Assembly (NCBI GenBank): GCA_020429915.1
Contig: JAGQKV010000015.1
Span: 65,593 to 129,592, forward strand
Origin: Candidatus Omnitrophota bacterium
Lineage (GTDB): Bacteria > Omnitrophota > Gorgyraeia > Zapsychrales > Zapsychraceae
Direction of reading: 5' to 3'
Length of the DNA: 64,000 nucleotides
The notes below the pieces were generated by a model. That model had not been told where the DNA came from and did no database searches. It worked only from the letters and a program-made list of their open reading frames with translations. Positions 1 to 64,000 of this stretch are shown here, piece after piece. Made by a program: the position numbers and the translations under genes. The first letter of the stretch is position 1. Every line of letters begins with the position of its first letter.

Positions 1-242
1 TCGCCCTGCGCGTTGCTCGCCTCCACCTGAATGGATTTCGCGGCCCGCCCGTCAGCGGTCACCGCGTCCACGATTTCGTTGGCCTCATGCCACAAGTCAC
101 TGCGAACGATCTGATCTTCCAGGGCCTCCCAATTGGTGACAAAAACAGCAAAGATCACCCCGCCCATTACCGAGATCATCAGGACCACGGCCAGCATCTC
201 GGTCAAAGTGAAACCAGTCTGGGAACGTCGGGTCCGCTGCAT
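1..242 (-). CDS. Pseudopilin/minor pilin with prepilin-type N-terminal cleavage/methylation motif. Partial: the N-terminus is at 242 and the C-terminus lies beyond the window start.
   Basis: Reverse-strand translation from the ATG at 242..240 gives MQRTRRSQTG|FTLTEMLAVVLMISVMGGVIFAVFV..., a class III signal peptide with Gly at -1 and Glu at +5. It is not in the ORF track because it runs off the window. Confidence 0.6.
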   Translation of the reverse strand, partial: MQRTRRSQTGFTLTEMLAVVLMISVMGGVIFAVFVTNWEALEDQIVRSDLWHEANEIVDAVTADGRAAKSIQVEASNAQG

Positions 243-243
243 C

Positions 244-2424
244 TTACACCCCTCCGTTCCGGCGCAACTGGATGATGATCGACCGCGTCTCACCGCTGCG
301 TAAGTCCTGGATGACTTCCGAGTGCGGCTGATAATTGGCCGGGTCGTGGTTGATATCCAGACCGTGATTCCGCGTTCCGGTCTGATAATAACCGTCGGCG
401 GGCAGTCCCAACGGCGGCCAGGTCTCCGGAATATTGCTAAAGGTCGCTACCCCGCCGCCGGTAGTGACCTGCGTGAGATTTGATCCGGAGTACGGATCGA
501 GGACCACGGCCACCCCGTCCATCGGTTGCCCCGTGGTCTGATCGAAAACCGTTACCGTGACATTGGCAAAACCGCGCGGCCACATGCGTGCATCGTAGTC
601 GGTGACGGAATCCGTATTGATCGGGACGTCATACCCACTGGAACCGCGGCGAACATACTGATCGTTACCCACGGACTCATTGGTGTAGTAACCGCTGCGT
701 TGCGCCGAGAAGCGGTAGTTGTTGGTCTGCAGTCGAAAACCGGTTTGGGCCGGGTCACAGGCGATTTGATAGTCGCCGGTGGCATCGGTGGTATCCGTTA
801 CCGAGATGTTCACGCTCACACCCTGCAAGGCGTTGCCCGTGGCATCGTCGATCAAGGTACCGCCGACGTTGCCGCAATTTTGGTCCTGCACCGGAATGAC
901 AAGCGTGCCGATATCGCGCGGCGGGTCCCCGGGAAGGAGCGGGCCGGGGTACAAGCGGTTACTGTCCCGGCTGACATTTTGCAGTAGATCGCAACAGGTC
1001 ATCACGGCCACCTGGCCGTTGGCCCACACCTCCAGAAAATTTCGGTTGGGATCGGATGCCGGGAACATGGCCTGGACCGCCGGGACGCTAAAGGTGAAGT
1101 TTCCATTACCGTCTGTCGAGGCGGTTTGCAATTGAGTCCCTTTGCGCCAATCCTGATAATCGCTGCGTGGCCAGCGCGCGCGCACCGTGGCATTGGCTAC
1201 CGGCTGTCCGTTGCTGTCGATCACCCGTCCGGTAATAAGCACCTCGGGAACCGGCGTGACGGGAAGGTCGAGCTGAATGTTATCGCCCGGACGGACCTCA
1301 ATCCGGTCGGCCGCGCTGCTGCCGAAATAGGGATTGGAACAGATCAGGCTCATATCGTCCTGGACCACTGCCGTGGAAAATCCCTCCCTCTGATACTGAT
1401 ATGTGCAGGAAGGCGCCCCGGCCGCGCCGACCGCGTAGGCATAACCCAGCCGAAAGGCGTCGGTGGTGTTAACAGTGAAGTACTGAGGATCCGTGTCGTC
1501 GAAGGCGATTGTAAAGTTGTAGTCGCGCCGGTTGCTGGTGCGCGTCACGCGCGATCCGTTTTGATACAAATTAATTTGGCCGCGACTGAAGGTGGAAATC
1601 AACTGGCCCGTGCTCTGATCAATTACATTGCCGAAAATATGCGCTTCGTCCGGCTTGGGCGTCAGACAAAACGACAGGTCCGCCTTTTCTTCGTTGGGAC
1701 TGATCGTGATCGGCACGGGATGCGTGTACGGCTGGTAACGGTTGTCATTGACCGTCAGGATATAGGAGCCGGCCGGCAGGATAAAGCGGCCCTGACCGAA
1801 GTTATCAAAACCGTCAAACTCGGCAAAACTGAAGTTGGCGCCGTCATCATCCGTAAAACCCACCGAGGTGGTGCTGTAGGAAGCTGTCGAGGTGGTCGAG
1901 TCGAGTTCGACGCGGATCCCGCCGAGCGGGTCCATGGAAGCATCCTCGGAGCAAACAAAACCCTTCAGATTTCCGGCCAGCGGATCGGGCGGCCGCGACA
2001 AATAGGCCACGGAGCGGCGCTGCTGGGCCATCCCGTTGAGATCCTGCCAGGTCACGCTGACCACCGTCCTTTTCAGTTCCGGACTGCCGTTAACCAGGGT
2101 CACCTGCAGCGAACGGTCGAACCCGCCGAAGATGGTATCACCTGATAAATCACGTAGACCGCAGTCCAAATCGGCATTGTCCGGCGGAAAATCGCAGCGT
2201 TCCAGCATGTCAAAGACGGTATCCGCCTGCGCGACGCGCCGGACCTCTTCCTGGCTTTGCTGCAACAAGTTGGTTGCCGTGACGATATCACGCGCCATCG
2301 CCTGGCTGCGGGTCATCACGGACACCGAAACCCATCCGGCAACGCTGATCAGCGATATGACGACCACACCGACCATCATCTCCACCAGCGTTAGGCCCTG
2401 CTTGTTACGATTGACTAACAGCAT
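244..2424 (-). CDS. 726-aa prepilin-type protein with repeated carboxypeptidase-regulatory-like beta-sandwich domains. Putative pilus-tip or minor-pilin adhesin.
   Basis: N-terminus MLLVNRNKQG|LTLVEMMVGVVVISL is a class III signal with E at +5. At least four copies of a [ST]G-x-V-x-D-x-x-TG-x-P-[IML]-x-G-[AV]-x-V motif follow (GRVIDSNGQPVANATV, GTLIDDATGNALQGVSV, VTVFDQTTGQPMDGVAV, GNVIDQSTGQLIS). It is co-oriented and contiguous with pilQ. Confidence 0.65.
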   Translation of the reverse strand: MLLVNRNKQGLTLVEMMVGVVVISLISVAGWVSVSVMTRSQAMARDIVTATNLLQQSQEEVRRVAQADTVFDMLERCDFPPDNADLDCGLRDLSGDTIFGGFDRSLQVTLVNGSPELKRTVVSVTWQDLNGMAQQRRSVAYLSRPPDPLAGNLKGFVCSEDASMDPLGGIRVELDSTTSTASYSTTSVGFTDDDGANFSFAEFDGFDNFGQGRFILPAGSYILTVNDNRYQPYTHPVPITISPNEEKADLSFCLTPKPDEAHIFGNVIDQSTGQLISTFSRGQINLYQNGSRVTRTSNRRDYNFTIAFDDTDPQYFTVNTTDAFRLGYAYAVGAAGAPSCTYQYQREGFSTAVVQDDMSLICSNPYFGSSAADRIEVRPGDNIQLDLPVTPVPEVLITGRVIDSNGQPVANATVRARWPRSDYQDWRKGTQLQTASTDGNGNFTFSVPAVQAMFPASDPNRNFLEVWANGQVAVMTCCDLLQNVSRDSNRLYPGPLLPGDPPRDIGTLVIPVQDQNCGNVGGTLIDDATGNALQGVSVNISVTDTTDATGDYQIACDPAQTGFRLQTNNYRFSAQRSGYYTNESVGNDQYVRRGSSGYDVPINTDSVTDYDARMWPRGFANVTVTVFDQTTGQPMDGVAVVLDPYSGSNLTQVTTGGGVATFSNIPETWPPLGLPADGYYQTGTRNHGLDINHDPANYQPHSEVIQDLRSGETRSIIIQLRRNGGV

Positions 2425-2511
2425 GTCACATTCCGGTTCCTACTGAGACGTTAAACAGAAAAACCCCACTCTTCGAAGTGAGGTTTTTCCTGATTCTTCC
2501 GCACACCGGGG

Positions 2512-5502
2512 TTATTCCCGGCCGTGAACAATCGTCGGGATGACCGTAATAATCAGTTCGGTGTCGACGGCGGTATTTCTCTCGTAGCTGAATAGATTTC
2601 CGAAAAGCGGGAGGTCCCCGAAAAACGGCACTTTGAACAGGCTTTGCTTGTCCTCCTGGTTGAGAATTCCTCCCAACACAAAAGGCTGTTTGTTTTCGAC
2701 GCGCACGTGCGCCGTAGCCTCACGCGTGCGTACCTGCGGAAACTCGTCGTTCGGCCCGCGGAACGCCACGATAAAACTCACTTCCGGTTCCACCTTCATG
2801 ACCACAAAGTTCTGCTCGATGATCGAGGGCGTGATCGTCAAACGGATACCGGGTTCCACAAAGCGGACGTCATTGGTCACGACACCGCCGGTGATATTGG
2901 TGATCGTATACGGGACTTCATCGCCGACGAAAATTTCCGCCTGTTTCCCGTTGAGCGTGGAGACCCGCGGCGCGGACAAGACCTTCGCCTTGTTCTGCTG
3001 CTCCAGCATACGGATGGTCGTTTCGAATTGCAGCGGATTGCGCTGGATCTGAGCGATCCGGTAGAACCCGCTGTCGGAGTTCTCGACATCGTCGAAGTCC
3101 TGCGGCCGGCCGCTTTCCTGATACAACAGGTTGATCTGATCGGACCAGTCCACACCGAGATCCTTGAGCGCGTTTTTGTCGACTTCGATAATCTTGGCCT
3201 CCAGGATCACCTGCGGCTGCGGATTATCGAGCATTTCCACGAGCTGTTCGACCTGGGCTACATCCTTCGGGTCACCGGTCACCATCAGACTGTTGAGCTC
3301 TTCGCTGATGCTGACATTGTCCGCCAGGTCTTCCACCAGGTTTTTGGCTTCCTGCACGTTGACGTTGCGGACCTTGATCATCCGCGAGACCTTATTCTCG
3401 TAGCGTAGCTTTTCGTTTTCCGTAATAAACAAGGCTTGGCCGACCAGCTTGAAGCCCAGATCATACGAGTTGGCGACAAGCAGCAACGCGTCTTCCAATG
3501 TGATTTGCTTCAGGTGCAGATCGAGCGTATTGCTCTTCAATGCCGGGTCGAGCATGATGTTCATGTCACCGGCTTCGCCCATAATCAGGAGTATGTCGGA
3601 CAAATTCGTATTATCGAAATCCAGATCGATCCGCTTGTTGCGGTTCTGCACCGGGATGGCCTTGCGAACGATCTCTTCCGCCGTGACGACCGTAGTCTTG
3701 TCGGCCGGTTTGGCCTTCACTTCCGCCGGTTGCGGTTCTTCTGCCGTCATCTGGATATCGGCGGCCTCTTTGAGGGCCTGGTCGATTTTTAGATTCCGGC
3801 TGATGTCTTCAACGGTCTGTTCTTCGACGGGAACTTCCCAATAGTCCAGCGCGGCGACCTCTTCCTTAAGCAATCCGCTGGGACTGAGCTTGCGCTTGAT
3901 CTTGGTCGCCAGGTCCTCTTCCGGTTCATGCATCGGCGTATCTTCCACGGCTTCCGCGGTGTCGTCGGACGCCGGATCTGTGCGCATGGAATCCCGCAGG
4001 GCCTTAAACTCGGCCTCCATGGATTCCTCGGTGCGCTTGCCCTTTTCCTTGGGCGACTTGATCGTCTTTTTACTGACGGCCTTTTCCGCGGGCTTGACTT
4101 GGGCCGCGTCCATCGCTGCCTGCTCGTCCGCCGGCGGAGTCACTTTCTCGGGCTCCGGTTGTTCCGGTTCCGTCTCCGGAATGTCCTGTTGATAAACGAT
4201 ACCTTTATTCATGACCACTTCCGGTTCCGCGGCCTTCTCTTCGGCATCTTCCTTGACATCGATAATGACCGGGTTGGGTAATGTCTTAAGCGGTTCGTCG
4301 GTGACCTTGGCCAGCAAGATTTCCTCCGGTAGATCTTCGGGGTCCGGCATCACCATGACCACCGATTCGGCCTCCGCCTGGGATGCTTCCTCCGTATACA
4401 CGACTTCGTGCTCGGGAGCAGCGGTAGGACGGACAGAGCTGGCGATTTGCCCCAATTCATCGTCTTTCACGATCCGTGCGGCTTCAGTTTCCTCTGCGTG
4501 TAATAACTCGCGCATCTCTTGGAACCTGGCATCCGCCACGACGGCAATCTCGTCGGACTCCACTTCAGCGGGACCGGCGGCATGGGCTTCGGTGGCGGCG
4601 ATGCGCTCACCTTTGACAAAAATCGCCTTCAGCCCCGTAAAAAATCCCCTTTTCTCCTGAACATCTTCTTCCGCTTCCGGCATCTCTGCTGCGGAGGCGG
4701 TCTCGACGGCCACCGGTTCATCAGAACTGTCGCCGACATCTTCCATGATTTCCTGTAAAATCTTATCTTCCGCCGACTTGACCTGATCGGCTTGCGCCTG
4801 CGCAAATTGGACGGTCCGCGCTTTCTGCACCGCGGGGTCCTCGGTGTAAGCCGGCTCCGTCTCCGGCAATACGACAACCGGCTCGTCGGTCTCGGCGATC
4901 TTCTCGGGCATATCCTGGGCGATCTCGGCCTTGCTCATTTGGACGGTTTCTTCATCCCCTGAGTTAACCTTCTTCCACAGGGAACTGAAGGGCTTGACCT
5001 TCGGGGTATCACTCATGGCCTGGATTTGCTCCGGCTCCTTGACTGATACCGGCTCCGGTTGGGCGGAAGGCTGGCGTTCAGCTTTGGATGCGGTATCCCG
5101 GCCACGCAAGGCTGCGCTGATCTGCTCTTCCACCGCGGCAGCCATTTCCGGTCCCAGTTCGGGTTCCGGCTCGGCCTTCGCCATAACAGCTTCCGGTGTA
5201 CTCGGCCAGCCGAGTCCGAGCGAGATTTCTTCCCGTTCCAGCGAGTCGGCGATAAAATCGTTCTGTTCGTCGACCAGTGTCGACGATTCGAAATCCACGT
5301 CGCTGTAGTTGGTCCGCTCCCGGGCACGGTCCTGTCCGGTTTCCCGCTCTCCATAGTAGTCAGGACGTTCTTCCTTTAACAGTTTCCAAATTTTGGCCTT
5401 TTGCACTTGGGCCGGGTCGTCCTCGGCCCGCACGATTCCGGTTACCGACATCGTTCCCGTCGCCACCAGCGCGCACAGTATCGTCGTCAATGTCCTTTTC
5501 AC
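2512..5502 (-). CDS. pilQ: Type IV pilus secretin PilQ, 996 aa, with a ~500-aa acidic Glu/Pro/Ala/Lys-rich low-complexity N-terminal region.
   Basis: The C-terminal ~400 aa show secretin-family hallmarks (VLSAPRVSTLNGKQAEIFVGDEVPY, GGILNQEDKQSLFKVPFFGDLPLFGNLF). It sits downstream of pilP in a pilMNOPQ arrangement and has a signal peptide. Confidence 0.85.
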   Translation of the reverse strand: MKRTLTTILCALVATGTMSVTGIVRAEDDPAQVQKAKIWKLLKEERPDYYGERETGQDRARERTNYSDVDFESSTLVDEQNDFIADSLEREEISLGLGWPSTPEAVMAKAEPEPELGPEMAAAVEEQISAALRGRDTASKAERQPSAQPEPVSVKEPEQIQAMSDTPKVKPFSSLWKKVNSGDEETVQMSKAEIAQDMPEKIAETDEPVVVLPETEPAYTEDPAVQKARTVQFAQAQADQVKSAEDKILQEIMEDVGDSSDEPVAVETASAAEMPEAEEDVQEKRGFFTGLKAIFVKGERIAATEAHAAGPAEVESDEIAVVADARFQEMRELLHAEETEAARIVKDDELGQIASSVRPTAAPEHEVVYTEEASQAEAESVVMVMPDPEDLPEEILLAKVTDEPLKTLPNPVIIDVKEDAEEKAAEPEVVMNKGIVYQQDIPETEPEQPEPEKVTPPADEQAAMDAAQVKPAEKAVSKKTIKSPKEKGKRTEESMEAEFKALRDSMRTDPASDDTAEAVEDTPMHEPEEDLATKIKRKLSPSGLLKEEVAALDYWEVPVEEQTVEDISRNLKIDQALKEAADIQMTAEEPQPAEVKAKPADKTTVVTAEEIVRKAIPVQNRNKRIDLDFDNTNLSDILLIMGEAGDMNIMLDPALKSNTLDLHLKQITLEDALLLVANSYDLGFKLVGQALFITENEKLRYENKVSRMIKVRNVNVQEAKNLVEDLADNVSISEELNSLMVTGDPKDVAQVEQLVEMLDNPQPQVILEAKIIEVDKNALKDLGVDWSDQINLLYQESGRPQDFDDVENSDSGFYRIAQIQRNPLQFETTIRMLEQQNKAKVLSAPRVSTLNGKQAEIFVGDEVPYTITNITGGVVTNDVRFVEPGIRLTITPSIIEQNFVVMKVEPEVSFIVAFRGPNDEFPQVRTREATAHVRVENKQPFVLGGILNQEDKQSLFKVPFFGDLPLFGNLFSYERNTAVDTELIITVIPTIVHGRE

Positions 5503-5948
5503 TTCGCTTCCCCTCGTTTCAGCGTTACCGTCTGTTCGCCATTCGTTAATATCACTTCATCCGGTCCGATTTTGGTTATGGTGAAGTCTTTCAGTTTATC
5601 GTCTTTGCGGTACGTTCCCTTATCCTGTCCGCTCTTGAGAAAAGCCACGTATTCGTCGTTTTCCTTGAAGACGCCTAAAAACTTAAAACGCTTAAGATCC
5701 TGTCCTTGTTGCGGAATGCCGGCAAAGACCGGCGACTTTCTTTCTTCCTGGATGAGCGGCTCGAACGGATCACGGGTCACATCAATCGCCGCCTTCTTGG
5801 GTTTAAGAATGAGTTTCGCCAATTGCTCGTCGTCGATCTTCTCCAAGACGGGTTTGGCGACAACCGGTTTCGCCTCGGTCTTGAATCCGGCCAGGTCGCA
5901 TCCGGCGGCCAGCAATACGGTCATCATCGTCAAAGTCAGTCGTTTCAT
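5499..5948 (-). CDS. pilP: Pilus assembly lipoprotein PilP.
   Basis: Lipoprotein signal MKRLTLTMMTVLLAAGC. Called from size (149 aa) and its position between pilO and pilQ; its start overlaps the pilO stop. Confidence 0.55.
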   Translation of the reverse strand: MKRLTLTMMTVLLAAGCDLAGFKTEAKPVVAKPVLEKIDDEQLAKLILKPKKAAIDVTRDPFEPLIQEERKSPVFAGIPQQGQDLKRFKFLGVFKENDEYVAFLKSGQDKGTYRKDDKLKDFTITKIGPDEVILTNGEQTVTLKRGEAK

Positions 5949-6580
5949 CGGGTCTCAATCTCCGAGAGTTGTTTCAGGCTATAGATTTTCAGAGTATACT
6001 CGCATTTCAACGTCGGATAGTCACGTCCGGACTCGATCTCGACATTGGAAACTGTCACCAGTTGCTGAAACTCGTCCAACGTGTCGAAGAACTTCAGCAG
6101 CGAATCAAAATTCCCTTCGATCTTCATGTTGATCGGCATCGCCGCCAGAGTAATAATCTTGTCAATCTTCTGCCGCCGTTCGCGGTCCAGCTGAGCCGCG
6201 GTCTTTTTGCGCTCTTGATACCGGGTCTGGGCGGTGTCCACGTCCACTGAACGGACTTCCCGGAAGGCCTTGGTCTTCATGTCGGTGATGCTGACTTCGG
6301 CAGCCTTTGCCATTTGGGATATATCGTCGAGAAAGGCGGGGATGTCCTGCTCCTGGAACAAGGCCGCCTCGAATTCGGCTTTCTCCTGCTCGTAGCGGGC
6401 GATCTTGGCCTTGATCAGCCGGATCTCCTCCTGGACCACTTCCATTTCATATTGCTTCTTGTCGAAGTCCTCCTGTGCCGCGGTGTACAAACGGAAATTG
6501 TGGACCGAGATCGCAATCAAAGCCGCGATCGTCAGCAGCGTGAGTCCGGTAAATAGTTGACTAATTCTCTTCTTGTTCAT
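5945..6580 (-). CDS. pilO: Pilus assembly protein PilO.
   Basis: Single N-terminal TM helix followed by a coiled-coil and a C-terminal domain; 211 aa. Called from gene order, immediately after pilMN, and from overlapping starts and stops. Confidence 0.55.
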   Translation of the reverse strand: MNKKRISQLFTGLTLLTIAALIAISVHNFRLYTAAQEDFDKKQYEMEVVQEEIRLIKAKIARYEQEKAEFEAALFQEQDIPAFLDDISQMAKAAEVSITDMKTKAFREVRSVDVDTAQTRYQERKKTAAQLDRERRQKIDKIITLAAMPINMKIEGNFDSLLKFFDTLDEFQQLVTVSNVEIESGRDYPTLKCEYTLKIYSLKQLSEIETR

Positions 6581-8069
6581 CGGTGTCCGTTTCGCGCGGT
6601 TCTTCGTCCTTGAGTTTGGCCAGGATGCCGAAATTCAGGATCTTTTGATCGGCGACTTCTCCTTCCTTGAGAAAGTCAAACTTGGCCTTATCCAAAATCG
6701 CCGAATCTTCGATCCGTCGGATCATCTCAGCGATGGATTCCATTTTTAGCGCCTGCCCCTTGATGGTAGCGCGACCTTCTTCATTAAAGCGGAACGATTT
6801 CAACGCCAGCTCCTCGGGAAGTTCGTTAGCGACCACGGCAAACACCTGAGCCCACGAGACGCGGTTCAACTGCTGCACGTAAGTGGCCTGCGCCAGGAAG
6901 CGCTGGCGGATCGCGTCATACTCATGATGCTGCGCGTAAAGCTCCTGGGCCTCTCCCTTCAAAAAGCGGGTCTTGCCTTCGGCGGCCCGGCTCTGCAGGA
7001 CATACTGTTTGGTATGCGCATTAAGCCAGTGGTTGCCTTCATTAAAGAATATCCCAAAAAACGCAATGATCAAGGCGGCCATGGCCCCGGCCTTCAGTGC
7101 GTACCGGGTCATCTGAAAGCGGCTGAAGAAGTGTTGTAAGTTATACTGCGGCTTGATCTTGTGAATATATCCCGAGATCGGCGACAAGGCCGTGGCATAG
7201 ATCGGATTGAGCGGATAATTCTCGGTCGTTTTAATTTTGGGAATCTTGCGGACATCGAGGATCTCGACCGGGTTGTCGAATGCATCGGCCAGGTACTGAT
7301 CGAGATTCGGCGCGACCTCTTTATCCCACACCAGCCAGATCTTGTTAATACGGATGGTCCGGTTGTCCAGCAAATAGGCCTTGAGCGCTCGCTTCAATTG
7401 GGATGCCCAGTCGTTGGCGATCATCTTGATCTGTTCCTGGGACACGGTGTGCTGGAATTGATTCAATCCCGCCGGCATGATGTAAAAGTTTTTGTATTGG
7501 TGCGAGTCGTAAATGCTCAAGTAGGTCTGTCTGTCGGAGACGACCACACAGGCGTCACAATCGTAAACGTGATCGATTTTGTTGGTGACGTCCCGGAAAT
7601 TCAACGGAGTCAGTTCGACGTGTTCAAAGGGAATACCGGTGCGGTGAATCTCGCGCAGCACGGCATCGAGAACGTCACGCCGGATCGCCGCCAGGATCAC
7701 CCGGACCTTGTCGCGGCCGAGCGGATATTTGCGGTAAATGTAGTCGTATTCCTGTCGGTGAAAGGCGGGAATTTTCTCGATCTCCGACGTGACGACCGTC
7801 TCGAATTCCCGCTTGGTGAGCTTGGGCAGGGTCAGCTGGTGAATCACGGTGTCCTTGCGCGAAATGGACACAAAGATCCGGGTCGGCTTGACCTGCTCCT
7901 CTTTGATCAGCGACTTGATCGACTGACACAGCGCACGCGGCGACAGGATATCGAAATCGATCTTCGCCTTGCCCGCCTTGAGGATCGTATTGCTGAAAGG
8001 ACTGGATTTGAGATAGACATACCGGATGAAGTCATCCGATATGTCTATCCCGAGGTATTTGTTTAGCAT
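6561..8069 (-). CDS. pilMN: Fused PilM-PilN pilus assembly protein: an actin-like ATPase-fold PilM domain joined to a TM-anchored PilN domain.
   Basis: The N-terminus LGIDISDDFIRYVYL resembles the PilM GIDIG start. About 330 aa of cytoplasmic domain are followed by a TM helix (AMAALIIAFFGIFF) and a ~150-aa PilN-like periplasmic part. At 502 aa it matches PilM plus PilN, and it sits between pilA and pilO. Confidence 0.65.
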   Translation of the reverse strand: MLNKYLGIDISDDFIRYVYLKSSPFSNTILKAGKAKIDFDILSPRALCQSIKSLIKEEQVKPTRIFVSISRKDTVIHQLTLPKLTKREFETVVTSEIEKIPAFHRQEYDYIYRKYPLGRDKVRVILAAIRRDVLDAVLREIHRTGIPFEHVELTPLNFRDVTNKIDHVYDCDACVVVSDRQTYLSIYDSHQYKNFYIMPAGLNQFQHTVSQEQIKMIANDWASQLKRALKAYLLDNRTIRINKIWLVWDKEVAPNLDQYLADAFDNPVEILDVRKIPKIKTTENYPLNPIYATALSPISGYIHKIKPQYNLQHFFSRFQMTRYALKAGAMAALIIAFFGIFFNEGNHWLNAHTKQYVLQSRAAEGKTRFLKGEAQELYAQHHEYDAIRQRFLAQATYVQQLNRVSWAQVFAVVANELPEELALKSFRFNEEGRATIKGQALKMESIAEMIRRIEDSAILDKAKFDFLKEGEVADQKILNFGILAKLKDEEPRETDTDEQEEN

Positions 8070-8094
8070 AAGGATTCCTTACCAGGTTTCGTTC

Positions 8095-8493
8095 TTATGC
8101 TCCGGAGCATGTTCCCGGAAGCGTGTCCCCGCCGACCGTTACTTCCACGGTGCTGCAGGCCACTTTCCCGGCATTGATATCACCGGCCGCGACATCAGGA
8201 GAATCTTCGATGTCATAACCGCCGCCGAACGGATTTTCGGGAACTTCTTCCAGAAAGTTTCCGTCCGTCAGGTCGGTGATGTCGGCACATTGCGTCCAAT
8301 CCCGCTCCTGGGTGTAGCACATAAACAGCGCCACGTTAATGGTGTTCAGATTGCTTTGGTGTGCGGTCACGTTCCCGCGTTCGATGGCCTGCAAGACGTT
8401 CGGCAGGATCAGCGACAACAGGATCCCGGCCACAACCAAGACGATCAGAATTTCTGTGAGGGTAAACCCTTTTTGCTCGTTGATTCGCTTCAT
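8095..8493 (-). CDS. pilA: Type IV major pilin, prepilin with a class III signal.
   Basis: MKRINEQKG|FTLTEILIVLVVAGILLSLILP has E at +5. The C-terminal Cys pair (CSTVEV...GTCS) fits a pilin D-region disulfide. The AGGGAG RBS lies 9 nt upstream of the ATG at 8493, so the ORF-track start at 8544 is an upstream extension. Confidence 0.75.
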   Translation of the reverse strand: MKRINEQKGFTLTEILIVLVVAGILLSLILPNVLQAIERGNVTAHQSNLNTINVALFMCYTQERDWTQCADITDLTDGNFLEEVPENPFGGGYDIEDSPDVAAGDINAGKVACSTVEVTVGGDTLPGTCSGA

Positions 8494-8532
8494 TTTCCGT
8501 TTTCTCCCTTTCAGCTCATGGTTTAAGTTGAA

Positions 8533-8563
8533 AAATTTGAACATCCTATATATTTAAGTCAAC
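8533..8563 (-). promoter_or_regulatory. Candidate sigma70 promoter for pilA: TTGACT, 16-17 nt spacer, TCAAAT.
   Basis: Reverse strand reads TTGACTtaaatatataggatgTTCAAAT about 45 nt upstream of the pilA RBS. No convincing sigma54 -24/-12 element was found. Confidence 0.3.
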
Positions 8564-8735
8564 ATTTTGCGCAACACTTTCAACAATTTCGGACGGCCGG
8601 TGCCGGGAATATCGTCGTAAGTATCTCAAAAAGCCGTTAATTCTGAATATGTTGCGAATGCGTTCCCCCTATAGAGGAGCAATTTATATACCAAAAACTT
8701 GGAATTTTTTGTTTTTTCTGGGAATATTTGCCAAA

Positions 8736-9938
8736 TCAATGCATCAATCCCTGCCAAACCGAGAATATCGGCATATAAATGGCCAAGAGGGTGACCAGCA
8801 CGATGGCCCCCACGATCAGAATCAGGGCGGGCTCGAGGTAGGTAAAAAACCGGCTCTGCTTGTAGTCGACTTCCTCGTCGAAATGATCGGCCAGATGCGC
8901 GAAGGCCTGGGAGATCGTCCCGCTGGACTCGCCCACGCCGACCATCTCCACAAACATGACCGGAAACAGCGGCACCTCCCGGAAGGAATCATACAGGCTG
9001 TTTCCTCGTTCCACCTTTTTCTGCACGGCGTCGATCTGGTCCGCCACGAATTCGTTGGATGCCGTTGTCTTGGCCACACGGAAGCTGTCAATGATCGGCA
9101 GACCGGAGGCGACCAGGATGCTGAGAGACCGGACGAACCGTCCGAGGGTGAGCGCGCGCAGGATATCGCCGAAGACCGGCAGTTTCAACTTTTGGCGGTC
9201 CATCCCGTAGCGGAACCGGGCACTCCGGGAGAGCGATCGGTAGCCGATGGTGCCGCCGATCACCAATATTATTATACCCAAGATCGTCCACGGAGAACGC
9301 AGGAATTCGGAAATACTGAGGACCATTTGGGTGAAAAACGGCAGCTCGACTTTGAGCCTGACGAGGACTTTCTGGTAAGTGGGCACGAAGAACGTGAACA
9401 TACCCACAAAGACCGCCAAGGCAAAACAGATGACGAATATGGGATACCACGTCGCGCGGCGGACACGCGCCACAAAGACACGCTGGTACTCCAGGTGCTC
9501 GGTCAGCCGGCGCAGAATGGTGGTCAGCCCCCCCGCCTTTTCGGCAACCTCGATCATCGCCCGGTAAATCCCGGGAAAGATCCGCGGGAAGTCCTCCAAC
9601 GCAGCGGAGAGCGTCTTGCCCTCCTCGAGGCGGTTACGCAGGTGGCTGATGACCAGCTGCATCTGCTTGTCCTCGGTCTGCCGCCACAGAATGTGCATCG
9701 CCCCCAGGATGGGAATCCCGGAATCGATCAGCGACGACAGACGCCGGGTAAAGACCAACAGCGATTCGAGATCCACTTTTTGATTAAAGATCTTCTCGCG
9801 ATGGGCGGGTTCGGCGGCGACGAAGAAGTAATTGGAATGCCGCAGGCGCTTCTTGAGGTCTTTTCTATCGTAGGCGTCGGTAAAGCCGTGGAGAGTTTTG
9901 CCGGTGTCGTCTTTGAGTTTGTAAATGTACGTGCGCAT
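8736..9938 (-). CDS. pilC: Type IV pilus inner-membrane platform protein PilC, GspF family.
   Basis: 400 aa with two GspF-type repeats and three TM segments. Typical motifs include GIPILGAMHIL and VGESSGTISQAFAHLADHF. Confidence 0.9.
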   Translation of the reverse strand: MRTYIYKLKDDTGKTLHGFTDAYDRKDLKKRLRHSNYFFVAAEPAHREKIFNQKVDLESLLVFTRRLSSLIDSGIPILGAMHILWRQTEDKQMQLVISHLRNRLEEGKTLSAALEDFPRIFPGIYRAMIEVAEKAGGLTTILRRLTEHLEYQRVFVARVRRATWYPIFVICFALAVFVGMFTFFVPTYQKVLVRLKVELPFFTQMVLSISEFLRSPWTILGIIILVIGGTIGYRSLSRSARFRYGMDRQKLKLPVFGDILRALTLGRFVRSLSILVASGLPIIDSFRVAKTTASNEFVADQIDAVQKKVERGNSLYDSFREVPLFPVMFVEMVGVGESSGTISQAFAHLADHFDEEVDYKQSRFFTYLEPALILIVGAIVLVTLLAIYMPIFSVWQGLMH

Positions 9939-9962
9939 CGTTTCGTGTCATCCCGCTCGTGC

Positions 9963-11612
9963 CTATCCGTCCAGCAATACGTTGCGGATCGTCTCGTGAA
10001 ATTCGGTTGTCTGGGCCACGACCTTTTCCATCCCGGAAACGGCCAGCGGCTTCATCTTCTTGGTTTTGGCCATATCGACGATCTCCGATTCTCCGGCCGT
10101 CTTGATGATAAGATAGCGGATATCCTCGTCCATCTTGAGGATCTCGTAGACCCCGACGCGGTCCTGGAAACCGGTACCGGAACAGGACTCACAGCCCTGC
10201 GGCTTCGCCAAAACAAAGCTCTTGGCATCCGGGATATATTCACGGATTTTTTGCTGGGCCTCGGGGCAGCCGGGTTCGGTTGTCTTGCAACGCGGACAAA
10301 GCCGCCGCACCAGCCGCTGGGAAATCACCCCTGCCAGCGCGCTGCTGATCAGAAACGGTTCGATGTCCATCTCCAGCAAGCGGGTCACCGCGCCGACCGC
10401 CGAATTGGTATGCATGGTGGAAAGCACCAGGTGTCCGGTCAGGGCGGCGCGGATGGCGATCTCGGCCGTCTCCTTATCACGGATCTCACCGATCATAATG
10501 ATGTCCGGATCGTGCCGGAGAATATGGCGGATGGCCTTGGCAAAGTCGTAACCGATATGCAGATTGGTCGCAGTCTGGTTGATACCGGGGAGTTCATATT
10601 CGACCGGGTCCTCGACGGTGACGATACTGCGGTCGACCTGGTTGAGCTGGTTCAGCATGCTGTAGAGCGTGGTGGTCTTCCCCGCCCCGGTGGGCCCGGT
10701 GAGCAGGATCAGCCCGTAAGGTCGGGTCAGCAGCTGCTCGATATCTTTTATTTGCTCCGGGGTCATCCCCAAGTCCCCGAACGAGCGGTTGGCAAAAGCG
10801 GTGCTCAGGATCCGGACCACCATGTTTTCCCCGTTTATGTTGGGCAGTGTGGAAATCCGCAGGTCATACTCTTCGTTGCCCACTTTAAAGTGACAGCGTC
10901 CGTCCTGCGGCCGGCGAGTCTCGGCCACATCGAGACCGGATATAATCTTGATGCGTGAAATGCAGTTGCGCTGAAGTTCCCGGCTGATGGACTCCTTTTC
11001 ATAGAGATAGCCGTCGATCCGGAAGCGGACACGCATCACGTCCCGCTGCGGTTCGAAGTGTATATCGGAAGCCCTTTCCTTGACCGCCCGGCGGATGATG
11101 GAGTCGACGTAGTTGATCACCGACGCGTCGTCGACCACGACCGCGCTGGAGGCTGCCTTCATCGACTTGCCGGTTTGTACCGCATCAAAATACTCCTGAA
11201 GGGTGTGCTCGATATCGCGCGCGCTGGCCATGACCGGATACACGGAATAACCGCTCTTGATCTGAATGTCCTGCAGGGCGTTGACGTCCAGGGGATTGTT
11301 GGTAGCGACCATCAGGCGCTGGTCCTCCACGGAAATCGGGACAACCCGGTGGGCCTGCAGCAACTCAAACGGGACTAATTTAATGACCTCGGGATCTATG
11401 CGCTGTTGGCTCAGCTGGATGTAGGGAATTTGATGCAGACGCGAGAGACTTTCGGTCAGCCGCGGCTCATCGATAAAACCGCGGTCCAGCAGCAATTCTC
11501 CCAGCCGCCGGTTGTCAGTCTGCTGCAGCGCCAGGACTTCATCCAACTGGCGTTGCTGAATAATCCCTTCTTCGCAAAGGATTTCACCGAGTTTTTGACT
11601 TTTGCCATGCAT
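9963..11612 (-). CDS. pilB: Type IV pilus assembly ATPase PilB, GspE family.
   Basis: Walker A box LLTGPTGAGKTTTLYS; Asp and His boxes; a C-terminal tetracysteine motif CPRC...CESCSGTG. An AGGAG RBS precedes the ATG. Confidence 0.9.
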   Translation of the reverse strand: MHGKSQKLGEILCEEGIIQQRQLDEVLALQQTDNRRLGELLLDRGFIDEPRLTESLSRLHQIPYIQLSQQRIDPEVIKLVPFELLQAHRVVPISVEDQRLMVATNNPLDVNALQDIQIKSGYSVYPVMASARDIEHTLQEYFDAVQTGKSMKAASSAVVVDDASVINYVDSIIRRAVKERASDIHFEPQRDVMRVRFRIDGYLYEKESISRELQRNCISRIKIISGLDVAETRRPQDGRCHFKVGNEEYDLRISTLPNINGENMVVRILSTAFANRSFGDLGMTPEQIKDIEQLLTRPYGLILLTGPTGAGKTTTLYSMLNQLNQVDRSIVTVEDPVEYELPGINQTATNLHIGYDFAKAIRHILRHDPDIIMIGEIRDKETAEIAIRAALTGHLVLSTMHTNSAVGAVTRLLEMDIEPFLISSALAGVISQRLVRRLCPRCKTTEPGCPEAQQKIREYIPDAKSFVLAKPQGCESCSGTGFQDRVGVYEILKMDEDIRYLIIKTAGESEIVDMAKTKKMKPLAVSGMEKVVAQTTEFHETIRNVLLDG

Positions 11613-11693
11613 ACCCGCACTCCTGTGGAAATTCAGTTAATATCTGAGTATGCATGATGCTTTTGAGGTTGTCAAAAATTTCTTTGCGGAAGG

Positions 11694-11738
11694 ACAAAAA
11701 AAGACAGCCCTCGAGAGAGGGCTGTCTTTTTTCTGGAG
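11694..11738. terminator. Bidirectional rho-independent terminator between the NHL-protein gene and pilB.
   Basis: A9-GACAGCCCTC-gagag-GAGGGCTGTC-T7: a perfect 10-bp stem flanked by an A-run and a T-run. Confidence 0.7.
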
Positions 11739-11792
11739 GATAGGTGGTCTGCAGGTCAGCAAACCGGGGGGATCTTTATCGCCAATGAGCCG

Positions 11793-14291
11793 TTACTTCT
11801 TTAACTGGCTCATGCGTATACCGTTAGCATCCTGTCCGGCGGCCTTTTTGGAGAGTTCTTTAGGAACACTCACGGTCATTTTCAGACGGCCGTCATCGAG
11901 CAGGCTTTCATTTTCGATCTTGATGTGCGGGCCGATGTCCTCGACCGGTATCCCGTACTGATTGGCCACATTGGAGATAGCCAGCTGCAGGGTCATCTTG
12001 CGCATCATCTGATAGCGTAATTTTTCGTCCATGTTTTCAGTCTTGATCGGATAGGAAATCTGCGTGAAGTACAGCCGGTTCGGGTCCTGCTCGATCTTGG
12101 CGGCGACTTCGCTTTCATCCGCTTGCTCGGTACCGGCCTGAGCCTCAGCGCCTTCACTGACCGATTTGGGGGGCGGCATGGCGGCGACCTGCGGCTTCAT
12201 TTCGGCTGACTTATCCTGAGCCATTTCCAGCGGCTTGGATTCCATGGCGTCCGCGGTATTGGCCCCGATCTTGATTCCCAGCATCCCCTTCTTTAGGTCG
12301 GGAGCCGGTACGGCCGTCACTTTGATTTCCTCTTTGACCTCTTCTTTGCTCTGCTTGGCCATGGTTTCTTCCTTCTGGTCCATCGCCGGAGCCTTGGCTT
12401 CTTTGGCTAACATCGAAGCCTTATCTTCTTTGTTGGTCATCGGTGCCTTGGCTTTTTTAGCCATGACCGGTTGACCGTCGATATGAATGTTGTAAACGCT
12501 GATTTCGTCGCGGTCATAGTCGGCAACGTAAATCTGTCCGTTACTCGCGCTGATGGCCGACAATTTCGGGAAGTAGCTCCGGCCCTGTCCGTCCGATCCG
12601 AATTCCGTGATCAACTCTCCGTCGCTGTCAATGACCTTGACGGTGTGCGAGCCGCGGTCGGCAACATAAAGGTTGTCCGATTCGTCGAGCGCCATGTCTA
12701 CGGGCCAGTCGAATTCCACGAGGTCGCCGTAAGCGCCGATTTGCCGCAAGGGGGCCCCGTCTTTCTCGAAGATCTGGATCCGTTTGTTGCGGCTGTCCAG
12801 CACGTACAATTCCTCTTTCGAGTTGAACATCACCGCGGTGGGTTGATTGAATTGACCCAGCTGCGGAGGATTGTGATCCTCGTCGAGTTCCCCTTTCTGC
12901 CCGAAGGCATTGAGGTAAATCCCATCGCTGTTGAAAATCTGGATCCGGTTGTTCTTGGTATCCGCGACATAAATGTTTCCGTTATCGGACACGGCCACGC
13001 CGGACAGTTGATCGAACTGTCCGTTTTGGTCGCCCTTGCGGCCGAAGAAATAGTCATGACTACCGTCGCTGTCGAGAAACTGCAGACGGTTGTTGCCGGT
13101 ATCGGCGACCAGCAATTTTCCGTCTTCCTGCACGTGCATTGCCCGCGGGTTTTGCATGAGCAGCTTGGAGTTGTCAAAGTCTCCGTAAACGTAAAGTTCG
13201 TTCATATGCTGATGCAGAATGTGTCCGGTTGCCTCCGAGAGGGCGAACAGTCCGTATTCCTCATTAAAGCTGATGTCGGAGAGTGCCTTTTCCGCGAAGA
13301 TCGTCTCGGCAAAGTCAACGATAGGCAGGCGCTGATCCGCCGGCTGTAGCATCGCCTTATCGCTGCCGTTGACCTCGATAATCTGCACGCGTTTGTTCTT
13401 GGCATCCGCGATATAAACCTTGCCATGCTCGTCGGTGATGATACCTAACGGATGATCGAATTGTCCGCGTCCGATCCCTTTGGATCCGAAGGACAGCAGC
13501 AAATTTTGTTCCTGATCGATTTTAACGATACTGTCCGTCCATGAGTCGATCAGATAAAGATCGCCACGGGCATCAATGGCCAACCGGGCCGTGTCCGCGA
13601 TATAGTCACGGCCTTCCCAGTCAAACTCGATAATCTCCGGCATGCCGCCTTCGATGTGCCGTTTGACGATCTTCCCTTCTTTGGGATACAGCACGTACAT
13701 GTTGTTCTGAATGTCGAACGCCATGTCCGCCGGGCGGCCGTCCAAGGGCATGGACTCGAAATAAACACCCTTGGGTGAAAACTTGGAAATCAGCCGGTTG
13801 GCGATGTCGGCCACATAGATGTAGCCGTCATTGTCCAGAGCGACCAGGGTCGGTTCTCCGAATTGGCCGGCCTGGTCCCCGGAATTTCCGATTTGATAGA
13901 GATAGCGTCCCTGGGCGTTGAAGACCAGGACGCGATTATTTCCGGTATCGGCGATGATGATTTCTCCGTCCGCAGAGATCGCCAGCGACTCGGGGTTCAG
14001 GAGCTTCCCTTTACCCGTTCCGTACTCGGCGAAGCGGAACGTGAATTCACCCGCGGGATTGAAGACGTTGACTTGGCTCAGGCGCTGGTCCAGAACATAG
14101 ATGTTCCCGTCCGGAGACAAGGCCACATCGACCGGCATCTGCATCTCTGAACGAAGCTCTCCCACAAAACTCACCGATTCCTTGGAATCGACCGTGGTCG
14201 CTCCGAACAAAAGAAGGGTCAGGGCGATAAACATCGGGATCAGCCCGTCCCTCACATATCTTTGGTTCATGGCAGCGGCTACTGTTTTCAT
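11793..14291 (-). CDS. Secreted NHL-repeat protein with two beta-propeller blocks, a Lys/Ala/Glu-rich linker and a C-terminal domain.
   Basis: Many NHL-like repeats (ADTGNNRVLVFN, ADAKNKRVQIIE, ADTGNNRLQFLD, ADTKNNRIQIFN, DSRNKRIQIFE). Start set at MKTVAAAM..., which has a signal peptide and a perfect AAGGAG RBS; the ORF-track start at 14387 is an extension. Confidence 0.75.
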   Translation of the reverse strand: MKTVAAAMNQRYVRDGLIPMFIALTLLLFGATTVDSKESVSFVGELRSEMQMPVDVALSPDGNIYVLDQRLSQVNVFNPAGEFTFRFAEYGTGKGKLLNPESLAISADGEIIIADTGNNRVLVFNAQGRYLYQIGNSGDQAGQFGEPTLVALDNDGYIYVADIANRLISKFSPKGVYFESMPLDGRPADMAFDIQNNMYVLYPKEGKIVKRHIEGGMPEIIEFDWEGRDYIADTARLAIDARGDLYLIDSWTDSIVKIDQEQNLLLSFGSKGIGRGQFDHPLGIITDEHGKVYIADAKNKRVQIIEVNGSDKAMLQPADQRLPIVDFAETIFAEKALSDISFNEEYGLFALSEATGHILHQHMNELYVYGDFDNSKLLMQNPRAMHVQEDGKLLVADTGNNRLQFLDSDGSHDYFFGRKGDQNGQFDQLSGVAVSDNGNIYVADTKNNRIQIFNSDGIYLNAFGQKGELDEDHNPPQLGQFNQPTAVMFNSKEELYVLDSRNKRIQIFEKDGAPLRQIGAYGDLVEFDWPVDMALDESDNLYVADRGSHTVKVIDSDGELITEFGSDGQGRSYFPKLSAISASNGQIYVADYDRDEISVYNIHIDGQPVMAKKAKAPMTNKEDKASMLAKEAKAPAMDQKEETMAKQSKEEVKEEIKVTAVPAPDLKKGMLGIKIGANTADAMESKPLEMAQDKSAEMKPQVAAMPPPKSVSEGAEAQAGTEQADESEVAAKIEQDPNRLYFTQISYPIKTENMDEKLRYQMMRKMTLQLAISNVANQYGIPVEDIGPHIKIENESLLDDGRLKMTVSVPKELSKKAAGQDANGIRMSQLKK

Positions 14292-14324
14292 TTCCGTCTC
14301 CTTCATTGCGGGGTTCGGCGGGGC

Positions 14325-14365
14325 AAAAAAAAAACTGCCCATCCCTAAGACAAAGGAATAGGCAG
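14325..14365 (-). terminator. Intrinsic-terminator-like hairpin plus U10 tract in the NHL gene leader; candidate riboswitch expression platform.
   Basis: Reverse strand reads CUGCC-[21 nt]-GGGCAG followed by UUUUUUUUUU, about 25 nt upstream of the RBS. Confidence 0.45.
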
Positions 14366-14385
14366 CTGACCTGCAGAAATGATGC

Positions 14386-14482
14386 ACATCATTCGATTCG
14401 GTAACTGGCTATCCTATTCTTAGGACCCTTTAGCTTTGCGTCGCCGGGTTACCCCGGGTTTGCCTTTATCGTCGTAACGATA
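14386..14482 (-). ncRNA. Candidate c-di-GMP-I (GEMM) riboswitch aptamer.
   Basis: Reverse-strand RNA reads ...GAUAAAGGCAAACC-CGGGG-UAA-CCCGG-CGACGCAAAGCU-AAAGGGUCCUAAGAAUAGGAUAGCCA-GUUACCGAAUCG. It reproduces GGCAAACC, a P2 hairpin with a GNRA loop, GACGCAAAGC, a P3 hairpin carrying a CCUAAG/UAGG receptor-like motif, and GUUACCGA, in the order found in the Vibrio cholerae Vc2 aptamer. It lies between a sigma70-like promoter and the terminator hairpin. Confidence 0.55.
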
Positions 14483-14503
14483 AAACCCAAATTGTCTACA
14501 GGA

Positions 14504-14532
14504 AGTATAGAACCTTTTTATGGGCAATGCAA
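14504..14532 (-). promoter_or_regulatory. Sigma70-like promoter for the NHL gene and its riboswitch leader.
   Basis: Reverse strand reads TTGCAT, a 17-nt spacer, then TATACT. This gives a ~200-nt 5' UTR. Confidence 0.4.
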
Positions 14533-14767
14533 ATTTCCGACAAAAAAAATGTCACAATTTCTCCGGGCCGACACGTAACCTCCGTAAAACAGACGGGATA
14601 AGCGCCGGAAATATTTTCATCTCACCGTCGGACACCTGCACCCCTCATATTGTCTTACTAATATTAGTACCACTTGAAATAAACACTTAATCATACCAGG
14701 CCGGACAAGACGCCGGGCCCCTGCGGCAACAGAGTGCCGCCGGGCCCGACGCCGGTCGTGTGAAACG

Positions 14768-15013
14768 TCAGGAATCGTCCTGCTTCATTTCCTCGAGCAA
14801 CTTGATCATTTCCCGGCTGGGTATATACCCCCGGGCCTCGGCTTCTTCACGGGTAAGCTTTTCCACCTCTTTTCCCTTAATAAAGCGCGAGTCTTTTTTG
14901 TGGTACTTTTTGCCGTTCTTGGTCACGTACACGTCCAGGGCCAAGGCCGGCTGGACGAACAGGATCACGGCCGTCAGGAGTCCGAAGAGAACTTTGCGGA
15001 TGCGTCGATGCAT
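14768..15013 (-). CDS. Small secreted hypothetical protein, 81 aa.
   Basis: ATG (MHRRIRK...) is preceded by AAGGAGGTG. Signal peptide VLFGLLTAVILFVQPALA, followed by a Lys-rich mature part. Confidence 0.5.
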   Translation of the reverse strand: MHRRIRKVLFGLLTAVILFVQPALALDVYVTKNGKKYHKKDSRFIKGKEVEKLTREEAEARGYIPSREMIKLLEEMKQDDS

Positions 15014-15199
15014 GCGAATCACCTCCTTTACCAAATATTGAGGGAATGCGCGTATCTGCGCTACGAGCGGAAGAGAGGTTCGGGGGGATTAAGTATGGCT
15101 ACGTTAACATTGATCTTATTATTTGTCAAACTTTTTGATATTTCGTCCTATCTTTCTAGACGGTTCCCCGCGCGGCGATGATCATGCTAAGATACATGT

Positions 15200-15793
15200 A
15201 TGATCAAAGGGATCCAATATCGCAGCCGGTTGTTTTATCAGACACAAACACTGATCAAGCTCGGCCCGGCCTGGCAGCACCGTTTTCGGCTGGCGGCCGC
15301 GCATATCCCCGAAGGAGTATCCGTGCTGGATGTCTGCGCGGGCCCGGGCGACCTCCACCGCCACCTCCCTTCCGGCTGCCGGTACACCGCCCTGGACGCC
15401 AGCCCCGATTTTACCCGCCACATGACCGCCCGCCAAATCCCCTGCCTTGTCCATGATCTGACCCGCTCCCTGGACGCCATAGACGATCACTTCGATGTGG
15501 CCGTGATGATCATCTCATTGTGTCACTTCGGACACGCCCGCGCCCAGTCGTTGCTCACCGAGTTGACCCGCTTAGCCGACAAGGTGGTTATTGTGGAAGA
15601 AATTACCGAGAATGTCCGGCCGGAGGGGTCCCGCCTGCAACGGACGATGAACTTTCTTACCGCGACGGATTACGCCTCTTCGTACTCGATTTTGTCGGCG
15701 CATGAATTTAAACGGATTGTCACGGCGGCCGGTTACCATTATCAGCGGGCGGATCTGCGCTATGCGGTGGGGATCTATGAGCGGGAGACCTGA
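15200..15793 (+). CDS. Class I SAM-dependent methyltransferase.
   Basis: Motif I VLDVCAGPGDL; 197 aa; divergently oriented from the small secreted protein gene. Confidence 0.65.
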   Translation: MIKGIQYRSRLFYQTQTLIKLGPAWQHRFRLAAAHIPEGVSVLDVCAGPGDLHRHLPSGCRYTALDASPDFTRHMTARQIPCLVHDLTRSLDAIDDHFDVAVMIISLCHFGHARAQSLLTELTRLADKVVIVEEITENVRPEGSRLQRTMNFLTATDYASSYSILSAHEFKRIVTAAGYHYQRADLRYAVGIYERET

Positions 15794-16779
15794 AAGCTTC
15801 GGGAAAAGGCCTTGGCAAAGTAGGTAAAAATAATGTCGGCGCCGGCGCGTTTGATTGCGGTGAGCGCCTCGCGAACTGCCGCATCTTCATCGACCCAGCC
15901 CTTGGCGGCGGCCGCCTTGATCAGGGCATATTCGCCGCTGACATGATAGGCGGCAACGGGCAGCTCGGTCACGGCGCGAATCCGCATGATCACATCCAAA
16001 TACAATCCGGCAGGCTTGACCATCACGATATCCGCTCCCTCCTCCTCGTCGAGCAGCACTTCGCGGACCGCTTCACGGACATTCGCGTAATCCATTTGAT
16101 AGCTCTTCTTATCGCCGGCCTTCGGCGCCGAATCCAGGGCGTCGCGAAACGGCCCGTAGTAGGCGGAGGCATATTTGGCGGAATACGCGAGAATTCCGGT
16201 ATCCGTCAGACCGGCCTCATCGAGAGCCCTGCGGATATAGCCGATCCGGCCGTCCATCATGTCGGACGGCGCCACATAATCGGCCCCGGCCTTGGCTTGG
16301 GCCACGGCCATGTCGGCCAGCACCGGCAGGGTTTCATCATTCACGATTTGCCCGTCGCGGACCACACCATCGTGACCGTCACTGGAATACGGGTCCATGG
16401 CCACGTCGGTGATGACCGTCAATTCCGGGACCGCCGATTTAATTTCCCTAACGGAACGGGGTATCAGACCACGCGGGTTTTTGCTTTCGGCGGCCAAACT
16501 GTCCTTTTTGCGGTCGGAAATTTTGGGAAAAAGCGCCACGGCCGGAATCCCCAACCCGGCGACCTCCCGGCATTCCTTCGCCAGCAGATCGAGGGATAGG
16601 CGTTTGATCCCCGGCATCGACGAAATCGCCTCGCGGACATTCTTTCCTTCGGTGACAAAGATCGGGTACACCAGATCGGCCGGGGTGACCATCGTCTCCC
16701 GCGTCAAATCACGGACGGATGCGGATCGCCGGTTCCGGCGCGGCCGTTTAGGGATTGATATGAATTTTTTGGGGGTCAT
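15775..16779 (-). CDS. hemB: Porphobilinogen synthase (delta-aminolevulinic acid dehydratase).
   Basis: MTPKKFISIPKRPRRNRRSASVRDL...LVYPIFVTEG aligns to the HemB N-terminus (RPRRLR, LV.PIFV). The active-site region MVKPAG...YHVSGEYA is present. The ORF-track start at 17103 is an in-frame upstream extension. Confidence 0.9.
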   Translation of the reverse strand: MTPKKFISIPKRPRRNRRSASVRDLTRETMVTPADLVYPIFVTEGKNVREAISSMPGIKRLSLDLLAKECREVAGLGIPAVALFPKISDRKKDSLAAESKNPRGLIPRSVREIKSAVPELTVITDVAMDPYSSDGHDGVVRDGQIVNDETLPVLADMAVAQAKAGADYVAPSDMMDGRIGYIRRALDEAGLTDTGILAYSAKYASAYYGPFRDALDSAPKAGDKKSYQMDYANVREAVREVLLDEEEGADIVMVKPAGLYLDVIMRIRAVTELPVAAYHVSGEYALIKAAAAKGWVDEDAAVREALTAIKRAGADIIFTYFAKAFSRSFQVSRS

Positions 16780-16787
16780 AACGAATT

Positions 16788-17408
16788 TTAGAAAAGCGAA
16801 CCCTGGTTGACGTCTTCCACTTTGTAATTCGGCTTGTCTACGCCGAACTGCTTGAATATATCGGCCGGGGTCTGGATACCTTGTTCGTAGGCCAACTCGA
16901 AGAGGCGGTTCAGCACGGCCACCGTCAACTTGACGTCGGCCAGGGCGCGGTGCGTCTCGCCGATGGTCACCCCGAAATACTGCGCCACATTGGCCAGCCG
17001 GTGACGGTTCAAATGCGGGATCAATGCGCGGGACATTTTCAGAGTATCGATGGTCGGCGTAGTGCTGCGCAACCGCCGGCCGGTCTGGGCCAGCTGGTAG
17101 CACAGAAATTCCAGGTCAAATTTGACATTGTGCCCGACGAGACTCGCCCCGCCGATAAAATCGAGCATCTGCGGCAGGACCGCCTCGGCGGTCGGCGCGT
17201 CGGCGACCATCGCGTCGGAAATATTGTTGACCTGCTGGGCCTCCAGCGGGATGTCCCGCTCGGGATTGATCAGCTGATCAAAGGTATCGATAATCTCGTT
17301 GTTCCTGACTTTCACGGCCGCGATCTCGATAATGCGGTCCCCGTCACGCGGGTAGAGCCCCGTGGTTTCCACGTCAAAAACGACGCATTCTATATCTGAA
17401 GGCTTCAT
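16788..17408 (-). CDS. DnaQ-like 3'-5' exonuclease (DNA polymerase III epsilon-like).
   Basis: Exo I motif VVFDVETTG, Exo II GHNVKFDLEFL and Exo III HRALADV; 206 aa. Confidence 0.8.
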   Translation of the reverse strand: MKPSDIECVVFDVETTGLYPRDGDRIIEIAAVKVRNNEIIDTFDQLINPERDIPLEAQQVNNISDAMVADAPTAEAVLPQMLDFIGGASLVGHNVKFDLEFLCYQLAQTGRRLRSTTPTIDTLKMSRALIPHLNRHRLANVAQYFGVTIGETHRALADVKLTVAVLNRLFELAYEQGIQTPADIFKQFGVDKPNYKVEDVNQGSLF

Positions 17409-17516
17409 AGATTCCTCTCTGCTGAATTGCGAAAATGAGCTGCTGTTCTATTGGCAGTCTAACACCACCGATCGGTTTGTAAATGCTTTTGGCCGATATT
17501 TGGGACGAACGGGCCG

Positions 17517-17906
17517 TCAGGCGGCTTCTTCGGGGTCAAGATTGGCGGTAATACGGCGCAGGGCCCAGATGATCTCCCCGCAGTCGCCTGTCTTGACCTT
17601 ATATTCGTCCGCCCCGGCGCTCTGGGCCTTGGGAAAATCGACGTAACGGGCGTCTCCGGTCATGATGACGACCTTGATGCCGGGATGCTCCTTTTTGATG
17701 CGTCGGCAGACCTCAAAACCGTTCATCCGGCCGAGATTGGTATCGGTGAGGACCACCGCCGGCTGTTCCGTCCCGATCTTCTTGAGACCTTCTTCCCCGC
17801 TGGTGGCAAACGCCAGATTTGTGAAGCCGCTGTCCTTGAGGCATTCCCCAATGATGAACCGGTGGTCTTCCTCATCGTCCACGATCAATATTTTATGGTC
17901 CGACAT
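17517..17906 (-). CDS. Single-domain response regulator (CheY-like receiver).
   Basis: ILIVDDEE...D...TD..LG.M.G fits a receiver-domain acidic pocket with a conserved Lys; 129 aa with no output domain. Confidence 0.8.
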   Translation of the reverse strand: MSDHKILIVDDEEDHRFIIGECLKDSGFTNLAFATSGEEGLKKIGTEQPAVVLTDTNLGRMNGFEVCRRIKKEHPGIKVVIMTGDARYVDFPKAQSAGADEYKVKTGDCGEIIWALRRITANLDPEEAA

Positions 17907-17976
17907 AAAACTAATCCTCTCGGGTTGAGAGGATTAGTTTATTATCGATTCAATTGTTTGTCAAAAGTTAGCGGGT

Positions 17977-18609
17977 TTAATTGGGGTTGAAAGTGGCGGC
18001 CTCCATGGCATCGTACTGCGGACCGTAGATCAATTCCAACGGGACGACGACCTTGGTCGCCTCAGCCATTTGGGCCATGCGGTGCATCGACAGGTCATTC
18101 TTGATGATCTGTTCGCGCACCTTGGTCAGGGCTTCCACCGAATACTTGCAAATGAGTGGTTGATCGACAATGTCGATCATGTCGGGGATCTGCACGGGCA
18201 GGGTGGGATCCAAACGGGGATAGGCCAGAATGGCCGGGGATTTGACGTGAAATTCCGTCAGCAATCGGAAAATGGCCGGGTTTTTCACGCCCACGTCACA
18301 CGGGGTTATCAAGTATTCGGTGTCGATCCCGGAACTTAACAGGGCCTCGAGACAACCGATGGGGCCTTTATTGATGATGTTATCGCTGATATGGGGCAAC
18401 CCGATCAACGACTCCGGAAGATAGTCGAAGTTACCGACGAGCACGACCTGACGGCACAGCTTGGACATCACCTGGCACGTTTGCTCCAGGGCCTTCAGGT
18501 CGCGGGCTGTGGTTTGTTTAGTAAGCCGGGAATTGATTACGTGGCAGAATACCGCCGCGGTGTGATTCCACGGTCCGTCCGGGGAGTAGGTGTGTGTTCT
18601 TCTCGTCAT
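17977..18609 (-). CDS. MobA-like nucleotidyltransferase-fold protein with a degenerate P-loop.
   Basis: The central region VVLVGNFDYLPESLIGLPHISDNIINKGPIGCLEALL resembles the MobA core. The N-terminal LAGGxSxRMG loop is replaced by AAVFCHVINSRLT. Confidence 0.4.
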   Translation of the reverse strand: MTRRTHTYSPDGPWNHTAAVFCHVINSRLTKQTTARDLKALEQTCQVMSKLCRQVVLVGNFDYLPESLIGLPHISDNIINKGPIGCLEALLSSGIDTEYLITPCDVGVKNPAIFRLLTEFHVKSPAILAYPRLDPTLPVQIPDMIDIVDQPLICKYSVEALTKVREQIIKNDLSMHRMAQMAEATKVVVPLELIYGPQYDAMEAATFNPN

Positions 18610-18623
18610 GGCTTTTTTCTCGT

Positions 18624-18774
18624 TTAATTAAGGATTAAGTAAAAGTTGCACTCTCGGTAATGGAAGACCAAATAGTAGGCCGCCGATTCCTGGCTGAGGG
18701 CGTCCTCCATGGCGTCGGCCAGCATGGCTTCGCGCATGATTTTTTTGCGTTCACTCAAAGATAGCTTTGTCATG
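18624..18774 (-). CDS. Small hypothetical protein, about 49 aa.
   Basis: ATG (MTKLSLSERKKIMREAML...) is preceded by AAAGGAGG at ideal spacing. It lies immediately upstream of the MobA-like gene. Confidence 0.35.
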
Positions 18775-18859
18775 GTGTCCTCCTTTGTTAATAAAAAAAC
18801 CCTGGTTGATCCGGGTATCCCGGTCAATCCAGAGCCTCAGCGCCGTGAATTGATGACAA

Positions 18860-18895
18860 TAAAAAAGCCCAATTTCCCCTGCGGGTTAATTGGGC
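18860..18895 (-). terminator. Rho-independent terminator ending the lgt operon.
   Basis: Reverse strand reads GCCCAATT-[13 nt]-AATTGGGC followed by TTTTTTATTG. Confidence 0.6.
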
Positions 18896-19011
18896 ATCAC
18901 TGTCCGAATGTCATGTGGTGACGGCCTTGCCACCTTTGAACTACGATCCTATTATACGATGTAATTTCCGCTTGTCAAGGGGCAGCGAAAAAAAAACTTG
19001 ATTTTTTATCC

Positions 19012-19191
19012 TCAGGACCACTCCTCCTCTACCTGCCGGGCCTTGACCAAAAAGGCCCCTTTCAGCCGTTCTCCGTCATATCCGATGCCCATCAGGGCCT
19101 TCTCCATCAGGTCAATCGCGTCACAGACGTCCACGACCGCGTCGTCCTCGACGGTGACCGCGTGTCCTTCATGCTCAATGAAGATCTTCAT
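19012..19191 (-). CDS. Small hypothetical protein, about 59 aa, translationally coupled to lgt.
   Basis: Its ATG overlaps the lgt TGA stop (ATGA). Sequence MKIFIEHEGHAVTVEDDAVVDVCDAIDL... Confidence 0.35.
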   Translation of the reverse strand: MKIFIEHEGHAVTVEDDAVVDVCDAIDLMEKALMGIGYDGERLKGAFLVKARQVEEEWS

Positions 19192-20033
19192 GATGATTCT
19201 CCGCTCTGTTTCGGTTTGGACAGAAAAACCAGCACCGGGACGACCAGCATGGCTAGGGTGAGCCACTGGCCCATACTCAGGCCTGCCCACAGCAACCCCA
19301 GATGCTCATCCGGTTGCCGGAAAAATTCGATGCTGAAGCGCGCCAGCCCGTAACCGAAGACATACACCCAAAAAAGGTATCCGCGCAGCACCGCCTTGTT
19401 GCGCAGCGCCCACAGCACCAAAAAAAGGACCACGCCTTCTCCCAACGCTTCATACAGCTGGGACGGATGCCGGAGCTGCCCCGTGGGCGCCCCCGGAAAA
19501 TACATCCCCCACGGAACGGTGGTCACCCGCCCCCACAGCTCCCCGTTCAGAAAATTGCCGATACGCCCGCAGGTATAACCCAGGGGAACAGCCGGAATAA
19601 AAAAGTCCACGAAACGCCAGAACGGCAGTTTGTTGCGCCGGCAGAACAGGTAAGTCGCCGTGAAGACACCGATGAGCCCTCCGTGATACGACAAACCGCT
19701 GATGCCGACCATCGCCATGCCCTCCGCCTTACGGAACGGCCAAAAGACTTCCAGCGGATGGGCGGCGAAATACGTAAAATCGTAAAACAGCACATAGCCG
19801 ATCCGGCCACCGGCCAAGGCTCCACAAACGGCCCAAATGATGAAGTCTTCGCATTGGGCTGCGGTGTAGGGGAGTTTTTCTTTCTTGATGCGATGGACTA
19901 AAACGGCGTAGACCACGAGGAAGGACGACAGGTACATCAAACCGTAGTAGCGGATCTGTAACGGTCCGAGCTGAAGCAGGACCGGATCGATCCGTTCGGG
20001 GATATGTTGCCACCACAGCCAAAAGGAACTCAT
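19188..20033 (-). CDS. lgt: Prolipoprotein diacylglyceryl transferase.
   Basis: Lgt signature YHGGLIG plus GRIGNFLNGELWG; 281 aa polytopic membrane protein. Confidence 0.9.
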   Translation of the reverse strand: MSSFWLWWQHIPERIDPVLLQLGPLQIRYYGLMYLSSFLVVYAVLVHRIKKEKLPYTAAQCEDFIIWAVCGALAGGRIGYVLFYDFTYFAAHPLEVFWPFRKAEGMAMVGISGLSYHGGLIGVFTATYLFCRRNKLPFWRFVDFFIPAVPLGYTCGRIGNFLNGELWGRVTTVPWGMYFPGAPTGQLRHPSQLYEALGEGVVLFLVLWALRNKAVLRGYLFWVYVFGYGLARFSIEFFRQPDEHLGLLWAGLSMGQWLTLAMLVVPVLVFLSKPKQSGESS

Positions 20034-20066
20034 AACACTATCCGCGCTTGTATCCCGGCTCCGGGA

Positions 20067-20330
20067 TCAGATGATCCCGTCCAGCAAGATCAACTCTTCC
20101 ACGAGAAGGACCGGGATATTCTCCCGGATCGGATACACGCTGCCGCGGTCGCCGACCCGGAACAGCCCGCCGTCAATGGGCTCGGTCACCTTCTCCTGGG
20201 CCCGGTTACGCACCTTGCCCGCGGCGATGGCGGCGTTAATCCGGTCGATCACGTCTTGGTCCGCGGCTTCCAGGTCTTTCTTGGTCTCGGGACAGGCGAG
20301 GATACTCAGCAGGTCTTTATCGATCGTCAT
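20067..20330 (-). CDS. Trm112-like (DUF343) small protein.
   Basis: LLSILACPETKKDL ... YPIRENIPVLLVEE matches the Trm112/YcaR pattern; 87 aa. Confidence 0.65.
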   Translation of the reverse strand: MTIDKDLLSILACPETKKDLEAADQDVIDRINAAIAAGKVRNRAQEKVTEPIDGGLFRVGDRGSVYPIRENIPVLLVEELILLDGII

Positions 20331-20746
20331 TACATTGTGCCCAGCATATAGTCGACAACCCGGCCTTCAACACCGTTCTCGCGCAGATAGTCGATTTGAT
20401 CAACGGAAAGGTTATACTTGGATTTGGTCCGGCGCATCTCATCGATAATGATATTTCCAGGAACGCCTTTTTGGGACATCTCGGCGACTTCGGTCACCGA
20501 AAGTTGCTTGGCACTGCCCTTCCCTTCAGTGGCCTTGCCGATCAATCCGCCGGCGACGGCACCCGCGGCCGCACCGATGGCAGCCCCTTCAACACCGTGC
20601 TCATCATCCTGGTGTCCCACAATACCGCCGATCACCGCGCCGGTGGCCGCACCGATGGCCGCGCCCTTTCCGGTCCCGGTATTCATGGTTTCACATCCGG
20701 CGGTGCCGACCGCCAGCAACACGGTCATCACGATCAGTTTCTTCAT
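20330..20746 (-). CDS. Glycine-zipper lipoprotein.
   Basis: MKKLIVMTVLLAVGTAGC lipobox, preceded by a GAGGAGGG RBS. GxxxG-rich segment (GAAIGAATGAVIGGIVG...GAAIGAAAGAVAGGLIG). Confidence 0.6.
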   Translation of the reverse strand: MKKLIVMTVLLAVGTAGCETMNTGTGKGAAIGAATGAVIGGIVGHQDDEHGVEGAAIGAAAGAVAGGLIGKATEGKGSAKQLSVTEVAEMSQKGVPGNIIIDEMRRTKSKYNLSVDQIDYLRENGVEGRVVDYMLGTM

Positions 20747-20826
20747 GATCCCTCCTCTGCAAAGAAATAATTTGTGGCTAACCGCTATAAGTATATCTCG
20801 AATCATGGGATTGTACACCGGATAAT

Positions 20827-21264
20827 TCACTGTCCGCTCAACGAACGCAACCGCTCCGCCATCGCGAAAAACCCGTTGCGCCGGTTGGGACTGAGATGAC
20901 CTACCAGCCCCAGCTTGCGGAAAATCGCGTCCAGATCCACCGCCGCGATTTCGGCGGCCGTCTGGCCGTCGTAGATAATCTGCATAATAGCGATCAATCC
21001 GTTGACGATCATGGCGTCGCTGTTGGCGATAAAATGGATGCGCGGCGGATCATCCGCGGTGACATTAATCACCATGTGAACCGTACTGATGCAGCCGTGG
21101 ACGCGGTTCTCCTCGGTCTTTTCGGACGGATCCAGCGGCGGGATCTTCTTACCCATTTCTATGATGAACCGGTACCGGTCTTCCCAGTTCTGCAGCACTT
21201 CAAAATTCTTAAAGAGCCGGTCGAGGTCCATTTGTTTAACAGTTTCGCTCATAGGGTCCTTCAT
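20827..21264 (-). CDS. sufE: SufE-like sulfur acceptor protein.
   Basis: Conserved Cys context RVHGCISTVHM; 145 aa. Confidence 0.7.
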   Translation of the reverse strand: MKDPMSETVKQMDLDRLFKNFEVLQNWEDRYRFIIEMGKKIPPLDPSEKTEENRVHGCISTVHMVINVTADDPPRIHFIANSDAMIVNGLIAIMQIIYDGQTAAEIAAVDLDAIFRKLGLVGHLSPNRRNGFFAMAERLRSLSGQ

Positions 21265-21809
21265 GGGGACAGCTCGGCCGTCGGGCGGGCCTTCTGAAAA
21301 TCCTTGTAAAGGAGGCTGGGCTGCACTCCCTGGTTGTTTTGATACTTTTCGCTGTGATAACGCTCAAAGTCTCCCTGAATGGTGTGATAAAAGATCTGGC
21401 AGATTTCAATGCCCGGATAAATCCGGATCGGTTTGACGCAAAACATTTCCAACGTCCAATACCCGGAAAAACCGACGTCCCCGAACCCGGCGGTCACGTG
21501 AACGAACAAACCCAGCCGGCCGATGGATGAGCGCCCTTCCAGCATCGGCACGAAATTCTCGGTCCGCGTCCGCTCCTGCGTGCGGCCGAGGTACAATTGG
21601 CCGCACTCCAACTGCAGCCCATCCTCGGGAATGATCATCTCCCGGACCTTGTTTTCCTTCTTCATGTCCAGGACAGCGGATTCGTAAACCAGCACCTGAT
21701 TATGCAGGCGCAGATTATAGCTGTTGGTATTGAGCTGATCGTCGTTGAAGGGATCAATGAAAATGTCTTTATTGAGGCGTTTCTTGATTTCCAATCCGGA
21801 TAAAATCAT
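21261..21809 (-). CDS. dcd: dCTP deaminase.
   Basis: GRSSIGRLGLFVHVTAGFGDVGFSGYWTLE is a dCTP deaminase/dUTPase-fold signature; 182 aa. Confidence 0.85.
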   Translation of the reverse strand: MILSGLEIKKRLNKDIFIDPFNDDQLNTNSYNLRLHNQVLVYESAVLDMKKENKVREMIIPEDGLQLECGQLYLGRTQERTRTENFVPMLEGRSSIGRLGLFVHVTAGFGDVGFSGYWTLEMFCVKPIRIYPGIEICQIFYHTIQGDFERYHSEKYQNNQGVQPSLLYKDFQKARPTAELSP

Positions 21810-21825
21810 GGGCTGAATCCTCGGG

Positions 21826-22356
21826 TTAGCGGGTCAACTCCCAGGCAAAATGCGCGCATTCCGGCGCGATCAGTTTTTCCCACGCCAGTCTGACCGCCTG
21901 CGGTGAGCCAGGCACGGAGATAATGACTTTTCCCTGAGAAGTGCCGGCGGTCGCCCGCGAGAGCATCGCGGCCGCGCCGACCTGTTCGTAACTGAGCATG
22001 CGGAACAACTCCCCGAAACCGGGAAGTGTTTTGTCGAGTTGCCCGCTGATCACATCGAAGGTCCGGTCCCGGCGGGCGATGCCGGTACCGCCGTTGAAGA
22101 TGATGATCCGGGCTCCCCCCTCCTGCAACGCTGCGAGGATCGCCTCGATATCACCGGCCTCGTCCCTGACGATGTGTGCCGATTCGACCGTATGACCCAA
22201 GGCCGAAATCCGCTCTTTAAGATAGCGGCCGTTTTCGTCCGTGGATTCGGTACGCGTGTCGCTGACGGTGACCAGGGCGAAGGTGATCGGCCCGGCGTGT
22301 TGAGCTTGAGCGCGATGCGCGGCGGAAGATGGTTCCTGCGGAGTATCGGCGCTCAT
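21826..22356 (-). CDS. moaB: Molybdenum cofactor biosynthesis protein, MoaB/MogA family.
   Basis: GGTG motif in [16 protein letters not shown]; 176 aa MoCF-biosynthesis fold. Confidence 0.7.
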
Positions 22357-22359
22357 CGA

Positions 22360-23322
22360 CTACTTAAGGCCGCCCTGCGGAAACTTGCGGATCACGGCCA
22401 CGGCATTATGGCTGTGGAGGGATTCCCAGTGTTCCACACTGGCCACCCAGTCGATAATCTTTTCCTGCGCATTCAAGACTTCGCTCAGACGCCGGGTGGC
22501 GTGTTCCACAAACATGGGGTTCTGCGCGTTGAGGACCGCAAAGGCCTGCTCGTCGATGCGTTTGACAAAACTTTGCGTCTCGGTCGGAATCGCGCTGCGC
22601 AACAGCGCCACCAGGTCCGCGACGAAGAAATTGTCGATATCCTTGAGCTCAACGGTCACCGCGGCCTCGGAACGCTGACTGTGCGGAACGGCCATGCCGT
22701 TGCCTTCGGTAACACGTTTCTTGGAGTGTTCGTATTCGTACTGTTTCGACATCGACAGGCTGCACGGGCAGGTCGATGAATATTCATACCGGACGGTCAG
22801 GAAAAACCGCAGATCCCCCTTATCGCTCTTGCCTTCGACAATACAGTCGTAGTACTGCCATCCCCAATTGGGACTCTTCAAGGCCGGTTGCTTGAGCGCG
22901 TAACGGAAACGGAGCTTCAGATAAGATTTTTGAAACAGCGGATCATTTTCCTCATCACGCATATCCGCGCGGTAGCGTTCCAAAATGGTGCGAAACAGTT
23001 TGGTACAGACGTGCGACTTGGCCACTTCCTGTTGCAGGATTTCGTACAACCGGCTCATGTTGATCCCGGCCTTTCCCTTGGGAAAGTGAATGTACATACT
23101 GGCCTCGGTATCGTGGTTGATCAAGTCGCCTTCAGGGGTGCGGTAATTCATCGGAATCCGAAACCGGTTGATGCCCACCTTATCGATGTCGATGCCGAAC
23201 AGATCGGGAAGCTGATGGAAATCGTTCAGCCCGGTCTTGTCCTTGGTATCGCACTTGAGGATGCGGTCTTCCGACGGTATGGTCGATTCTTCCATGTCAT
23301 TCTCCTTGTCTTGCTCACTCAT
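22360..23322 (-). CDS. folE2: GTP cyclohydrolase, FolE2/MptA family (type IB).
   Basis: Metal-binding cysteines STCPCS and the C-terminal ESLHSHNAVA motif; 320 aa. Confidence 0.8.
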   Translation of the reverse strand: MSEQDKENDMEESTIPSEDRILKCDTKDKTGLNDFHQLPDLFGIDIDKVGINRFRIPMNYRTPEGDLINHDTEASMYIHFPKGKAGINMSRLYEILQQEVAKSHVCTKLFRTILERYRADMRDEENDPLFQKSYLKLRFRYALKQPALKSPNWGWQYYDCIVEGKSDKGDLRFFLTVRYEYSSTCPCSLSMSKQYEYEHSKKRVTEGNGMAVPHSQRSEAAVTVELKDIDNFFVADLVALLRSAIPTETQSFVKRIDEQAFAVLNAQNPMFVEHATRRLSEVLNAQEKIIDWVASVEHWESLHSHNAVAVIRKFPQGGLK

Positions 23323-23325
23323 GAT

Positions 23326-23802
23326 CTATGCCATTCCCCCGAAGTCATAAAACGTCACGTCGTGATTGATCAATTGACCTTCTTTGTAATAAAACCTGGC
23401 CGAAAAGAACTTGTCCCGCTTCAGCCATTCCAAAAAATATCGATCGCCGTCCCATAAATGCAGGTCGGTGAGTTTGTCGTCATCGATCCAGCACAGGACG
23501 CCCTCGTCGCAATCCTTCATTTCGCCGCTGAAATCGCACGCCGTAAATAAAAAGACCAGCCAGTCTTCCTGGTCCTTGAACTCCGGAAACGTCATGACCC
23601 CGCGCAGTGTGGGGCGGTGAATGTCGAGGCCGGACTCCTCTTTGACCTCCCGTATCACGCAATCTTCCGGTGTTTCGCCGGCATGAAACTTTCCGCCCAG
23701 ACCGTTGTACTTGCCTTGATGGACATCCTTGTCCTTTTTGATGCGGTGGAGCATCAGGGTCTGACCGTCGCGTTGCAAATAACAAAGTGTTGAAGCCAGC
23801 AT
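23326..23802 (-). CDS. NUDIX hydrolase.
   Basis: Nudix box GGKFHAGETPEDCVIREVKEESGL; 158 aa. Its start overlaps the HAD gene stop. Confidence 0.8.
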   Translation of the reverse strand: MLASTLCYLQRDGQTLMLHRIKKDKDVHQGKYNGLGGKFHAGETPEDCVIREVKEESGLDIHRPTLRGVMTFPEFKDQEDWLVFLFTACDFSGEMKDCDEGVLCWIDDDKLTDLHLWDGDRYFLEWLKRDKFFSARFYYKEGQLINHDVTFYDFGGMA

Positions 23803-23804
23803 TG

Positions 23805-24962
23805 TCAGGCCTGTGACGCCGCACGAACCAGCGCCGCCAGGTTCGCCTGCGTAAATATCTCTTGATGAGGATGCTCCCGAATCACGCCGTTGACGTACTC
23901 GAGCACGCGGCGTGTCCCGTCGACCAATCCCCCGATTGTCCGGGTGGTTAGAAACGGTATTATATCAGTTGAGGCCGGATTGGCCACTAAAATCGAATGT
24001 TCGGGACCGATCGCCTCAAAGGCTTCCCGGTCATTGCCGCTCGGCCGGCCGTCATCCCCCAGATAAACCGCATCCAGCGCAAACGAACTCTTGGCGTCCG
24101 CGACCGCTAACGCCTCGCTACGGTACTCCTCACTTTCCACCGGGTCGCCCGCTTCATTAAAATACACGAGATTCGCCCCCCCGTTGGCCGATATCAGCAA
24201 ATTCCTCCGGCAGTCGACCTCCAAATGCCGGCCCACGCGGGCAACGGTGCGGTCCAAATGATTTCCGGAAATGATGAGATAGATCCCGCCGTGGCGCAGG
24301 TATTCGGTCAGCGCCGGAAGGGCGGCGCTGGTATTGAGTTCCGGCGCTTTACCGTCCCGCGGGCTGTCCCACGTCGTCCCGTCCGCGTCGGCGGCAATAA
24401 GCGTTCGTGTCCGGCGGGCATCCACGCCCGGTCCCGGCTTATAGGCTATTGCCTCCAAAACGGCCTCCCACCGCTCCGATGCATAATGCAGGGGTAACGC
24501 CTTATTGACCCCGGCGATGTTGATTTCAAAGGAGGCCCTGCCGGACAGACGCACGTAGAACCGGTCGGCGGGGATGTGGGCGTGTTCACGGAAGAATTCG
24601 AGAACGATGCGTCGGAACTCCCCTGTAATGCCACGGGCGGCAATTTGGGCCACCCCCGGCTCGCCGGCTACCTGCCGGACCTCGATACGGACCGGATGGG
24701 CCACCGCCGTGGTGTACTCAGCCCCGTACCCGACGAGTTTGTCATCCTGAAAAAGATCGGGCCGCTCCCGGAAGCGTACGGCCGCTTCCTTGATCGCGGG
24801 TTCCATATTGTGCAATGCATCTTTGTTATTGTCAACTTGAGAAAAGATCGTGCCCGCGCCGGCCCCGCTGACAAAAGACAGAAACTCACGGATGAGGCCG
24901 CCGATGGCGGACACCAGCTCCCGGGCTTCTTCGGATTGTATCAAAGTGGATTGTTTCGACAA
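23805..24962 (-). CDS. HAD-superfamily phosphatase, HAD-IIB-like, with an uncharacterised ~190-aa N-terminal domain.
   Basis: HAD motif I LIAADADGTTW, motif IV LGDDGRPSGNDREAF, and an SGN segment (YLIISGNHLDRT). Confidence 0.55.
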   Translation of the reverse strand: MSKQSTLIQSEEARELVSAIGGLIREFLSFVSGAGAGTIFSQVDNNKDALHNMEPAIKEAAVRFRERPDLFQDDKLVGYGAEYTTAVAHPVRIEVRQVAGEPGVAQIAARGITGEFRRIVLEFFREHAHIPADRFYVRLSGRASFEINIAGVNKALPLHYASERWEAVLEAIAYKPGPGVDARRTRTLIAADADGTTWDSPRDGKAPELNTSAALPALTEYLRHGGIYLIISGNHLDRTVARVGRHLEVDCRRNLLISANGGANLVYFNEAGDPVESEEYRSEALAVADAKSSFALDAVYLGDDGRPSGNDREAFEAIGPEHSILVANPASTDIIPFLTTRTIGGLVDGTRRVLEYVNGVIREHPHQEIFTQANLAALVRAASQA

Positions 24963-25128
24963 AGTACTTGGTATTCCAGACCATACGGAATTTTATTCCC
25001 CCACGGGGTAGGGAATCTTATCAGGCCCTCCGACTTATGTCAACCATTATTCTCCAGGCCTAAAACCTTGAGAGGACTATAGTTGGAGTTAAAAACCCGG
25101 AAGAATTGGCGGTGGACAAGGGGCAAAA

Positions 25129-26187
25129 ATGGATTATAATATTGCCCGTATGGAAATCTCACCCAAAGAGTACCGTTTTCAGACGATTTGCCTGTTCATC
25201 CTGAGTACGTTCGCGATCTGTGTGGGGATGTACTACCTCAAACCGGTTCTCATCCCCTTCATCCTTTCGATGTTCTTTACCATGATGCTGACGCCCGTCA
25301 TCGATTTCCTGATGAAATTCCTGAGGTGCCCGCGCAAGCTGGCCATCCTCCTTACCATCATGCTCGGGTTCCTGCTGATTTCGATGTTCTTTCTGATGAT
25401 ATCGGCCTCTATCGGTCAGATCACGTCCTATGCCTCGGACTATCCCAGCACCGTGCGGCAGCTGCTCAGCGACACCGTGGACAAACTGCCGCTGGAACGC
25501 TTCGGCATGGAAAAGGAAGAAGTCACCAAACGTTTTTTGGAGACGTCGGCCAATACCGTGGGCAATATGATGAAGGGGCTGGCCAGCACCTTGGTCAGCG
25601 TTTTATCCAGCGGGTTTCTGGTCCTGATCTTCATGATCTTTTTACTGCTCGGGAAACAACCTCCTCAACATAAAGAAGGCAGCATCCTCCATAGCATCGA
25701 ATCGCGCATCAAGCGGTTTATCGGGGCGATGTTTTTCGTGTCAACGCTTACCGGAGTGCTGGTGGGGGTGGCACTAATGATATTGGGTGTGAAGTTCGCC
25801 TTTGTCTTCGGAATTCTGACGATTCTGCTCAATTTTATTCCGAATATCGGTTCCATCGTGGCCACCGTGCTGCCGATACCGGTCGCCCTGCTCGATCCGG
25901 AAATGGCGACGTGGGTCAAGGTCCTAGTGTTTGTGATCCCGACCGTCATCCAGCTCGGAATCGGAAATATCCTTCAGCCGAAAATCCTGGGCGACTCGCT
26001 ACAGCTGCATCCGGTGGTAATATTGATGTCATTGGTCTTCTTCGGAATGATGTGGGGGATCGTGGGGATGTTCCTCGCCTCGCCGATAGCCGCGGTGGTG
26101 AAGATTATTCTGGAGAAAATCGAGTATACCCAGACCATCGCCCAGTTAATGTCCGGTGACATCAAGTCATTGTCGACGGACGAATAG
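25129..26187 (+). CDS. AI-2E family transporter (PerM/YhhT, UPF0118).
   Basis: 352 aa with ~8 TM helices; typical C-terminal GNILQPKILGDSLQLHPVVILMSLVFFGMMWGIVGMFLASPIAAV. Confidence 0.8.
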   Translation: MDYNIARMEISPKEYRFQTICLFILSTFAICVGMYYLKPVLIPFILSMFFTMMLTPVIDFLMKFLRCPRKLAILLTIMLGFLLISMFFLMISASIGQITSYASDYPSTVRQLLSDTVDKLPLERFGMEKEEVTKRFLETSANTVGNMMKGLASTLVSVLSSGFLVLIFMIFLLLGKQPPQHKEGSILHSIESRIKRFIGAMFFVSTLTGVLVGVALMILGVKFAFVFGILTILLNFIPNIGSIVATVLPIPVALLDPEMATWVKVLVFVIPTVIQLGIGNILQPKILGDSLQLHPVVILMSLVFFGMMWGIVGMFLASPIAAVVKIILEKIEYTQTIAQLMSGDIKSLSTDE

Positions 26188-26204
26188 TCCCCGGTACCCG
26201 TCTT

Positions 26205-27026
26205 TTGCCCATGCGGATTTCCCTGGCGATCTTTATTATCCTTCTCGGCATCTCGCTGTTGACCTACCGCAACGGATTGCGCGGTGAGTTTATGCACGAA
26301 GATATCGCCTATCTGCTCAGTTCATCGTTCCGTGTCCCGGTGAATGCCATGAATGACGCCTTTCTTCCCCGCGCCGACGATAATTTCTATCGTCCGCTGA
26401 CGCGGATTTACGATTCATGGACCTATCAGCGGTTCGGTGAAAACATGCTGCCGCACCGGCTGATCAATATCATTTGCCTGACCCTGACCGGCGTCCTGGT
26501 CTTTCTGCTGGTCAAAAATATTACGTCCCATACGGGCACCAGCCTGCTGGCCTCCATCCTCTTCTGCGTGCATCCGATCAATTCCACACCCGTCCTGTAC
26601 GTGGCGATGCCTGTGATGCCGTATGCCACGCTCTTTCTGCTCAGCATGCTGTGCTATACCGATTTCTTCGAACGGCGGCAGCGCTGGGACCTGTTGTTGT
26701 TAAGCGGTCTGTGTTTTGCGTTGAGTTTTCTCGTGCACGAGATCATCTTGTGCCTGCCGGTCTATGTCTTTCTCTATGCCTGGCAGCTGCGTGGAAGCGG
26801 ATGGCGGACCGCTGTCCTGCATACCATACCGTACCTTAATCAGGCCCACCGCTGGAACCCCGATTCGTCCGCGGTCCATCACAACGCGGCCATGAGTTAC
26901 TTTGCCTTGGGTAACGCCCACCGCGCGGAGGAATTGTTGTTGCGGGCGCAGAAATTCGATCCGGAATCGACCACCGTGCGGGACAGCTTGAAAAAAGTCC
27001 GCCGGTATCTGGAGTCCTATGAATAG
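26205..27026 (+). CDS. TMTC/DUF1736-like membrane protein with a short C-terminal TPR; shorter paralogue of the next gene.
   Basis: Shares FLPRADDNFYRPLT / HRLINI / HPINST blocks with the next gene (FLMDDFPRV...YLRPVT / HLLSL / HPINGV). Its stop overlaps the next gene's start. Confidence 0.5.
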   Translation: MPMRISLAIFIILLGISLLTYRNGLRGEFMHEDIAYLLSSSFRVPVNAMNDAFLPRADDNFYRPLTRIYDSWTYQRFGENMLPHRLINIICLTLTGVLVFLLVKNITSHTGTSLLASILFCVHPINSTPVLYVAMPVMPYATLFLLSMLCYTDFFERRQRWDLLLLSGLCFALSFLVHEIILCLPVYVFLYAWQLRGSGWRTAVLHTIPYLNQAHRWNPDSSAVHHNAAMSYFALGNAHRAEELLLRAQKFDPESTTVRDSLKKVRRYLESYE

Positions 27027-28653
27027 TATATTGCGAAAACCGCTGTCACTGTCCAGCACCGGCAACAAGCGTTTTGTCTGGGTGGCGCTGTGTTTTATTG
27101 TCATCGGTTTGCTGACATACGGCAGCAGCCTGCACAACGATTTTCTCATGGACGACTTTCCCCGTGTCCTGGAGAATGCCGACTTCCGAGCCAAAGGATT
27201 CGCCCCTTTCGATCCGGAGACGCTGCGCAATCAGGTGTACTTGCGGCCGGTCACGGATTTCTTCAATTTCACGACCTTTGTCTTCTTCGGTGACAATCCG
27301 GCGGGTTATCATCTCTTGAGCCTGCTTTTGTATGTTTTGTCCGGTTGCGCCCTGTACCGTTTGCTGAACCTGCTCTTCGGCCGGCCGGTGGAGGCGTACC
27401 TCGCCGTACTGTTTTTCCTGACGCATCCGATCAACGGGGTCGCGGTCAATTACAAGAACGCGACCTCGTTTCCATTTCTTATCCTGGCGGTCCACGTGGC
27501 GCTGATTAAATACCTCCGCTACCTCGCCGACGACAACCCTCGGCATAATTTAATCGTCAGCGCCGTGTGGTTGGTGTTGGCATTGTTCTCACATGAAGTC
27601 GCGGTCGCTTTCCCGCTCTATCTGGCCGCCGCCCTTTATTTCGGCCGCGGACTTTCGCTTAAAAGTACGGTCATCGCCGCGCTCCCGCCGGCGGGTATCG
27701 TCGCCTTGTTCATCGTTACCCGTTCGCTGCTGTTGTCCGCCAAGGCCAATGTCGTCGGCAATATTGCGGATTTCCGGATCGATTTTGCCGGCTATCTTAT
27801 TCACTATACGAAACTGCTGGCATGGTACTTCGGCAGCTTTTTCTATCACGACGGCATCGTCCTCGCCTGGAACGCACCACTGGACCCCAACGCACCGTGG
27901 TGGTGGTTGGGTGTTCTGGCCGCGGCTGTCGGCAGCACGGCCTGGCTGCTCCTCGACCGCCGTGTTGCGCCGGCGTACCGATTCGGGATCGCCTGGATGG
28001 TGATCGGTTGCCTGCCGGTGGCACTGGCCTGTTTCTCGCGGCCTTTTCTGGGGTTTGTTATCCAGCCACACTGGCTGTTTTTCTCATCGGTCGGATTCTT
28101 CGTCTGTCTCGGTCATCTGATCGGCCGCTGCCGCATCGTCCTGCGCACCTGTGCGGCCGTGATCCTAACGGTTGTCTTTGTCCTGGCCTGCCAACGGCAA
28201 AATGCACGCTGGAGTTCAGAGCAGTTGTATTGTACTCATTGGCTCAGCGTATCGCCGGATAATTTCTGGCCGAATTTCTGGCTCGGACACGACTATCTCA
28301 GCCGGGGTCAGTACGGTCCGGCCCAGCGTTATTTCCGGCGGGCGGCCCTCACGCCGTACAAGCAAAATGTCGTCTGGGGAAACTTAGGAATTATCGCCTT
28401 AAAACAGGAAAAATTCTCGCTGGCCGAGGTATATTTCATGCGGGTTCTCGAGCAGGACCCGCGGGACGCTCAAACCTACTATTACCTCGGGCATATTTAC
28501 CGCAAGACCCGGCAATACCGGGCCGCAATCTTTTATCTGAATAAAGCCCTCGAGATCGACCGTTACCTGAGAAGCGCTGCCGAGGAGCTCGAACAAATCA
28601 CCGGCCGCCCGTCAAAAAGTCCGGACCGGGACTTAAAAAACGGGCGCGAATGA
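27019..28653 (+). CDS. TMTC-like polytopic membrane protein with C-terminal TPR repeats; GT-C-like putative glycosyltransferase.
   Basis: About 11 TM helices with a DUF1736-like F..DD motif near the first loop; C-terminal TPRs (QYGPAQRYFRRAAL..., AQTYYYLGHIYRKTRQYRAAIFYLNKALEID). Confidence 0.55.
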   Translation: MNSILRKPLSLSSTGNKRFVWVALCFIVIGLLTYGSSLHNDFLMDDFPRVLENADFRAKGFAPFDPETLRNQVYLRPVTDFFNFTTFVFFGDNPAGYHLLSLLLYVLSGCALYRLLNLLFGRPVEAYLAVLFFLTHPINGVAVNYKNATSFPFLILAVHVALIKYLRYLADDNPRHNLIVSAVWLVLALFSHEVAVAFPLYLAAALYFGRGLSLKSTVIAALPPAGIVALFIVTRSLLLSAKANVVGNIADFRIDFAGYLIHYTKLLAWYFGSFFYHDGIVLAWNAPLDPNAPWWWLGVLAAAVGSTAWLLLDRRVAPAYRFGIAWMVIGCLPVALACFSRPFLGFVIQPHWLFFSSVGFFVCLGHLIGRCRIVLRTCAAVILTVVFVLACQRQNARWSSEQLYCTHWLSVSPDNFWPNFWLGHDYLSRGQYGPAQRYFRRAALTPYKQNVVWGNLGIIALKQEKFSLAEVYFMRVLEQDPRDAQTYYYLGHIYRKTRQYRAAIFYLNKALEIDRYLRSAAEELEQITGRPSKSPDRDLKNGRE

Positions 28654-28698
28654 TATATACTTTACGGAAGCGGATCCGTCCGCCAGCAAAGGAATCGC

Positions 28699-29646
28699 AT
28701 GGACCTTCCCATCAGTAACGCCTGTCAACTCATGAAATCGGCCGCCGCCAATCTGGGGCAGGTCATTCACGGTAAAGAAGAAAAGATTGAACTCGTCATC
28801 CTCGCGCTGGTCGCCTCGGGCCATATCCTGATTGAAGATATCCCCGGAATCGGCAAGACAACACTGGCGCGTTCACTGGCCAAGACCATCGACGGGTCCT
28901 TCTCCCGGATTCAGTTCACGCCGGACCTGTTGCCCACCGACATCACAGGGATCAACATTTTCAACCAGTCCGACAGCACATTCTCGTTCAAGAAAGGGCC
29001 GCTTTTTGCCAACATCGTGCTCGCCGACGAGATCAACCGGGCCTCCCCGCGGACCCAGTCGGCGCTGCTGGAATCGATGAGTGAAAAGCAGGTGACCATC
29101 GACGGGACCAGCCATGTCCTGCCGCTTCCCTTTGTAGTTCTGGCCACACAAAACCCGGTGGAATATCACGGGACTTATCCGTTGCCCGAGGCACAGCTCG
29201 ACCGCTTTATGCTGCAGCTCGACCTGGGCTATCCGCCGCGGGATCTGGAAGAGCGTCTGATCATCGACCGGACCACCTCGGACCCGGTCAGTCAAATCGA
29301 TTCGGTGATCACGCTTGAGGACCTCGTCCGGCTGCGCGAACTTGTCGATCACATCCGGATCGAGGAATCGGTCAGCAATTATCTGATGGAAATCGTTCAG
29401 GAAACCCGGCGCAATCCGCAGATCAGCCTGGGAGTATCCACGCGCGGCGCGCTGTTGTATGCCCGCATGGTCCGTTCGCGGGCCCTCTTCTACGAACGGG
29501 ACTATGTTATCCCGGAGGATGTCAAGACACTGGCCGTCAACGTCCTGTCCCACCGCGTCCTGCTGGATACCAAGGCCCAGTACGGCGGAGTTACGCGTGA
29601 AAAGATTATCCACGACATCCTGAACTCCGTAAAGGTCCCCCGCTGA
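28699..29646 (+). CDS. moxR: MoxR-family AAA+ ATPase.
   Basis: Walker A GIGKTTLARSLA, Walker B VLADEINRASP and the AAA_3 architecture; 315 aa. Confidence 0.85.
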   Translation: MDLPISNACQLMKSAAANLGQVIHGKEEKIELVILALVASGHILIEDIPGIGKTTLARSLAKTIDGSFSRIQFTPDLLPTDITGINIFNQSDSTFSFKKGPLFANIVLADEINRASPRTQSALLESMSEKQVTIDGTSHVLPLPFVVLATQNPVEYHGTYPLPEAQLDRFMLQLDLGYPPRDLEERLIIDRTTSDPVSQIDSVITLEDLVRLRELVDHIRIEESVSNYLMEIVQETRRNPQISLGVSTRGALLYARMVRSRALFYERDYVIPEDVKTLAVNVLSHRVLLDTKAQYGGVTREKIIHDILNSVKVPR

Positions 29647-30890
29647 TGCGCAAACCGCGCTGGTCATTCTTCCTGCCCGCGCGTGACCATGCCTTTATCA
29701 AAATATTCACGGCCCTGAGTTATTCATGGTTGACGCCGATCGGCATCATCCTGATTACCGCCCTTTTCATCAGTACCGGTATCGCGTCACCGGGCCTGCA
29801 TATCTCCGCGTACTTATTGACATGCGTCATCCTGGCGCTGATGATCACGTCGGTTATTTTCTCGTTGTTCTTCATCCCGAAGGTCGAACTGTACCGGACG
29901 CTCCCTGATCCGCCGACTGCCGGTTCGTTTATGGTCTATGAGGTGACCGTCAAGAATGTCGGCCGCCGTCCCGTAAAGAACCTGGCGGTCAATGAAGGGG
30001 TCCTTCCCTACGGGTTATATTTCGCCTTTGAGAATCCCGCTTACAAGAATGAAGTGGCTTACCTGGCGCCGGGACAGTCGGCGACGGTCAGCCTGGTGAT
30101 CCAGTGCCCGATGCGCGGTATCTACAAGCTGCCGCGACTGTTTGTCGGCAGCGCTTATCCTTCCAACATCGTACGCTGGCCGGTCAAGGCAGGATCGGAA
30201 CAACCGCTGGTGGTCCACCCCGCCTACGTCTCGCAATCCCGCTTCCGGATCCCGATGAAAAGCATTTATCAGCCCGGCGGTGTCACCATCAGTTCCACCA
30301 TCGGAGATTCCAACGAGTTTTTCAGCACCCGGGAATATCGCCAGGGCGACCGCCTGCGGGACATCCACTGGCCGAGTTATGCGCACACCGGCAAATTGAT
30401 CGTGAAGGAGTACATCGATGAATATTACGTGAAGACGGCATTGATCCTCGATATCGAGTCGGCACGCCGCGACCGGACCGAATGGCTGGAACACCGCATT
30501 TCCCTCGCCGCCGGAATCACCGACGCCCTGGCCAACAAAGGTTTCTTGGTCGACCTTTTCGCCAACGGCGACAAATTGTACCAATTTCAACGCGGCAATC
30601 CGTATACGTATCAGGAAGAGATCCTGCATTTCATGGCGGGCACACCCGTTGCCAATACGGTAGACTTCGGCGTGCTTGAGGCGCAGCTGATGAAAACGGC
30701 GCATACGGTTTCCACCGCCATTATCATCCTCTCCGACTGGGACAAACTGCGCTCCGGACTGTGTCACGCATTGCGCAGCGCCGGGGTGACCTTACGCATA
30801 TTGATTGTCAATCCGAACGAACTGCACGAAACGCCGGATCTTGACGTCACCCTGGTACGGGATAACAATCCCAAGGTACTCGTCACATGA
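29646..30890 (+). CDS. DUF58 protein (MoxR partner, vWA-like).
   Basis: DUF58 signature EFFSTREYRQGDRLRDIHW, two N-terminal TM helices; overlaps the moxR stop. Confidence 0.7.
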   Translation: MRKPRWSFFLPARDHAFIKIFTALSYSWLTPIGIILITALFISTGIASPGLHISAYLLTCVILALMITSVIFSLFFIPKVELYRTLPDPPTAGSFMVYEVTVKNVGRRPVKNLAVNEGVLPYGLYFAFENPAYKNEVAYLAPGQSATVSLVIQCPMRGIYKLPRLFVGSAYPSNIVRWPVKAGSEQPLVVHPAYVSQSRFRIPMKSIYQPGGVTISSTIGDSNEFFSTREYRQGDRLRDIHWPSYAHTGKLIVKEYIDEYYVKTALILDIESARRDRTEWLEHRISLAAGITDALANKGFLVDLFANGDKLYQFQRGNPYTYQEEILHFMAGTPVANTVDFGVLEAQLMKTAHTVSTAIIILSDWDKLRSGLCHALRSAGVTLRILIVNPNELHETPDLDVTLVRDNNPKVLVT

Positions 30891-32881
30891 TGCAGGCCCT
30901 GACATACCACTTCGACCTCCCCCGCACCTTGGGTATCCTGGGCACCGCCTGGCTGGTGTATGCCACCTGCCAGGGCGATTATATCCTGCCGGCGGCCTGT
31001 TTCCTTATTGTCCTGGTCACGATCAAACAGGTCAGCAAAAACCAAAAGAAGAATCAGCCCCTCGAGAACAAATTTTCCTGGGCGACGGCCTTGAGTGTGT
31101 CCCTGCTCCTGGGCTGGATGTGGATCACGGTCAATCCGCGACAGTATGAATCCGACTTCATGCAGTCCTACGCCATCTTTATCCTGCAATCGGGTTCCTT
31201 GTTTCTGGTCCTTTTTCTGTGGTTCAGCCCGCGGTATTTATACCGCGCGTTTTTCTTGAAACTGCTGCCGTGGCTGACGGTGGCCTTGTCGGTGAACGTG
31301 GCCTTCACCCTGGCCTCGGTATTGTGTTTCGTGCTGTTTTGCGTGGTCAACGCCGGGGCCTTTATGACCCAGACGGGTGATACGAGCAACCTCCCGCCCC
31401 GCCCCAGAGAAGCCCTCTGGAGAAAGATCGCGCTGTTCACCATATTCACCGTGATCTCCGTCGGATTATTTGCCGGGTTTGTGTTGGCCTTTCATATCGG
31501 TGACGCCGTTTACACGCGGTTGATCAAGGACTACACCTTGATCTATCGCCGCCATCCGTTCTTCAGCTTCAGCCCGGTCATGGACATACGGGGTCCCGGG
31601 ATCAGCGGCAACGACATCCGCCCCGTACTCGAAGTGGAGCGCGCCAACCGCGCGTCGCTCTATCTGCATACGCAATATTTTAAAGATTATAACGACGGAA
31701 AATGGATCGCGCCTGAAGATGTGATGCGTTACGCCCTGCCTGAACAACATGCCGACGGTGACGAGACTCTGGCCCTGAATATGCTGGTGACCCTGAAAGA
31801 CATCGTCCCCGTCCCCCGCGGAACCAAGAACGTCGTCGGCTATAACGGTCCGTACGAACAGGATCGCCAAGGACTGGTGTACAGCCTGCAGAAGAGCATT
31901 CACCAGGTCACCATCAGCCGGCATGAGGAACCACGCCTGGTGCATAACCGCGTGGACGACTTGAATGACTACAGCTACCTCAATCCGGAATTCAAGGCAC
32001 GGCTGCGTCCGTTCCTCAAACAAATCGTCGGAAACGAGACCGATCCGGGGCGCATGGCGCGTCTGATCCAGGCGCATTTCCTGAGGAACTATACCTACTC
32101 GCTCGACGTCTCCTTTGAGGCCAATGAAATGGGAATTATTTACATCCTGGCCCGGAGACCGCCGGTCTACTGTTCCTTCTTTGCCTCGACCATGGCCGTT
32201 TTATTGCGGGCCGCCGACATACCGAGCCGGTTGACGGTCGGATTTCTTGCGACGGAGCGGATCGGGAAAGAAGAGGAGCGGTTCCTCGTGCGCGTCCGCG
32301 ACGCCCACGCTTGGGTGGAGGCCTATCTGCCGGATCCGCAACACCCCGGCAACTTCAGTTGGCAGCGTTTTGATCCGACACCTCCCGACCGGCTGAGAGT
32401 TTTAAACGACGGCCGGGCGATCAACCGCATCGCCGACGCCATCTATCTGGCGATCCTCCGTTTTCGTTCGAATTTTAAGAATCTGGAGAGTGAAAAACTT
32501 TTGGTGTGGCTGGTGATGGTCCTGTTCGTGCTGGTTCTTATCCGAAACCATCGCGAGATATGGTATTTCATACGCTGGTGCTTCTCCCCCAACCGCAAGC
32601 AGCTGCGGCGCCGAAAACCGGTCTGTAAGGATTACATCAAGACCTACCATGACCTGGAACTGGTCCTGCGTAGAAACTTCCGCACCCGGCAGCTGATGCA
32701 TGAAACGCACAGCGACCTCATCCGCCGGCTGCGGATCCATCATCCCGCTCAAGACACGCTCATCGATATGATCGAAGATTTCTTCCGGCTGTATCAAGAC
32801 AACCGCTTCGGCGACAAACAGCGGCCGCACTTGCCGGATAAACTCCGCGCGATCAAACACGCCTCCACCGGACGGACGTAA
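30887..32881 (+). CDS. Transglutaminase-like membrane protein, DUF3488-TGase-DUF4129 type.
   Basis: N-terminal multi-TM region; TGase core Cys in VYCSFFASTMAVLLRAADIPSRL, then DAHAWVEAYL; C-terminal TM plus basic tail. Confidence 0.7.
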   Translation: MMQALTYHFDLPRTLGILGTAWLVYATCQGDYILPAACFLIVLVTIKQVSKNQKKNQPLENKFSWATALSVSLLLGWMWITVNPRQYESDFMQSYAIFILQSGSLFLVLFLWFSPRYLYRAFFLKLLPWLTVALSVNVAFTLASVLCFVLFCVVNAGAFMTQTGDTSNLPPRPREALWRKIALFTIFTVISVGLFAGFVLAFHIGDAVYTRLIKDYTLIYRRHPFFSFSPVMDIRGPGISGNDIRPVLEVERANRASLYLHTQYFKDYNDGKWIAPEDVMRYALPEQHADGDETLALNMLVTLKDIVPVPRGTKNVVGYNGPYEQDRQGLVYSLQKSIHQVTISRHEEPRLVHNRVDDLNDYSYLNPEFKARLRPFLKQIVGNETDPGRMARLIQAHFLRNYTYSLDVSFEANEMGIIYILARRPPVYCSFFASTMAVLLRAADIPSRLTVGFLATERIGKEEERFLVRVRDAHAWVEAYLPDPQHPGNFSWQRFDPTPPDRLRVLNDGRAINRIADAIYLAILRFRSNFKNLESEKLLVWLVMVLFVLVLIRNHREIWYFIRWCFSPNRKQLRRRKPVCKDYIKTYHDLELVLRRNFRTRQLMHETHSDLIRRLRIHHPAQDTLIDMIEDFFRLYQDNRFGDKQRPHLPDKLRAIKHASTGRT

Positions 32882-32895
32882 TCAATCAAGAATGT

Positions 32896-33336
32896 TTAGA
32901 GATACTCAATGCGGATGGGGATCAATCCCTGGCGCGTGGGAGCGATCTGGGAGAAGGCCGCCTCGGTCAGATCGATGATGCGTCCCTGCTGGAGAAACCG
33001 CGGGTGCGGTCCGCGATCATTCACCCGGACCTCAACCGATTTGCCGTTATCGAGATTGGTGACCCGCAGACGCTGATTAAACGGCGCTCCCCACATGGCG
33101 CAGGTCATGGCCCTGTCATCGAAGACTTCGTTGTTGGCGGTGTGCTTGCGGATACCGGGGGAATTCTTGGAGTACCACGACGCCTTGCCCGTCAAAATAT
33201 AACGGGCATCGTGGGCCATGGACACTTGATAAAACTCCGGATTCACCGTGGACCGGGCATCGGAGCGGGTTTGAGGCAGGACCGCCAGGGCGGCCACCAA
33301 AGACAGGATTATGCCATAAGATAATTGTTTGTGCAT
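32896..33336 (-). CDS. rlpA: RlpA-like double-psi beta-barrel protein (septal ring lytic transglycosylase RlpA family).
   Basis: GKASWYS...RVTNLDNGKSVEVRVNDRGPHPRFLQQGRIIDLTEAAF matches the DPBB_1 signature. Start set at MHKQLS, which has a signal peptide. Confidence 0.7.
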   Translation of the reverse strand: MHKQLSYGIILSLVAALAVLPQTRSDARSTVNPEFYQVSMAHDARYILTGKASWYSKNSPGIRKHTANNEVFDDRAMTCAMWGAPFNQRLRVTNLDNGKSVEVRVNDRGPHPRFLQQGRIIDLTEAAFSQIAPTRQGLIPIRIEYL

Positions 33337-33489
33337 ACGTGTTCCCCCCGAACAACTTTTCCAATATAGCACAACGGAAAAGTGGCCAACAAGCAGTCTT
33401 TGAGCTGCAGGGGGAATATAAAAACAAACATGACAACAATTTACAATCTGACTTAAATATTTTGGCGGGTTCCGGAGAAATGGGTGCGG

Positions 33490-34164
33490 TTAATGCGCAT
33501 CCCCGGGTTTGCGAGCCCTCACCATCTCCCTCTTCCCCGGCGGACCCGGAATTTTCTCGACGAGAAAGCCGACAGCAGTGAGTGCCCGACGGACTGAACC
33601 CCGGCTACTGTAGGTGACCAGCACCGCTCCCGGAGTGCAGCACTGATATATCCGCGCGAAAACCGCCTCCGTCCACATCTCTGGCTGGACCGCCGGCGAG
33701 AAGGCATCGTAGTACACCAAATCAAACGTTGGAGGGCCCTGAAGTTCCTGTACGGTCTGCCGCCGTTTGGTCACCGTCATACCGGCCTCCAACTCAAAGT
33801 CGATTTCCCACGGACCGCCGTGCAATAGTCGGAACAGCCGGAAAGCCGCGGCGCCCAGCGCAGGCGCGTAGTCGAGCCGCTCAACATCGGTATCCGGCAA
33901 TGGATCCGGTTCCAGGGCGGTGTACCGCACAGACCGGCCGGCGCGGTGAGCCGCCGTTAATATGCAGTTGAGCCCCGTTCCCAAGCCGACTTCCAATAAA
34001 CGCACCTCCTGGGAACATGCCCTAACGCAGGTCAGTCCGCTTTCAATAAAGACATGGCGCGATTCCTGCACGGCACCGTAAGTGGAATGGTAATGATCTC
34101 CGTACTGGCGGGAGTACAAGGTGGGCGATCCGTCCTGCGTCGTGACGATGTCTCTTTGCGACAC
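33490..34164 (-). CDS. MnmC-like SAM-dependent methyltransferase domain protein (DUF752). Start uncertain.
   Basis: TQDGSPTLYS...YHS..GA..ESRHVFI...EVGLGTGLN matches the MnmC C-terminal methyltransferase family. Start may be the GTG at 34164 or an upstream ATG overlapping the previous gene. Confidence 0.55.
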   Translation of the reverse strand: MSQRDIVTTQDGSPTLYSRQYGDHYHSTYGAVQESRHVFIESGLTCVRACSQEVRLLEVGLGTGLNCILTAAHRAGRSVRYTALEPDPLPDTDVERLDYAPALGAAAFRLFRLLHGGPWEIDFELEAGMTVTKRRQTVQELQGPPTFDLVYYDAFSPAVQPEMWTEAVFARIYQCCTPGAVLVTYSSRGSVRRALTAVGFLVEKIPGPPGKREMVRARKPGDAH

Positions 34165-34168
34165 GCTA

Positions 34169-35719
34169 TCAGGCCATACCGGTTTCGGTGAGCGTCTGCT
34201 CTTTGACCTCGAGGACTTTCTTGAGGTCATCGAGCGTGAACAGGCCACCGGCTTTCTGCGCCTGTTCCTGGATAAATTTCAGCAGATTCTCGTCGTCGAT
34301 GAACATTTCACCGGTATTCTTCCCCGAAGATTGCCGGAACTGATCTTCCAGATCGAGGATCATGGTGATGTCGCTGCTGGTAAATTTCCGCTTAATAGCG
34401 TCGGGAAGATGCTGGAAGGTCAACGAAGACACCACCTGAATATCGGCCTCCTCCTCACCGTCCTTCTTTCTCGACCGGGCTTGGGATTGCTGGCTGAGGA
34501 GGACCAGCAGCAGGACGACACACAAGCCCATCACCATATAATCCCGGTAGCTTAGCGCGGACATAAAATCCATGAACCCCATCCCTTTGACGGTCGGTTG
34601 GGGTATGGCCGCGATGCGAGCGGCCAGTTCTTTTTCGGACAGGACCTGGACTTCGGCGGGCGGATCGACGGCCTCTATTTGCGGGTTGCTCGCGGCGGCC
34701 CGCGCAGCGGCGAGCGGCGGAGGCATTCTCGACTCCGCGGTTTCGTGCGCGGCCGCTTCGGTCCGTTCACTCATCTGTGGTTCGGGGGCGACGACCATTT
34801 TCTCTACCATACCTTCGGTTCCGGGAACCGATTGAAAATCGAATGTCGCCCCATCAGCCACACGGCGTTGAACAGCCTCATCCATCAGCGCGTCGACGTC
34901 CGCCTGATCAATCATCCGGTCAAAAGTGGTCACCCGGGCGCGTAATTGTTGCTTATTGCGCTGAATGATTGATGAGACCTCAAACCGGTCCTGCGCGGTC
35001 TGCCCTTCGTTGATAACACCTTCCAGTATATTGACCTCCCGCATAGCATCCTCAATCAGGGCCTGCGCCTTCAGTTTGGCCGCCAGCTTGACCTGATTCG
35101 GGGCTTCTTCCACGGAGTCAACCATCGCCTGTTCGATCAGAAATCCGGCCTTTTCCTGGGCCACGCGTCTGACGTCCTCCGGGACTTCGTCGATCGAATC
35201 AAGCGCGGTGGTCCGCACCGTCTCCTCGAGCAGGCTGTTGGCGATCTCCCGGGCGGCCGACTTGACGTTATCGGGCGTATCATTCAATGACGCCATGGCC
35301 GAGGCCAGCAGGTCCGAAGCCTTCTGTTCGGCGACCCGCTTGACATTCTCCGGCGCTTCCTCGAGTGTCGGGGTGAGCACACTCTGCATAGCCTGTTCCA
35401 GCAGCGTCATCGCCATTTGTTTGGCGGCCAGCTTGATATCATCAGGGACATCGTCGAGATTCTCGACAGAGACATAGTCCATCACTTCGGCGGCGGGGAT
35501 CGCGTTGTCCTTACCGATCACCACACGGTCGACATTCTCCACCAGAAACTCGCGTTCGGGATCCCCGAGAAAACGGGGTTCGACACGGATGTAGATCGGC
35601 GTCCGTTGAACGACTTTACGGTTGCGGATGATGCGGCCGGACTTCAGATAGATAGTATCGGCCGCCGCCTGTCCGCAGGCCAGTCCGAAAATGATTATCG
35701 TGAAGAGTAGTTTTTTCAA
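34169..35719 (-). CDS. Signal-peptide and single-TM protein with five tandem ~27-aa helical repeats. Hypothetical.
   Basis: Repeats of the form [DE][DE][VAT]P[DE][DN][VI][KR]..A.....L[LI]E.AM (DDVPDDIKLAAKQMAMTLLEQAM, EEAPENVKRVAEQKASDLLASAM, NDTPDNVKSAAREIANSLLEETV, DEVPEDVRRVAQEKAGFLIEQAM, EEAPNQVKLAAKLKAQALIEDAM). A TM helix (MVMGLCVVLLLVLL) and a ~110-aa tail follow. Confidence 0.6.
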   Translation of the reverse strand: MKKLLFTIIIFGLACGQAAADTIYLKSGRIIRNRKVVQRTPIYIRVEPRFLGDPEREFLVENVDRVVIGKDNAIPAAEVMDYVSVENLDDVPDDIKLAAKQMAMTLLEQAMQSVLTPTLEEAPENVKRVAEQKASDLLASAMASLNDTPDNVKSAAREIANSLLEETVRTTALDSIDEVPEDVRRVAQEKAGFLIEQAMVDSVEEAPNQVKLAAKLKAQALIEDAMREVNILEGVINEGQTAQDRFEVSSIIQRNKQQLRARVTTFDRMIDQADVDALMDEAVQRRVADGATFDFQSVPGTEGMVEKMVVAPEPQMSERTEAAAHETAESRMPPPLAAARAAASNPQIEAVDPPAEVQVLSEKELAARIAAIPQPTVKGMGFMDFMSALSYRDYMVMGLCVVLLLVLLSQQSQARSRKKDGEEEADIQVVSSLTFQHLPDAIKRKFTSSDITMILDLEDQFRQSSGKNTGEMFIDDENLLKFIQEQAQKAGGLFTLDDLKKVLEVKEQTLTETGMA

Positions 35720-35834
35720 GATTAGTCCAACTCCATTATATTAACGCTCTTCATTATAAGGACTAACGCACAACGCTCCCAACTATTTTTCCAAATTCTG
35801 AATCACGCATATCGACTTAAGGTGCGTCCGATGG

Positions 35835-37166
35835 TTACTGCTTGATGTAAGGGAGTATGTAGTGGTTTTGGAAATCCGGCATACGCCGTTCCAGCATCGG
35901 ACATTCATCACAGGTGTGAACTTTGATATTACAAATTTTCAAAGGACAGGTTACCGTCCGGTTTTGCAGGGCCAGCACCACGCGCTGCAGGCGGTAGGCG
36001 GATCGGCCCTTCACAAGTATAACATCTCCCGGCTGCATCATGCCACGCACCGTCTCGGCGAGCTTTTCCCAGTCGGAAGACTTCAAAACGACGAGATTTT
36101 CCCGCGCCATACCCGCACGGTGGGCCGCATTTCGAGCCTTGAGCAAATCGCTTCCGGAGCCGAAAAAAACCGCGGCGTCCGCGGCCCGGCTGATCGCCTC
36201 CCCGAAGTGGCGGTAGGTCTCGGCGCGTGATCCCGGAGGATCCTCTATATCCCCGCAAACCACAATTTTGCGCCCGGCATCGACCTGCTCCAGGGTGGCG
36301 CAGGCCGTGAGCCAGGAGTCGAATCCGCCTTTGCAGGTATCGTCCATAATCCGGCAATCATTCTCTAAATCTATACATTCCAGTCGATTAGGAGTTGGTA
36401 AGAGATCGGCCAGGCGCTCAATCGCGACCGGAATATCCGCATCCCAACAGACGGCAGCCGCCAGCCCGGCCAGCAAGGAATACCAGAAATGTCGTCCGAA
36501 CATCCGCGTCCGAACGTTCCAGATTTGATCCCGGTAGGCCACCCGACCCGTCATGCCGTGCGGCCAGTCAAACTGAAAATCCAGTAGCCGTACGTCACAG
36601 TCCTCCCCGAAGCCGTAGAATATGACCCGCACCCGGGTCTGGGAAGCCATCCACCGGATATGTGGATCGTCGCCATTGAGGACCGCCCATCCCGCGGGTG
36701 GCAAAGCCCGGATTATTTTGACCTTCTCGTCGCGGATCTCTTCCTGCGACTTGAACGTCCGGAAATGCTCCCAGGCAATCGCCGTGGCCACGACCATATC
36801 CGGTTTCAGAATATACGAGTTATCATCCATCATTCCGGGATAGGCAATGCCGGCCTCCAGGACGGCGTGCGGATCCCACGGCCGGACGGCGAGCAAGTTG
36901 CAGGCCAGACTGCTTCCATAGTTGCTGTACCACGGTTGACGGACCGGACCGCCCACGGCGGCACGGACGGCCCGGGTGGTGGTCGTTTTTCCCAGGGATC
37001 CGATGACCGCGCAGACACGGGGCTTGCGTAATACGATACGCCGGTAAGCCCGGGCTAATTTTATCATCACCGAAAAAACCGGACGGCTGTCAAAGAACTT
37101 GCGCAGGAAAATCCGGTATCCCCCCCGGATACCGGCCAACTCGATAAAGTCGATCAATTTCGCCAT
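35835..37166 (-). CDS. Mur ligase family protein, MurF-like and standalone.
   Basis: P-loop AVIGSLGKTTTT, VLNGDDP, and the C-terminal Mur-ligase domain (KIVVCGDIEDPPGS). A Cys-rich tail CPLKICNIKVHTCDECP. No other mur genes are nearby. Confidence 0.6.
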   Translation of the reverse strand: MAKLIDFIELAGIRGGYRIFLRKFFDSRPVFSVMIKLARAYRRIVLRKPRVCAVIGSLGKTTTTRAVRAAVGGPVRQPWYSNYGSSLACNLLAVRPWDPHAVLEAGIAYPGMMDDNSYILKPDMVVATAIAWEHFRTFKSQEEIRDEKVKIIRALPPAGWAVLNGDDPHIRWMASQTRVRVIFYGFGEDCDVRLLDFQFDWPHGMTGRVAYRDQIWNVRTRMFGRHFWYSLLAGLAAAVCWDADIPVAIERLADLLPTPNRLECIDLENDCRIMDDTCKGGFDSWLTACATLEQVDAGRKIVVCGDIEDPPGSRAETYRHFGEAISRAADAAVFFGSGSDLLKARNAAHRAGMARENLVVLKSSDWEKLAETVRGMMQPGDVILVKGRSAYRLQRVVLALQNRTVTCPLKICNIKVHTCDECPMLERRMPDFQNHYILPYIKQ

Positions 37167-37244
37167 AGTTTCAGCATATCATCTCAATAAAAAAAGGGTA
37201 TATCTTTCGATATACCCTTTCCGAAACTGCCCGGGAAAACCCGG

Positions 37245-37943
37245 TTAATTGCTGATATCTTTGCGTTTAGTATTGAGCACGTCGCGTTTGTGTTTGACGA
37301 TGCGCGCCTGCACCATGTAGATAACATCCTCGGCGATGGCGGCCGCATGATCGCAAATACGTTCCAAATCGCGGGTCAACAGCAACAGGGGAACGGCCCT
37401 GGTGACCGTGGTGGTATCTTTGACCATATAGTCGTAGATCAACTCCTGAATCACCAAAGTACGCAGCTGATTGGCCTCCTTATCGGATAAAATCACGTCG
37501 AGCGCCATTTTCTCGTCATGCTTCACGAACGAGTCGATCGCCGCGCGGACCATAAACTTGGCTTGAGCGGCTAACTTTGGGATATCGATCAGCGGTTTGA
37601 GCAGCGGTTGGTCGGATAGTTCGAGGACCCGCTGGGAAATGTTGACGGTAAGGTCCGCTATCCGCTCCAACTCGGTATTGATGTGCATGGCGGTGGTCAT
37701 AAACCGCAGGTCACCGGCAAACGGCTGGTAAAGAGCCAAAGCATCAATGATTCGTTCCTCGACGGTGTTTTCCATCTCGTCGATGGCTTGATCATGCATG
37801 ATCACCTGAGAGGCCATCCGCGCATCCTGCTTGGTGAGGGCTTCAATAGACAGATGGATCGCCTCTTCCACCATAATGGCCATCTTCAACAAATCCGTCT
37901 TGATGGCTTCCAGTTCTTCGTCAACATGCCTACGTTCGATGAT
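37245..37943 (-). CDS. phoU: Phosphate transport system regulatory protein PhoU.
   Basis: Two PhoU repeats (E..RIADL..NI and E.ERICDHAAAIAE). The N-terminus probably begins ~20 codons upstream of the first ATG/TTG; an AAGGAGG SD sits 5 nt before an in-frame ATC, so the exact start is uncertain. Confidence 0.75.
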   Translation of the reverse strand: MIERRHVDEELEAIKTDLLKMAIMVEEAIHLSIEALTKQDARMASQVIMHDQAIDEMENTVEERIIDALALYQPFAGDLRFMTTAMHINTELERIADLTVNISQRVLELSDQPLLKPLIDIPKLAAQAKFMVRAAIDSFVKHDEKMALDVILSDKEANQLRTLVIQELIYDYMVKDTTTVTRAVPLLLLTRDLERICDHAAAIAEDVIYMVQARIVKHKRDVLNTKRKDISN

Positions 37944-37970
37944 GACTACCTCCTTGGTCGGGCCTGACCA

Positions 37971-38861
37971 TTAACCGAACCGGCCCGTAACATAATCTTC
38001 GGTCGTTTTGCGGGTGGGATTGGTAAATATTTTTGTGGTCAAGTCGTATTCATACAACTCACCGAGCATAAAGAACGCGGTGTAATCGGAGACGCGCGCG
38101 GCCTGCTGCATATTGTGCGTGACAATAATAATGGTGTAGTCCTTCTTCAACTCGTGAATCAACTCTTCGATCTTCGCCGTCGCGATAGGATCCAGCGCCG
38201 AGGCCGGTTCGTCCAACAACAGCACTTGCGGCTCAACCGCCAATGCCCGTGCGATACACAGGCGTTGCTGCTGCCCCCCGGACAGCGCGAAGGCACTCTT
38301 GTTAAGACGGTCTTTTACCTCCTCCCACAGTGCGGCGTGGCGTAAGCTGCGTTCGACGGTCTGTTCGATCTTGCTTTTGTCTTTGATGCCGTTAATCTTC
38401 ATTCCGTACGCCACGTTATCGAAGATCGACTTGGGAAAGGGATTAGACTTCTGAAAGACCATCCCCACATTCCGACGCAAGTCGACCACGTCGAGATCTT
38501 TATCAAAGATGTTCTTGCGGTCGATTTCAATGGTCCCTTCGTAGCGGGTACCGTTGATGGTATCGTTCATCCGGTTAAAACAGCGCAGAAAAGTCGACTT
38601 ACCGCATCCGGAAGGGCCGATGATCCCCACGACGGAGTTGGTAATGACCTCCATGTTGATCGACTTCAGGGCCTGATGATTTCCGTAATAAAAATTGAAA
38701 TTCTCGACCATGATCTTAATTTCACCCTTAATACGGGCCTCACTGTGGCGGTCTTCTGCGGTCATAACTTTTTCCTCACCGGCCGGGAACGAGTCGGCTG
38801 ATATTTTCGGGGGCGCAATTTTGTTCTTTTTCTCGATCGAATTAGTAAATATCTCAGACAT
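37971..38861 (-). CDS. pstB: Phosphate ABC transporter ATP-binding protein PstB.
   Basis: Walker [13 protein letters not shown] signature [16 protein letters not shown], Walker [12 protein letters not shown]. Start set at MSEIF..., 5 nt after the pstA stop. Confidence 0.9.
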
Positions 38862-38865
38862 AGTA

Positions 38866-39723
38866 TTATGACTCCAATTTAACCTGCCGCAATTTATATC
38901 GGGCAAAAATAGCGACGGAATTCATCAAGAATATTAATGCTATCAGCACCAGAGCCGTGCCGTAGGCCAAAGGCCGCACTTGCTCAATCGCGTGATGTTG
39001 CGTGGACATAATATACAGATGGTAAGGTAAGGCCATAAACTGGTCCAACAGGGATTTCGGCAGGACCGGCAGGAAAAAAGCAGCCCCCGTGAACAGAATC
39101 GGCGCCGTCTCACCCGCCGCTCGGGATAATCCCAGGATTGTCCCGGTCAGCATTCCCGGAATGGCGTATGGCAGGACATTGGTGCGGATCGCCTGCCACT
39201 TGGTGGCACCCAAGGCCAAGGATCCGTCCCGGTAGGCCTGCGGAACGCTTTTCAGGGCCTCCTCACTGGCGGTGATCGTCCACGGCAACGTCATAAGACC
39301 CAGCGTGAGCCCCGCCGCCAGGACGGAAGTATCCAGGTGCATCAGCTGAACAAACAGCACTACGCCGAACAGGCCATATACGATCGACGGAACACCGGAA
39401 AGATTGCGGATTGACATGCGGATCAAACGTGTCAGCTTTCCGCCGTGGGCGTACTCATTAAGGTAAATCGCGCACCCCATCCCCAAAGGAATGGAGAACA
39501 GGGCCGTGATCACCGTGACCAAAAACGTCCCGACGATCGCCGGAAAAATCCCGCCTTCCGTCATCCCCTTGCGGGGCATGGTACTGAGAAACTCCCACGA
39601 CACCGAGGAATAACCCTTGGTAAAAATATCCCACAGGATAATGAGCAGGGTCAGCAAGACCAACCCCAAACAAAAACGGAGGATAGCAAAACCGATAATT
39701 TCGGAAAACCGTTTTTTGTTCAT
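38866..39723 (-). CDS. pstA: Phosphate ABC transporter permease PstA.
   Basis: 285 aa with 6 TM helices and the EAA-like permease loop ([19 protein letters not shown]); sits between pstC and pstB. Confidence 0.85.
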
Positions 39724-39724
39724 A

Positions 39725-40660
39725 TCAGCGATTCACCTTTTCGTAGCGGTGCAAGACGATGTCGGAGGTTAAGTTGATCAGAAACGTAATCACAAACAGA
39801 ACCAACCCCAGGGCGAACAGGGCGTAATAATGCGTGGTGTTGTAAGCCACTTCCCCCAATTCAATTGCAATCGATGAAGTCAGAGTGCGTACCGATTCCA
39901 GAAACCCTTCCGGCATGGCCGGTGCGCATCCGGTCGCCATCAGGACCGTCATTGTCTCACCGATGGCCCGGCCCATTCCCAGCATACAGGCGGCGATTAT
40001 CCCGGACATCGCGGCGGGGATCTTGACTCGGATCACCGTTTGCCAACGCGTCGCTCCCAGGGCCAACGATGCCTGGTCATACGTCTTGGGAACGCTGTTC
40101 AACGCGTCCTCGGAGATACTGATGATCGTCGGTAGCGCCATCACCCCCAGCAGGATTGATCCGTTGATCGCGTTCAATCCGTTACTGGTCCCGAATAACT
40201 TGGCAATCAGCGGGCCGACCAGCACGATACCCAGAAACCCGACGACAACAGAAGGAATTCCCGCGAGAATCTCAATAACGGGTTTGATGATCTCCCGTGT
40301 CCGGGGACCAGCCACATCGGACAGGTAGGCGGCCGTGCCGATACCCAGCGGAATGGCGATAAGCAGGGCCCCAAAGGTAACCATCATCGTACTGACCAAC
40401 ATGGGGACGATCCCGTATTGGGCTTCGTAATACGATGTGGGGTTCCACTCAGCGCCCGTTAGAAAGCGCCAAAGATTAATCTCCTGAAAGGCCGGAACAG
40501 CGGTATAAACCAGCAGACCGAAGATCCCGATCAACGCAATGACCGACAACATGCCGTTTAAGAAAAAGAAGGCATGGATCAACTTGTCCCGCGCGCTCGA
40601 GGACAGTCCGCGGGGCTTTGGGATCTCCAATTCTCGTTTAATCGTAAGTGTCTCTGACAT
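39725..40660 (-). CDS. pstC: Phosphate ABC transporter permease PstC.
   Basis: 311 aa with the permease loop LALGATRWQTVIRVKIP; immediately upstream of pstA. Confidence 0.85.
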   Translation of the reverse strand: MSETLTIKRELEIPKPRGLSSSARDKLIHAFFFLNGMLSVIALIGIFGLLVYTAVPAFQEINLWRFLTGAEWNPTSYYEAQYGIVPMLVSTMMVTFGALLIAIPLGIGTAAYLSDVAGPRTREIIKPVIEILAGIPSVVVGFLGIVLVGPLIAKLFGTSNGLNAINGSILLGVMALPTIISISEDALNSVPKTYDQASLALGATRWQTVIRVKIPAAMSGIIAACMLGMGRAIGETMTVLMATGCAPAMPEGFLESVRTLTSSIAIELGEVAYNTTHYYALFALGLVLFVITFLINLTSDIVLHRYEKVNR

Positions 40661-41082
40661 AGTGGCAAACTTTAATGGTCGTATCGTTTTCCGCGTAACG
40701 GCCGATTACTTAGTCGTCGTCGCATTAACATCATTCTTCAGGGCTGTTGTCGGAAAGAAATCTTCTTCTCGAGTAATCTGAACCGAACCGATCAACGCAT
40801 CATAGGCTGTTATGCGAGACATTCCATACTCCGCCAACACGTCGGTCGGATCATGCACCTAAAGTTAGGCAATGGCGGAAGCAAACGCTCCGGGTACTAA
40901 TTGCCTTCAGTGCGCATAGAGCAAAGTTTGAAGTTATGAGGAGATGGTTAGCGAAACCGTTGGGATGAAACTCCCGGCATACTGTTCGTATCTCAAAGTT
41001 TCCTAAAATATTACCACGCTCCAGACTAAAAGACAACCGTTACTCTGGGAGGCCCCGGATGTTTGCCGCGGGGCTCAAGTGC

Positions 41083-41115
41083 CCGAAAAAGATGACCTGC
41101 CGAGAACGGCAGGCC
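41083..41115 (-). terminator. Rho-independent terminator after the small Pho-box-associated ORF.
   Basis: Reverse strand reads GGCCTGCCG-TTCT-CGGCAGG followed by TCATCTTTTTCGG. Confidence 0.65.
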
Positions 41116-41154
41116 CGTTGATCCGACGCCTTGTCATTGTCCCGGCAACGGCTT

Positions 41155-41349
41155 TCAACTTTCAATAAATTTCCGCAAACGCCGCAAATCACCCTCTGTC
41201 TGTTTCAGCAATTGAAGGATGAAGTCGTCGGTATAGTGCCGCGTCCGCTCAATCGTTTCCAATATATTATGCAAATTGATAATTTGCGTTCGAAGATCAC
41301 TGGCCACTCGGTCGACATAGGGACCTGAGGAGTAATCGAATCTTTGCAC
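41155..41349 (-). CDS. Small hypothetical protein (64 aa) between phoR and pstC.
   Basis: GTG start preceded by AAAGAGGAGGG; predicted helical protein (QRFDYSSGPYVDRVASDLRTQIINLHNILETIERTRHY...). Confidence 0.4.
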   Translation of the reverse strand: MQRFDYSSGPYVDRVASDLRTQIINLHNILETIERTRHYTDDFILQLLKQTEGDLRRLRKFIES

Positions 41350-41391
41350 GGTTCCCTCCTCTTTCTTTATTTACTGCACTAGGATACCCGG

Positions 41392-41425
41392 CCATGGTGA
41401 ACGGTTTTTGTCTGAATTGTGACAA
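41392..41425 (-). promoter_or_regulatory. Pho-box-like direct repeats upstream of the small ORF.
   Basis: Reverse strand reads TTGTCACaattCAGACAAaaaccGTTCACC: three hexamers at ~11-bp periodicity, resembling PhoB/PhoP-type boxes. Confidence 0.3.
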
Positions 41426-41440
41426 TTAGGTGAAATTTTA

Positions 41441-43222
41441 TCAGGCTAGCGGCAAAGTAAAACGGAAGCAGGAGCCGACCCCCATTTGGCTGGTAACGCG
41501 AACCTCTCCCTGATGAGCCTGAACAATATGTTTGACGATGGACAACCCCAACCCGGTCCCTCCGATTTCACGGGAATGGGCCTTGTCCACCCGGTAGAAG
41601 CGTTCGAAGATGCGCGGCAGGTCATTCTCCGGGATTCCGATCCCGGTATCCGCGATGCTGAGTTCCACGTACCGGCCCTTGTGCTGAGCTGAGACCGTTA
41701 CCAACCCGTTGTCCTTGTTATACTTAACCGCGTTCTCAATCAAATTCAAGAGGACCTGGGCGATGCTGGGGCCGTCACAACGCACTTTTCCGATATCATC
41801 GGGTATCTCCGTGCGAAAGGTAATCCCGCTTTTGGCAAATTGCTTACTCAGCCCCGTCTCCACCCGCTTCACCAGATCACCGATGTCATGCGGTTTGAAA
41901 TGGAACTGCATTTTACCGGACTCGATCCGGGACAGGTCCAACACGTCCTCGACCAATTTGGCCAATCGTTCGGCCTCCGAGTGGATGATATTGGTGAAAT
42001 CCTCGGCATTGCCCTTGTCATCAAGGGCGCCTTCCAGGAGTGTCTCGGCATACCCTTTGATATTGGTGATGGGGGTGCGCAATTCGTGAGAAACGTTGGC
42101 CACGAAGTCCTTGCGGACCATCTCCAACCGGCGTAGTTCGGTGATATTGTGAAAGACCATAACCGCCCCATCGACCACGCCGTGCAACGTGACCGGTGTG
42201 GCGTGGATAATCAAATGCTTCTCGCGCGGGAACAAGGCCGAGATTTCCCGAGAAATCGCTCCGGTCTTGCTCTCCAGCACTTCGGTAGCGATTTCCTGGA
42301 TTTCGACATTGCGGATTACCTCAATCGGTTTCTTGCCGACAACCTCTTCGGTCACCTGAAGCAACTCGCGCAAGGCCTTGTTCATCAGCAGGATCTTGCC
42401 GTCCGCGTTCATAACCAAGACTCCGTCAAACATGCTCAACAGAACGGCTTCCAATCGCAGGCGGCTGGCCACGACCTCTTCAATACGTTCCTTGATTTGC
42501 TTGGACATGTAGTTGATCGATGTCGACAGGTCGCCGAATTCGTCTTTGGAATGAATAGTCACTACTTTTGAGAAATCGCCGGCCGCGATGCTCTTGGATA
42601 TCGACGAAACCTCGCTGATCGGCTTGGAAATGATATGCGAGCCGACGAAACCGAGCGTCAACGATACGATAAAGGCGATCCCCAAGGCAACAAGCAGAAA
42701 ATTGGTCAGCCCGCCGGTGACTTTGTTGATCTCCGAAAGGGGCACCGCCAGCCGTATTATCCCCACGGAGTCTTGGTTGCGCGGCAATGTAAACGGAATG
42801 GCCATGTAAAGTAATTCCCGCTTAACGGTTTGGCTGAAGCGCCGGCTCATCCCCAGACCTGACTTGATGGCGTCCTGGACTTCGGGTCGGTACAAATGGT
42901 TCTCAACTTGCTCGACCATTTCCGGAGATAAATTCGAATCGCCCAAAACACGCCCGTCCAGACCAATGACCGTCACGCGCAAATCCAAATCTTCACCGAT
43001 CGCGTCGGCTATTTGATCGATCTGCGGCAAAGACAAGCGCGGACTGTACTGCTGCTGCAGGTAACGCGCGGCCAGGTTGATCTTGCCGTGCAGATTGGCT
43101 TGCAGTTGTTTAAAGATTTGATCGGTAAGGTGGTTCTGCAGATAGATGTAGACTCCGAGCAGAATGAACGCGGATATGGCGGCGAATACAATGGTGATTT
43201 TGTACTGGATGTTTATCCGCAA
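41441..43222 (-). CDS. phoR: Sensor histidine kinase, PhoR-like (TM-periplasmic-TM-HAMP-PAS-HisKA-HATPase).
   Basis: H-box VSHELRTPITNI and the N, G1 and G2 boxes (NLIENAVKYN, DTGIGIP, GGTGLGLSIV). Called PhoR-like because it is adjacent to pstCAB-phoU and an OmpR-family regulator. Confidence 0.75.
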   Translation of the reverse strand: MRINIQYKITIVFAAISAFILLGVYIYLQNHLTDQIFKQLQANLHGKINLAARYLQQQYSPRLSLPQIDQIADAIGEDLDLRVTVIGLDGRVLGDSNLSPEMVEQVENHLYRPEVQDAIKSGLGMSRRFSQTVKRELLYMAIPFTLPRNQDSVGIIRLAVPLSEINKVTGGLTNFLLVALGIAFIVSLTLGFVGSHIISKPISEVSSISKSIAAGDFSKVVTIHSKDEFGDLSTSINYMSKQIKERIEEVVASRLRLEAVLLSMFDGVLVMNADGKILLMNKALRELLQVTEEVVGKKPIEVIRNVEIQEIATEVLESKTGAISREISALFPREKHLIIHATPVTLHGVVDGAVMVFHNITELRRLEMVRKDFVANVSHELRTPITNIKGYAETLLEGALDDKGNAEDFTNIIHSEAERLAKLVEDVLDLSRIESGKMQFHFKPHDIGDLVKRVETGLSKQFAKSGITFRTEIPDDIGKVRCDGPSIAQVLLNLIENAVKYNKDNGLVTVSAQHKGRYVELSIADTGIGIPENDLPRIFERFYRVDKAHSREIGGTGLGLSIVKHIVQAHQGEVRVTSQMGVGSCFRFTLPLA

Positions 43223-43228
43223 ATCCGA

Positions 43229-43927
43229 TCACTCCTGCTCGAAAAAGCGATAGCCGTAGCCCCGGACCGTCTCGATGTATTTGCCGTAGCGCCCCAGCTT
43301 CTGCCGCAAGCGTTTAACGTGGGTATCAACGGTCCGCGTGGTCACGTCCGCCTCAATACCCCATACATCGTTGAGCAACTGCTCCCGGCTCTGGACCCGG
43401 CCGCGGCGCTTGAGCAATGTTGCCAGCAAATCGAATTCCATCGCCGTCAGTTTGATCTCCTTGGTATTCACCATGACTTTATGCCGGGGAATGTCAACTT
43501 TCAGTTTCTCGAAACTGAGGATCTCTTTAACGTCGCTTTTTTGAGCCTGAGCAGACGCACGCTTGAGGATGGCCTTGACCCGCAAGACCAGTTCGCGCGG
43601 ACTGAACGGTTTGGCAAGATAATCATCCGCACCGAGCTCCAGACCGACAATGCGGTCGATCTCTTCTGCGCGCGCGGTGAGCATGATGATCGGTATACCG
43701 GCGTATTCGTCTTCCTGCTTGATGAGCCGGCAGACCTCAAATCCGTCCATTTTTGGAAGCATCACATCCAGGATGATAAGGTCAATATTCTCCTTATCCA
43801 GGACCTCGAACCCTTCCTCCCCGGTAATGACGGTGGTGCAGCTGTAGCCGGCCTTATCCAGATTATATTTAACCAGCTTGGAAATGTGCTTGTCGTCTTC
43901 AACAATGAGAATTTTTTCGCCAGACAT
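43229..43927 (-). CDS. phoB: OmpR/PhoB-family response regulator.
   Basis: Receiver domain (ILIVEDD...D.MLP.MDG) plus winged-helix output domain (VWG...TRTVDTHVKRLRQKLG); 232 aa. Confidence 0.8.
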   Translation of the reverse strand: MSGEKILIVEDDKHISKLVKYNLDKAGYSCTTVITGEEGFEVLDKENIDLIILDVMLPKMDGFEVCRLIKQEDEYAGIPIIMLTARAEEIDRIVGLELGADDYLAKPFSPRELVLRVKAILKRASAQAQKSDVKEILSFEKLKVDIPRHKVMVNTKEIKLTAMEFDLLATLLKRRGRVQSREQLLNDVWGIEADVTTRTVDTHVKRLRQKLGRYGKYIETVRGYGYRFFEQE

Positions 43928-44101
43928 GTGTAACGCAACTCCGGATAGAGGTGAGTTTGAACTCCCGTTGGTTAAGCAATTTCAATTTGCTCTAGCATTA
44001 AGTAGGGGGCGTTTTTCCTTGAAAAGAAAAACAGTACAACATTCGTTGGCTAATAACGGAGGTCGTACTCCAGTTGATGGAGCCCCCTTCAGTGATAGAC
44101 T

Positions 44102-44151
44102 AGTGAACGGTTGTCAATGGCCTGTGAACATCCGGTAACTTTTGCGTTACA
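44102..44151 (-). promoter_or_regulatory. Run of five TTNACA-like hexamers at 10-12-bp spacing upstream of phoB; candidate autoregulatory Pho boxes.
   Basis: Reverse strand reads TGTAAC...GTTACC...TTCACA-ggcca-TTGACA-accg-TTCACT, 175-225 nt upstream of the phoB ATG. Confidence 0.3.
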
Positions 44152-45211
44152 ATTTATCCCCAAATAACATCAACTGGGGACTAGGCTTACGAAAATGAGC
44201 GGTCGTCAATGGTGCGCTGTCGCGGTTCAAATGATAGCGTTTGCTGTAGATCGTGAAGATCTTATGAACCTGATCGGCATGAACTCCGGTACCACGCAAG
44301 CGGTTGTGAAATGACGGATCGTTCAACCGGCCGTTGCGTACCGACTTGATTCTGTTCAATATCCTGCTTGTGCGGTCCGGATAGTGGCGTTCCAACCAGG
44401 CCGTGAACAAGTCTTTGACGGAATACGGCAGTCGCACCATGATCAATCGGGCGCTGGCCGCTCCGGCCTGTGCGGAGGCTTCTAAAATAGCCGGGATTTC
44501 CTCATCTGTCAAGCCCGGAATCACCGGCGCGAGCATCACCCCGACCGGAATACCGGCCCGGCTTAATTCCCGGACCGCACGCAGCCGGTCCGCCGGTGTT
44601 GAAGCGCGGGGTTCCATGAGATTCGCCAGCTGCGGGTCCAGGGTGGTAATCGAAAGGTAAACTTTAACGCATCCGAACGCGTTGAGGGCCTTCAGAATAT
44701 CGAGATCGCGGACCACCAGCCTGTTCTTCGTAATGATTCCCACCGGATTGCGAAAATCAGCCAATACGGCCAGACATTGCCGGGACAGTCGAAATCTCTG
44801 TTCAGCCGGCTGATACGGATCCGTATTGCCGCTCAAACCCAGCGGTTGCGGCCGGTATTTGGCTGAGGCAAGCTCCTTGCGGAGGATCACCGGCGCCTGG
44901 TGCTTCACCATGATCCGGCTCTCAAAATCCAGCCCCGAGGACATCCCGAGGTACTCATGGGTCGGCCGGGCGAAGCAATATACGCACCCGTGCTCACATC
45001 CCCGGTAGGGATTGATGCCGGCGCTCATGCCGAGATCCGGACTGTCGTTATAGGTAATGAAACTCTTGGTCGTGTCGTGCAGAAAGGTTGTTTTGGGCAT
45101 TGCCTGATCACCCGGGTCGCACTCGGAATCCGGCTCACGGGTGACCGCATCGAATCGGTTATCAGGATTGCCCGGGGCTCCGCGGCCGTGCGCTGGGGGA
45201 CGCTTTTTCAT
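44147..45211 (-). CDS. Radical SAM protein of the PA0069 / SPL-like (DNA photolyase-like) family.
   Basis: CEHGCVYC radical-SAM cluster motif preceded by GRGAPGNPDNRF, as in PA0069-family proteins. Start set at MKKRPP; the ORF-track start at 45298 is an extension. Confidence 0.7.
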   Translation of the reverse strand: MKKRPPAHGRGAPGNPDNRFDAVTREPDSECDPGDQAMPKTTFLHDTTKSFITYNDSPDLGMSAGINPYRGCEHGCVYCFARPTHEYLGMSSGLDFESRIMVKHQAPVILRKELASAKYRPQPLGLSGNTDPYQPAEQRFRLSRQCLAVLADFRNPVGIITKNRLVVRDLDILKALNAFGCVKVYLSITTLDPQLANLMEPRASTPADRLRAVRELSRAGIPVGVMLAPVIPGLTDEEIPAILEASAQAGAASARLIMVRLPYSVKDLFTAWLERHYPDRTSRILNRIKSVRNGRLNDPSFHNRLRGTGVHADQVHKIFTIYSKRYHLNRDSAPLTTAHFRKPSPQLMLFGDKL

Positions 45212-45242
45212 GCACCGATTATACCATACATAAGTGTGGCAT

Positions 45243-46157
45243 TCAATCTCCGGAAGGAGTATTACCATCCTTTTTCTGGCACGCCTGCATCTGCTCATTC
45301 AGCCGGATATCCCTTCCGTTAAGGTGCCGGTGAAAGGACGTGAGGATGATCCGGGATATATCCAACGGATCCGCTATCCCGAGTCCCTGAAAATACTGAC
45401 GCAACTCCGAATCCTGCGACAGCCCCCACCAGTCACGCAGCCGGTTACCCAGCCCGGCGTCATACCGACCCAATTCCTCCTCCGCCGTATTCATGAACGC
45501 CACCAGCTCCGGCTGCCTCAGCCGGAGCTTCAAGGCGCGATAACATTCCTCCAGATCACGCGGAACATCCGATTTCCGGGTGGCCTCAACTTCCTTGCGG
45601 CGCCGCTCTTGTGCTTCGCGGGTCAAAGTAAGCAACTGTTTTTGGTAAAGGACATTCGGGGGGAAAACTGCCGCTCGGGCGAATCCGGATCGGATGAGTT
45701 CGGCGTTGAGGCAGCGATATTGCAGGCCATCGTCCTTGTCGGCGCCCCAATACTCCATCAGCCCGTCACGGTCGAAATGCATGGTGACGCGATTGACGGC
45801 CAGCCAGCGCGCGTCGCGACGGTGTACGGCCCATACATACGCCAGCAGCCGTCCGCGACCGTCGCGTTGTTGCCTGTCAAACTCCAGCTTGAGTTGATCG
45901 TGTCCGCGTAAGATGGTCCGCAGATATGCCTCGGCTTTGGCCTCCAGATCCGGTCGGGCGGCCTCGATGCCGGTCAGGCGAATCGTCTCTTCGTCACCCG
46001 ACGGGGCCAACACCACAAGGGTGCGATAATCGATGACTTCCTGCAAGACGTACGTCGCGGCATCAACCGGACGAACAAGCGTGATGAGTAAGGCCGAAAT
46101 ACCGACAAGGAGAATTCTTCCGCCGGGTCTACTCCGCCACTTGAGCGGCCTCTTCAT
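45243..46157 (-). CDS. Thermonuclease (SNase-like) domain protein with a C-terminal extension.
   Basis: Signal/TM ILLVGISALLITLV followed by an SNase-like core (TYVLQEVIDYRTLVV...ETIRLTGIEA...RLLAYVW...AELIRSGFA). Confidence 0.6.
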   Translation of the reverse strand: MKRPLKWRSRPGGRILLVGISALLITLVRPVDAATYVLQEVIDYRTLVVLAPSGDEETIRLTGIEAARPDLEAKAEAYLRTILRGHDQLKLEFDRQQRDGRGRLLAYVWAVHRRDARWLAVNRVTMHFDRDGLMEYWGADKDDGLQYRCLNAELIRSGFARAAVFPPNVLYQKQLLTLTREAQERRRKEVEATRKSDVPRDLEECYRALKLRLRQPELVAFMNTAEEELGRYDAGLGNRLRDWWGLSQDSELRQYFQGLGIADPLDISRIILTSFHRHLNGRDIRLNEQMQACQKKDGNTPSGD

Positions 46158-48042
46158 CGGATGATTCGACATTAGCGCCTTCATTCTCGGAGCCTTCACC
46201 CGATTCCGATTTCTGGTCCTTAGGCATCTCGCGGACCCGGGCCGGTTTATCAATAATCAGATCCGCTCCGTGAGTGAAAAACTCTTGATCATAAACCACT
46301 TTAACTGTTTTGCCTTGAGGGTCAACCGCATTTATTTCGAGTTTTGCCTTTCGAATGTATTTATTGTCCGCATTTACCCATAAAGTGGCTTTTTGGTCCT
46401 TAATTTCATCGGAAATCGGCCGCGCAAAAAAACCTTCCGTGAAATCAGGTTCAAAGGATAATCGGACAACCTCCTGACCTTTAATGTTCAAGCGTGTCGC
46501 CTGAATACCGGATTTATCCGGCAGCAAACTCGTCCATTTGTCCATCCTTAGCTTCTCGCTGATGTCAGCCAAGCCACTGACACCTTCTCCATCATGGACC
46601 CATTCACCCAGAAAGCGATAAACGTCCTTTCCAATCGCAATCCATTTGTCCACAAGCACACCCTTATCGCGATATAATCCCTGTTCCACTGAGTAGCGAT
46701 CCGGGGCAACGAAATCAGCATCCCAAGAGAGGACCGTCTGCTTATCATCTCCCAAAACCACATGGGTTTGGTATGAACTGACCGACTTGCTTTTGGCCTT
46801 GATGCTGCTAAGTAAGACCGTGAGGTCTTCAATAGGCTCGCCGTCGGCTTCCGCCGCATCACCCCAGGCGTCCAGCCGTTTCAATTCGACCATCCGCTTC
46901 AATTGAAACGCCACCGCCGGATCGCGGCGACTGAGGAAATCGACTTGATTGGCGGCCGCTTCGGTGTCGTCCAAGGCCAAATAGACCTCGGCCAGCACCG
47001 CATGCAACAAGAGTTGGTCGGGATTGCGGGCGATCAGTTCCATCAGATAGTCCCGAGCCTGACCGTTATTGTCCCGCCGGAACTCGCCACGGAACGCCAA
47101 GTTCAGCAAGAAGTCTTTTCCCAGACCTTCGACGTCCGGGATGGCTTGCTGACACAACTTCAGAACTTTATCATTGCGCAAGGCATAAGTCTCCAAGGTG
47201 CGGACCGCCTCCGCCTTCGTGGCCACTGTTAGAAATTCCTCTGTGGGGACATCGATCTGATCCATCAGCAACTCGAAATCATTGTTGGATGCAATCTGCT
47301 GACGGATGCGGGACATCATCAGGGCTCCCAGATCACCCGTAACCGGGATCTCATTGGTCTCCGGATCAATCGCTATTCCGATGACCTTTCGAATGCGTAC
47401 CAGCAATAGTTGTTTGTTTCCCGTCACTTCATCTCCGTTCAGATAGGCCAATATTTTCTCACGGATGATATCGGGTTTGTCGACCAAGCTAAGTACTCTG
47501 CGAATAGCCTCCTCGTTCCCGGAGACAAAAAACTCCGCCCAAAGCATCTCAATATCGTAGGGAATCTTGATTTCCTTCGTCAGCGGATCAAAGGGTAAAG
47601 GCATATTCCTTTCAAGGGCATCCTCGATCAAGGGTTTGATGTCCTTATTGTCTTCTTTCTCCTTCACCTTCTCCAAGAAAGTTTTTACCTCATCGTTGCC
47701 GCATACTTGAAAGACATTCACCAGGAAAGCCTTGCCAGGCAGTGAAGCCTTGTCAAACATTTTTATATATAGTGGGACGAGTGACGGTTCCTCTTCCGCG
47801 ATGCGCCCGAAGGCATACGCATAGAGTAACTGCCGGTTTTGTTTGAATACTTCACCGGTTTCAAAATATTGCGTATCCATCAGGTTCAGCAACAGCCCGG
47901 GCACCTGGTCCGGATCCGGATTCTTGTAATAATCCTGAATAAACTGTTCGAATTTGAATATCGCTTCGTTCTGGGCCGCCGCCTGCGGGGCCGGGATCAT
48001 CAGAAGTAGCGCCAGGAAAATGCCGTAAAGTACTCGTTTCAT
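46129..48042 (-). CDS. Secreted hypothetical protein, 637 aa, with an acidic C-terminal tail.
   Basis: Signal peptide MKRVLYGIFLALLLMIPAPQAAA; helical/TPR-like middle region; beta-rich C-terminal region; Ser/Glu-rich end. Confidence 0.45.
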   Translation of the reverse strand: MKRVLYGIFLALLLMIPAPQAAAQNEAIFKFEQFIQDYYKNPDPDQVPGLLLNLMDTQYFETGEVFKQNRQLLYAYAFGRIAEEEPSLVPLYIKMFDKASLPGKAFLVNVFQVCGNDEVKTFLEKVKEKEDNKDIKPLIEDALERNMPLPFDPLTKEIKIPYDIEMLWAEFFVSGNEEAIRRVLSLVDKPDIIREKILAYLNGDEVTGNKQLLLVRIRKVIGIAIDPETNEIPVTGDLGALMMSRIRQQIASNNDFELLMDQIDVPTEEFLTVATKAEAVRTLETYALRNDKVLKLCQQAIPDVEGLGKDFLLNLAFRGEFRRDNNGQARDYLMELIARNPDQLLLHAVLAEVYLALDDTEAAANQVDFLSRRDPAVAFQLKRMVELKRLDAWGDAAEADGEPIEDLTVLLSSIKAKSKSVSSYQTHVVLGDDKQTVLSWDADFVAPDRYSVEQGLYRDKGVLVDKWIAIGKDVYRFLGEWVHDGEGVSGLADISEKLRMDKWTSLLPDKSGIQATRLNIKGQEVVRLSFEPDFTEGFFARPISDEIKDQKATLWVNADNKYIRKAKLEINAVDPQGKTVKVVYDQEFFTHGADLIIDKPARVREMPKDQKSESGEGSENEGANVESSDEEAAQVAE

Positions 48043-48094
48043 ACTGCCTTCCTTTGGTAAAGGTTCAATCGGATATCTCGTGATAGTATATCAC

Positions 48095-48439
48095 CTATTT
48101 TCGGGATTTAAACTGCAGATAGATCTTCTCGGGGGCCTGCGAAAAATACTTGTACATGGCCGGGCACAGCCAGCCTTCCATACCGCTGTCGGGGTGACAA
48201 TACCAATTACCTCCGCTCTCCCTTCTTCGCCATTCCAAACAAAAACGGCTGCCCGGGAAAGGGTTAGAGGAGAATAAAATAGTCACTCCCGCAGCCGCCT
48301 CCGGAATGTCGGCCGTCAGCCGGTCGATGATTTCGTCGGCCCCGGCCACGAACGGCTCTTTAACCAGATCCACGGCAGGGTCGTCAAAGACCCAGGTGCC
48401 CTGGTCTTTGTAAGGATGAATGACGCAGATGGCGTTCAT
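48095..48439 (-). CDS. Hypothetical protein (114 aa), translationally coupled to the upstream membrane protein.
   Basis: ATGA overlap with the stop of the 48436..49974 gene. Confidence 0.4.
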   Translation of the reverse strand: MNAICVIHPYKDQGTWVFDDPAVDLVKEPFVAGADEIIDRLTADIPEAAAGVTILFSSNPFPGSRFCLEWRRRESGGNWYCHPDSGMEGWLCPAMYKYFSQAPEKIYLQFKSRK

Positions 48440-49974
48440 AACGATGACTCCGTATCTGTATGCGGCGCTCCGGAACCGCTGCTTTTCCGTCCCTGCCCTT
48501 TGAAGCAGGCCGTCAGAATCACCGCCATCACCGCCAGATTGAACGGCTCGATCACAAACCGGTAGCGGTTACCGGCCAGCCAGGAAAAGAAGTTGCTGAT
48601 AAACGGCACATAAAAAATATGGAACAACATAAAAAACAACAACACCTGCGTGACCCGCGCCTCGGCGCCACGGTACCGGGCCTGCATGAACAACTTTATC
48701 CCTCCGAGGAAGATCATCGCGTAAAAGAGCATCACGCCGATCAAACACAGGCAACTGAGGGCGTCCGTGCGGCGGCGTTCGAATTCGTACCACAGCAGGA
48801 GCTTTTCTGTATACAACGTCCCACCGTTGATATGATTTTCCCAGGCAAAGGGCCAGTTGTAAACGTTTTCATAGGTCTCAAGAAAACGGCGGTTGGGAAA
48901 GGTGACATCAGTCGGGGCCGGGTAAAACATCATGCGGAACATCTGCCGTAAATACATCAGATATGCCTCCGGGTGTTCCCGCAACAAGAAAAGGCTGTCG
49001 GCCAAGACCAGGTCGGTGCTTGCCAGAAAGCGTTGGCTGTGCCAGTTCGGCAGACCGCTGGTCGGCTTTTGGACCTGATCGAGTACGGCGATCCCGGTCG
49101 GACGCAGATCGGCCTTCAACTCGAAGTCGGCTACTCGCCGCCGATATTCCGCCGAGCCATACCCCAACGGCCGCCCGCAGGCGACAAGAGAAATCCTTCC
49201 CGCGCGGCAATACTCGGCTAAGGTTTCCGCCGGGATATATCTCACCGCCATTCCGCCCAGCCCATAAACCATCCACACCCGGCTTGTCGTCAGGCTTCCA
49301 AAAAGGATCAGATTTTTAGCGTAGACCGTTGTGCAAATCACCAAAGGCAGCACACTGACCGACAGCACTTTCTTAAGAGGGACCCGACGGCTGAAGATGA
49401 TCACCAAGGTAATAAACAGGTACCAGAACAGGTGAAAAATGCCTTTGGTCAGGACCAGCACGCCCATCAGAATAAACAACGCGTGTCCGTCGCTGTTGCG
49501 CCCGTCGCTGACAAAGCGGTGCAGGAACACCGCGGCCCACACCAACAGCGGCATGATTAAATAAGTGTAAAACAGCCAGTTCTCAAGCAGGATCACCGTC
49601 GGGTTGACGGTGAAGTATGCCGTCAGCCCGCAGGCCAACCACGGCGGCACCTGAAGCCGGCGCATGAGCGTGTACAGGCCGGTCACCAGAAAGAGTCCGG
49701 CGATCCAGTAGAAGACTTGAAAGGCCGCGCCGAAGTGAACGGGAAAGGCCTTCAGGACCGTCCCCAAAAATAGATTGAACAGCGGTGGCTGGCTGTGCAG
49801 ATAGAAAATACTCTCGAGGAGGTGATGGCGTAAAAGTTGTGGGTCGAGGATTTGAATCCCCTGGTACAGCGGGCGCAGGACCATGCGGATTCCGACGACA
49901 TAGGCGACGGCGCGCGACAACAGGAAGGTCAGAATGACGACCGCAAGCGGCCAAGAGGTGCGTGCGGATTTCAT
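48436..49974 (-). CDS. Polytopic membrane protein (512 aa), possibly GT-C-like. Hypothetical.
   Basis: At least 10 predicted TM helices plus a large soluble loop; no diagnostic motif recognised. Confidence 0.45.
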   Translation of the reverse strand: MKSARTSWPLAVVILTFLLSRAVAYVVGIRMVLRPLYQGIQILDPQLLRHHLLESIFYLHSQPPLFNLFLGTVLKAFPVHFGAAFQVFYWIAGLFLVTGLYTLMRRLQVPPWLACGLTAYFTVNPTVILLENWLFYTYLIMPLLVWAAVFLHRFVSDGRNSDGHALFILMGVLVLTKGIFHLFWYLFITLVIIFSRRVPLKKVLSVSVLPLVICTTVYAKNLILFGSLTTSRVWMVYGLGGMAVRYIPAETLAEYCRAGRISLVACGRPLGYGSAEYRRRVADFELKADLRPTGIAVLDQVQKPTSGLPNWHSQRFLASTDLVLADSLFLLREHPEAYLMYLRQMFRMMFYPAPTDVTFPNRRFLETYENVYNWPFAWENHINGGTLYTEKLLLWYEFERRRTDALSCLCLIGVMLFYAMIFLGGIKLFMQARYRGAEARVTQVLLFFMLFHIFYVPFISNFFSWLAGNRYRFVIEPFNLAVMAVILTACFKGQGRKSSGSGAPHTDTESSL

Positions 49975-50387
49975 GAAAGCGGCGGGCCGACCAATTCGCT
50001 GTCAAATTGTTGAAACAGGGCCGGTACATCACCGCCGTCTTTGATCACCTGCGGCAGCATGGCAAAAAATTCCGTGGATTTCAATGCAGGGATCAGGTCG
50101 AATCGCATGCGGGCTCCGTGCGGACTCACGGCCTTGAAGGTGTGCGCCTGCCCCGGTCGGACAACCACCGTTTCTCCGGGACCGAGCAATCGCTCCTCAC
50201 CTTCCAGATGAAACCGGTATTGCCCTTCAAAGACCTGAAAAATCTCATGCTGGCAGTGATGAATGTGTAGCGGCGGACCGCCGTTGACGTCGGTCTTCTC
50301 TTCGTAGGCGCAAAGCTTCCCGTCTACGCTATCGGGATCGACGATCAAGGTCATTTCGATACCCGGATGTTTTAACGGCGTACTCAT
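49971..50387 (-). CDS. Cupin-domain protein.
   Basis: Cupin motifs PLHIHHCQHEIFQVFEGQ and GETVVVRPGQAHTF. Start at MSTPLK, which has a GAGGAAGG RBS. Confidence 0.6.
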   Translation of the reverse strand: MSTPLKHPGIEMTLIVDPDSVDGKLCAYEEKTDVNGGPPLHIHHCQHEIFQVFEGQYRFHLEGEERLLGPGETVVVRPGQAHTFKAVSPHGARMRFDLIPALKSTEFFAMLPQVIKDGGDVPALFQQFDSELVGPPLS

Positions 50388-50412
50388 GGCCTTCCTCGGG
50401 ATGCATATCGCG

Positions 50413-50961
50413 TCAGTCTTCCGACTTGTCATACGTCAACCGCTTGATCTGCTCGTCGTTGACGTTGAAATCCTTGGCTGAATTGGTATAGATCTGAAAA
50501 TCCTCACTGACCCAGCTGATCTCATTGGTCTCCGGAAAATACCGGATCGCCCACACAAACTCGCCCCGGCGCAGGTAGCCCTGCTCGTCCTCCTTGGATT
50601 CGACCAGCATATACGGCGCCCGGGACTGATTCTCCAGGTACCTGCGCAGGACCGCGCAAAAGTGCACGTCAAATCCCGAGCGATTGGCCGGCGTTTCCTG
50701 TTCCAACTCGTAAACGGCCAGGGCCAGCGCCGGCGGGTAGCTCTGCGCCGAATCCAGTAAGGTTTCCAGATCTTCGCTGACCAGACTGAGCTCAGGTTCC
50801 GGTTCGTCGACTTCAACTTCAAAGATGGCCCACGGGCAGTCCCAATTCGACCAGATGCAGACATAATCTTCCACAAAGTCCGGCAGATCGGGCTCCTTCC
50901 CGCGTCCGTCCTCTCTTTCTTTCCAATTGGCGAAGCAATACACAGTGCTGCTCTCCTCCAT
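50413..50961 (-). CDS. Acidic hypothetical protein, about 182 aa.
   Basis: Start MEESSTVY... has a GGAGGGA RBS. Trp- and acid-rich; no family recognised. Confidence 0.4.
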   Translation of the reverse strand: MEESSTVYCFANWKEREDGRGKEPDLPDFVEDYVCIWSNWDCPWAIFEVEVDEPEPELSLVSEDLETLLDSAQSYPPALALAVYELEQETPANRSGFDVHFCAVLRRYLENQSRAPYMLVESKEDEQGYLRRGEFVWAIRYFPETNEISWVSEDFQIYTNSAKDFNVNDEQIKRLTYDKSED

Positions 50962-51016
50962 TGTATGATCCCTCCGATCCTGCGGCCCCCGGACCGCATC
51001 GGTATACGCTTTGATT

Positions 51017-51379
51017 CTATTCTTCATCACGATGCACGGTGTCCGGCGAAAAAGCGGGCAGGCAGATGGCGACGTATTTGGCGCCCTCCGCCGGGGTACT
51101 GTATTGCACCCACTCGCCTTTGCTGACGATGACGGCCTGACCGGCCCGCACATCAATGGTCCCGTCCTCGGTTTTTACGGTCAGCGTCCCCTCCAAGACC
51201 AGCGTGTACTCGTCGAACTCGGGAGTTTGCCCGGGTTCGACCCAGCCCTGCGGACTGTCCATCCGGGCAATGCTGACATCCGGCGTGGCGCTATTGACGC
51301 GTCCGATATATTCCTGAATGACCTTGGGTTTGTTGCCGGCGGCTTCGATGCGCGTCGGCACGGCAATCAGTTTGGCCAT
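51017..51379 (-). CDS. Cupin-domain protein.
   Basis: AAGGAG RBS; 120 aa with a cupin beta-barrel pattern (YTLVLEGTLTVKTEDGTIDVRAGQAVIVSKGEWVQY). Confidence 0.6.
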   Translation of the reverse strand: MAKLIAVPTRIEAAGNKPKVIQEYIGRVNSATPDVSIARMDSPQGWVEPGQTPEFDEYTLVLEGTLTVKTEDGTIDVRAGQAVIVSKGEWVQYSTPAEGAKYVAICLPAFSPDTVHRDEE

Positions 51380-51388
51380 ACAATCTCC

Positions 51389-52153
51389 TTATGCTTGTTC
51401 CAGCTCCTGCAATACTTCCATCTTTTTGGCCTCGGCGCACTGTTTGGCGTGGGCCTTGTCACCGGCTGTTCCCTTGCGCCGGTTGACCAGACATTCCGAT
51501 CCGTCACAACGTCCGTAAACCGTCAAGTCGTCTCCGGGCAGGATGACCGTGTCCCCGTTGGGAACGATAAATTTTTCTTCACCGCCGTCCATACGGTGGA
51601 TAGATAAAACCAGTGTCCCTTCCTTATTCAGTCCGAGTTCCTTGAGGGTCCGTCCGGCCGCCCAATTATCCGTCTTGATCGTCATCCGCGATACGGAATA
51701 TCCCTGGGCGATGCCGAGGATTTCGTAGTAATCATGCAGTTGTAGATTCTTGTTGAGACTTAACGCCTTGATGATGGCCTTCTTCATCAGAACAGCCAGC
51801 CACTGCGATCGGGCCAATATGTAGATCAGGACCAATCCAGTCAATAATAGCCCGCTGCGCCCCCATAAATTTCCGTTGGAAGAATTGGTAAACGTGAGGA
51901 TCACCGTGGCGATGACGGAGGTTATCCCGACGCTGCCCAGCAGGATGAGCATGCGGATAATCCGCCGCCGGACGGGATGGTTGACGAGGCCTTCCGACTC
52001 GGCGGTCGTGAACCCGGCCCCGGAAAAAGCGGACTGGGCCTGAAAAGAGGCAACCTCCGGGGAAACCCCGGTCAATTCCAGCGCGGTGGCGCCGATCCTG
52101 ACCACAGTAATGGACAGAATGAGAATAATGAACAAACTGATCAGCGCTATCAC
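51389..52153 (-). CDS. Two-TM membrane protein with a TrkA-C (RCK_C)-like domain.
   Basis: Two N-terminal TM helices, then a C-terminal region with a TrkA-C-like pattern (GRTLKELGL....LVLSIHR.....VPNGDTVILPGDDLTVYG). Confidence 0.5.
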   Translation of the reverse strand: MIALISLFIILILSITVVRIGATALELTGVSPEVASFQAQSAFSGAGFTTAESEGLVNHPVRRRIIRMLILLGSVGITSVIATVILTFTNSSNGNLWGRSGLLLTGLVLIYILARSQWLAVLMKKAIIKALSLNKNLQLHDYYEILGIAQGYSVSRMTIKTDNWAAGRTLKELGLNKEGTLVLSIHRMDGGEEKFIVPNGDTVILPGDDLTVYGRCDGSECLVNRRKGTAGDKAHAKQCAEAKKMEVLQELEQA

Positions 52154-52169
52154 GGGCCCACCTCAAAAA

Positions 52170-52655
52170 TTACTCTTCATCCCCGCTGCCGCGACCGTAG
52201 GGGCCGCGGAAAATCTCCTGGGTGCCGCGCAACTTCTCCCGTTGCGCCTTGCTGAGGATTTCCTTCAGACTGGCGTACGCCGCAGCCTGACCCTCGGTCC
52301 GTTTCCGTTCCACCTCGAACTTCTCGGCAAGGAGTTTACGGACCTGCTTCATATCCACCTGATCTTTGGACAACTCCGCACGGAGGTCTATATCGATCAC
52401 CTCGACGCGGGCGTCCTGCAAGACCATCTCCTTTTCCAGGTGACGGCTTAACTCGTCGATCTTTTCCGACTGCCGGTCATTCAAGCCGAGGACCTCCGCA
52501 TAACGTATAATACGGCGGCGCTCCTGATTGAACCGGTCCACAATGTAGTCCGGCCCCAGGGTGCCGGGAAGTTGACCATGAGCAGACGGGACATGCGCGA
52601 GCAATAGCAAAGGGCAGATCGTACAGAGGATGAGAACGATCGGATTGAGTTTCAT
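52170..52655 (-). CDS. Periplasmic Spy/CpxP-family (LTxxQ) protein.
   Basis: Signal peptide MKLNPIVLILCTICPLLLLA with an AAGGAG RBS. Helical, with LNDRQSEKIDEL / LSKAQREKL motifs. Confidence 0.55.
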   Translation of the reverse strand: MKLNPIVLILCTICPLLLLAHVPSAHGQLPGTLGPDYIVDRFNQERRRIIRYAEVLGLNDRQSEKIDELSRHLEKEMVLQDARVEVIDIDLRAELSKDQVDMKQVRKLLAEKFEVERKRTEGQAAAYASLKEILSKAQREKLRGTQEIFRGPYGRGSGDEE

Positions 52656-52907
52656 CTGCGCTCCTTTGTTTTGATTTGATCCGCCTCCGCCGGTCCTTTC
52701 TCCCGCACAGTTATGCATCGGAAATGGCGGATCGACCCGGCAAAGCCGATACGCGACCGCATGGGACGTAGACCGGTTTTGCCGCGGCGGATTTCGATCA
52801 GCACGAACAGGCATGAACGAAGGCGTGATCATGTTTCCCTAATTAATTTGCCTCCATTTTAATACAGATCCGGAAATTCGTCCGGAAATTTTTTGAACCC
52901 CGGGGGT

Positions 52908-54416
52908 TTAGCCGAAGAGATTTATCTGCTGTTCGGCCTTTCGGCGCTTGGGCGGTGGGGGGTCCTCCAGGGATTTGAGGTGATCCGCAATATCATTCAG
53001 GTAGCGGGACGGCTCACAACGGTAGGATTGGCCGAAAATCGAGCGTTTGCGCGCTCCCAACAGATACAGCTGCCGTTTGGCCCGTGTCATGCCCACATAG
53101 AATAACCGGCGTTCCTCCTGCGGATCCGCCGGCAGGCCCTCCAACCGCAACGGCAGCAAACGCTCCTCACAGCCGACCATAAAAACCACCGGAAATTCCA
53201 ACCCCTTGGACGCGTGCAGCGTCAGCAGGGATATCTTTTCAGCGGCCGGCGCGATGTTCGCGGGAGCGGCCGGACACAATTCGTCCTCCTCGTCCCCCGT
53301 GGCCGGCTGGGCCGCGTGACAGGGAAACCCCATCCGGTCCAGGGCCTTACGCAGTGCATGCTGCTGGCTGTTGAGACGGAACAACACCGCGATATCGCCG
53401 AAGGAAACCTGCTGGTCCTCATGGGAGGCTACCCGGCCGGAATCCTGTGAAAACATCGAGGCGCCGCCGATTAATTTCTCAATCTGGTGTGCCACATACT
53501 CAGCCTCGGCCGCGGCGGTCGGCAGGGTGTGGATGAGCAACCGTCCCTCCTGATAAATCCTGGCGGTCAACGGCGGCACCCCGAAGCGGTTGAACTTCTC
53601 GATCACCTGCGTGCTGGCACTTAACAATTCGGCACTGCTGCGGTAGTTCTCAGCCAGATTCAAACAGCCGGCGCCGGGAAAGTCCTCGGCAAAGCGTTCG
53701 AAATACGCCACATCCGCGCCCCGGAAACTGTAAATCCCCTGATTGGGATCCCCGATCGCCGTGATGCCGTTGGCATCCGTCACCAAGGCGACCAACAAGG
53801 CGTGCTGCAGGGGGTTGATATCCTGGTACTCGTCGACAAAGATATGCGCGTAACGCCGTTGATACCCGGCCAGGACCTCGGGCTGCTCCTGCCATAACCG
53901 CCACACGCGCCACAACAGATCATCATAGTCCAGCAATCCCGCCCCGGACAAAACGGCATCATATTCGCGGACATCGGTCCCGGGCTCCTCGCCGATGGCC
54001 TCGCAGGCCTTCCAGCGCGATATCTCCGACAAGCGCGCGTTGAGTTTGCTTTGCGTCAACTCCGGCCAACGTGCCGCCAGCAGCGGACGGATTTCCTCCG
54101 GAGCGGCCACCCGGAAGTCCTTCGACAGTCCGGCCCGCGCGCAGTGGTCCCGCAAAACTTGCAGACAAAACCGGTGAAAGGTCCCGGCGGTGAGGTTCTC
54201 CCCGGACACGTTCAGGGACGCCAGGCGTTCCTGTAGTTCTCCGGCCGCTTTGTTGGTGAACGTGATGGCCAGAACCGCTTTGTCCCCGGATAAACCGGAG
54301 GCCAGCCGCGCGATGCGGTGTGTCAGGGTATGCGTCTTGCCGGTCCCCGGACCGGCGATGATCAGTAGGTGACGGCCGTCAAAGTCCACGGCCTGTTGTT
54401 GGGATGGATTTAACAT
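52908..54416 (-). CDS. UvrD/PcrA/Rep-family ATP-dependent DNA helicase, compact at ~503 aa.
   Basis: Start MLNPSQQQAVDF...LLIIAGPGTGKTHTL (motifs I/Ia); FVDEYQDINPLQ (motif II); LAENYRSS; FPVVFM...YVGMTRAKRQL (motif VI). The ATG lies 5 nt after the stop of the PHP-nuclease gene. Confidence 0.8.
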   Translation of the reverse strand: MLNPSQQQAVDFDGRHLLIIAGPGTGKTHTLTHRIARLASGLSGDKAVLAITFTNKAAGELQERLASLNVSGENLTAGTFHRFCLQVLRDHCARAGLSKDFRVAAPEEIRPLLAARWPELTQSKLNARLSEISRWKACEAIGEEPGTDVREYDAVLSGAGLLDYDDLLWRVWRLWQEQPEVLAGYQRRYAHIFVDEYQDINPLQHALLVALVTDANGITAIGDPNQGIYSFRGADVAYFERFAEDFPGAGCLNLAENYRSSAELLSASTQVIEKFNRFGVPPLTARIYQEGRLLIHTLPTAAAEAEYVAHQIEKLIGGASMFSQDSGRVASHEDQQVSFGDIAVLFRLNSQQHALRKALDRMGFPCHAAQPATGDEEDELCPAAPANIAPAAEKISLLTLHASKGLEFPVVFMVGCEERLLPLRLEGLPADPQEERRLFYVGMTRAKRQLYLLGARKRSIFGQSYRCEPSRYLNDIADHLKSLEDPPPPKRRKAEQQINLFG

Positions 54417-54421
54417 GATGA

Positions 54422-55717
54422 CTAAAACAACGTTAGCTGCTCGGCGGCGAGGATGCTCTGCTTCTCTTCGGGCGAAAAGATCTTGATGGTGCCGAATTCC
54501 CCGTCGTATCCCGAGGCGATATGGATATCCCCGGCGCGCATTCGGCGGATGGCCTCGGCCAACAGGGCCCCGCCCGCCTTCTGCACACGCTCGAGCGGAC
54601 AATCCAGCAGAATAAACAATTCATTGCCGACCTCGGCCAGCAGTTTGCGGTAGATATTCTGGACCCGCTTGCTGTTCGGTCCGACACCCTGGGTCTCGGC
54701 GATGATCTCGGCCAACGGAACGAGACTGTGATAAGGACGCCAGTTGGGAGACTTGCGCCCCTCCGGGTGATCGGCCAGCTCTTCGACGCGGGCCAAAACA
54801 CCGACGGTGACCGGTTTGCCGCACACCGGACACAGTCCGTTGTGTGCCGTGGTCTCTCGCGGGTGCAGTCGAGTCCGACAATTGCGGTGTCCGTCGTAAT
54901 GGTACTTCCCCTCATCCGGAAAAAATTCAACCGTCCCCTTAAGCCCGGGATCCGTGGTGTGATCCTTAAGCGCCCGATAGATCGCCGGATAGGAAAGTTC
55001 GGTATCATAGACCGTGGCCTCGCGGCCGAGCTTCGACGGAGAATGGGCGTCGCCGTTAGACACCAAAACATAAGGGTCGAGCTGGGATAAGCGCCAGTTC
55101 ATGGGCGGGTCCGAGGATAATCCGGTCTCGCAGGCGAAGACATGCGGGGTTAAGTCTCCGAAGCAATCTTCCATGCGGTCAAAACCGCCCTTGGAACCGA
55201 GCGCCGAAAACCACGGCGTCCAGATATGCGCGGGAATAAGATAACTGAGCGGATCCGATTCCAGCACGATCTCCAGCAGGTCCCGGGAATCGAGCCCGAG
55301 GATCGGCCGGCCGTCCGAACGGATATTGCCGATCGCTCCCAGCCGGTCGCGGATCCTGGCGGCGGCTTCAAAACTGGGCGCGAACACGCAGTTGTGGACC
55401 TTGCGGACCTTATCCAGCCGTTTGTAGATGTTGGAAATCTCCACGGTCAGCATAAAACGGATATCCATGGCGCAGGCCGGCGGGAGTTCGTCACACGTGG
55501 CGTCGCGAAATTCCTTTTTCAACCGGAACAAACCCGGCTCGGCGGGTTCGAGTTTGGTCTCTAATTCGGTGAACCAGGCCGGATGCGTGAAGTCACCGGT
55601 ACCGATGACCTGGATACCCTTGAACTGGCCCCAGAGATTCAGATATTCGAGATTGAGATTCTTGGATGTGGCGCGGGAATAATAGGAATGCAGATGCACG
55701 TCGGCATAAAACTTCAT
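54422..55717 (-). CDS. PHP-domain nuclease-like protein with a C-terminal CxxC zinc ribbon; endonuclease Q-like.
   Basis: N-terminal MKFYADVHLHSYYSRATS ... VIGTGDFTHPAW is the PHP motif. C-terminal CPVCGKPVTVGV is a zinc ribbon. 431 aa, comparable to archaeal EndoQ. Confidence 0.5.
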   Translation of the reverse strand: MKFYADVHLHSYYSRATSKNLNLEYLNLWGQFKGIQVIGTGDFTHPAWFTELETKLEPAEPGLFRLKKEFRDATCDELPPACAMDIRFMLTVEISNIYKRLDKVRKVHNCVFAPSFEAAARIRDRLGAIGNIRSDGRPILGLDSRDLLEIVLESDPLSYLIPAHIWTPWFSALGSKGGFDRMEDCFGDLTPHVFACETGLSSDPPMNWRLSQLDPYVLVSNGDAHSPSKLGREATVYDTELSYPAIYRALKDHTTDPGLKGTVEFFPDEGKYHYDGHRNCRTRLHPRETTAHNGLCPVCGKPVTVGVLARVEELADHPEGRKSPNWRPYHSLVPLAEIIAETQGVGPNSKRVQNIYRKLLAEVGNELFILLDCPLERVQKAGGALLAEAIRRMRAGDIHIASGYDGEFGTIKIFSPEEKQSILAAEQLTLF

Positions 55718-55770
55718 GCAAAAATCTTAGCAAATCATCAGTCGCATTTCAAACAATTAAAGCTATGCGG

Positions 55771-56259
55771 TTACTTCCGATAGCGCTGGCGGGACTCTTC
55801 GATGATATCGTAGGCGGCCTGCTTGGCGGCCCAACCTTCAACACTCGTTTTTTTGTCTTCAAGGTCCTTGTAGACATTGAAGAAATGCTCGATTTCCTTG
55901 AGCAAATGCGGCGGGACTTCGTCGAGGCTGGTGATGTGATTCCACAACGGATCGCTGATCGGGATGCAGAGGATTTTTTCATCCGGACCTTTTTCATCCG
56001 TCATCTTGAACAGTCCGATCGGGCGGGCTTCGATTTGACAGCCGGGAAAGGTCGGTTCGGTCACCAGGACCAACGCATCGAGCGGATCACCGTCGAGCGC
56101 CAGCGTATCCGGGATAAAGCCGTAGTCAGAAGGATAATGCACGGCAGAAAACAGCATCCGGTCAAACTTGATGACATTGCGTTTCGCGTCGAATTCATAT
56201 TTATTACGGCTGCCCTTGGGGATCTCAACCGTCACCCAAATTGTCGGTTCATGTGACAT
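55771..56259 (-). CDS. ppa: Inorganic pyrophosphatase (family I).
   Basis: Full-length match to the soluble PPase family (EIPKGSRNKYE...DGDPLDALV); 162 aa. Confidence 0.9.
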   Translation of the reverse strand: MSHEPTIWVTVEIPKGSRNKYEFDAKRNVIKFDRMLFSAVHYPSDYGFIPDTLALDGDPLDALVLVTEPTFPGCQIEARPIGLFKMTDEKGPDEKILCIPISDPLWNHITSLDEVPPHLLKEIEHFFNVYKDLEDKKTSVEGWAAKQAAYDIIEESRQRYRK

Positions 56260-56316
56260 GGTGGTAATCTTTCGTTGGGTTGGTTAGCGGGAATGGTCCA
56301 TTCTCAAAACAGGGGC

Positions 56317-56345
56317 ATTATAGGGCAGGCCGGTGAGAGCGTCAA
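56317..56345 (-). promoter_or_regulatory. Sigma70 promoter of ppa.
   Basis: Reverse strand reads TTGACG, a 17-nt spacer, then a perfect TATAAT about 60 nt upstream of the ppa ATG. Confidence 0.55.
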
Positions 56346-56595
56346 ACAGAAAACCCGATTAGTCCCAAATAGAAAGGGGATCAGCCTTCGGTGGAAAAAG
56401 GCCGACCCCCCCTCTATCAAGTGTGCTGTGAGTCCAACGCTGTGTCTGCAAACTTGAGCCTGATGCCGGGTGGATGATGACACCCGACGCTCATTGAGTG
56501 CTTATGAATGTAGTATGTAGGAGGATTCCAAATCGTCAAGATGACATAATAGGTAGGACTGGGACAGTGCGGGACACAGGCAAATACATACTAAG

Positions 56596-56648
56596 CGGTT
56601 GGCGCAGGGAGGTTTACGCACAGAACAAGAACCTCCCTCTGCCAACCG
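56596..56648 (-). terminator. Long imperfect hairpin immediately downstream of the DUF2934 gene stop; candidate terminator.
   Basis: GGTTGGCGCAGGGAGGTT-[15 nt]-AACCTCCCTCTGCCAACC: an 18-bp stem with one mismatch pair. No strong U-tract. Confidence 0.4.
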
Positions 56649-56674
56649 CTGATGAAAAATCGGCTCGTCAGTTC

Positions 56675-57157
56675 CTACGATTCCAAGCGGACGAGCTGCT
56701 CGGCCACATACCAGTCGTATTCTTCGGTACCGTGGACGAAGCCCTTGCGGGCAAAAAGTTCATAGGCCTTTTGCTCGATTCGACGGCGGATCTTTTCGTC
56801 GTTGGGATCGAATTTGGAAGCCTTCTTGGTCTTGAGACTGTCGCGTTTGGCCTCGAGCTGAATGATCTCGCCGGCCAACTCCCAGTCATACTGGTCCAGG
56901 CCTTGGCCCTGAATCCGACGTTGGGATAGTTCGAATGCCTTTTCGGCAATTTTCTGATCCAGACTGTCCGCGGTCTTCTTCGCGCGGGTCGTGGTCGTCT
57001 TCTTCGCAGCGACCGTCGTCTTGGCCACAGCGGCCTTGGGCTTGGCAGCTGTCGCGGGTTTCTTGGTGGCCTTACTCTTTTTGGCCGGTTCTTTGGCGGC
57101 CAGCAGAGACTTGGCCCGTCTCAATCTGGGTTTGGAACCGCTGTCCTTTTGTGTCAT
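56675..57157 (-). CDS. Histone H1-like Lys/Ala-rich protein with two DUF2934 repeats.
   Basis: The N-terminal ~60 aa are KKxA/KPKAAxAK-rich. They are followed by AEKAFELSQRRIQGQGLDQYDWELAGEII and EQKAYELFARKGFVHGTEEYDWYVAEQLV (DUF2934-like pattern A.E.W...G....D.). Confidence 0.6.
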   Translation of the reverse strand: MTQKDSGSKPRLRRAKSLLAAKEPAKKSKATKKPATAAKPKAAVAKTTVAAKKTTTTRAKKTADSLDQKIAEKAFELSQRRIQGQGLDQYDWELAGEIIQLEAKRDSLKTKKASKFDPNDEKIRRRIEQKAYELFARKGFVHGTEEYDWYVAEQLVRLES

Positions 57158-57192
57158 TGGAATACTCCTTTAATTGATTGTGCCGTAAAGAT

Positions 57193-58845
57193 TCATTGTC
57201 GGGCCCGCGCATCGGTGATAATGTCTTCCGCGACGGGCACGTGCTCTTCCAGGTAATACTTGCCGCAATCCATGTCGGCAAAAATGTTGTTTTCGGTCTC
57301 CAGCTTCTCCAGCAGCGCGGTGTTCAACTGCCCTTTCATGAGATCATTGTACAGCTGCATAAACGAGGCCAGATGCTGATGCACGCGTTCATGGGCGTAC
57401 TCGACCATAGTCCCGGTCCGCATGATAAACGGCCAGTCGCTCGACTCGGCCAGCAACAGTTCACGCGCGGCCTGATTGAGCGCGCGTTTCAGCCATTGGT
57501 CCTCTTCGTCGAGATAGACGTGCCCGTATTTGTCGCACAGCTCGTTCATGCAGCGGGCCGCCTGATGCAGATGACGGTACACCCAGTCATTGGTGTCGTT
57601 TAGCCAGTAGGCGTTATATCCCTGCGCACCCCAGGTCGATTCGGCCGGCAAGGACATCTGGTTGACCCGGTATTCTTCCAGATAATCCGAGGGCGTGACC
57701 ATCTCGACGATATCCTGGTCGAAGGCAATCTTGCGGATCAGAAAATCGATGAACATCGGACCTTCGTACCACCAGTGTCCGTAAAGTTCGGCGTCATACG
57801 GCGCCACGACGATGGGCTTGCGGTCCATGACCGTCGAAAGATATTCAATCTGCCTGATCCGATTATCCAGGAAATGGCCCGCGTGCAAGGCGGCCTTGTG
57901 TTGCGCCCAATCCGGACGGTAGGCTTCCTTGTATTCCGAGCTTCCGGTAATGCGCCAGTACTTGAGTCCCGTGTTGACGCGTATCCCCTCGGGATGAATA
58001 TAGGGACGGATATACTCCATATCACGTTCCCAACCGATATCCTTGTAATACTCGCGGTAATCGGGATCACCGGGATAACCCTCCTTGGAACTCCACACCT
58101 GCTTTGACGTCTCTTCATCCCGGCCGAAACACGCCACACCCGACGGACAAACAAGCGGGGCGTAAACATTGTATAGCGGGACCGGATCGGCATGAGTAAT
58201 GCCGTGCGTGTCGGTGAAGAAGTACTTGATGCCCGCGTCCTTGAGATACTCGTCAACCCCGGCGGTGTACCCGCATTCCGGTAACCAGATCCCGTTGGGC
58301 TGACGACCGAAGGCCTTGGCGTAGGCCTCCACGCCGACATGGATCTGCGCCTCGGCCGTGCGCGGCTGGACATTCAGAATCGGCAAAAATCCATGGGTGG
58401 CCGCGCAGGTGATGATCTCGATCAGACCGGCTTCCTGGAACTCCTTGAAGGCCTGTACGATATCACAATGATAGCGTTCGGCAAAAATTTCGCGGCTCTC
58501 GCGGAAGCGACGGTAATACATCAGCGCCAGGCCGTGGTAATGCGGCTGTGAACCCGTATAGTCAAGTTCGCGCTCGGACAGCTCGATCAGTTTGTCAAGA
58601 TGATGAAGATAACGCTCTTGCAGCAAGGGGTCCTTGAGCATCTGGACCAGCGGCGGGGTCATCGACATGGTCATACGGAACGGAATACGCTCCTGGGCGA
58701 GGTGCTCGAACATGTTGATCAGGGGGATGTAGGTCTCGGTAATCGCCTCAAATAGCCACCGCTCCTCAAGCCGGTCCGGCCGGTCGAGATGACGGACAAA
58801 CGGCAGGTGAGCGTGCAATACTAGAGTAAGATATCCTTTGGCCAT
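57193..58845 (-). CDS. GH57-family 1,4-alpha-glucan branching enzyme.
   Basis: N-terminal MAKGYLTLVLHAHLPFVRH (GH57 hallmark); ~550 aa with a DUF1957-type C-terminal domain. Confidence 0.85.
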   Translation of the reverse strand: MAKGYLTLVLHAHLPFVRHLDRPDRLEERWLFEAITETYIPLINMFEHLAQERIPFRMTMSMTPPLVQMLKDPLLQERYLHHLDKLIELSERELDYTGSQPHYHGLALMYYRRFRESREIFAERYHCDIVQAFKEFQEAGLIEIITCAATHGFLPILNVQPRTAEAQIHVGVEAYAKAFGRQPNGIWLPECGYTAGVDEYLKDAGIKYFFTDTHGITHADPVPLYNVYAPLVCPSGVACFGRDEETSKQVWSSKEGYPGDPDYREYYKDIGWERDMEYIRPYIHPEGIRVNTGLKYWRITGSSEYKEAYRPDWAQHKAALHAGHFLDNRIRQIEYLSTVMDRKPIVVAPYDAELYGHWWYEGPMFIDFLIRKIAFDQDIVEMVTPSDYLEEYRVNQMSLPAESTWGAQGYNAYWLNDTNDWVYRHLHQAARCMNELCDKYGHVYLDEEDQWLKRALNQAARELLLAESSDWPFIMRTGTMVEYAHERVHQHLASFMQLYNDLMKGQLNTALLEKLETENNIFADMDCGKYYLEEHVPVAEDIITDARARQ

Positions 58846-58859
58846 GGCGGTTTCCTGCT

Positions 58860-60017
58860 CTACAATTCCCGGGACTCCGTCGGGGTCCGGATGACGGAAG
58901 ATTCGATGGTCTTGCCCAGTTCCTTCTTCGGCGACCAGGCACGGAAATCCATCGGGAGGACCCCGTCATCCAGGGTCCAGGTGAGTGTGAACTCCCCTTT
59001 ATCGTCGAGCTCAATTTTCTTGTTTCCCAGATAGACATCGGCGTCGGGTTCGGTTTTTCCGGTGACCGTCAATGTCATCTTCAACTCGAACGGAAACTCC
59101 TTCTTATCCGTTTCCCTGAAAAACTGATCAGTGGCGCCGAGAAACGTGACGCGTTCGGATGTTCGAGATACTACACCGCCCGTGTCGGGAGTCTGCTGAA
59201 ATCCGATCTGACCGGCGGCCAGCTTCTCCAGCGACAACTGCTCCTCGCTGCTCAGTCGCTCCATAAAAATCTTCATCATAGGGACGCGGCGCTGATAGTA
59301 CGCACGGATATCGTCGGCCCTGAGAATCATCCGCGATCCGTCCATCATCCAGTTGCTGCGCGGCTTCAGACGTCCGCGCAATTGCCGATTGAAGAGACGA
59401 ATATTCACGTACATATTCTGGGGCTGATTGCTCTCTTCGATCTCTTTCCAAATCACGTCGCGGCGCTGGGATGCCCCGGCACGCTGGGCCCGAATATAAT
59501 TCGATCTGGCCAGTGATTTAAATTCCCCCGAAGGCAACCGCATGCCGATCTCACAAACATACGTCGCGTCGTCGCTGCCCACATGGATGTAGCGGTTGTT
59601 CATGAACAACTCATCCAGATCAAACCAATAATTGGCATTGGTCCCATCAAAGTCAACGAGGGTCACGTCATAGACACGCAGGGTGTAGACGCCCTGCTCC
59701 GCCTCCGGACCGATTGCCTCACGCAAACGTTCGATATCATCGCCGGCAATCTCCCAATAGGCATAAAGGACATACGGCTCCTTGGACAACAAGGTCACAT
59801 AGGTCTGGTAATAGCTTTCGGGAAGGCTCGCCTTTTGCAACGCATCCGTGGATGAGTAAAGATTGAGCGATTGACTGTCCGGGGATTTCTTGGCCGCCGA
59901 GTCTTTAGTCCGCGCGCCGGCGGCCGCAGCCGCCTCGACCGTCGTTTTGGTCTTCTTGGGGGGTGTGTCTTTAGGGGCGCTGGCAGATTTACTGATTTTC
60001 TTCTTGGGCATACTCAC
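58860..60017 (-). CDS. DUF4912 domain protein with a Lys/Ala-rich N-terminus.
   Basis: PYVLYAYWEI motif; sits between the GT4 and GH57 genes. Confidence 0.6.
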   Translation of the reverse strand: MSMPKKKISKSASAPKDTPPKKTKTTVEAAAAAGARTKDSAAKKSPDSQSLNLYSSTDALQKASLPESYYQTYVTLLSKEPYVLYAYWEIAGDDIERLREAIGPEAEQGVYTLRVYDVTLVDFDGTNANYWFDLDELFMNNRYIHVGSDDATYVCEIGMRLPSGEFKSLARSNYIRAQRAGASQRRDVIWKEIEESNQPQNMYVNIRLFNRQLRGRLKPRSNWMMDGSRMILRADDIRAYYQRRVPMMKIFMERLSSEEQLSLEKLAAGQIGFQQTPDTGGVVSRTSERVTFLGATDQFFRETDKKEFPFELKMTLTVTGKTEPDADVYLGNKKIELDDKGEFTLTWTLDDGVLPMDFRAWSPKKELGKTIESSVIRTPTESREL

Positions 60018-60036
60018 GATTCACATCCTCGGCTTG

Positions 60037-61194
60037 TTAATTGTTGTACACATTCAGAGTATCGTCGGCAATGTGATCCCACGAAAACGTGGTCTCCGCC
60101 GTTTTTCGACCGTTGCGACCCATCCAGTGGGCGTGTTCCCTTTTTTCGAGCATGGTCCCCAGTCCCCAGTTCAGGGAATCCGGCTGAGGACTCACTTTAT
60201 ATCCGTTCACATCGTGCCAAACAATCTCGGAAGGGCCGCCCTGGTCCGAAGCCACCACCGGTTTGCCCGCGCTCCACGCCTCCAGAATGACGATTCCGAA
60301 AGGCTCATTACGGCTGGGAACAACCACGCAATCAGCGGTCTTGAACAAATCTTTCAGACGCCAACCGCTGACACTGCCCAAAAACCGGGTTGCGTGCGCG
60401 ATCCCGATTTGACGGCTTTGGTCTTCTATGAACATCCGCATCCCGCCGTCGCCGGCAAAGACAAACTTGGCGTCCGGATAATGCGCCAGTATTTGCGGAA
60501 TGCCTTCCACCAGAATATCCGGGCCCTTCTGATATACCATCCGTCCGACGAAGAGGATCAGCGGATCATACTCACCGATCTCATACATTTTGCGAACGGC
60601 GAGACTGTCGATCCATCCGTCGAACTGCTGCACGTTGACTCCGTTATAAACGACGTCGACTTTGTCGTCCGGAGAACTGTACAACCATTGCAATTCGTTC
60701 TTCAGCGTATGCGACACCGCAATGACCCGGTGCGCGTGATACATACCGTTCCATTCGTGATGCGCCACCTCTTCCGAATGTCCGCCGGCAAAGTTGTTGC
60801 CGCACCGGCCGTATTCGGTGGAATGCATAGTAAAAATCGGTTTGCCGTCCGTCGCATCTTTCAACCAAATCATCGCGTTGGCCGTCAGCCAGTCGTGCGC
60901 GTGAATGATATCGAAGCGGCCCACCTGGTGCTGCGTCTCCAAAAAACGGTCCACGAACGCGCGGCACATATTCATGACATCGTCCTGAAAATGCTGCTGA
61001 TAGTCATAAATGCACCGGTGGTAACAAACACCGTCGACCCACTCCAACGGCGGTTGATCCTGGCCCATGCGGGTAAAGACATGCACCTCATGGCCTTTGC
61101 GGGCCAGCGCCGCGGACAGATCCGAAACGTGAACCGCGATACCGCCTACAGCAATACTGTGTAAAGACTCCCAAGAAAAGAACGCAATTCTCAT
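60037..61194 (-). CDS. GT4-family glycosyltransferase; putative alpha-1,4-glucan (glycogen-like) synthase.
   Basis: N-terminal MRIAFFSWESLHSIAVGGIAVHV; C-terminal EPFGIVILEAWSAGKPVV (GT-B E-x7-E region); 385 aa. Confidence 0.75.
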   Translation of the reverse strand: MRIAFFSWESLHSIAVGGIAVHVSDLSAALARKGHEVHVFTRMGQDQPPLEWVDGVCYHRCIYDYQQHFQDDVMNMCRAFVDRFLETQHQVGRFDIIHAHDWLTANAMIWLKDATDGKPIFTMHSTEYGRCGNNFAGGHSEEVAHHEWNGMYHAHRVIAVSHTLKNELQWLYSSPDDKVDVVYNGVNVQQFDGWIDSLAVRKMYEIGEYDPLILFVGRMVYQKGPDILVEGIPQILAHYPDAKFVFAGDGGMRMFIEDQSRQIGIAHATRFLGSVSGWRLKDLFKTADCVVVPSRNEPFGIVILEAWSAGKPVVASDQGGPSEIVWHDVNGYKVSPQPDSLNWGLGTMLEKREHAHWMGRNGRKTAETTFSWDHIADDTLNVYNN

Positions 61195-61384
61195 AGATGC
61201 CTAATTCAAAAAGAGTTACGATTGTTGTCAGATCGTATTATCAACTATCCAGACTGGGGTACTACTATATGAAGAAAAGATAGTTTTTCGGTGAAATGTT
61301 CGTTAACGGTAGGCAAATTCTCACCAAATTCCTCATTAACGAATTTTCGATTATATCATAGACCCGTTGCCGTAGTAAAGAACA

Positions 61385-61666
61385 TTGTATGAGGGAAACT
61401 ACGCAGTTTCAGGGATTTTCCTTTGTCTTCCATCCCGCTCTGGGCTAGAATGGATGATTATGAAGTCCCGCACAGCGTTAACTCTGATGGACCTGGTGAT
61501 TGCGGTCGTCCTGGCCGTCATTCTGACAGCGGTTATGTATCTGTTCAGCCGTTGGAACCGTGAAACGACCCCGTTTCGCGAACATATTACCGGTTTTCAC
61601 GGTATTGACTGCGCGGCCAATGCGGCCAGTCGCCGCCGCTGCCAGGAATTGGGCGTCGGCCGCTAG
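61385..61666 (+). CDS. Possible small membrane protein (about 70 aa from MIMKSR...). Weak call.
   Basis: One hydrophobic helix LTLMDLVIAVVLAVILTAVMYLF; no clear SD; lies in a divergent AT-rich promoter region. Confidence 0.2.
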   Translation: MYEGNYAVSGIFLCLPSRSGLEWMIMKSRTALTLMDLVIAVVLAVILTAVMYLFSRWNRETTPFREHITGFHGIDCAANAASRRRCQELGVGR

Positions 61667-63918
61667 CCCCCTTTTTTACTCTCCCCCCCAAAATCTTCAA
61701 GAAACTTCGTCGCCTCGGAGACCGGCATCGGTTTGGCAAAAAAGTACCCCTGTACAGAATCACAGCCGTTGTCCTTAAGGAACGCCAACTGTTCGGCAGT
61801 CTCTACCCCCTCGGCGACCACATGCAGGTCCAGGGCATGTGTCAGGCTGATCATCGCGCGGGTGATGGCCTTACTGTCCTTGTTGTCGGGAATGTCACGT
61901 ATAAATGTCCGGTCGATCTTGAGGTGATCGATCGGAAAGAACTTCAGACAGCCGAAGGAGGAATATCCCACACCGAAGTCATCAATCGCGATTTTCATAC
62001 CCAACTCCTTCAATTCAGAAAGCGTCCTGATGCTGTGTTCGATATTTTTCATCGCGATGCTTTCGGTGATCTCAATCTCCAGGGTAAAGGCCTCCACACC
62101 CGTCTTGGCGATGACGTCCTGAATCAATTCCGGCAGTCCCCCCTGCTCAAACTGGCGAGCCGAGAAATTCACCGCGATGTCGACCCCTTCGAAGCCGCCT
62201 TTCTGCCATTGCCGGCTCTGACGGCAGACCTTGTCCAGCACCCATTCTCCGATGGGAATAATGAGTCCGGTTTCCTCAGCCAACGGGATAAAATCCATCG
62301 GGTACACCAGCCCCCGCTCCGGGTGCTGCCAGCGCAGGAGCGCCTCCATGCGGATAACCTTGTTGCTGTGCAGATCAACGATCGGCTGGTAATAGACTTC
62401 AAACTCCATCTTGTCCACTGCGCGCCGCAGATCCGTTTCCAAATGCAGCCGGTCCATTGCCCATTGATGCATTTTCTCATCAAAGAGCTGATGATGCGCC
62501 TTGCCCTCATTCTTGGCCCGGTACATGGCGGTATCGGCGTCCCGCAACATATCCTCCGGTTTCTGCCGGAGCTCCGTATTGAGAGTGATACCGATACTGG
62601 CGGTGATGTAAATATCCTGCCCTCCAATCATCACCGGCTCGGCAATCGTTTTCAGGATCCGTTCGCAGATATGACTGGCCTCCGCGGCATCCTTGATACC
62701 GTCCAGCAGGACGATAAATTCGTCCCCGCCGAGGCGGGCTACCGTATCCACGGCGCGGATGGACTGTTTCAGTTTGTGGCTGACTTTGACCAGCAATTCA
62801 TCGCCGATCAGATGGCCCAGACTGTCGTTCACCACCTTAAATCGGTCGAGATCGATGAACAGGATTGCGAAAAGAAAGTCCTTGTTCCGTTTGGCCCGCT
62901 CAATACAATTTTCCAGCCGGTTCATAAAGAGGGCCCGGTTGGGCAGCGCGGTGAGGCGGTCGTGCAAGGCATCATGGCGCAGTTGTTCCTCGACGATCTT
63001 CTGCCGCGTGATATCGGTTTGCGAGCCGGCCATGCGGTACATGTTGCCCATACTGTCGGACACCGCCAGCCCCCGGGTCAGCACCCAAATATAGGAACCG
63101 TTCTTGTGCTGCATCTGGTATTCGATCTCTAAATGCGGGGTACTGCCCTCCTGGTGCGACCGGACCGCCTTCTTAAAACGCTCTTTGTGATGGGGATGAA
63201 TGCGGCGGTACCACTCTTCGATCGAATTACGCAGCTCCGTTTCCTCGTAACCCAGCATCGCCTTCCAACGCGAGGAAAAATAGATGCTGCCGTTGATCAG
63301 ATCCCAGTCCCACAAACCGTCGTTGGCCCCCGCCGCCGAAAGGGCATACCGTTGTTCGCTGCGGCGCAACGCCTCCATCGTACGAATGTGATCGGTAAAG
63401 TTGCGAATGACAACAAGGATCTGCTTTTGACCGATGACCTGCAACCGGGCCTCGAAGTAAAAACGCTTGTCGTTTTGTTCGATCCAATACTCGATGGTGA
63501 CCAGTTTATTGGTCTTGCCCAGTTCATCAATGGCCTCCTTGTACTTCTTGCCGATAAAATCACCGAAGGAATCCTGAATATAACTCCCCACAATATCTTC
63601 CGGATAGAGGAATTCCTCGCGGATGACGGGTTCGTGAAACTCGATGATCTCTCCCGTCCTTTTAATACGGATGATGGCATCCGGAAACAGGGCGATCATT
63701 GTTTCGATTTCGGCGTTCTTAGCAAGAAGTTCGCGGGAACTGATGTCGAGTGAGCGTTCGATGAGTTCGCGCTCTTCGTCGGTCTGAAAGTAGGTGAGAT
63801 TAACCGCGGAGAGGAACCCCTCGTACTTGGAAACTATTTCACTGTTTCCGTTGAGGTGTTTCCTGATTTGACGCTTCAGCAGCTTATGGTAGTCGTCCGC
63901 CATAGGCTCACGATTCAC
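61663..63918 (-). CDS. PAS-PAS-GGDEF-EAL signalling protein (diguanylate cyclase/phosphodiesterase).
   Basis: GGDEF motif RLGGDEF; EAL motifs EALLRWQHP, EIEITES, DDFGVGYSS; two PAS domains in the N-terminal half. Confidence 0.85.
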   Translation of the reverse strand: MNREPMADDYHKLLKRQIRKHLNGNSEIVSKYEGFLSAVNLTYFQTDEERELIERSLDISSRELLAKNAEIETMIALFPDAIIRIKRTGEIIEFHEPVIREEFLYPEDIVGSYIQDSFGDFIGKKYKEAIDELGKTNKLVTIEYWIEQNDKRFYFEARLQVIGQKQILVVIRNFTDHIRTMEALRRSEQRYALSAAGANDGLWDWDLINGSIYFSSRWKAMLGYEETELRNSIEEWYRRIHPHHKERFKKAVRSHQEGSTPHLEIEYQMQHKNGSYIWVLTRGLAVSDSMGNMYRMAGSQTDITRQKIVEEQLRHDALHDRLTALPNRALFMNRLENCIERAKRNKDFLFAILFIDLDRFKVVNDSLGHLIGDELLVKVSHKLKQSIRAVDTVARLGGDEFIVLLDGIKDAAEASHICERILKTIAEPVMIGGQDIYITASIGITLNTELRQKPEDMLRDADTAMYRAKNEGKAHHQLFDEKMHQWAMDRLHLETDLRRAVDKMEFEVYYQPIVDLHSNKVIRMEALLRWQHPERGLVYPMDFIPLAEETGLIIPIGEWVLDKVCRQSRQWQKGGFEGVDIAVNFSARQFEQGGLPELIQDVIAKTGVEAFTLEIEITESIAMKNIEHSIRTLSELKELGMKIAIDDFGVGYSSFGCLKFFPIDHLKIDRTFIRDIPDNKDSKAITRAMISLTHALDLHVVAEGVETAEQLAFLKDNGCDSVQGYFFAKPMPVSEATKFLEDFGGESKKGG

Positions 63919-63975
63919 TAAACGTGGTGATCGTCATGGTCTGATTGTGCAATTCGCACTTGGCGTTCGGGGTAA

Positions 63976-63993
63976 ACGGGGAAATTTCCCCGT
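63976..63993. promoter_or_regulatory. 18-bp perfect palindrome upstream of the GGDEF-EAL gene.
   Basis: ACGGGGAAATTTCCCCGT equals its own reverse complement; about 60 nt upstream of the ATG at 63918. Confidence 0.25.
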
Positions 63994-64000
63994 AGGAATA

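Follow-up and report, generated by a model that had tools for sequence, protein, structure and literature searches.

In the type IVb minor pilins CofB, TcpB and LngB, a pilin domain is followed by beta-repeat and beta-sandwich domains, and a trimer at the tip initiates pilus assembly. The modular pilins were surveyed by Raynaud et al. (2021, PMC8179133), where the combination IPR012902-PF13620 is the third most frequent, with 66 proteins (Dataset S1); modular pilins were argued to be exposed at the filament tip, the PF13620 modules were suggested to bind carbohydrates, and the functional prototype is PilB of Streptococcus sanguinis, in which a pilin module is joined to a vWA module. Since our literature search found no characterised modular pilin of the PF13620 type, function has to be carried over by analogy. 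The architecture is already catalogued, and the protein described here adds to an existing class, to which it contributes a multi-domain example; this class has been counted, and the search found no experimental study of it. The host lineage, Omnitrophota, consists of uncultivated, mostly ultra-small bacteria that are thought to be attached to, or to prey on, other cells; type IVa pili are near-universal in this group, have been proposed to serve in host attachment, and type IV pili represent its most widespread candidate attachment organ (PMC10066038).

The gene in question occupies positions 244..2424 on the minus strand, as do all features described below, of the window, that is, of the whole stretch of 64,000 nucleotides analysed from Candidatus Omnitrophota. 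It is complete, with an ATG start at 2424 and a TAA stop at 244-246, and encodes 726 amino acids, which bears out the prepilin-type reading frame of the original prediction. We argue that its product is probably an unusually large, modular minor pilin that belongs to a filament system resembling type IVa pili. Modular pilins are defined by the union of an N_methyl motif and a domain foreign to pili, and here PF07963 and PF13620 occur in one protein. Specifically, a class III leader peptide, MLLVNRNKQG (residues 1-10, 2395..2424), is recognised by both Pfam and NCBIfam, the prepilin-peptidase site is predicted after Gly10, and the N-terminus reads MLLVNRNKQG/LTLVEMMVGVVVISLISVAGWV (here and below, the slash marks the cleavage site), with Gly at -1 and Glu15 at +5, i.e. 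with the signal and the glutamate typical of type IV pilins. The proposed signal, QG/LTLVEMM with Glu at +5, is thus confirmed, with the N_methyl model (PF07963, 25.7 bits, cut-off 21.2) and TIGR02532 (20.0 bits, cut-off 16.3) both matching above their cut-offs. The mature protein would comprise 716 residues (computed values ~78 kDa, pI 4.5). Eight cysteines are invariant in the family alignment, as fits an extracytoplasmic protein.

The leader is followed by the alpha-1 helix (residues 11-65, 2230..2394), delineated by AlphaFold2 and hhalign, with a hydrophobic alpha1N that carries Glu15 and an amphipathic alpha1C; the helix spans residues 13-65 in one AlphaFold2 model and 7-65 in another. 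In hhalign comparisons, the pilin module aligned with alpha1 of Escherichia coli GspJ and GspG (probabilities of 93% and 89%, respectively), and across GspG-K and PpdA-C/YgdB of E. coli the alignment was confined to alpha1, so that no subtype was obtained. Of the NCBIfam subtype models, those for GspG (0.013) and GspH (0.042) gave weak N-terminal matches, and those for GspI, GspJ and PilV gave none. The globular part of this small module (residues 66-145, 1990..2229; AlphaFold2) consists of a short helix, a loop with the invariant Cys77 and Cys88, a three-stranded antiparallel sheet and the linker SRPPDPLAGN. A Foldseek search of the module against the PDB gave no significant match, and sequence profiles of the whole family and of the N-terminal module, when compared with the PDB, gave marginal matches to pilin alpha1N and to the carboxypeptidase D regulatory domain.

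The remainder of the protein is a string of beta-sandwiches. Searched with PF13620 (CarboxypepD_reg), the whole protein matches far above chance (E=6.3e-21, 75 bits against a cut-off of 32.3) in four stretches, and the AlphaFold2 model (pLDDT 82) places a 53-residue N-terminal helix (13-65) and the three-stranded sheet before five sandwiches; with a pTM of 0.46, the model does not tell whether the domains are arranged as a rod or packed compactly. Each of the five strand blocks contains 6-8 strands, mostly at pLDDT 80-95, in keeping with a seven-stranded beta-sandwich. The expectation of at least four CarboxypepD-reg-like repeats, arranged in tandem on an N-terminal pilin helix, is therefore upheld. 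The first sandwich, D1 (residues 146-257, 1654..1989), is defined by AlphaFold2 strands and a sub-threshold PF13620 match of 22.5 bits, and its profile matches the carboxypeptidase D regulatory domain 5aq0 (E=0.023). D2 (residues 258-392, 1249..1653) was delimited by AlphaFold2 alone: it had no match when scanned singly against Pfam, the D5 profile matches it at E=1.7e-5, and an insertion at approximately 332-374, modelled with low confidence, holds the invariant Cys340 and Cys362. The best CarboxypepD_reg match is D3 (residues 393-515, 880..1248; also modelled by AlphaFold2), the sole domain to exceed the PF13620 cut-off when scanned singly (36.6 bits against 32.3), which contains the invariant pair Cys477-Cys478. 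D4 (residues 516-617, 574..879), with the invariant Cys517 and Cys556, scores 23.7 bits with PF13620 and 18.6 bits with PF13715, and the C-terminal, presumably distal D5 (residues 618-726, 247..573) scores 20.9 bits with PF13620; both are modelled at pLDDT > 90. D5 carries a conserved ETWPP motif, in which E667, W669 and P670 are kept in at least 90% of 84 relatives; together with His687, the motif makes up a conserved patch. Each module opens with a degenerate motif: GFVCSEDASMDPLGGIRV at residue 155, GNVIDQSTGQLIS at 265, GRVIDSNGQPVANATV at 399, GTLIDDATGNALQGVSV at 522 and VTVFDQTTGQPMDGVAV at 624. The repeat consensus proposed originally, [ST]G-x-V-x-D-xx-TG-xP-x-G-[AV]-x-V, finds no exact counterpart in the protein when read literally and holds in such degenerate versions in all five modules.

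With respect to the kind of sandwich, the original prediction had named both CarboxypepD_reg and Cna_B. The former was found; Cna_B (PF05738) had no match in the 726-aa protein at E up to 10, and a Cna-B-type character is retained at the level of the fold class only. Foldseek matched the exported region to tandem CnaB/prealbumin-like pilins and adhesins of Gram-positive bacteria, with E down to 7.5e-15 (TIE, RrgB, SpaA, PitA, SdrD), and the top structural matches, RrgB, SpaA, BcpA, GBS52, PitA, SdrD and Bacillus anthracis TIE, are all CnaB/transthyretin-like. At 7-14% identity, what links the exported region to Gram-positive pilins and MSCRAMM B-repeats is the fold alone, and the assembly principle of the sortase-assembled pilins is unrelated, the 726-aa protein having no sortase motif. 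Isopeptide cross-links of the CnaB type are excluded for at least D2, D4 and D5, because the protein has six lysines in total and none in these domains. Taken together, the data support a prepilin-type protein with an exported part made up of consecutive CarboxypepD_reg/transthyretin-like beta-sandwiches. As in other members of the IPR012902-PF13620 class, a class III signal and a small pilin module are followed by a short linker and PF13620 domains, the gene is grouped with minor-pilin genes in a type IV filament cassette, and display at the tip is predicted. Unlike the class, which has one extra module, the protein has five consecutive, mutually diverged sandwiches; further differences are a diderm host, a secretin in the cassette, restriction to Omnitrophota and a fixed position in the cassette.

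The gene is encoded together with an assembly ATPase, a platform protein, a secretin and alignment proteins. In the direction of transcription, the cassette comprises the PilB/GspE-type ATPase with an N-terminal MshEN c-di-GMP-binding motif (9963..11612), the PilC/GspF-type platform protein (T2SSF, 8736..9938), a presumed major pilin of 132 aa with four cysteines (MKRINEQKG/FTLTE, 8095..8493), a PilM-PilN fusion of 502 aa (6561..8069), PilO (5945..6580), a PilP-like protein of 149 aa with weak GspC/HofP-type matches (5499..5948), and a secretin of 996 aa with Secretin and Secretin_N domains at its C-terminus (2512..5502). The secretin gene ends 87 nt upstream of the modular pilin gene, and a further prepilin gene begins 1 nt past the stop of the latter, so that the predicted placement between pilQ and another pseudopilin proved correct. 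This next gene (MQRTRRSQTG/FTLTEM, 174 aa) is cut by the window edge after its first 80 codons (2..242), and the third trailing gene, outside the window, encodes a PilX-like protein of 425 aa in which Glu5 is missing. A scan of 39 ORFs of the window detected no prepilin peptidase (Peptidase_A24) and no pilus gene outside the cassette, the remainder being housekeeping genes.

A cassette of this composition could also be taken for a T2SS-like machine, where the 726-aa protein would belong to the tip of a short periplasmic pseudopilus and its sandwiches, instead of serving in adhesion at the cell exterior, would bind secreted cargo or push it through the secretin. Indeed, the GspE, GspF and GspD models score the ATPase, the platform protein and the secretin nearly as high as the PilB, PilC and PilQ models do; the top NCBIfam match of the small pilin is the N-terminus of GspG; the cassette contains no retraction ATPase (PilT); and the giant exported proteins of Omnitrophota are often flanked by T2SS/T4P genes, with a giant ORF found 7 kb downstream in one of the related loci (L004). 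However, PilM-PilN, PilO and the PilP-like protein take the place of GspL, GspM and GspC, the small pilin stays below the GspG cut-off and has four cysteines, like disulfide-bonded type IV pilins, and the ~580-residue sandwich string far exceeds the size of GspH-K of E. coli K-12, the one T2SS compared (125-327 aa). Published surveys place the Omnitrophota clusters in T4aP (PMC10066038). We consider a secretion pseudopilus unlikely and hold to the pilus-like filament system, although the separation of T4aP from T2SS is not a clean one for this cassette.

The family to which the modular pilin belongs includes about 100 full-length cluster representatives, and those matches that name a phylum name Omnitrophota without exception; another large protein search, run with the family profile, added nothing to the first. 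In four loci where the full cassette was checked, the order E-F-pilin-MN-O-P-Q-[~720 aa]-[~170 aa]-[~425 aa] is kept, even between loci sharing only 38% identity, and the three trailing genes occur together in all 17 related loci examined. The modular pilin gene is a fixed component of the Omnitrophota pilus cassette. The ~425-aa protein has a PilX_N match in 8 of 13 orthologues and no Glu5; in this respect, with its PilX_N-type N-terminus, it resembles GspK and PilX, which are tip subunits. Minor pilins are likewise encoded together in the GspI-J-K and PilV-W-X (+PilY1) sets and in Thermus, where ComZ acts with PilA2; the bulky non-pilin beta-solenoid that ComZ carries at the tip finds a weak echo in the 425-aa neighbour, with its weak MinC_C and FapA matches. 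In contrast to the four or five proteins of the GspI-J-K and PilV-W-X sets, there are three here, PilY1 is absent, and the adhesin-like mass resides on a pilin instead of a separate PilY1 protein. A PilY1/PilC tip adhesin is itself rejected as an identity for the 726-aa protein, which has its own class III signal and no Pfam match to the C-terminal beta-propeller. With CofB, TcpB and LngB, compared by their published descriptions and general knowledge, the protein shares the size of a large minor pilin, the all-beta domains after the pilin module and the proposed role of a primer at the tip. Profile searches against the PDB detected no sequence similarity to them, and the setting differs: the machinery, with its PilMNOP proteins, is of a type IVa-like kind, and in place of a homotrimer the protein has a PilX-like protein and a small pilin as partners.

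Judged from its genetic context, the place of the modular pilin is probably in the tip complex. As it keeps Glu5 and its PilX-like partner does not, the latter is the likelier terminal cap. The retained Glu5 also means that a further subunit can dock below, and the protein could instead be a low-abundance subunit scattered along the shaft, its sandwich side arms raising avidity or driving aggregation: the proline-rich linker that joins D1 to the pilin module could give the sandwiches room to swing outwards, and a location in the filament body is possible with a flexible linker (Raynaud et al., PMC8179133). In each of the 17 loci, however, the gene is linked to those for one small pilin and the PilX-like protein without Glu5, a signature of priming or tip complexes, and a 580-residue appendage would have to thread through the secretin beside the fibre, which makes decoration of the shaft quite improbable. 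As for a non-filament, bitopic inner-membrane protein, anchored by the helix and using periplasmic sandwiches in a trans-envelope scaffold or for peptidoglycan binding, the pilin fold is not confirmed by fold search and the relatives carry Ala or Ser at -1 as frequently as Gly, so that processing may be less efficient, but this reading is very unlikely given that the whole x/F-T-L-x-E motif including Glu5 (x/[FLV][TS]LxE) recurs in 77 of 84 full-length representatives, a pattern hardly expected of a plain anchor, that the matches to the N_methyl and TIGR02532 models exceed the respective cut-offs, and that the gene lies among pilin genes, away from those for PilMNOP. Conservation of the motif and of Glu +5 (kept in at least 90% of the 84 relatives) argues for a helix that takes part in filament assembly, beyond mere membrane anchoring.

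From these comparisons we infer how the modular pilin would be processed, incorporated into the filament, brought to the tip and engaged with its ligand. The hydrophobic alpha1N would insert it in the inner membrane, where a prepilin peptidase, encoded outside the window, would cleave after Gly10 and N-methylate Leu11. Together with the co-transcribed ~170-aa pilin and the ~425-aa, Glu5-less PilX-like protein, a putative beta-solenoid, it would form a priming complex; the 132-aa major pilin would then polymerise on it, driven by the PilB-type ATPase. Since this complex would be the first to leave through the secretin, the modular pilin would end up in the tip complex, beside or beneath the Glu5-less cap. 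Its five transthyretin-like sandwiches, held by conserved disulfides, may then project as a rod, with attachment to host cells or particles as their likely role; the ligand would be a conserved component of that surface, possibly a glycan.

The proposed attachment or adhesin role of this stalk has to be seen in the light of its conservation. The median identity per domain is 29-38%, with the five sandwiches showing the same even level of conservation as the pilin module; no hypervariable head domain is present, none of the sandwiches stands out as a candidate binding head, and domain conservation gives no sign of diversifying selection, purifying selection acting family-wide. Such even conservation is less suggestive of a fast-evolving adhesin than of a conserved machine part or of a protein that binds a conserved ligand. 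A bolder proposal is that a three-protein tip complex, of the five-sandwich pilin, the ~170-aa pilin and the PilX-like beta-solenoid cap, replaces the four core minor pilins and PilY1 across Omnitrophota, with the 726-aa protein as the host-recognition device. We put this forward tentatively, as possible but rather doubtful; if true, it is through this protein that ultra-small, probably parasitic or predatory Omnitrophota latch onto their hosts, and the even conservation would point to a conserved ligand on the host surface. The family offers a concrete protein, open to recombinant production, as a candidate contact point of the Omnitrophota pilus, and the compact set of three minor-pilin genes could serve in tests of how pilus assembly is primed by tip complexes.

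Two minor features of the cassette are worth recording. The secretin has a long, acidic, low-complexity N-terminal region, and the intergenic region between its gene and the modular pilin gene (2425..2511) contains a 15-bp hairpin between an A-run and a U-run, with a dG of -30.1 kcal/mol (z = -2.8).

The open reading frame of the 726-aa protein, referred to here as the large pilin, lies exactly where it had been placed, at 244..2424 on the minus strand (726 codons, ATG at 2424, TAA at 244-246), and the class III prepilin signal attributed to it holds. Specifically, its N-terminus, MLLVNRNKQG|LTLVEMMVGVVVISLISVAGWV, combines a short, basic leader, Gly at -1 and Glu at +5 with a subsequent hydrophobic helix, and is recognized above cut-off both by NCBIfam TIGR02532 and by Pfam N_methyl (25.7 bits against 21.2; 28.5 bits for the pilin module in isolation). 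In hhalign comparisons with E. coli alpha1 helices, the pilin module matched GspJ, GspG and PpdA at 93%, 89% and 83% probability, respectively, with the alignments confined to alpha1. By its signal, Glu5 and this helix, the protein is, at the sequence level, a pilin, the pilin fold of its head being only predicted. The NCBI entry of the exact protein reads 'MAG: carboxypeptidase regulatory-like domain-containing protein [Candidatus Omnitrophica bacterium]', and named cluster members of the family are annotated only as hypothetical, prepilin-type or carboxypeptidase-regulatory-like.

A profile run against 1.84 billion cluster representatives returned 124 matches below 1e-30, ~100 of them single-stretch, full-length and roughly 650-800 aa long. 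The pattern x|[FLV][TS]LxE is present in 77 of 84 full-length representatives, the other seven being N-terminally truncated gene calls; such retention of the complete cleavage motif and of Glu5 speaks against a merely membrane-anchored periplasmic protein, an unlikely reading, and we predict with high confidence a processed filament subunit, that is, a modular minor pilin. Gly dominates the -1 position in bacterial type IV pilins; in this family, unusually, Ala equals it (Gly 34, Ala 34, Ser 7, Asn 1, Cys 1 in the 84 representatives). Compared with the large pilin of the window, family members have median identities of 34-43% over the pilin module and of 29-35% over the five downstream domains (D1-D5); conserved columns lie in every domain, Glu15, the Cys residues and the ETWPP motif of D5 being among them. 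Conservation is even along the chain, and the per-domain comparison revealed no hypervariable distal head. Scanning a single genome for each GTDB species yielded 16 loci, nine labelled Candidatus Omnitrophota/Omnitrophica, one 'MAG: bacterium' only, and six under the unconfirmed submitter label 'uncultured Planctomycetales bacterium'.

The observation that at least four carboxypeptidase-regulatory-like repeats follow the pilin module is well supported. Over the whole protein, PF13620 (CarboxypepD_reg) matches in four stretches (E=6.3e-21, 75 bits, cut-off 32.3), followed in rank by the related transthyretin-clan and Ig-like models PF13715, Big_1, DUF6795, MG4 and SpaA. The repeat motif proposed originally has no literal match, but a degenerate form, G-x-[VL]-x-D-x2-3-[TN]G-x-[PAL]-x-x-[GN]-[AV]-x-V, occurs at the start of all five modules (residues 155, 265, 399, 522 and 624). 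An AlphaFold2 model built from 16 family members (mean pLDDT 82) indeed places tandem beta-sandwiches on an N-terminal helix; its pTM is low (0.46), so that the mutual orientation of D1-D5 is not predicted. In the model, a disordered leader precedes an unbroken helix (13-65), a short helix, a loop with the invariant Cys77/Cys88, an antiparallel three-stranded sheet (102-143) and a Pro-rich linker, SRPPDPLAGN, beyond which there are five blocks of 6-8 strands each. Only D3 (393-515) exceeds the PF13620 cut-off by itself, at 36.6 bits; D1 (146-257), D4 (516-617) and D5 (618-726) score 21-24 bits, below it, and D2 (258-392), having no PF13620 match, is a sandwich in the model only, with a low-confidence insertion (332-374) that contains the invariant Cys340/Cys362. 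In D3-D5, pLDDT is mostly above 90.

Run against the PDB with Foldseek, the whole model retrieved tandem CnaB/prealbumin-like sandwiches, namely, B. anthracis TIE (E=7.5e-15), SdrD and the Gram-positive pilins RrgB, SpaA, BcpA, GBS52, PitA and SpaC, with the low TM-scores expected of a flexible multi-domain query. The 'Cna-B-type' designation is thus apt for the fold class but not for the family, Cna_B having no match in the Pfam scan, and the likeness to Gram-positive pilins is one of fold only. With six Lys residues overall and none in D2, D4 or D5, isopeptide cross-links are ruled out at least in these three domains; given eight Cys residues invariant across the family, disulfides are the more plausible source of stability.

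The architecture itself is already catalogued: 'N_methyl + PF13620', with 66 proteins, is the third commonest among modular pilins (Dataset S1 in Raynaud et al. 2021, PMC8179133). In the literature searched, we found no experimentally characterised member, nor any account of a type IV pilin carrying a carboxypeptidase-regulatory-like domain, and the Omnitrophota papers mention pilus clusters but not this protein. What is new, if modest, is a five-module version, a family of ~100 clusters in which every member naming a phylum names Omnitrophota, and a constant set of three minor-pilin genes that lacks PilY1.

The neighbouring genes are as claimed, with a secretin gene upstream and a further prepilin gene (MQRTRRSQTG|FTLTEM) that starts one base past the large-pilin stop and is interrupted by the window edge. 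The minus-strand operon runs from a PilB/GspE-type ATPase (9963-11612) through a PilC/GspF platform protein, a 132-aa pilin, a PilM-PilN fusion, PilO, a PilP-like protein and the secretin (2512-5502, 996 aa) to the large pilin; beyond the edge, a same-strain contig (L001) continues with a 174-aa prepilin, a 425-aa protein (12707-13984), a PAS-GerE regulator and a response regulator. The ten-gene order is unchanged in three more distant relatives (L004, L005, L006), where the large pilin is 38-56% identical, and in all 17 loci inspected the large pilin is accompanied by a pilin of ~160-170 aa and a PilX-like protein of ~413-437 aa. One could also envisage the tip of a type II secretion-like pseudopilus handling cargo, as the scores of the ATPase, platform protein and secretin do not separate T4P from T2SS and PilT is not in the cassette; PilMNOP and the disulfide-type small pilin favour a pilus, leaving this alternative improbable. 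Since the ATPase has an N-terminal MshEN domain and an MshE-type c-di-GMP motif (NF053729, 53.8 bits, cut-off 38), assembly of the pilus may be under c-di-GMP control.

The 425-aa protein, always encoded after the two pilin genes, begins with MKINNSDG|YLLIMSLAVALFL and lacks Glu5; its '...QEAFYAAE.G' helix is typical of PilX, and PilX_N (PF14341) matches eight of 13 orthologues (best E=3e-4). Several of the 13 show weak beta-solenoid matches (MinC_C, FapA), recalling ComZ, the Thermus minor pilin with a beta-solenoid; sequence search found no solved structural relative.

Minor-pilin complexes such as GspI-J-K or PilV-W-X/PilY1 prime polymerisation and remain at the tip, capped by the subunit without Glu5 (GspK, PilX; PMC8179133). 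The three genes after the secretin look like such a minor-pilin set. By analogy, the 425-aa protein would be the cap and the large pilin, which keeps Glu5, would lie beside or below it and extend its five sandwiches outward at the tip. The obvious candidate for the major subunit is the 132-aa pilin; dispersal of the large pilin along the shaft appears slightly less probable still than the pseudopilus. As the cassette has no PilY1, the large pilin may replace it as the source of bulky 'effector' mass. Carbohydrate binding has been suggested for PF13620 modules (Raynaud et al., PMC8179133), and the type IVa pili of Omnitrophota have been proposed to serve in attachment to hosts (Seymour et al., PMC10066038); a place in the tip complex with an attachment role is, by analogy, the reading that we moderately favour.

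Several features of these loci deserve mention. The 87 nt that separate the secretin and large-pilin genes (2425-2511, minus strand) fold into a 15-bp hairpin, GAAAAACCUCACUU-CGAA-GAGUGGGGUUUUUC, with an A-run and a U-run on its flanks (dG -30 kcal/mol, z -2.8). The hairpin could be a partial terminator or attenuator that keeps expression of the minor pilins below that of the machinery genes; it was not among the calls of a consensus terminator scan, and the spacer, 17 nt only in L005, is not conserved family-wide. Residues ~30-600 of the secretin form a ~570-residue acidic Glu/Ala/Pro-rich low-complexity stretch ahead of the conserved Secretin_N and Secretin domains, an extension that is variable, as orthologues range from 489 to 936 aa. 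In an ENA contig (L003), the identical large-pilin gene is followed, near the contig end, by a 351-aa ferredoxin/pyridine-nucleotide oxidoreductase-like gene (12183-13238) and no 174-aa pilin, probably an assembly chimera or strain rearrangement. The PAS-GerE (LuxR-type) and stand-alone response regulator genes (L001 14004-15355), candidate regulators of the pilus genes, are not at the corresponding position in L004-L006. Immediately upstream of the ATPase gene lies that of an 864-aa NHL-repeat beta-propeller protein (11793-14387, minus strand), with a similar one in L006 and none at that place in L004 or L005. A giant ORF of >2654 aa (L004 19036-22166) runs off the locus end ~7 kb downstream of the cassette, consistent with published accounts that often place the giant genes of Omnitrophota close to T2SS/T4P genes. 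Elsewhere in the window, two PMT_2/TPR glycosyltransferase-like membrane proteins (26205-28653) precede a plus-strand three-gene unit (28699-32881) encoding a MoxR-type AAA ATPase, a DUF58 protein and a transglutaminase-like protein.

Follow-up and report, generated by a model that had tools for sequence, protein, structure and literature searches.

A canonical class-I c-di-GMP riboswitch with an intrinsic terminator predicted in the 5' leader of a gene for an NHL-repeat surface protein from an Omnitrophota genome

Class-I c-di-GMP (GEMM-I) riboswitches represent a well-known class. In the Vc2 aptamer, G20 recognises G-alpha of the ligand (PMC6140456), C92 pairs in Watson-Crick geometry with G-beta (PMC6140456, PMC11705072), and an inter-helix pair between C44 and G83 has been described (PMC11705072). 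A GYRA-loop subtype without a tetraloop receptor was already described in 2007, receptor-like sequences being "almost never present" alongside such loops (PMC1950547). Regarding the expression platform, terminators overlapping the second hairpin were counted in 78 of 322 GEMM-I elements (Weinberg 2007, PMC1950547), and bioRxiv 10.1101/617340 provides Vc2 as precedent for an OFF-acting member.

The window analyzed here is the whole stretch of 64 kb, originating from a MAG of Candidatus Omnitrophota. Comparative sequence analysis confirmed the earlier note's prediction of a genuine, canonical class-I c-di-GMP riboswitch with a terminator in the leader of the gene for an NHL-repeat surface protein, based on an Rfam match, canonical contacts, covariation in P2 and 12 related loci. 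The leader is a new example of the class, and nothing in the knowledge of the class is changed by it. The features of the locus are as follows:

14527-14532, minus strand: -35 hexamer TTGCAT (direct reading and promoter scan)
14504-14509, minus strand: -10 hexamer TATACT (direct reading and promoter scan)
14486-14497, minus strand: conserved 5' leader block AGACAAUUUGGG (nearly unchanged among the clade's promoter-proximal leaders)
14464-14485, minus strand: clade-specific 5' hairpin P0, UUUUAUCGU-UACG-ACGAUAAAG (9 bp, -7.8 kcal/mol)
14394-14474, minus strand: c-di-GMP-I aptamer including P1 (Rfam match at 14396-14473)
14464, minus strand: G20 equivalent (G in 20/20 aptamers)
14438-14463, minus strand: P2 hairpin (covariation among 18 distinct aptamers)
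14437, minus strand: A47 equivalent (A in 20/20 aptamers)
14403-14435, minus strand: P3 hairpin, short form (basal and middle part 97-100% paired)
14408-14419, minus strand: putative antiterminator strand GAAUAGG-A-UAGC (P3 loop and 3' strand), pairing with 14356-14366
14401, minus strand: C92 equivalent (C in 20/20 aptamers)
14378-14393, minus strand: spacer hairpin AAUGAU-GUGC-AUCAUU between aptamer and terminator (folding, -3.7 kcal/mol)
14333-14367, minus strand: intrinsic terminator hairpin (terminator scan, -20.3 kcal/mol)
14325-14334, minus strand: terminator U10 tract (direct reading, exactly ten U)
14298-14303, minus strand: Shine-Dalgarno sequence AAGGAG (direct reading), 6 nt before the ATG at 14291
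11793-14291, minus strand: NHL-repeat gene (translation, 832 aa, exact match to MCA9394392.1 of Candidatus Omnitrophota)
11694-11728, minus strand: strong intrinsic terminator after the NHL gene, AAGACAGCCCUC-UCUC-GAGGGCUGUCUU plus U tract (-21.6 kcal/mol)
61663-63918, minus strand: gene for a PAS-GGDEF-EAL protein

The sole Rfam match above the gathering score in the window was located at 14396-14473 on the minus strand, where the c-di-GMP-I-GGC model (RF03167) scored 59.3 bits (E 1.9e-11), a score only 0.3 bits over the gathering cutoff of 59 for this model. One lower-scoring clan member, presumably RF01051 (cutoff 35), also reached at least its own cutoff at this position, and the near-identical aptamer of the related locus L001 obtained 66.0 bits against RF01051. 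The RF01051 match anticipated in the earlier note was hence obtained by an indirect route, with RF03167 being displayed as the best model; the covariance-model score of the latter places the element in clan CL00126. The c-di-GMP-II model (RF01786), suggested as a control, gave no match between 14250 and 14600 on either strand, even at E <= 10.

Read along the minus strand from 14464 to 14398, the aptamer RNA consists of GGCAAA-CCCGGG-GUAA-CCCGG-C-GACGCAAAGC-UAAA-GGGUCCUAAGAAUAGGAUAGCC-AGUUACCGA. The conserved blocks proposed before were thus found on this strand and in the proposed order, whereas their transcription needed correction, containing one C too many in "GGCAAACC-[CCGGG" and omitting the UAAA between GCAAAGC and GGGUCC. 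The A47 equivalent, which we take from the Vc2 structure to intercalate between the ligand bases, fits the consensus line of RF01051 (GACGCAAAgC) and not that of RF03167 (GACGCGAAgC). The C44 and G83 equivalents are likewise canonical and invariant in 20/20 related aptamers. C14440 and the bulged A14410-G14409 of P3 do not vary, the partner of C44 being the bulged G of the second hairpin in this class. This standard G20/A47/C92 pocket points to c-di-GMP as the ligand. Together with the RF01051 score of L001, the canonical pocket nucleotides argue, despite the RF03167 label, for an ordinary c-di-GMP-I aptamer with a short P3, a GYRA tetraloop and no 11-nt receptor.

P1 is formed by CGACG (14474-14470) and CG-AA-UCG (14400-14394). 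Its 2-bp CG/CG core is invariant in 18 distinct sequences. The extension, which in the window consists of CGA/UCG flanking an AA bulge, was paired in only 50% of the alignment cells across the relatives, and P1 beyond 2 bp appears weakly supported. P1 also competes with the conserved hairpin P0, an element absent from the earlier note. P2 comprises the GC/GC pairs of 14463-62 with 14439-38, a conserved AAA bulge and a CCGGG/CCCGG stem that has a basal C-C mismatch and is capped by a GUAA tetraloop (14452-14449). Both sides had changed in five of its six stem pairs among the 18 distinct aptamers, and the observed covariation score was reached by none of 500 shuffles. Overall, 90% of the cells were paired, compared to 25-44% when the 3' partners were slid by one to three columns. 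An AAA linker, contained in GACGC-AAA-GC, connects P2 and P3. The basal and middle pairs of P3 are nearly invariant; besides the AG bulge, P3 has an apical CCUA/UAGG stem that carries an AGAA loop. The apical pairs vary with compensation (pair 64-72 being UA 12 times, UG four times and AU once). The aptamer is under obvious purifying selection, with compensatory changes.

The CCUAAG...UAGG sequence, previously regarded as resembling a tetraloop receptor, is present; as a receptor it was rejected, because just AA separates its halves and a distal helix is therefore missing, and because the block behaves as a plain apical stem in the orthologues (CCUA/UAGG, CCUU/AAGG, CCUAA/UUAGG). Since GUAA is a GYRA loop, the absence of a receptor was to be expected and does not exclude membership in RF01051. 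A GAAA tetraloop with the 11-nt receptor occurs in about half of the c-di-GMP-I members and is not obligatory; the window lacks this combination.

Orthologous loci were obtained from an alignment-based scan of genome contigs, the single NHL protein query having given nothing. In 12 distinct related loci, the aptamer precedes an NHL orthologue, and five of them harbour tandem aptamer-terminator units (L007, L008, L013, L014 and L044). The aptamer was seen ahead of the NHL orthologue in L001-L005, L007, L008, L009, L012-L015 and L044. The sigma70-like promoter described before, TTGCAT-17-TATACT at 14532-14527 and 14509-14504, was recovered with its spacer of 17 nt, while the promoter scan gave the same site in another register (TTTGCA-18-TATACT). 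First-copy leaders of the orthologues likewise feature a TTGCAT-like hexamer spaced 17 nt from TATACT. The predicted transcription start lies near A14497, approximately 7 nt past the promoter. UCUAUACUUC is kept in the window and in L001-L005, L007a, L009 and L012; UAUACU is found in L008a, L013a, L014a and L044a.

Two elements at the 5' end of the transcript compete with the aptamer in predicted folds. P0 would engage the 5' strand of P1 together with the whole of J1/2 and, within it, the G20 equivalent; the hairpin (14464-14485) would already be in place when the aptamer emerges. Eight leaders share invariant P0 arms, with loops of 3, 4 or 6 nt. Furthermore, AUUUGG (14492-14487) can pair with CCGAAU (14401-14396) as an alternative closing helix, which is present in the minimum free energy (MFE) folds of the full-length window leader and of L002, L004 and L009, and which would bury C92. 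For P0 and for the closing helix, no covariation was detected, the arms being invariant. By keeping G20 and the P1 5' strand paired, the conserved P0 could leave the aptamer seldom folded, or could point to a logic more complicated than a plain OFF switch. A riboswitch of the window's subclade gated from the 5' side by P0, with AUUUGG closing the junction via the C92-CCGAAU strand, is a speculative and rather doubtful model. If it were true, c-di-GMP would have to pay for the opening of P0, implying a higher switching threshold or a three-state switch. We know of no anti-aptamer element located 5' of the aptamer in characterised GEMM-I riboswitches.

Downstream of the aptamer, the previously proposed hairpin with its U10 tract is present (GCUGCC...GGGCAG stem 14367-14333, U residues 14334-14325). 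The terminator comprises the 5' arm GCUGCCUAUUCC (14366-14355) and the 3' arm GGGAUGGGCAG (14345-14335), and, unlike the usual arrangement with overlap (PMC1950547), does not overlap the aptamer; the gap between the two amounts to 32 nt in the window and to 14-41 nt in all but one of the 19 related units examined. Among the 19 aptamers examined, 18 precede a terminator whose 5' arm is related to GCCUAUYC, the core itself being present in 17 of these 18 and more divergent in L015x. This core has been kept while the leader spacers, differing in sequence among the orthologues, and the terminator loops have diverged. This conserved arm complements the invariant P3 3' strand. In the window, this antiterminator duplex was calculated at -14.0 kcal/mol compared to -7.8 for the mean of the shuffles. 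Pairing of the P3 3' half with the terminator 5' arm was more stable than the shuffled mean in 17/18 cases and ranked among the best 5% of shuffles in 13/18. When the window leader was truncated before the terminator 3' arm, its MFE fold (-47.2 kcal/mol) contained the antiterminator, as compared to -35.5 kcal/mol for the enforced aptamer fold. The difference between cognate and non-cognate antiterminator pairs was marginal (permutation p = 0.044). The case for the putative antiterminator is carried mostly by the complementarity of the conserved core, and compensatory proof is not claimed. A further pairing, AGACAA:UUGUCU, linking the 5' end to the terminator loop, appeared in the truncated MFE fold of the window and was dropped, being absent from the orthologues.

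In the proposed mechanism, the terminator 5' arm would invade P3 when the ligand is missing, forming the antiterminator, and RNA polymerase would read into the NHL gene. Upon binding of c-di-GMP, P3 would be locked in the aptamer, the terminator would form and transcription would stop. Such a transcriptional OFF switch, silencing the NHL gene at high c-di-GMP, is considered fairly probable. In the full-length transcript, the MFE fold includes the terminator whether or not the aptamer is enforced. Switching must therefore be kinetic, and folding energies are unable to demonstrate this. Counting against the mechanism as well, P3 is a local hairpin that is formed by the time RNA polymerase reaches the terminator arm.

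The same c-di-GMP-I aptamer acting as an ON switch is the alternative to be taken most seriously, albeit an unlikely one. P0 and the AUUUGG:CCGAAU helix would form in the absence of ligand, leaving P2 and P3 intact and the terminator arm free, and termination would be the default, whereas c-di-GMP would remodel the 5' region into P1 and somehow disfavour the terminator. The unconstrained full-length MFE fold corresponds to this four-helix state plus terminator (-59.5 kcal/mol), P0 and AAUUUGG are kept within the clade, and c-di-GMP commonly induces adhesins and surface proteins. Many of the described GEMM-I terminator switches, with terminators overlapping the second hairpin, are also of the ON type (PMC1950547), the Bc3-5 riboswitches being another example (PMC4759541). 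However, no conserved pairing was found that would enable the ligand-bound fold to block the terminator, which begins 32 nt past the aptamer without any overlap, and the AGACAA:UUGUCU pairing is peculiar to the window. Moreover, the conserved complementarity between terminator arm and P3 would be left without a role, and the same terminator design is shared by clade members devoid of P0 (L008a, L013a, L014a and L044a).

A ligand other than c-di-GMP, either 3',3'-cGAMP as in GEMM-Ib or that of the c-di-GMP-I-GGC variant, would agree with the higher score of RF03167 over RF01051 for the window and most Omnitrophota relatives, and variant "snuggler" classes inside GEMM-I have been documented (PMC7266159). 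It is very improbable given the nucleotides themselves: the discriminating position is A throughout, in the window as in its 20 relatives (GACGCAAAGC, not GACGCGAAGC), the cGAMP class has A in place of G20 (PMC6140456) where an invariant G is found here, and the C92 equivalent is an invariant C. RF03167 probably ranks best only because its model shares the short P3, and the GGDEF-EAL protein encoded in the window speaks for c-di-GMP metabolism being present. The faintest prospect is a region working mainly through protein binding, with a perfect inverted repeat, TTTTATCGT-N4-ACGATAAA (roughly +13 to +34), as operator of a dimeric repressor and the aptamer being secondary or decaying. The perfection of the repeat, its invariant arms in eight leaders and the lack of covariation proving an RNA helix would suit an operator, and hairpin motifs can represent DNA protein-binding sites, as cautioned by Weinberg in 2007 (PMC1950547). 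Yet, the spacing of the arms changes by locus, which is tolerable for an RNA loop and not for a dimeric DNA-binding protein; the repeat is retained in L007b, behind an upstream terminator and without a promoter in front; and the selection apparent on the aptamer itself argues against decay. Taken as a whole, a canonical GEMM-I aptamer in the leader of a monocistronic NHL gene, operating an antiterminator-based OFF switch, is the best explanation and a rather probable one.

The NHL gene encodes a protein of 832 aa with NHL repeats, as proposed before (Pfam NHL, E 3e-54), and a hydrophobic N-terminus. NHL beta-propeller regions occur twice in it, and it further contains a linker rich in K/E/A/P and a C-terminal domain that is conserved. 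The terminator behind the gene, which closes the transcription unit under riboswitch control, is kept in L001-L005 with compensatory stem changes; it was missed by the pattern scanner, probably because flanking A/T tracts lengthen the stem, and no Rfam family matched this 3'-UTR element. Type IV pilus / T2SS-like genes follow downstream, and the GGDEF-EAL gene is encoded on the same strand, in agreement with the genomic context reported previously. The NHL gene invariably adjoins this pilus / T2SS-like cluster. The pilus ATPase gene is preceded by a conserved TTGACA-17-CATACT promoter of its own. Given this promoter and the terminator after the NHL gene, the direct control of pilus genes implied by the earlier note is unsupported, and the riboswitch most likely controls the NHL gene alone. 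A riboswitch-headed operon of NHL-ATPase-T2SSF-pilin-PilMN-PilO-secretin was rejected on the basis of the conserved terminator and promoter in the gap between NHL and ATPase genes. The neighbouring ATPase matched Pfam MshEN (E 1.7e-20). Its N-terminus reads KLGEILCEEGIIQQRQLDEVLALQ - QTDNR - RLGELLLDRGFIDEPRLTESLSRL, with the right spacing of the MshEN motifs and one deviation per motif from the relaxed MshEN pattern (PMC5013675), namely C as residue 7 of motif 1 and L for Q as residue 24 of motif 2.

These results would place c-di-GMP riboswitch control in the Omnitrophota, an uncultivated phylum, and name a specific effector gene, whose large product combines an NHL beta-propeller with a hydrophobic N-terminus. 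In the literature collection searched, no paper combined "NHL repeat" with "c-di-GMP riboswitch". The ATPase of the adjacent cluster carries an MshEN-like, putatively c-di-GMP-binding domain. Overall, the locus provides a concrete hypothesis, testable in vitro, on the coupling of c-di-GMP to the cell surface in these bacteria. Caution is advised regarding the best Rfam label, c-di-GMP-I-GGC, which misleads for a whole clade of canonical short-P3 aptamers.

Compared to Vc2 of Vibrio cholerae (RF01051), the locus shows the same order of conserved blocks and shares the nucleotides of the G20/A47/C92 pocket and of the C44-G83 inter-helix pair. The AAA bulge and GNRA loop of P2, the AAA link between P2 and P3 and the 2-bp CG/CG top of P1 with its bulge are common to both as well. 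It differs from Vc2 in its short P3 without the 11-nt receptor, in a GUAA instead of a GAAA loop, in the basal C-C mismatch that the P2 stem shows within the window's subclade, and in the host phylum, Omnitrophota. With RF03167, the top-scoring model, it has the short P3 architecture and a nearly identical consensus in common; the model, however, features G at the A47 equivalent, where the window and all 20 relatives carry A, and the element is therefore not filed as a GGC variant despite the best score. The name of the c-di-GMP-I-GGC family presumably denotes the three pocket nucleotides. The GEMM-Ib riboswitches for c-AMP-GMP (3',3'-cGAMP) of Geobacter share the overall fold and the clan, but are set apart by A at the G20 position (PMC6140456), which is G in 20/20 aptamers here. 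Tandem complete units, known from the Bacillus thuringiensis Bc3-5 ON switches (PMC4759541), occur in the relatives too. As in the overlap-type GEMM-I elements, the expression platform is an intrinsic terminator, which here would compete for the second hairpin's 3' side. In the window, in contrast, the terminator is non-overlapping; its 5' arm is complementary to the 3' strand of this hairpin and its 3' arm mimics that strand, so that the predicted logic is inverted to OFF.

The leader of the NHL gene, which encodes an 832-aa NHL-repeat protein, was read directly on the minus strand and contains the following elements:

14532-14527, minus strand: -35 hexamer TTGCAT of the leader promoter, 17-nt spacer to the -10 hexamer
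14509-14504, minus strand: -10 hexamer TATACT of the leader promoter
minus strand: aptamer blocks in the order GGCAAA / CCCGGG-GUAA-CCCGG / GACGCAAAGC / GGGUCCUAAGAAUAGGAUAGCC / AGUUACCGA
14367-14325, minus strand: hairpin GCUGCC...GGGCAG, then U10
minus strand: AAGGAG, then the ATG of the NHL gene at 14291

Promoter, ordered aptamer blocks, terminator hairpin with U10 and RBS are present as described in an earlier note on this DNA, whose transcription of the blocks had the order right, apart from two small slips (one C too many, and UAAA left out). The promoter hexamers are kept across the first-copy leaders of related loci. Scanning the whole 64-kb window with cmscan (Rfam 15) yielded a sole match above any Rfam gathering score, at 14396-14473 of the minus strand (E 1.9e-11), and the leader feature is real, far above chance. 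A permissive scan, covering the proposed control family, gave no c-di-GMP-II match in the aptamer region.

The best Rfam model for the window aptamer was RF03167 (c-di-GMP-I-GGC; 59.3 bits vs. a cutoff of 59) and not the anticipated RF01051 (c-di-GMP-I), and one further clan-mate model also passed its own cutoff in the same scan. The consensus lines of the two named models differ at one pocket position (RF01051, GACGCAAAgC; RF03167, GACGCGAAgC), which is A in the window. In a model-independent MAFFT alignment of 20 related aptamers, the positions equivalent to G20, A47 and C92 of the Vibrio cholerae Vc2 aptamer (G14464, A14437 and C14401) were invariant, as were C14440 and the bulged G14409, counterparts of the Vc2 C44-G83 inter-helix pair; the roles of the G20/C92 and C44-G83 equivalents have been described (PMC6140456, PMC11705072). 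The near-identical aptamer of the related locus L001, whose aptamer proper differs at a single P3-loop nucleotide, scored 66.0 bits on RF01051 (cutoff 35). Because of the pocket A, the invariant pocket nucleotides and the L001 score, we conclude on sequence grounds that the window aptamer is a canonical c-di-GMP-I aptamer; together with the Rfam match, these results back the original c-di-GMP-I (GEMM) assignment. The narrow win of RF03167 is probably due only to its model having the same short P3, and its label is misleading for this aptamer.

Pairing, counted per alignment cell on the MAFFT alignment, reached 90% and fell to 25-44% after the 3' partners were slid by 1-3 columns. Changes on both sides occurred in five of the six P2 pairs, P3 was 97-100% paired and almost invariant, and the CG/CG core of P1 was invariant, with just 50% of cells paired in its extension. 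The segment CCUAAG...UAGG, previously considered tetraloop-receptor-like, turned out to be the ordinary apical stem of a short P3 with merely AA between its halves, varying among orthologues as CCUA/UAGG, CCUU/AAGG and CCUAA/UUAGG. The P2 loop GUAA is a GYRA loop, with which the receptor is almost never present according to the original GEMM description (PMC1950547).

The NHL protein, the ATPase and the T2SSF protein match NCBI entries of a Candidatus Omnitrophota MAG exactly. Among homologues at 41-86% identity, taken from assemblies and GTDB genomes, a GEMM-I aptamer was found upstream of the NHL orthologue at L001-L005, L007, L008 (the same place as L011), L009, L012-L015 and L044; none was found at the Scalinduaceae locus, nor at homologues of ~30% identity. 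Two complete aptamer-plus-terminator units in tandem, an arrangement known before for GEMM-I (PMC4759541), precede the orthologue in five Omnitrophota loci (L007, L008, L013, L014 and L044), for example:

L007: tandem aptamers at 5638-5716 and 5814-5891
L008: tandem aptamers at 5716-5793 and 5861-5939

In L015, from an Omnitrophica WOR_2 MAG, an extra GEMM-I aptamer (5519-5596) is found ~1 kb downstream from the NHL orthologue; it has a terminator of its own and presumably controls the next gene. In L004 (2886-2960), the NHL orthologue start is probably mis-called, since it lies upstream of the riboswitch terminator, which sits 41 nt past the aptamer and inside the called ORF.

In the window, the leader terminator (-20.3 kcal/mol, then U10) begins 32 nt past the aptamer without overlapping it, in line with the proposed terminator expression platform. 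A terminator with a 5' arm related to GCCUAUYC follows 18 of the 19 aptamers examined, the core itself being kept in 17, and its 3' arm, GGAUAGG, resembles GGAUAGCC, the invariant 3' strand of P3. Spacers and loops diverged between loci while the 5' arm was kept; in contrast, the ordinary terminator past the NHL gene freely changes its stem sequence among the same loci. In 17 of the 18 cases, the duplex that the 3' half of P3 can form with the terminator 5' arm was more stable than the mean of its shuffles; in 13 it ranked within their best 5%. The permutation test of cognate against non-cognate partners was only marginal (p = 0.044), and support for the candidate antiterminator therefore consists in conserved complementarity, not compensatory change.

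Cut before the terminator 3' arm, the window leader reached an unconstrained MFE of -47.2 kcal/mol with the antiterminator (14408-14419:14356-14366), compared with -35.5 kcal/mol for the enforced aptamer fold; once the 3' arm was included, the terminator was in the MFE with or without the enforced aptamer. As modelled, the architecture is probably that of a kinetically controlled OFF switch, in which bound c-di-GMP would lock P3, leaving the terminator 5' arm free, and transcription would terminate; that the same leader works as an ON switch appears rather unlikely. A GC-rich segment GCCCCGCCGAACCCCG (14311-14324, minus strand), between terminator and SD, pairs with P2-region sequence in the full-length MFE; it occurs only in the window and L001 and is absent from more distant orthologues.

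In the window's subclade (the window, L001-L005, L009 and the L007b unit), a 9-bp hairpin, P0 (UUUUAUCGU-loop-ACGAUAAAG, 14485-14464), abuts the aptamer and in the fold pairs up the P1 5' strand and the entire P1-P2 junction, G20 included. Its arms are invariant, with no covariation among the subclade leaders, its loop has 3, 4 or 6 nt, and L007b, a unit not preceded by a promoter, has kept it; these features favour a function at the RNA level rather than as a DNA operator. The upstream AUUUGG can also pair with CCGAAU, which would bury C92. Since other clade members lack P0 with terminator design unchanged, it is an add-on, which might tune the ligand threshold.

The N-terminus of the NHL gene product is hydrophobic; the protein further comprises two NHL propeller regions, a linker of low complexity and, at the C-terminus, a conserved domain. 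Downstream follow, in order, genes for an MshEN-T2SSE ATPase, T2SSF, a pilin-like protein, PilMN, PilO and a secretin. In the 180-nt gap past the NHL gene lies a strong terminator (-21.6 kcal/mol; conserved in five of five orthologous loci examined), followed by a promoter, present in the window and four of five loci (L001, L003, L004 and L005), the L002 gap ending just past TTGACA:

11647-11675, minus strand: conserved promoter TTGACA-17-CATACT, directly upstream of the MshEN-type pilus/T2SS ATPase gene
11690-11792, minus strand: conserved NHL 3' UTR
NHL 3' UTR in relatives: L001 6970-7055; L002 8376-8460; L003 5153-5237; L004 5344-5430; L005 8366-8455

Because terminator and promoter lie in this gap, the riboswitch unit is most likely monocistronic, and the pilus cluster has its own promoter. 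The suggested pilus link thus stands as adjacency and not as co-transcription; that these genes stay neighbours across loci points to some functional tie with the pilus or secretion system. The conserved 3' UTR comprises CCCCCC, a 7-bp hairpin GGUUUGC-UGACCU-GCAGACC (U.G to U-A swaps in L004 and L005), an anti-SD-like CCUCCAG and the strong terminator; it matched no Rfam family and could be a 3'-UTR-derived sRNA or regulatory element.

In the ATPase (gene at 9963-11612, minus strand), residues 7-59 comprise a pair of 24-residue MshEN-like motifs; the spacer between them has the canonical 5 residues, and each motif shows one deviation from the published pattern. The ATPase, encoded beside the riboswitch-controlled gene, may be a c-di-GMP receptor, and c-di-GMP may act on this neighbourhood at two levels. 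Capacity for c-di-GMP turnover is indicated by the first two of the following genes, the first as noted earlier; the third, at the pilus cluster end, encodes an unusually large pilin-like protein:

61663-63918, minus strand: PAS-GGDEF-EAL protein, 751 aa
41441-43222, minus strand: Cache/HAMP/PAS histidine kinase
244-2424, minus strand: 726-aa protein with N-terminal pilin-type methylation motif and CarboxypepD_reg/Big_1 domains

The feature is a true positive and well understood: it adds an Omnitrophota example to the c-di-GMP-I class and belongs to the GYRA subtype, which lacks the receptor. Modest interest lies in its conserved association with an NHL gene, in the probable OFF wiring through an antiterminator, in the hairpin 5' of the aptamer and in the misleading RF03167 label. 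From the cGAMP-sensing GEMM-Ib class, in which position 20 is A (PMC6140456), the window aptamer differs by G14464.

Follow-up and report, generated by a model that had tools for sequence, protein, structure and literature searches.

A split EndoQ and UvrD-type helicase gene pair in Candidatus Omnitrophota and a proposed clamp-linked excision repair route in bacteria

The gene pair and the identity of its nuclease

What does a nuclease resembling endonuclease Q (EndoQ) do directly beside a compact UvrD-type helicase in a bacterial genome? The two genes lie in a 64,000-nt stretch of Candidatus Omnitrophota DNA (GCA_020429915.1, JAGQKV010000015.1:65593-129592), here called the window. A first-pass annotation had left two options, a dedicated repair pathway for deaminated bases or a nuclease-helicase pair of the defence type. 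We have analyzed the two proteins, their relatives and their genomic setting, and the evidence favours the repair option over defence. The features at the locus are as follows.

52908..54416, minus strand: compact SF1A helicase of the UvrD/PcrA family, 502 aa (ATG at 54416, TAA at 52910-52908)
54417..54421, minus strand: intergenic gap TCATC, 5 nt, between the EndoQ TAG and the helicase ATG
54422..55717, minus strand: EndoQ homologue, 431 aa (ATG at 55717, stop TAG at 54424-54422)
55724..55752, minus strand: promoter-like site TTGAAA-17-TAAGAT with TG extension, its end 6 nt upstream of the EndoQ ATG (consensus scan)
55771-56259: ppa gene, upstream of EndoQ

The 431-aa reading frame is present on the minus strand as annotated, and its translation from the window begins MKFYADVHLHSYYS...GDFTHPAW, in agreement with the N-terminal sequence quoted before. 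The gap of 5 nt is exact (TCATC, 54421-54417); the helicase has 502 residues and not the 503 first given, a figure that counts the stop codon. The pair had also been called translationally coupled. The short gap makes such coupling plausible, but the final 20 nt of the EndoQ gene show nothing that resembles a Shine-Dalgarno sequence. A stronger promoter-like site (56345-56317, 11 of 12 matches, consensus scan) is located upstream of ppa, and in the promoter and terminator scan the counts were no higher than background. The pair may be read through from the upstream ppa, and use of the site at 55724..55752 is uncertain. Housekeeping genes flank the pair (ppa, GH57 branching enzyme, glycogen synthase), with TrkA-C and cupin genes also nearby.

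The nuclease is composed of a PHP catalytic, a zinc-binding and a C-terminal helical domain. In a phmmer search of the PDB, its residues 5-418 aligned with residues 5-385 of Pyrococcus furiosus EndoQ (PfuEndoQ; 5zb8_A, E 2.7e-48; 7k30_A, 1e-47), and no PHP protein other than EndoQ was found under E=0.5. The AF2 model (pLDDT 87, pTM 0.89) leads to the same family. Foldseek places it on 5ZB8/7K30 with TM 0.80-0.88 (against 5ZB8 TM 0.81-0.88, rmsd 2.6-3.4 Å, E ~1e-36), so the structural comparison that the annotation had proposed came out in its favour, and the next PHP proteins in the PDB fold search reach TM ~0.3 at E>=2e-6. A histidinol phosphatase or PolX identity was considered and rejected, because no rival PHP family came up in searches of NCBIfam, of PDB sequences or of PDB folds; the earlier preference for EndoQ holds. 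The profile check gave a mixed answer. TIGR00375 is the sole NCBIfam match of the nuclease (model positions 72-374), but the score of 163 bits is below the curated cutoff of 326.6 bits. This score suggests that the helicase-linked clade is divergent from the model seed and might act on a different range of substrates. A Pfam profile search returned no match for the nuclease, the generic PHP domain included; PF27218, which is carried by the close homologues that NCBI names 'endonuclease Q family protein', postdates the library version used. No paralogues were found in the window. By homology, as judged from sequence comparison and a predicted structure, the PHP protein of the window is an EndoQ.

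The metal ligands of PfuEndoQ (H8, H10, E76, H84, H139, D193 and H195) correspond to H8, H10, E93, H108, H164, D223 and H225 of the window protein and are unvarying in all 17 aligned sequences. The invariant residues of the alignment are D6, H8, H10, E93, H108, H164, G199, L200, S201, D223 and H225. Lesion selectivity of PfuEndoQ is set by H139, G169 and S171 (PMC8307549), and the corresponding H164, G199 and S201 are invariant here, as is L200. Of the C-terminal CxxC zinc ribbon described before, all four ligands are present (H277-x2-C280 ... C296-x2-C299; Pfu counterparts C249, C252, C268 and C271), but the first is a His and not a Cys; both residues alternate at this position among the bacterial members. 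Overall, the window nuclease is homologous over its full length to the archaeal enzymes (P. furiosus PF1551 and T. kodakarensis TK0887; PDB 5ZB8, 7K30-33) and shares their fold; the catalytic and lesion-pocket residues are identical, and both have a zinc finger and a C-terminal peptide of the clamp-binding type, in the window protein a predicted one. The window protein differs from them in its modest identity of 30-34%, the His as first zinc ligand and a PHP domain that is longer by about 30 residues.

It might be that the helicase-linked clade has acquired a shifted substrate, such as ssDNA or forks, ribonucleotides or R-loops, and that the unit processes stalled replication intermediates and not deaminated bases. 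The sub-cutoff TIGR00375 score and the low identity to PfuEndoQ would fit, archaeal EndoQ cuts ssDNA as well as dsDNA (PMC8307549), and the helicase together with two clamp motifs (see below) suggests an association with forks. However, within the bacterial clade the counterparts of H139, G169 and S171 do not vary, nor does any metal ligand, and the complete three-domain fold is kept (AF2 model, Foldseek). We regard such a shift as improbable.

The compact helicase and its missing 2B domain

By homology, the partner protein is an ATP-driven helicase of the SF1A (UvrD/PcrA/Rep) type. The Pfam models UvrD-helicase (PF00580; 1.1e-60, 206.1 bits, cutoff 23) and UvrD_C (PF13361; 1.7e-33, 117 bits, cutoff 25.6) both match, and the SF1 motifs Q (residues 2-6), I (22-28, GPGTGKT), Ia (52-58), II (195-199, DEYQD), III (222-234), IV (~258), V (399-407) and VI (440-446) are all intact. 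Pfam, motif mapping and the alignment with PcrA agree with the original description of a UvrD/PcrA-like helicase with a full motif set. Its AF2 model (pLDDT 79) finds PcrA and UvrD at E ~1e-32 (Foldseek); the fold is that of UvrD, PcrA and Rep, with 1PJR, 2IS4 and 3LFU as best PDB matches. A TTG start at 54602, giving a protein of 564 aa that overlaps EndoQ, was rejected, as the aligned homologues begin at the same M-LNPSQ Q-motif.

When aligned with PcrA (1pjr), helicase residues 2-317 pair with 12-345 and residues 390-481 with 554-646, and the ~208 aa of PcrA 346-553 are matched by only ~72 aa (318-389). From the four-subdomain layout 1A/1B/2A/2B the last is missing, and the helicase is short because this regulatory domain is absent. 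The site of the 2B insertion is occupied by a linker.

53241..53309, minus strand: acidic linker, approximately residues 370-392, the AQPATGDEEDELCPAAPANIAPAAE region, at the site of the 2B insertion in UvrD/PcrA/Rep

Residues 370-391 of this linker have an AF2 pLDDT <50 and are disordered in the model. The spacing between the 2A anchor and motif V is 58 aa in the window protein and 61 in five close split relatives, compared with 113-213 in fused relatives. Against the NCBIfam equivalog models the helicase scores 318.9 bits for PcrA (cutoff 911.2), 276.7 for UvrD (cutoff 1144) and 269.2 for Rep (cutoff 951), about one third of what these models require, and judged by sequence it is no orthologue of any of the three. 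Unlike them, it lacks 2B, carries a predicted clamp-binding tail and has one dedicated nuclease partner. The window helicase can be seen as a naturally occurring counterpart of the engineered RepΔ2B, a hyperactive monomer. With 2B lost, the helicase is probably controlled by its partner or by the clamp instead. The SF1A helicases UvrD, PcrA and Rep act at nicks in NER, MMR and rolling-circle replication, and UvrD unwinds from the repair nick after MutH or UvrC incision; the job proposed here for the window helicase, unwinding at a repair nick, would resemble that of UvrD. Neither the 2B loss nor the clamp-binding tails had been part of the first-pass annotation.

Fused and split forms across bacteria

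Of 80 loci related to this one and spread over more than 12 bacterial phyla, 67 have nuclease and helicase fused in a single protein of ~1,030-1,200 aa. Another nine of the 80 carry split genes, which are adjacent and co-oriented with gaps of -7 to 190 nt, and in three (L023, L041 and L051) a downstream helicase is absent on intact sequence. Among the 150 nearest 50%-identity cluster representatives, 129 are at least 900 aa long. Matches at E<=1e-3 amount to 3,866 protein clusters (50% identity), and EndoQ is found in at least 537 GTDB species genomes, so that the phrase 'best known from archaea' understates its distribution. Outside Bacillales, EndoQ almost always comes with a UvrD-type helicase of its own, either by fusion or as a companion gene. 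These sequence comparisons identify the window pair as the split form of a very widespread, usually fused bacterial architecture. The functional link between nuclease and helicase that had been supposed is borne out by the fusions, and the view of the pair as a non-standard rarity has to be given up (67/80 loci and 129/150 cluster representatives fused or long). Current names conceal this architecture: fused proteins go under 'UvrD-helicase domain-containing protein' alone, and the name 'DNA helicase UvrD' has wrongly been given to some EndoQ-only proteins. Fused relatives include WP_207682410.1 of Desulfonema magnum and WP_150066597.1 of S. hirsuta.

In an NJ tree of the EndoQ domain (without support values) the loci cluster largely by taxon, the split forms are placed within fused clades, and the Bacillales-type EndoQ is outside the helicase-linked clade. 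In the Omnitrophota lineage, the fusion may have split at the disordered linker of the fused protein, and the helicase would have lost its autoinhibitory 2B. The EndoQ gene of the Bacillales type stands alone, in contrast to the helicase-paired EndoQ of the window; the standalone EndoQ of Brevibacillus adjoins NUDIX and spoIIM and has neither a helicase nor a terminal QLxLF. Pairing with an SF1A helicase, by fusion in the relatives, also sets the window gene apart from archaeal EndoQ, for which we know of no linked SF1A helicase. For the EndoQ of Bacillus pumilus and B. subtilis, activity in the form of dU, dI and AP nicking has been demonstrated (Shiraishi 2017, as relayed in PMC5961232), evidence that this enzyme family is functional in bacteria.

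Could a standalone EndoQ simply have come to lie beside a general-purpose helicase? Standalone genes do exist, as in Brevibacillus, and three of the 80 loci have no helicase downstream. On the other side stand the 67 fused loci in more than 12 phyla, the shared contigs of both genes in Omnitrophota, and a helicase that is no UvrD/PcrA/Rep orthologue (319 bits against cutoffs of 911-1144). The fusion data effectively refute a chance neighbourhood.

A second possibility is an anti-phage pair that destroys phage DNA with uracil or other non-canonical bases. The closest analogue is Gabija, where, as in similar defence pairs, a nuclease gene (GajA) likewise stands beside a gene for a ~500-aa UvrD-like helicase (GajB). 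The helicase indeed matches the PADLOC GajB models, up to 3.4e-80, and a review relays the suggestion of an antiviral role for bacterial EndoQ (PMC8307549). However, these GajB models amount to generic UvrD profiles, and the helicase scores higher against PcrA and UvrD. PADLOC finds no family for the EndoQ protein, and a GajA-type partner is absent; GajA is an OLD/TOPRIM ATPase, whereas the window nuclease is an EndoQ of the PHP type. Homologues are absent from the 50,697 phage genomes and the 2.9 M IMG/VR contigs searched; the one plasmid homologue is a standalone gene on a 733-kb megaplasmid. The setting argues in the same direction. Unlike Gabija-type pairs, the window family is chromosomal, mostly fused, equipped with clamp motifs and found in a housekeeping context, with no defence-island or mobile setting. 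When 677 neighbour ORFs of 81 loci were clustered all against all, no conserved third gene emerged; the next neighbour families occur in at most eight loci each and reflect lineage synteny, such as gyrB-dnaN in Desulfobacterales. Neighbours are housekeeping genes that differ between loci, so the defence-island context that the annotation had envisaged in related genomes did not appear. The largely taxonomic grouping in the NJ tree (without support values) speaks against defence as well, and the predicted clamp-binding motifs indicate a place in the replication and repair of the host. A defence role for the pair is clearly unlikely.

A search of the literature returned general reviews only, with no description of EndoQ-helicase coupling. 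According to PMC5961232, Shiraishi 2017 distinguishes three families of EndoQ 'based on the domain organization', and the helicase fusion may already appear among them, which is the main uncertainty on novelty. EndoQ itself and the clamp motif on bacterial homologues are already known, while the helicase coupling is undescribed in the searchable literature.

Predicted clamp-binding motifs and a proposed nick-and-unwind model

Both proteins of the window end in, or close to, a short peptide of a type predicted to bind the β sliding clamp.

54425..54439, minus strand: QLTLF, EndoQ residues 427-431, extreme C-terminus, β-sliding-clamp-binding type (consensus QL[SD]LF)
52914..52928, minus strand: QINLF, helicase residues 497-501, followed by G502, β-clamp-binding type, near the C-terminus

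The helicase motif is directly preceded by a basic patch, KRRKAEQ. A terminal Q[LM]x[LMIF][FL] is found in 102 of 114 EndoQ-only homologues. Clamp-type motifs within the final 9 aa occur in 97 of 103 compact helicase homologues and at 60 of 64 helicase or fusion C-termini, at a background frequency of 0.0012 per 9-aa window, although linear motifs as short as these are open to misreading. An xxx[LM]F motif inside the protein, at a fixed position right after the EndoQ domain, is shared by 61 of 64 fusions, and the fusions have one clamp-type motif internally and one at the C-terminus. Such motifs have been noted in bacterial EndoQ homologues before (Shiraishi 2016, PMC4858679), and archaeal EndoQ is bound and stimulated by PCNA via its C-terminal PIP box (PMC4858679). 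The window protein carries the bacterial β-clamp type QLTLF in place of the archaeal PIP box. By analogy, the β-clamp tethering proposed here would parallel the stimulation of archaeal EndoQ through PCNA and PIP box, which was shown experimentally.

The lesion that P. furiosus EndoQ flips out may be uracil, hypoxanthine, xanthine or an abasic site; incision at the phosphodiester bond immediately 5' of it yields a 3'-OH end and a lesion nucleotide with a 5'-phosphate. We think it rather probable, from the sequence data, that the two genes are halves of one clamp-tethered alternative excision repair unit for dU, dI and AP lesions. In such a unit the QLxLF-type tails would tether both proteins to the two pockets of the β sliding-clamp dimer on newly replicated or nicked DNA. 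The helicase would load at the EndoQ nick, track 3'->5' along the undamaged strand and peel away the lesion-bearing 5' end. A flap or 5' nuclease would clear the displaced strand, and polymerase and ligase would rebuild the duplex. A review model likewise puts a helicase after the EndoQ nick (PMC8438529).

The main competitor gives the helicase a different job. It could be a motor that moves EndoQ in its lesion search, or it could strip nuclease or clamp off the nicked product, with Pol I removing the lesion. Pol I nick translation can in principle clear the 5'-lesion without a helicase, which leaves the need for one unexplained. The coupling evidence is identical for this reading and for the main one, the tolerated loss of 2B fits a simple translocase role, and UvrD offers an analogy, as it turns over UvrBC. 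PfuEndoQ is also slow (kobs 0.19-0.88 per min, PMC5961232), so that product release could be limiting. However, the duplex-unwinding motifs of the UvrD type are fully kept. The present data hold nothing that discriminates between motor or turnover and strand displacement; we consider the motor or turnover role rather unlikely.

Non-canonical repair routes are not without precedent in bacteria. NucS/EndoMS of Actinobacteria and Archaea is a clamp-dependent mismatch endonuclease of archaeal type with a C-terminal β-clamp/PCNA motif and serves such a route (Takemoto 2018, by the account given in PMC8438529). It differs from the unit proposed here in its PD-(D/E)XK fold, its double-strand cuts at mismatches and the lack of a dedicated helicase.

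The distribution of fused and split forms together with the clamp tails suggests that a clamp-linked nick-and-unwind repair route may be widespread. More tentatively, it could be a self-contained, clamp-coupled excision pathway for deaminated and abasic bases in hundreds of species from more than 12 bacterial phyla. If this is true, it would be an unrecognised bacterial excision repair route that supplies the missing step downstream of EndoQ incision. EndoQ is widespread among bacteria (hits in at least 537 species representatives), and the downstream path of EndoQ-initiated alternative excision repair becomes a model that can be tested directly, on named proteins of organisms that grow in culture (Desulfonema magnum, Sorangium, Saccharopolyspora). 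The Omnitrophota helicase would then be a natural 2B-less enzyme of the UvrD family in which regulation has moved to the partner or the clamp, a natural experiment on SF1A autoinhibition.

Identity of the nuclease and of the helicase

Both genes of the pair were recovered as open reading frames, with an EndoQ-like gene of 431 aa followed after 5 nt (TCATC) by the helicase ATG, as the first-pass annotation had read them. Only the helicase length changes from 503 to 502 aa, since the former figure included the stop codon.

The gene pair and its surroundings in the window
55717 (ATG) to 54424-54422 (TAG), minus: EndoQ gene, 431 aa
54416 (ATG) to 52910-52908 (TAA), minus: helicase gene, 502 aa
55771-56259: inorganic pyrophosphatase (ppa), flank on the EndoQ side
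Same flank as ppa: DUF2934 protein, GH57 branching enzyme, DUF4912 protein, glycogen-synthase-like GT
Other flank: 220-aa protein without assignment, TrkA-C protein, cupins
55724-55752, minus: promoter-like site, TG-extended (consensus scan only), ending 6 nt before the EndoQ ATG
56317-56345, minus: stronger promoter consensus site, 11/12 (consensus scan only), upstream of ppa

A longer, 564-aa helicase reading from a TTG at 54602, overlapping the EndoQ gene, was rejected because the homologues share the start M-LNPSQ in our helicase alignment. No paralogue of either gene was found elsewhere in the window. The same helicase sequence stands in GenBank as MCA9394436.1, 'ATP-dependent helicase [Candidatus Omnitrophota bacterium]', and the closest homologues of the EndoQ likewise come from Omnitrophota MAGs. 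The flanking genes are housekeeping genes. The TG-extended site, by its position, would imply a leaderless mRNA, and given the stronger site upstream of ppa the pair may be co-transcribed with this gene. On the same flank, the glycogen-synthase-like GT4/GT5 glycosyltransferase (60037-61194, minus) matches Pfam PF20706 'GT4 in conflict systems' (8.7e-14), far below its generic GT matches; together with the adjoining GH57 branching enzyme it suggests a place in glycogen metabolism and not in conflict.

The nuclease proved to be an EndoQ. In a phmmer search against all PDB chains only P. furiosus EndoQ was found (5zb8, E 2.7e-48; 7k30, 1e-47; residues 5-418 against 5-385 of PfuEndoQ), further matches being noise. 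TIGR00375, the profile proposed for this check, is the sole NCBIfam match (E 1.3e-47), but its 163 bits lie below the curated cutoff of 326.6 bits, which makes the protein a divergent member of this family. No match came from the local Pfam copy; in a large protein database, homologues are assigned the newer PF27218 and named 'endonuclease Q family protein'. Neither histidinol phosphatase nor PolX matched better, PDB and NCBIfam giving EndoQ only. The AlphaFold2 model (pLDDT 87, pTM 0.89) superimposes on 5ZB8 and 7K30 with TM 0.80-0.88 and rmsd 2.6-3.4 Å, while TM is only ~0.3 for the PHP proteins ranked next. Every EndoQ residue known to matter is invariant in the alignment with PfuEndoQ: D6, H8, H10, E93 (Pfu E76), H108 (H84), H164 (H139), D223 (D193) and H225 (H195), as well as G199-L200-S201, which corresponds to Pfu G169-S171, part of the pocket excluding T and A (PMC8307549). 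The zinc ligands are H277, C280, C296 and C299. At the first of these positions (window 54881-54889 region) His and Cys alternate among the aligned bacterial EndoQs, and P. furiosus has Cys.

As an SF1A enzyme the helicase is intact but lacks the 2B domain. It matches UvrD-helicase (1.1e-60) and UvrD_C (1.7e-33) in Pfam, and motifs Q, I, Ia, II (DEYQD), III, IV, V and VI were all found, in agreement with the first reading. With NCBIfam scores of 319 (PcrA), 277 (UvrD) and 269 bits (Rep) against cutoffs of 911-1144, it is not an orthologue of any of the three. Foldseek with the AF2 model (pLDDT 79) still ranks PcrA and UvrD at the top (E ~1e-32). Residues 2-317 align to 12-345 of PcrA (1pjr) and residues 390-481 to 554-646, so that ~208 PcrA residues, 2B subdomain included, correspond to ~72 here, and residues 370-391 of the model are disordered. 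The spacing from the 2A anchor (D-I-A-V-L-x-R) to motif V is 58 aa, and 61 in five close relatives with separate genes; in relatives with both parts in one protein it is 113-213, mostly ~115-130 or 150-213. Taken together, the word 'compact' used initially was apt and means that 2B is deleted. A spacing of at most 61 aa occurs only in loci with separate genes and no fused protein falls below 113, although these loci cluster phylogenetically, so that few independent events stand behind the correlation. Deletion of 2B activates the Rep monomer, and by analogy control of the 2B-less helicase may have passed to its partner or to a clamp.

Linkage of EndoQ and helicase across bacteria

An EndoQ-motif scan over one genome per GTDB species gave at least 537 confirmed relatives, the best 80 of which were analysed by ORF calling and tblastn. 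These 80 loci come from Omnitrophota, KSB1, Latescibacterota, Planctomycetota, Chloroflexota, Fibrobacterota, Myxococcota (Sorangium), Gemmatimonadota, Acidobacteriota, Binatia, Desulfobacterota (Desulfonema magnum), Proteobacteria, Actinomycetota (Saccharopolyspora, Actinopolyspora), Bacteroidota, Spirochaetota and Elusimicrobiota.

Arrangement in the best 80 EndoQ loci
67/80: one ORF for EndoQ plus helicase, with a linker of 35-130 aa and full-length products of ~1,030-1,200 aa
9/80: separate, adjacent, co-oriented genes, including L009 and L067
4/80: no downstream helicase detected, among them L040, cut at a contig end

The pair in the window is a split example of an architecture that is commonly fused. 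The initial interpretation is supported in part: the proposed linkage of nuclease and helicase holds, its supposed rarity does not. When 1.84 billion cluster representatives were searched exhaustively with HMMER, 3,866 clusters matched at E<=1e-3, of which 1,093 reached E<=1e-30; among the best 150 representatives, 129 have at least 900 aa and only two have 440 aa or fewer. A neighbour-joining tree (no support values) places the helicase-linked EndoQs in a single clade that excludes Brevibacillus and Pyrococcus. Because split forms are nested among fused ones at three or more places in this tree, we infer that the arrangement in the window results from a fused gene having been split within the linker. 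Bacillales-type EndoQ stands alone, as in a Brevibacillus megaplasmid where the gene adjoins NUDIX and spoIIM.

Several loci deviate in detail. In L009 (Planctomycetales MAG, 4712-7484) three small genes lie between EndoQ and the helicase start, encoding a 167-aa Cys-rich protein, a 136-aa cupin and a 92-aa protein, so the operon can be interrupted; a homologue of this cupin lies ~1.5 kb downstream of our pair (window 51017-51379). The helicase part of L067 (Acidobacteriota MAG, 7494-9170) is spread over three reading frames, looks frameshifted, and is likely a pseudogene or an assembly error. Three EndoQs of the helicase-linked clade (L023, L041, L051) have no downstream helicase on intact sequence, and may be secondary losses or have relocated partners; in L023 the opposite strand carries a UvrD-like gene, more distantly related (30% identity), 2.6 kb upstream.

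Clustering of 677 neighbour ORFs revealed no other gene conserved with the unit. A role as a defence system, the second option of the first-pass annotation, is unlikely. The helicase does match PADLOC GajB, but this is generic UvrD similarity, and EndoQ itself has no PADLOC match; the flanks are housekeeping. EndoQ relatives were absent from 50,697 phage genomes (tblastn) and from 2.9 million IMG/VR contigs (motif scan with tblastn confirmation), and among 72,556 plasmids the Brevibacillus megaplasmid was the only match. Of the two roles, repair is the favoured one.

Clamp-binding-type peptides and a possible repair pathway

The bacterial β-clamp pentapeptide consensus is QL[S/D]LF (Qxx[L/M]F). 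Both C-termini in the window, ...EQLTLF in EndoQ and ...KRRKAEQQINLFG in the helicase, fit it by sequence. Scored as Q[LMIVF]x[LMIF][FLWMY] within the last nine residues, the motif is present in 102/114 EndoQ-only homologues, 97/103 compact helicases, 60/64 C-termini of helicases or fusions at the loci, and 95/129 long cluster representatives, many without it being incomplete sequences; against this stands a background, in these same proteins, of 0.0012 per window of nine residues. Fused proteins carry a second copy at a fixed site 10-15 residues past the EndoQ domain (61/64 with xxx[LMIFA]F or Qxx[LMIF][FLM], Q being present in 34 of the 61). Each unit, fused or split, thus has two such peptides, which equals the number of binding pockets on the β dimer. 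In Desulfobacterales (L044, 935-4510, and ~4 other loci) gyrB and dnaN, the gene of the β clamp, lie directly upstream of the fused gene on the opposite strand; this is probably lineage synteny, but notable given the motifs. Archaeal EndoQ binds PCNA through its C-terminal PIP box (KD 55 nM), which stimulates cleavage, and β-clamp motifs in bacterial homologues were remarked on in the same study (Shiraishi et al. 2016, PMC4858679).

EndoQ, its structure, the PCNA link, active Bacillus homologues and clamp motifs in bacterial homologues were known before. Shiraishi 2017 is said to divide the EndoQs into three families, 'based on the domain organization' (as cited in PMC5961232), and may already depict the helicase-fused type. 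In the searchable literature we found no description of a systematic coupling of EndoQ to a dedicated SF1A helicase, nor of the dual-motif layout, the breadth across phyla or the 2B-less split variant; in reviews as late as 2024, EndoQ is still placed in 'a few bacteria'. Fusions bear generic names ('UvrD-helicase domain-containing protein', 'AAA family ATPase', 'TIGR00375 family protein'), so their EndoQ domain is invisible in annotation. Public records wrongly give the names 'DNA helicase UvrD' or 'PcrA' to EndoQ-only proteins of ~430 aa, names presumably carried over from their fused relatives (database proteins showing either naming: P0074, P0102, P0104, P0112, P0118, P0391-P0396).

From the described activity of EndoQ (PMC4357722), the nuclease should nick directly 5' of dU, dI, dX or AP sites, leaving a 3'-OH and a 5'-P lesion end. 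By homology its partner is a predicted ATP-dependent SF1A motor, and comparative genomics shows that the two act together. The helicase would load at the nick and translocate 3'->5' on the intact strand, displacing the 5' end with the lesion, which a flap or 5' nuclease would remove before gap filling and ligation; the tails may hold both parts on the β clamp. The main alternative, which is less probable, would give the helicase a part in searching for lesions or in product turnover, and another enzyme would displace the strand. For archaea, 'helicase + FEN1 + polymerase + ligase' have been sketched in a review as acting after the EndoQ nick (PMC8438529). In bacteria, the downstream helicase of the EndoQ pathway appears to be built in.
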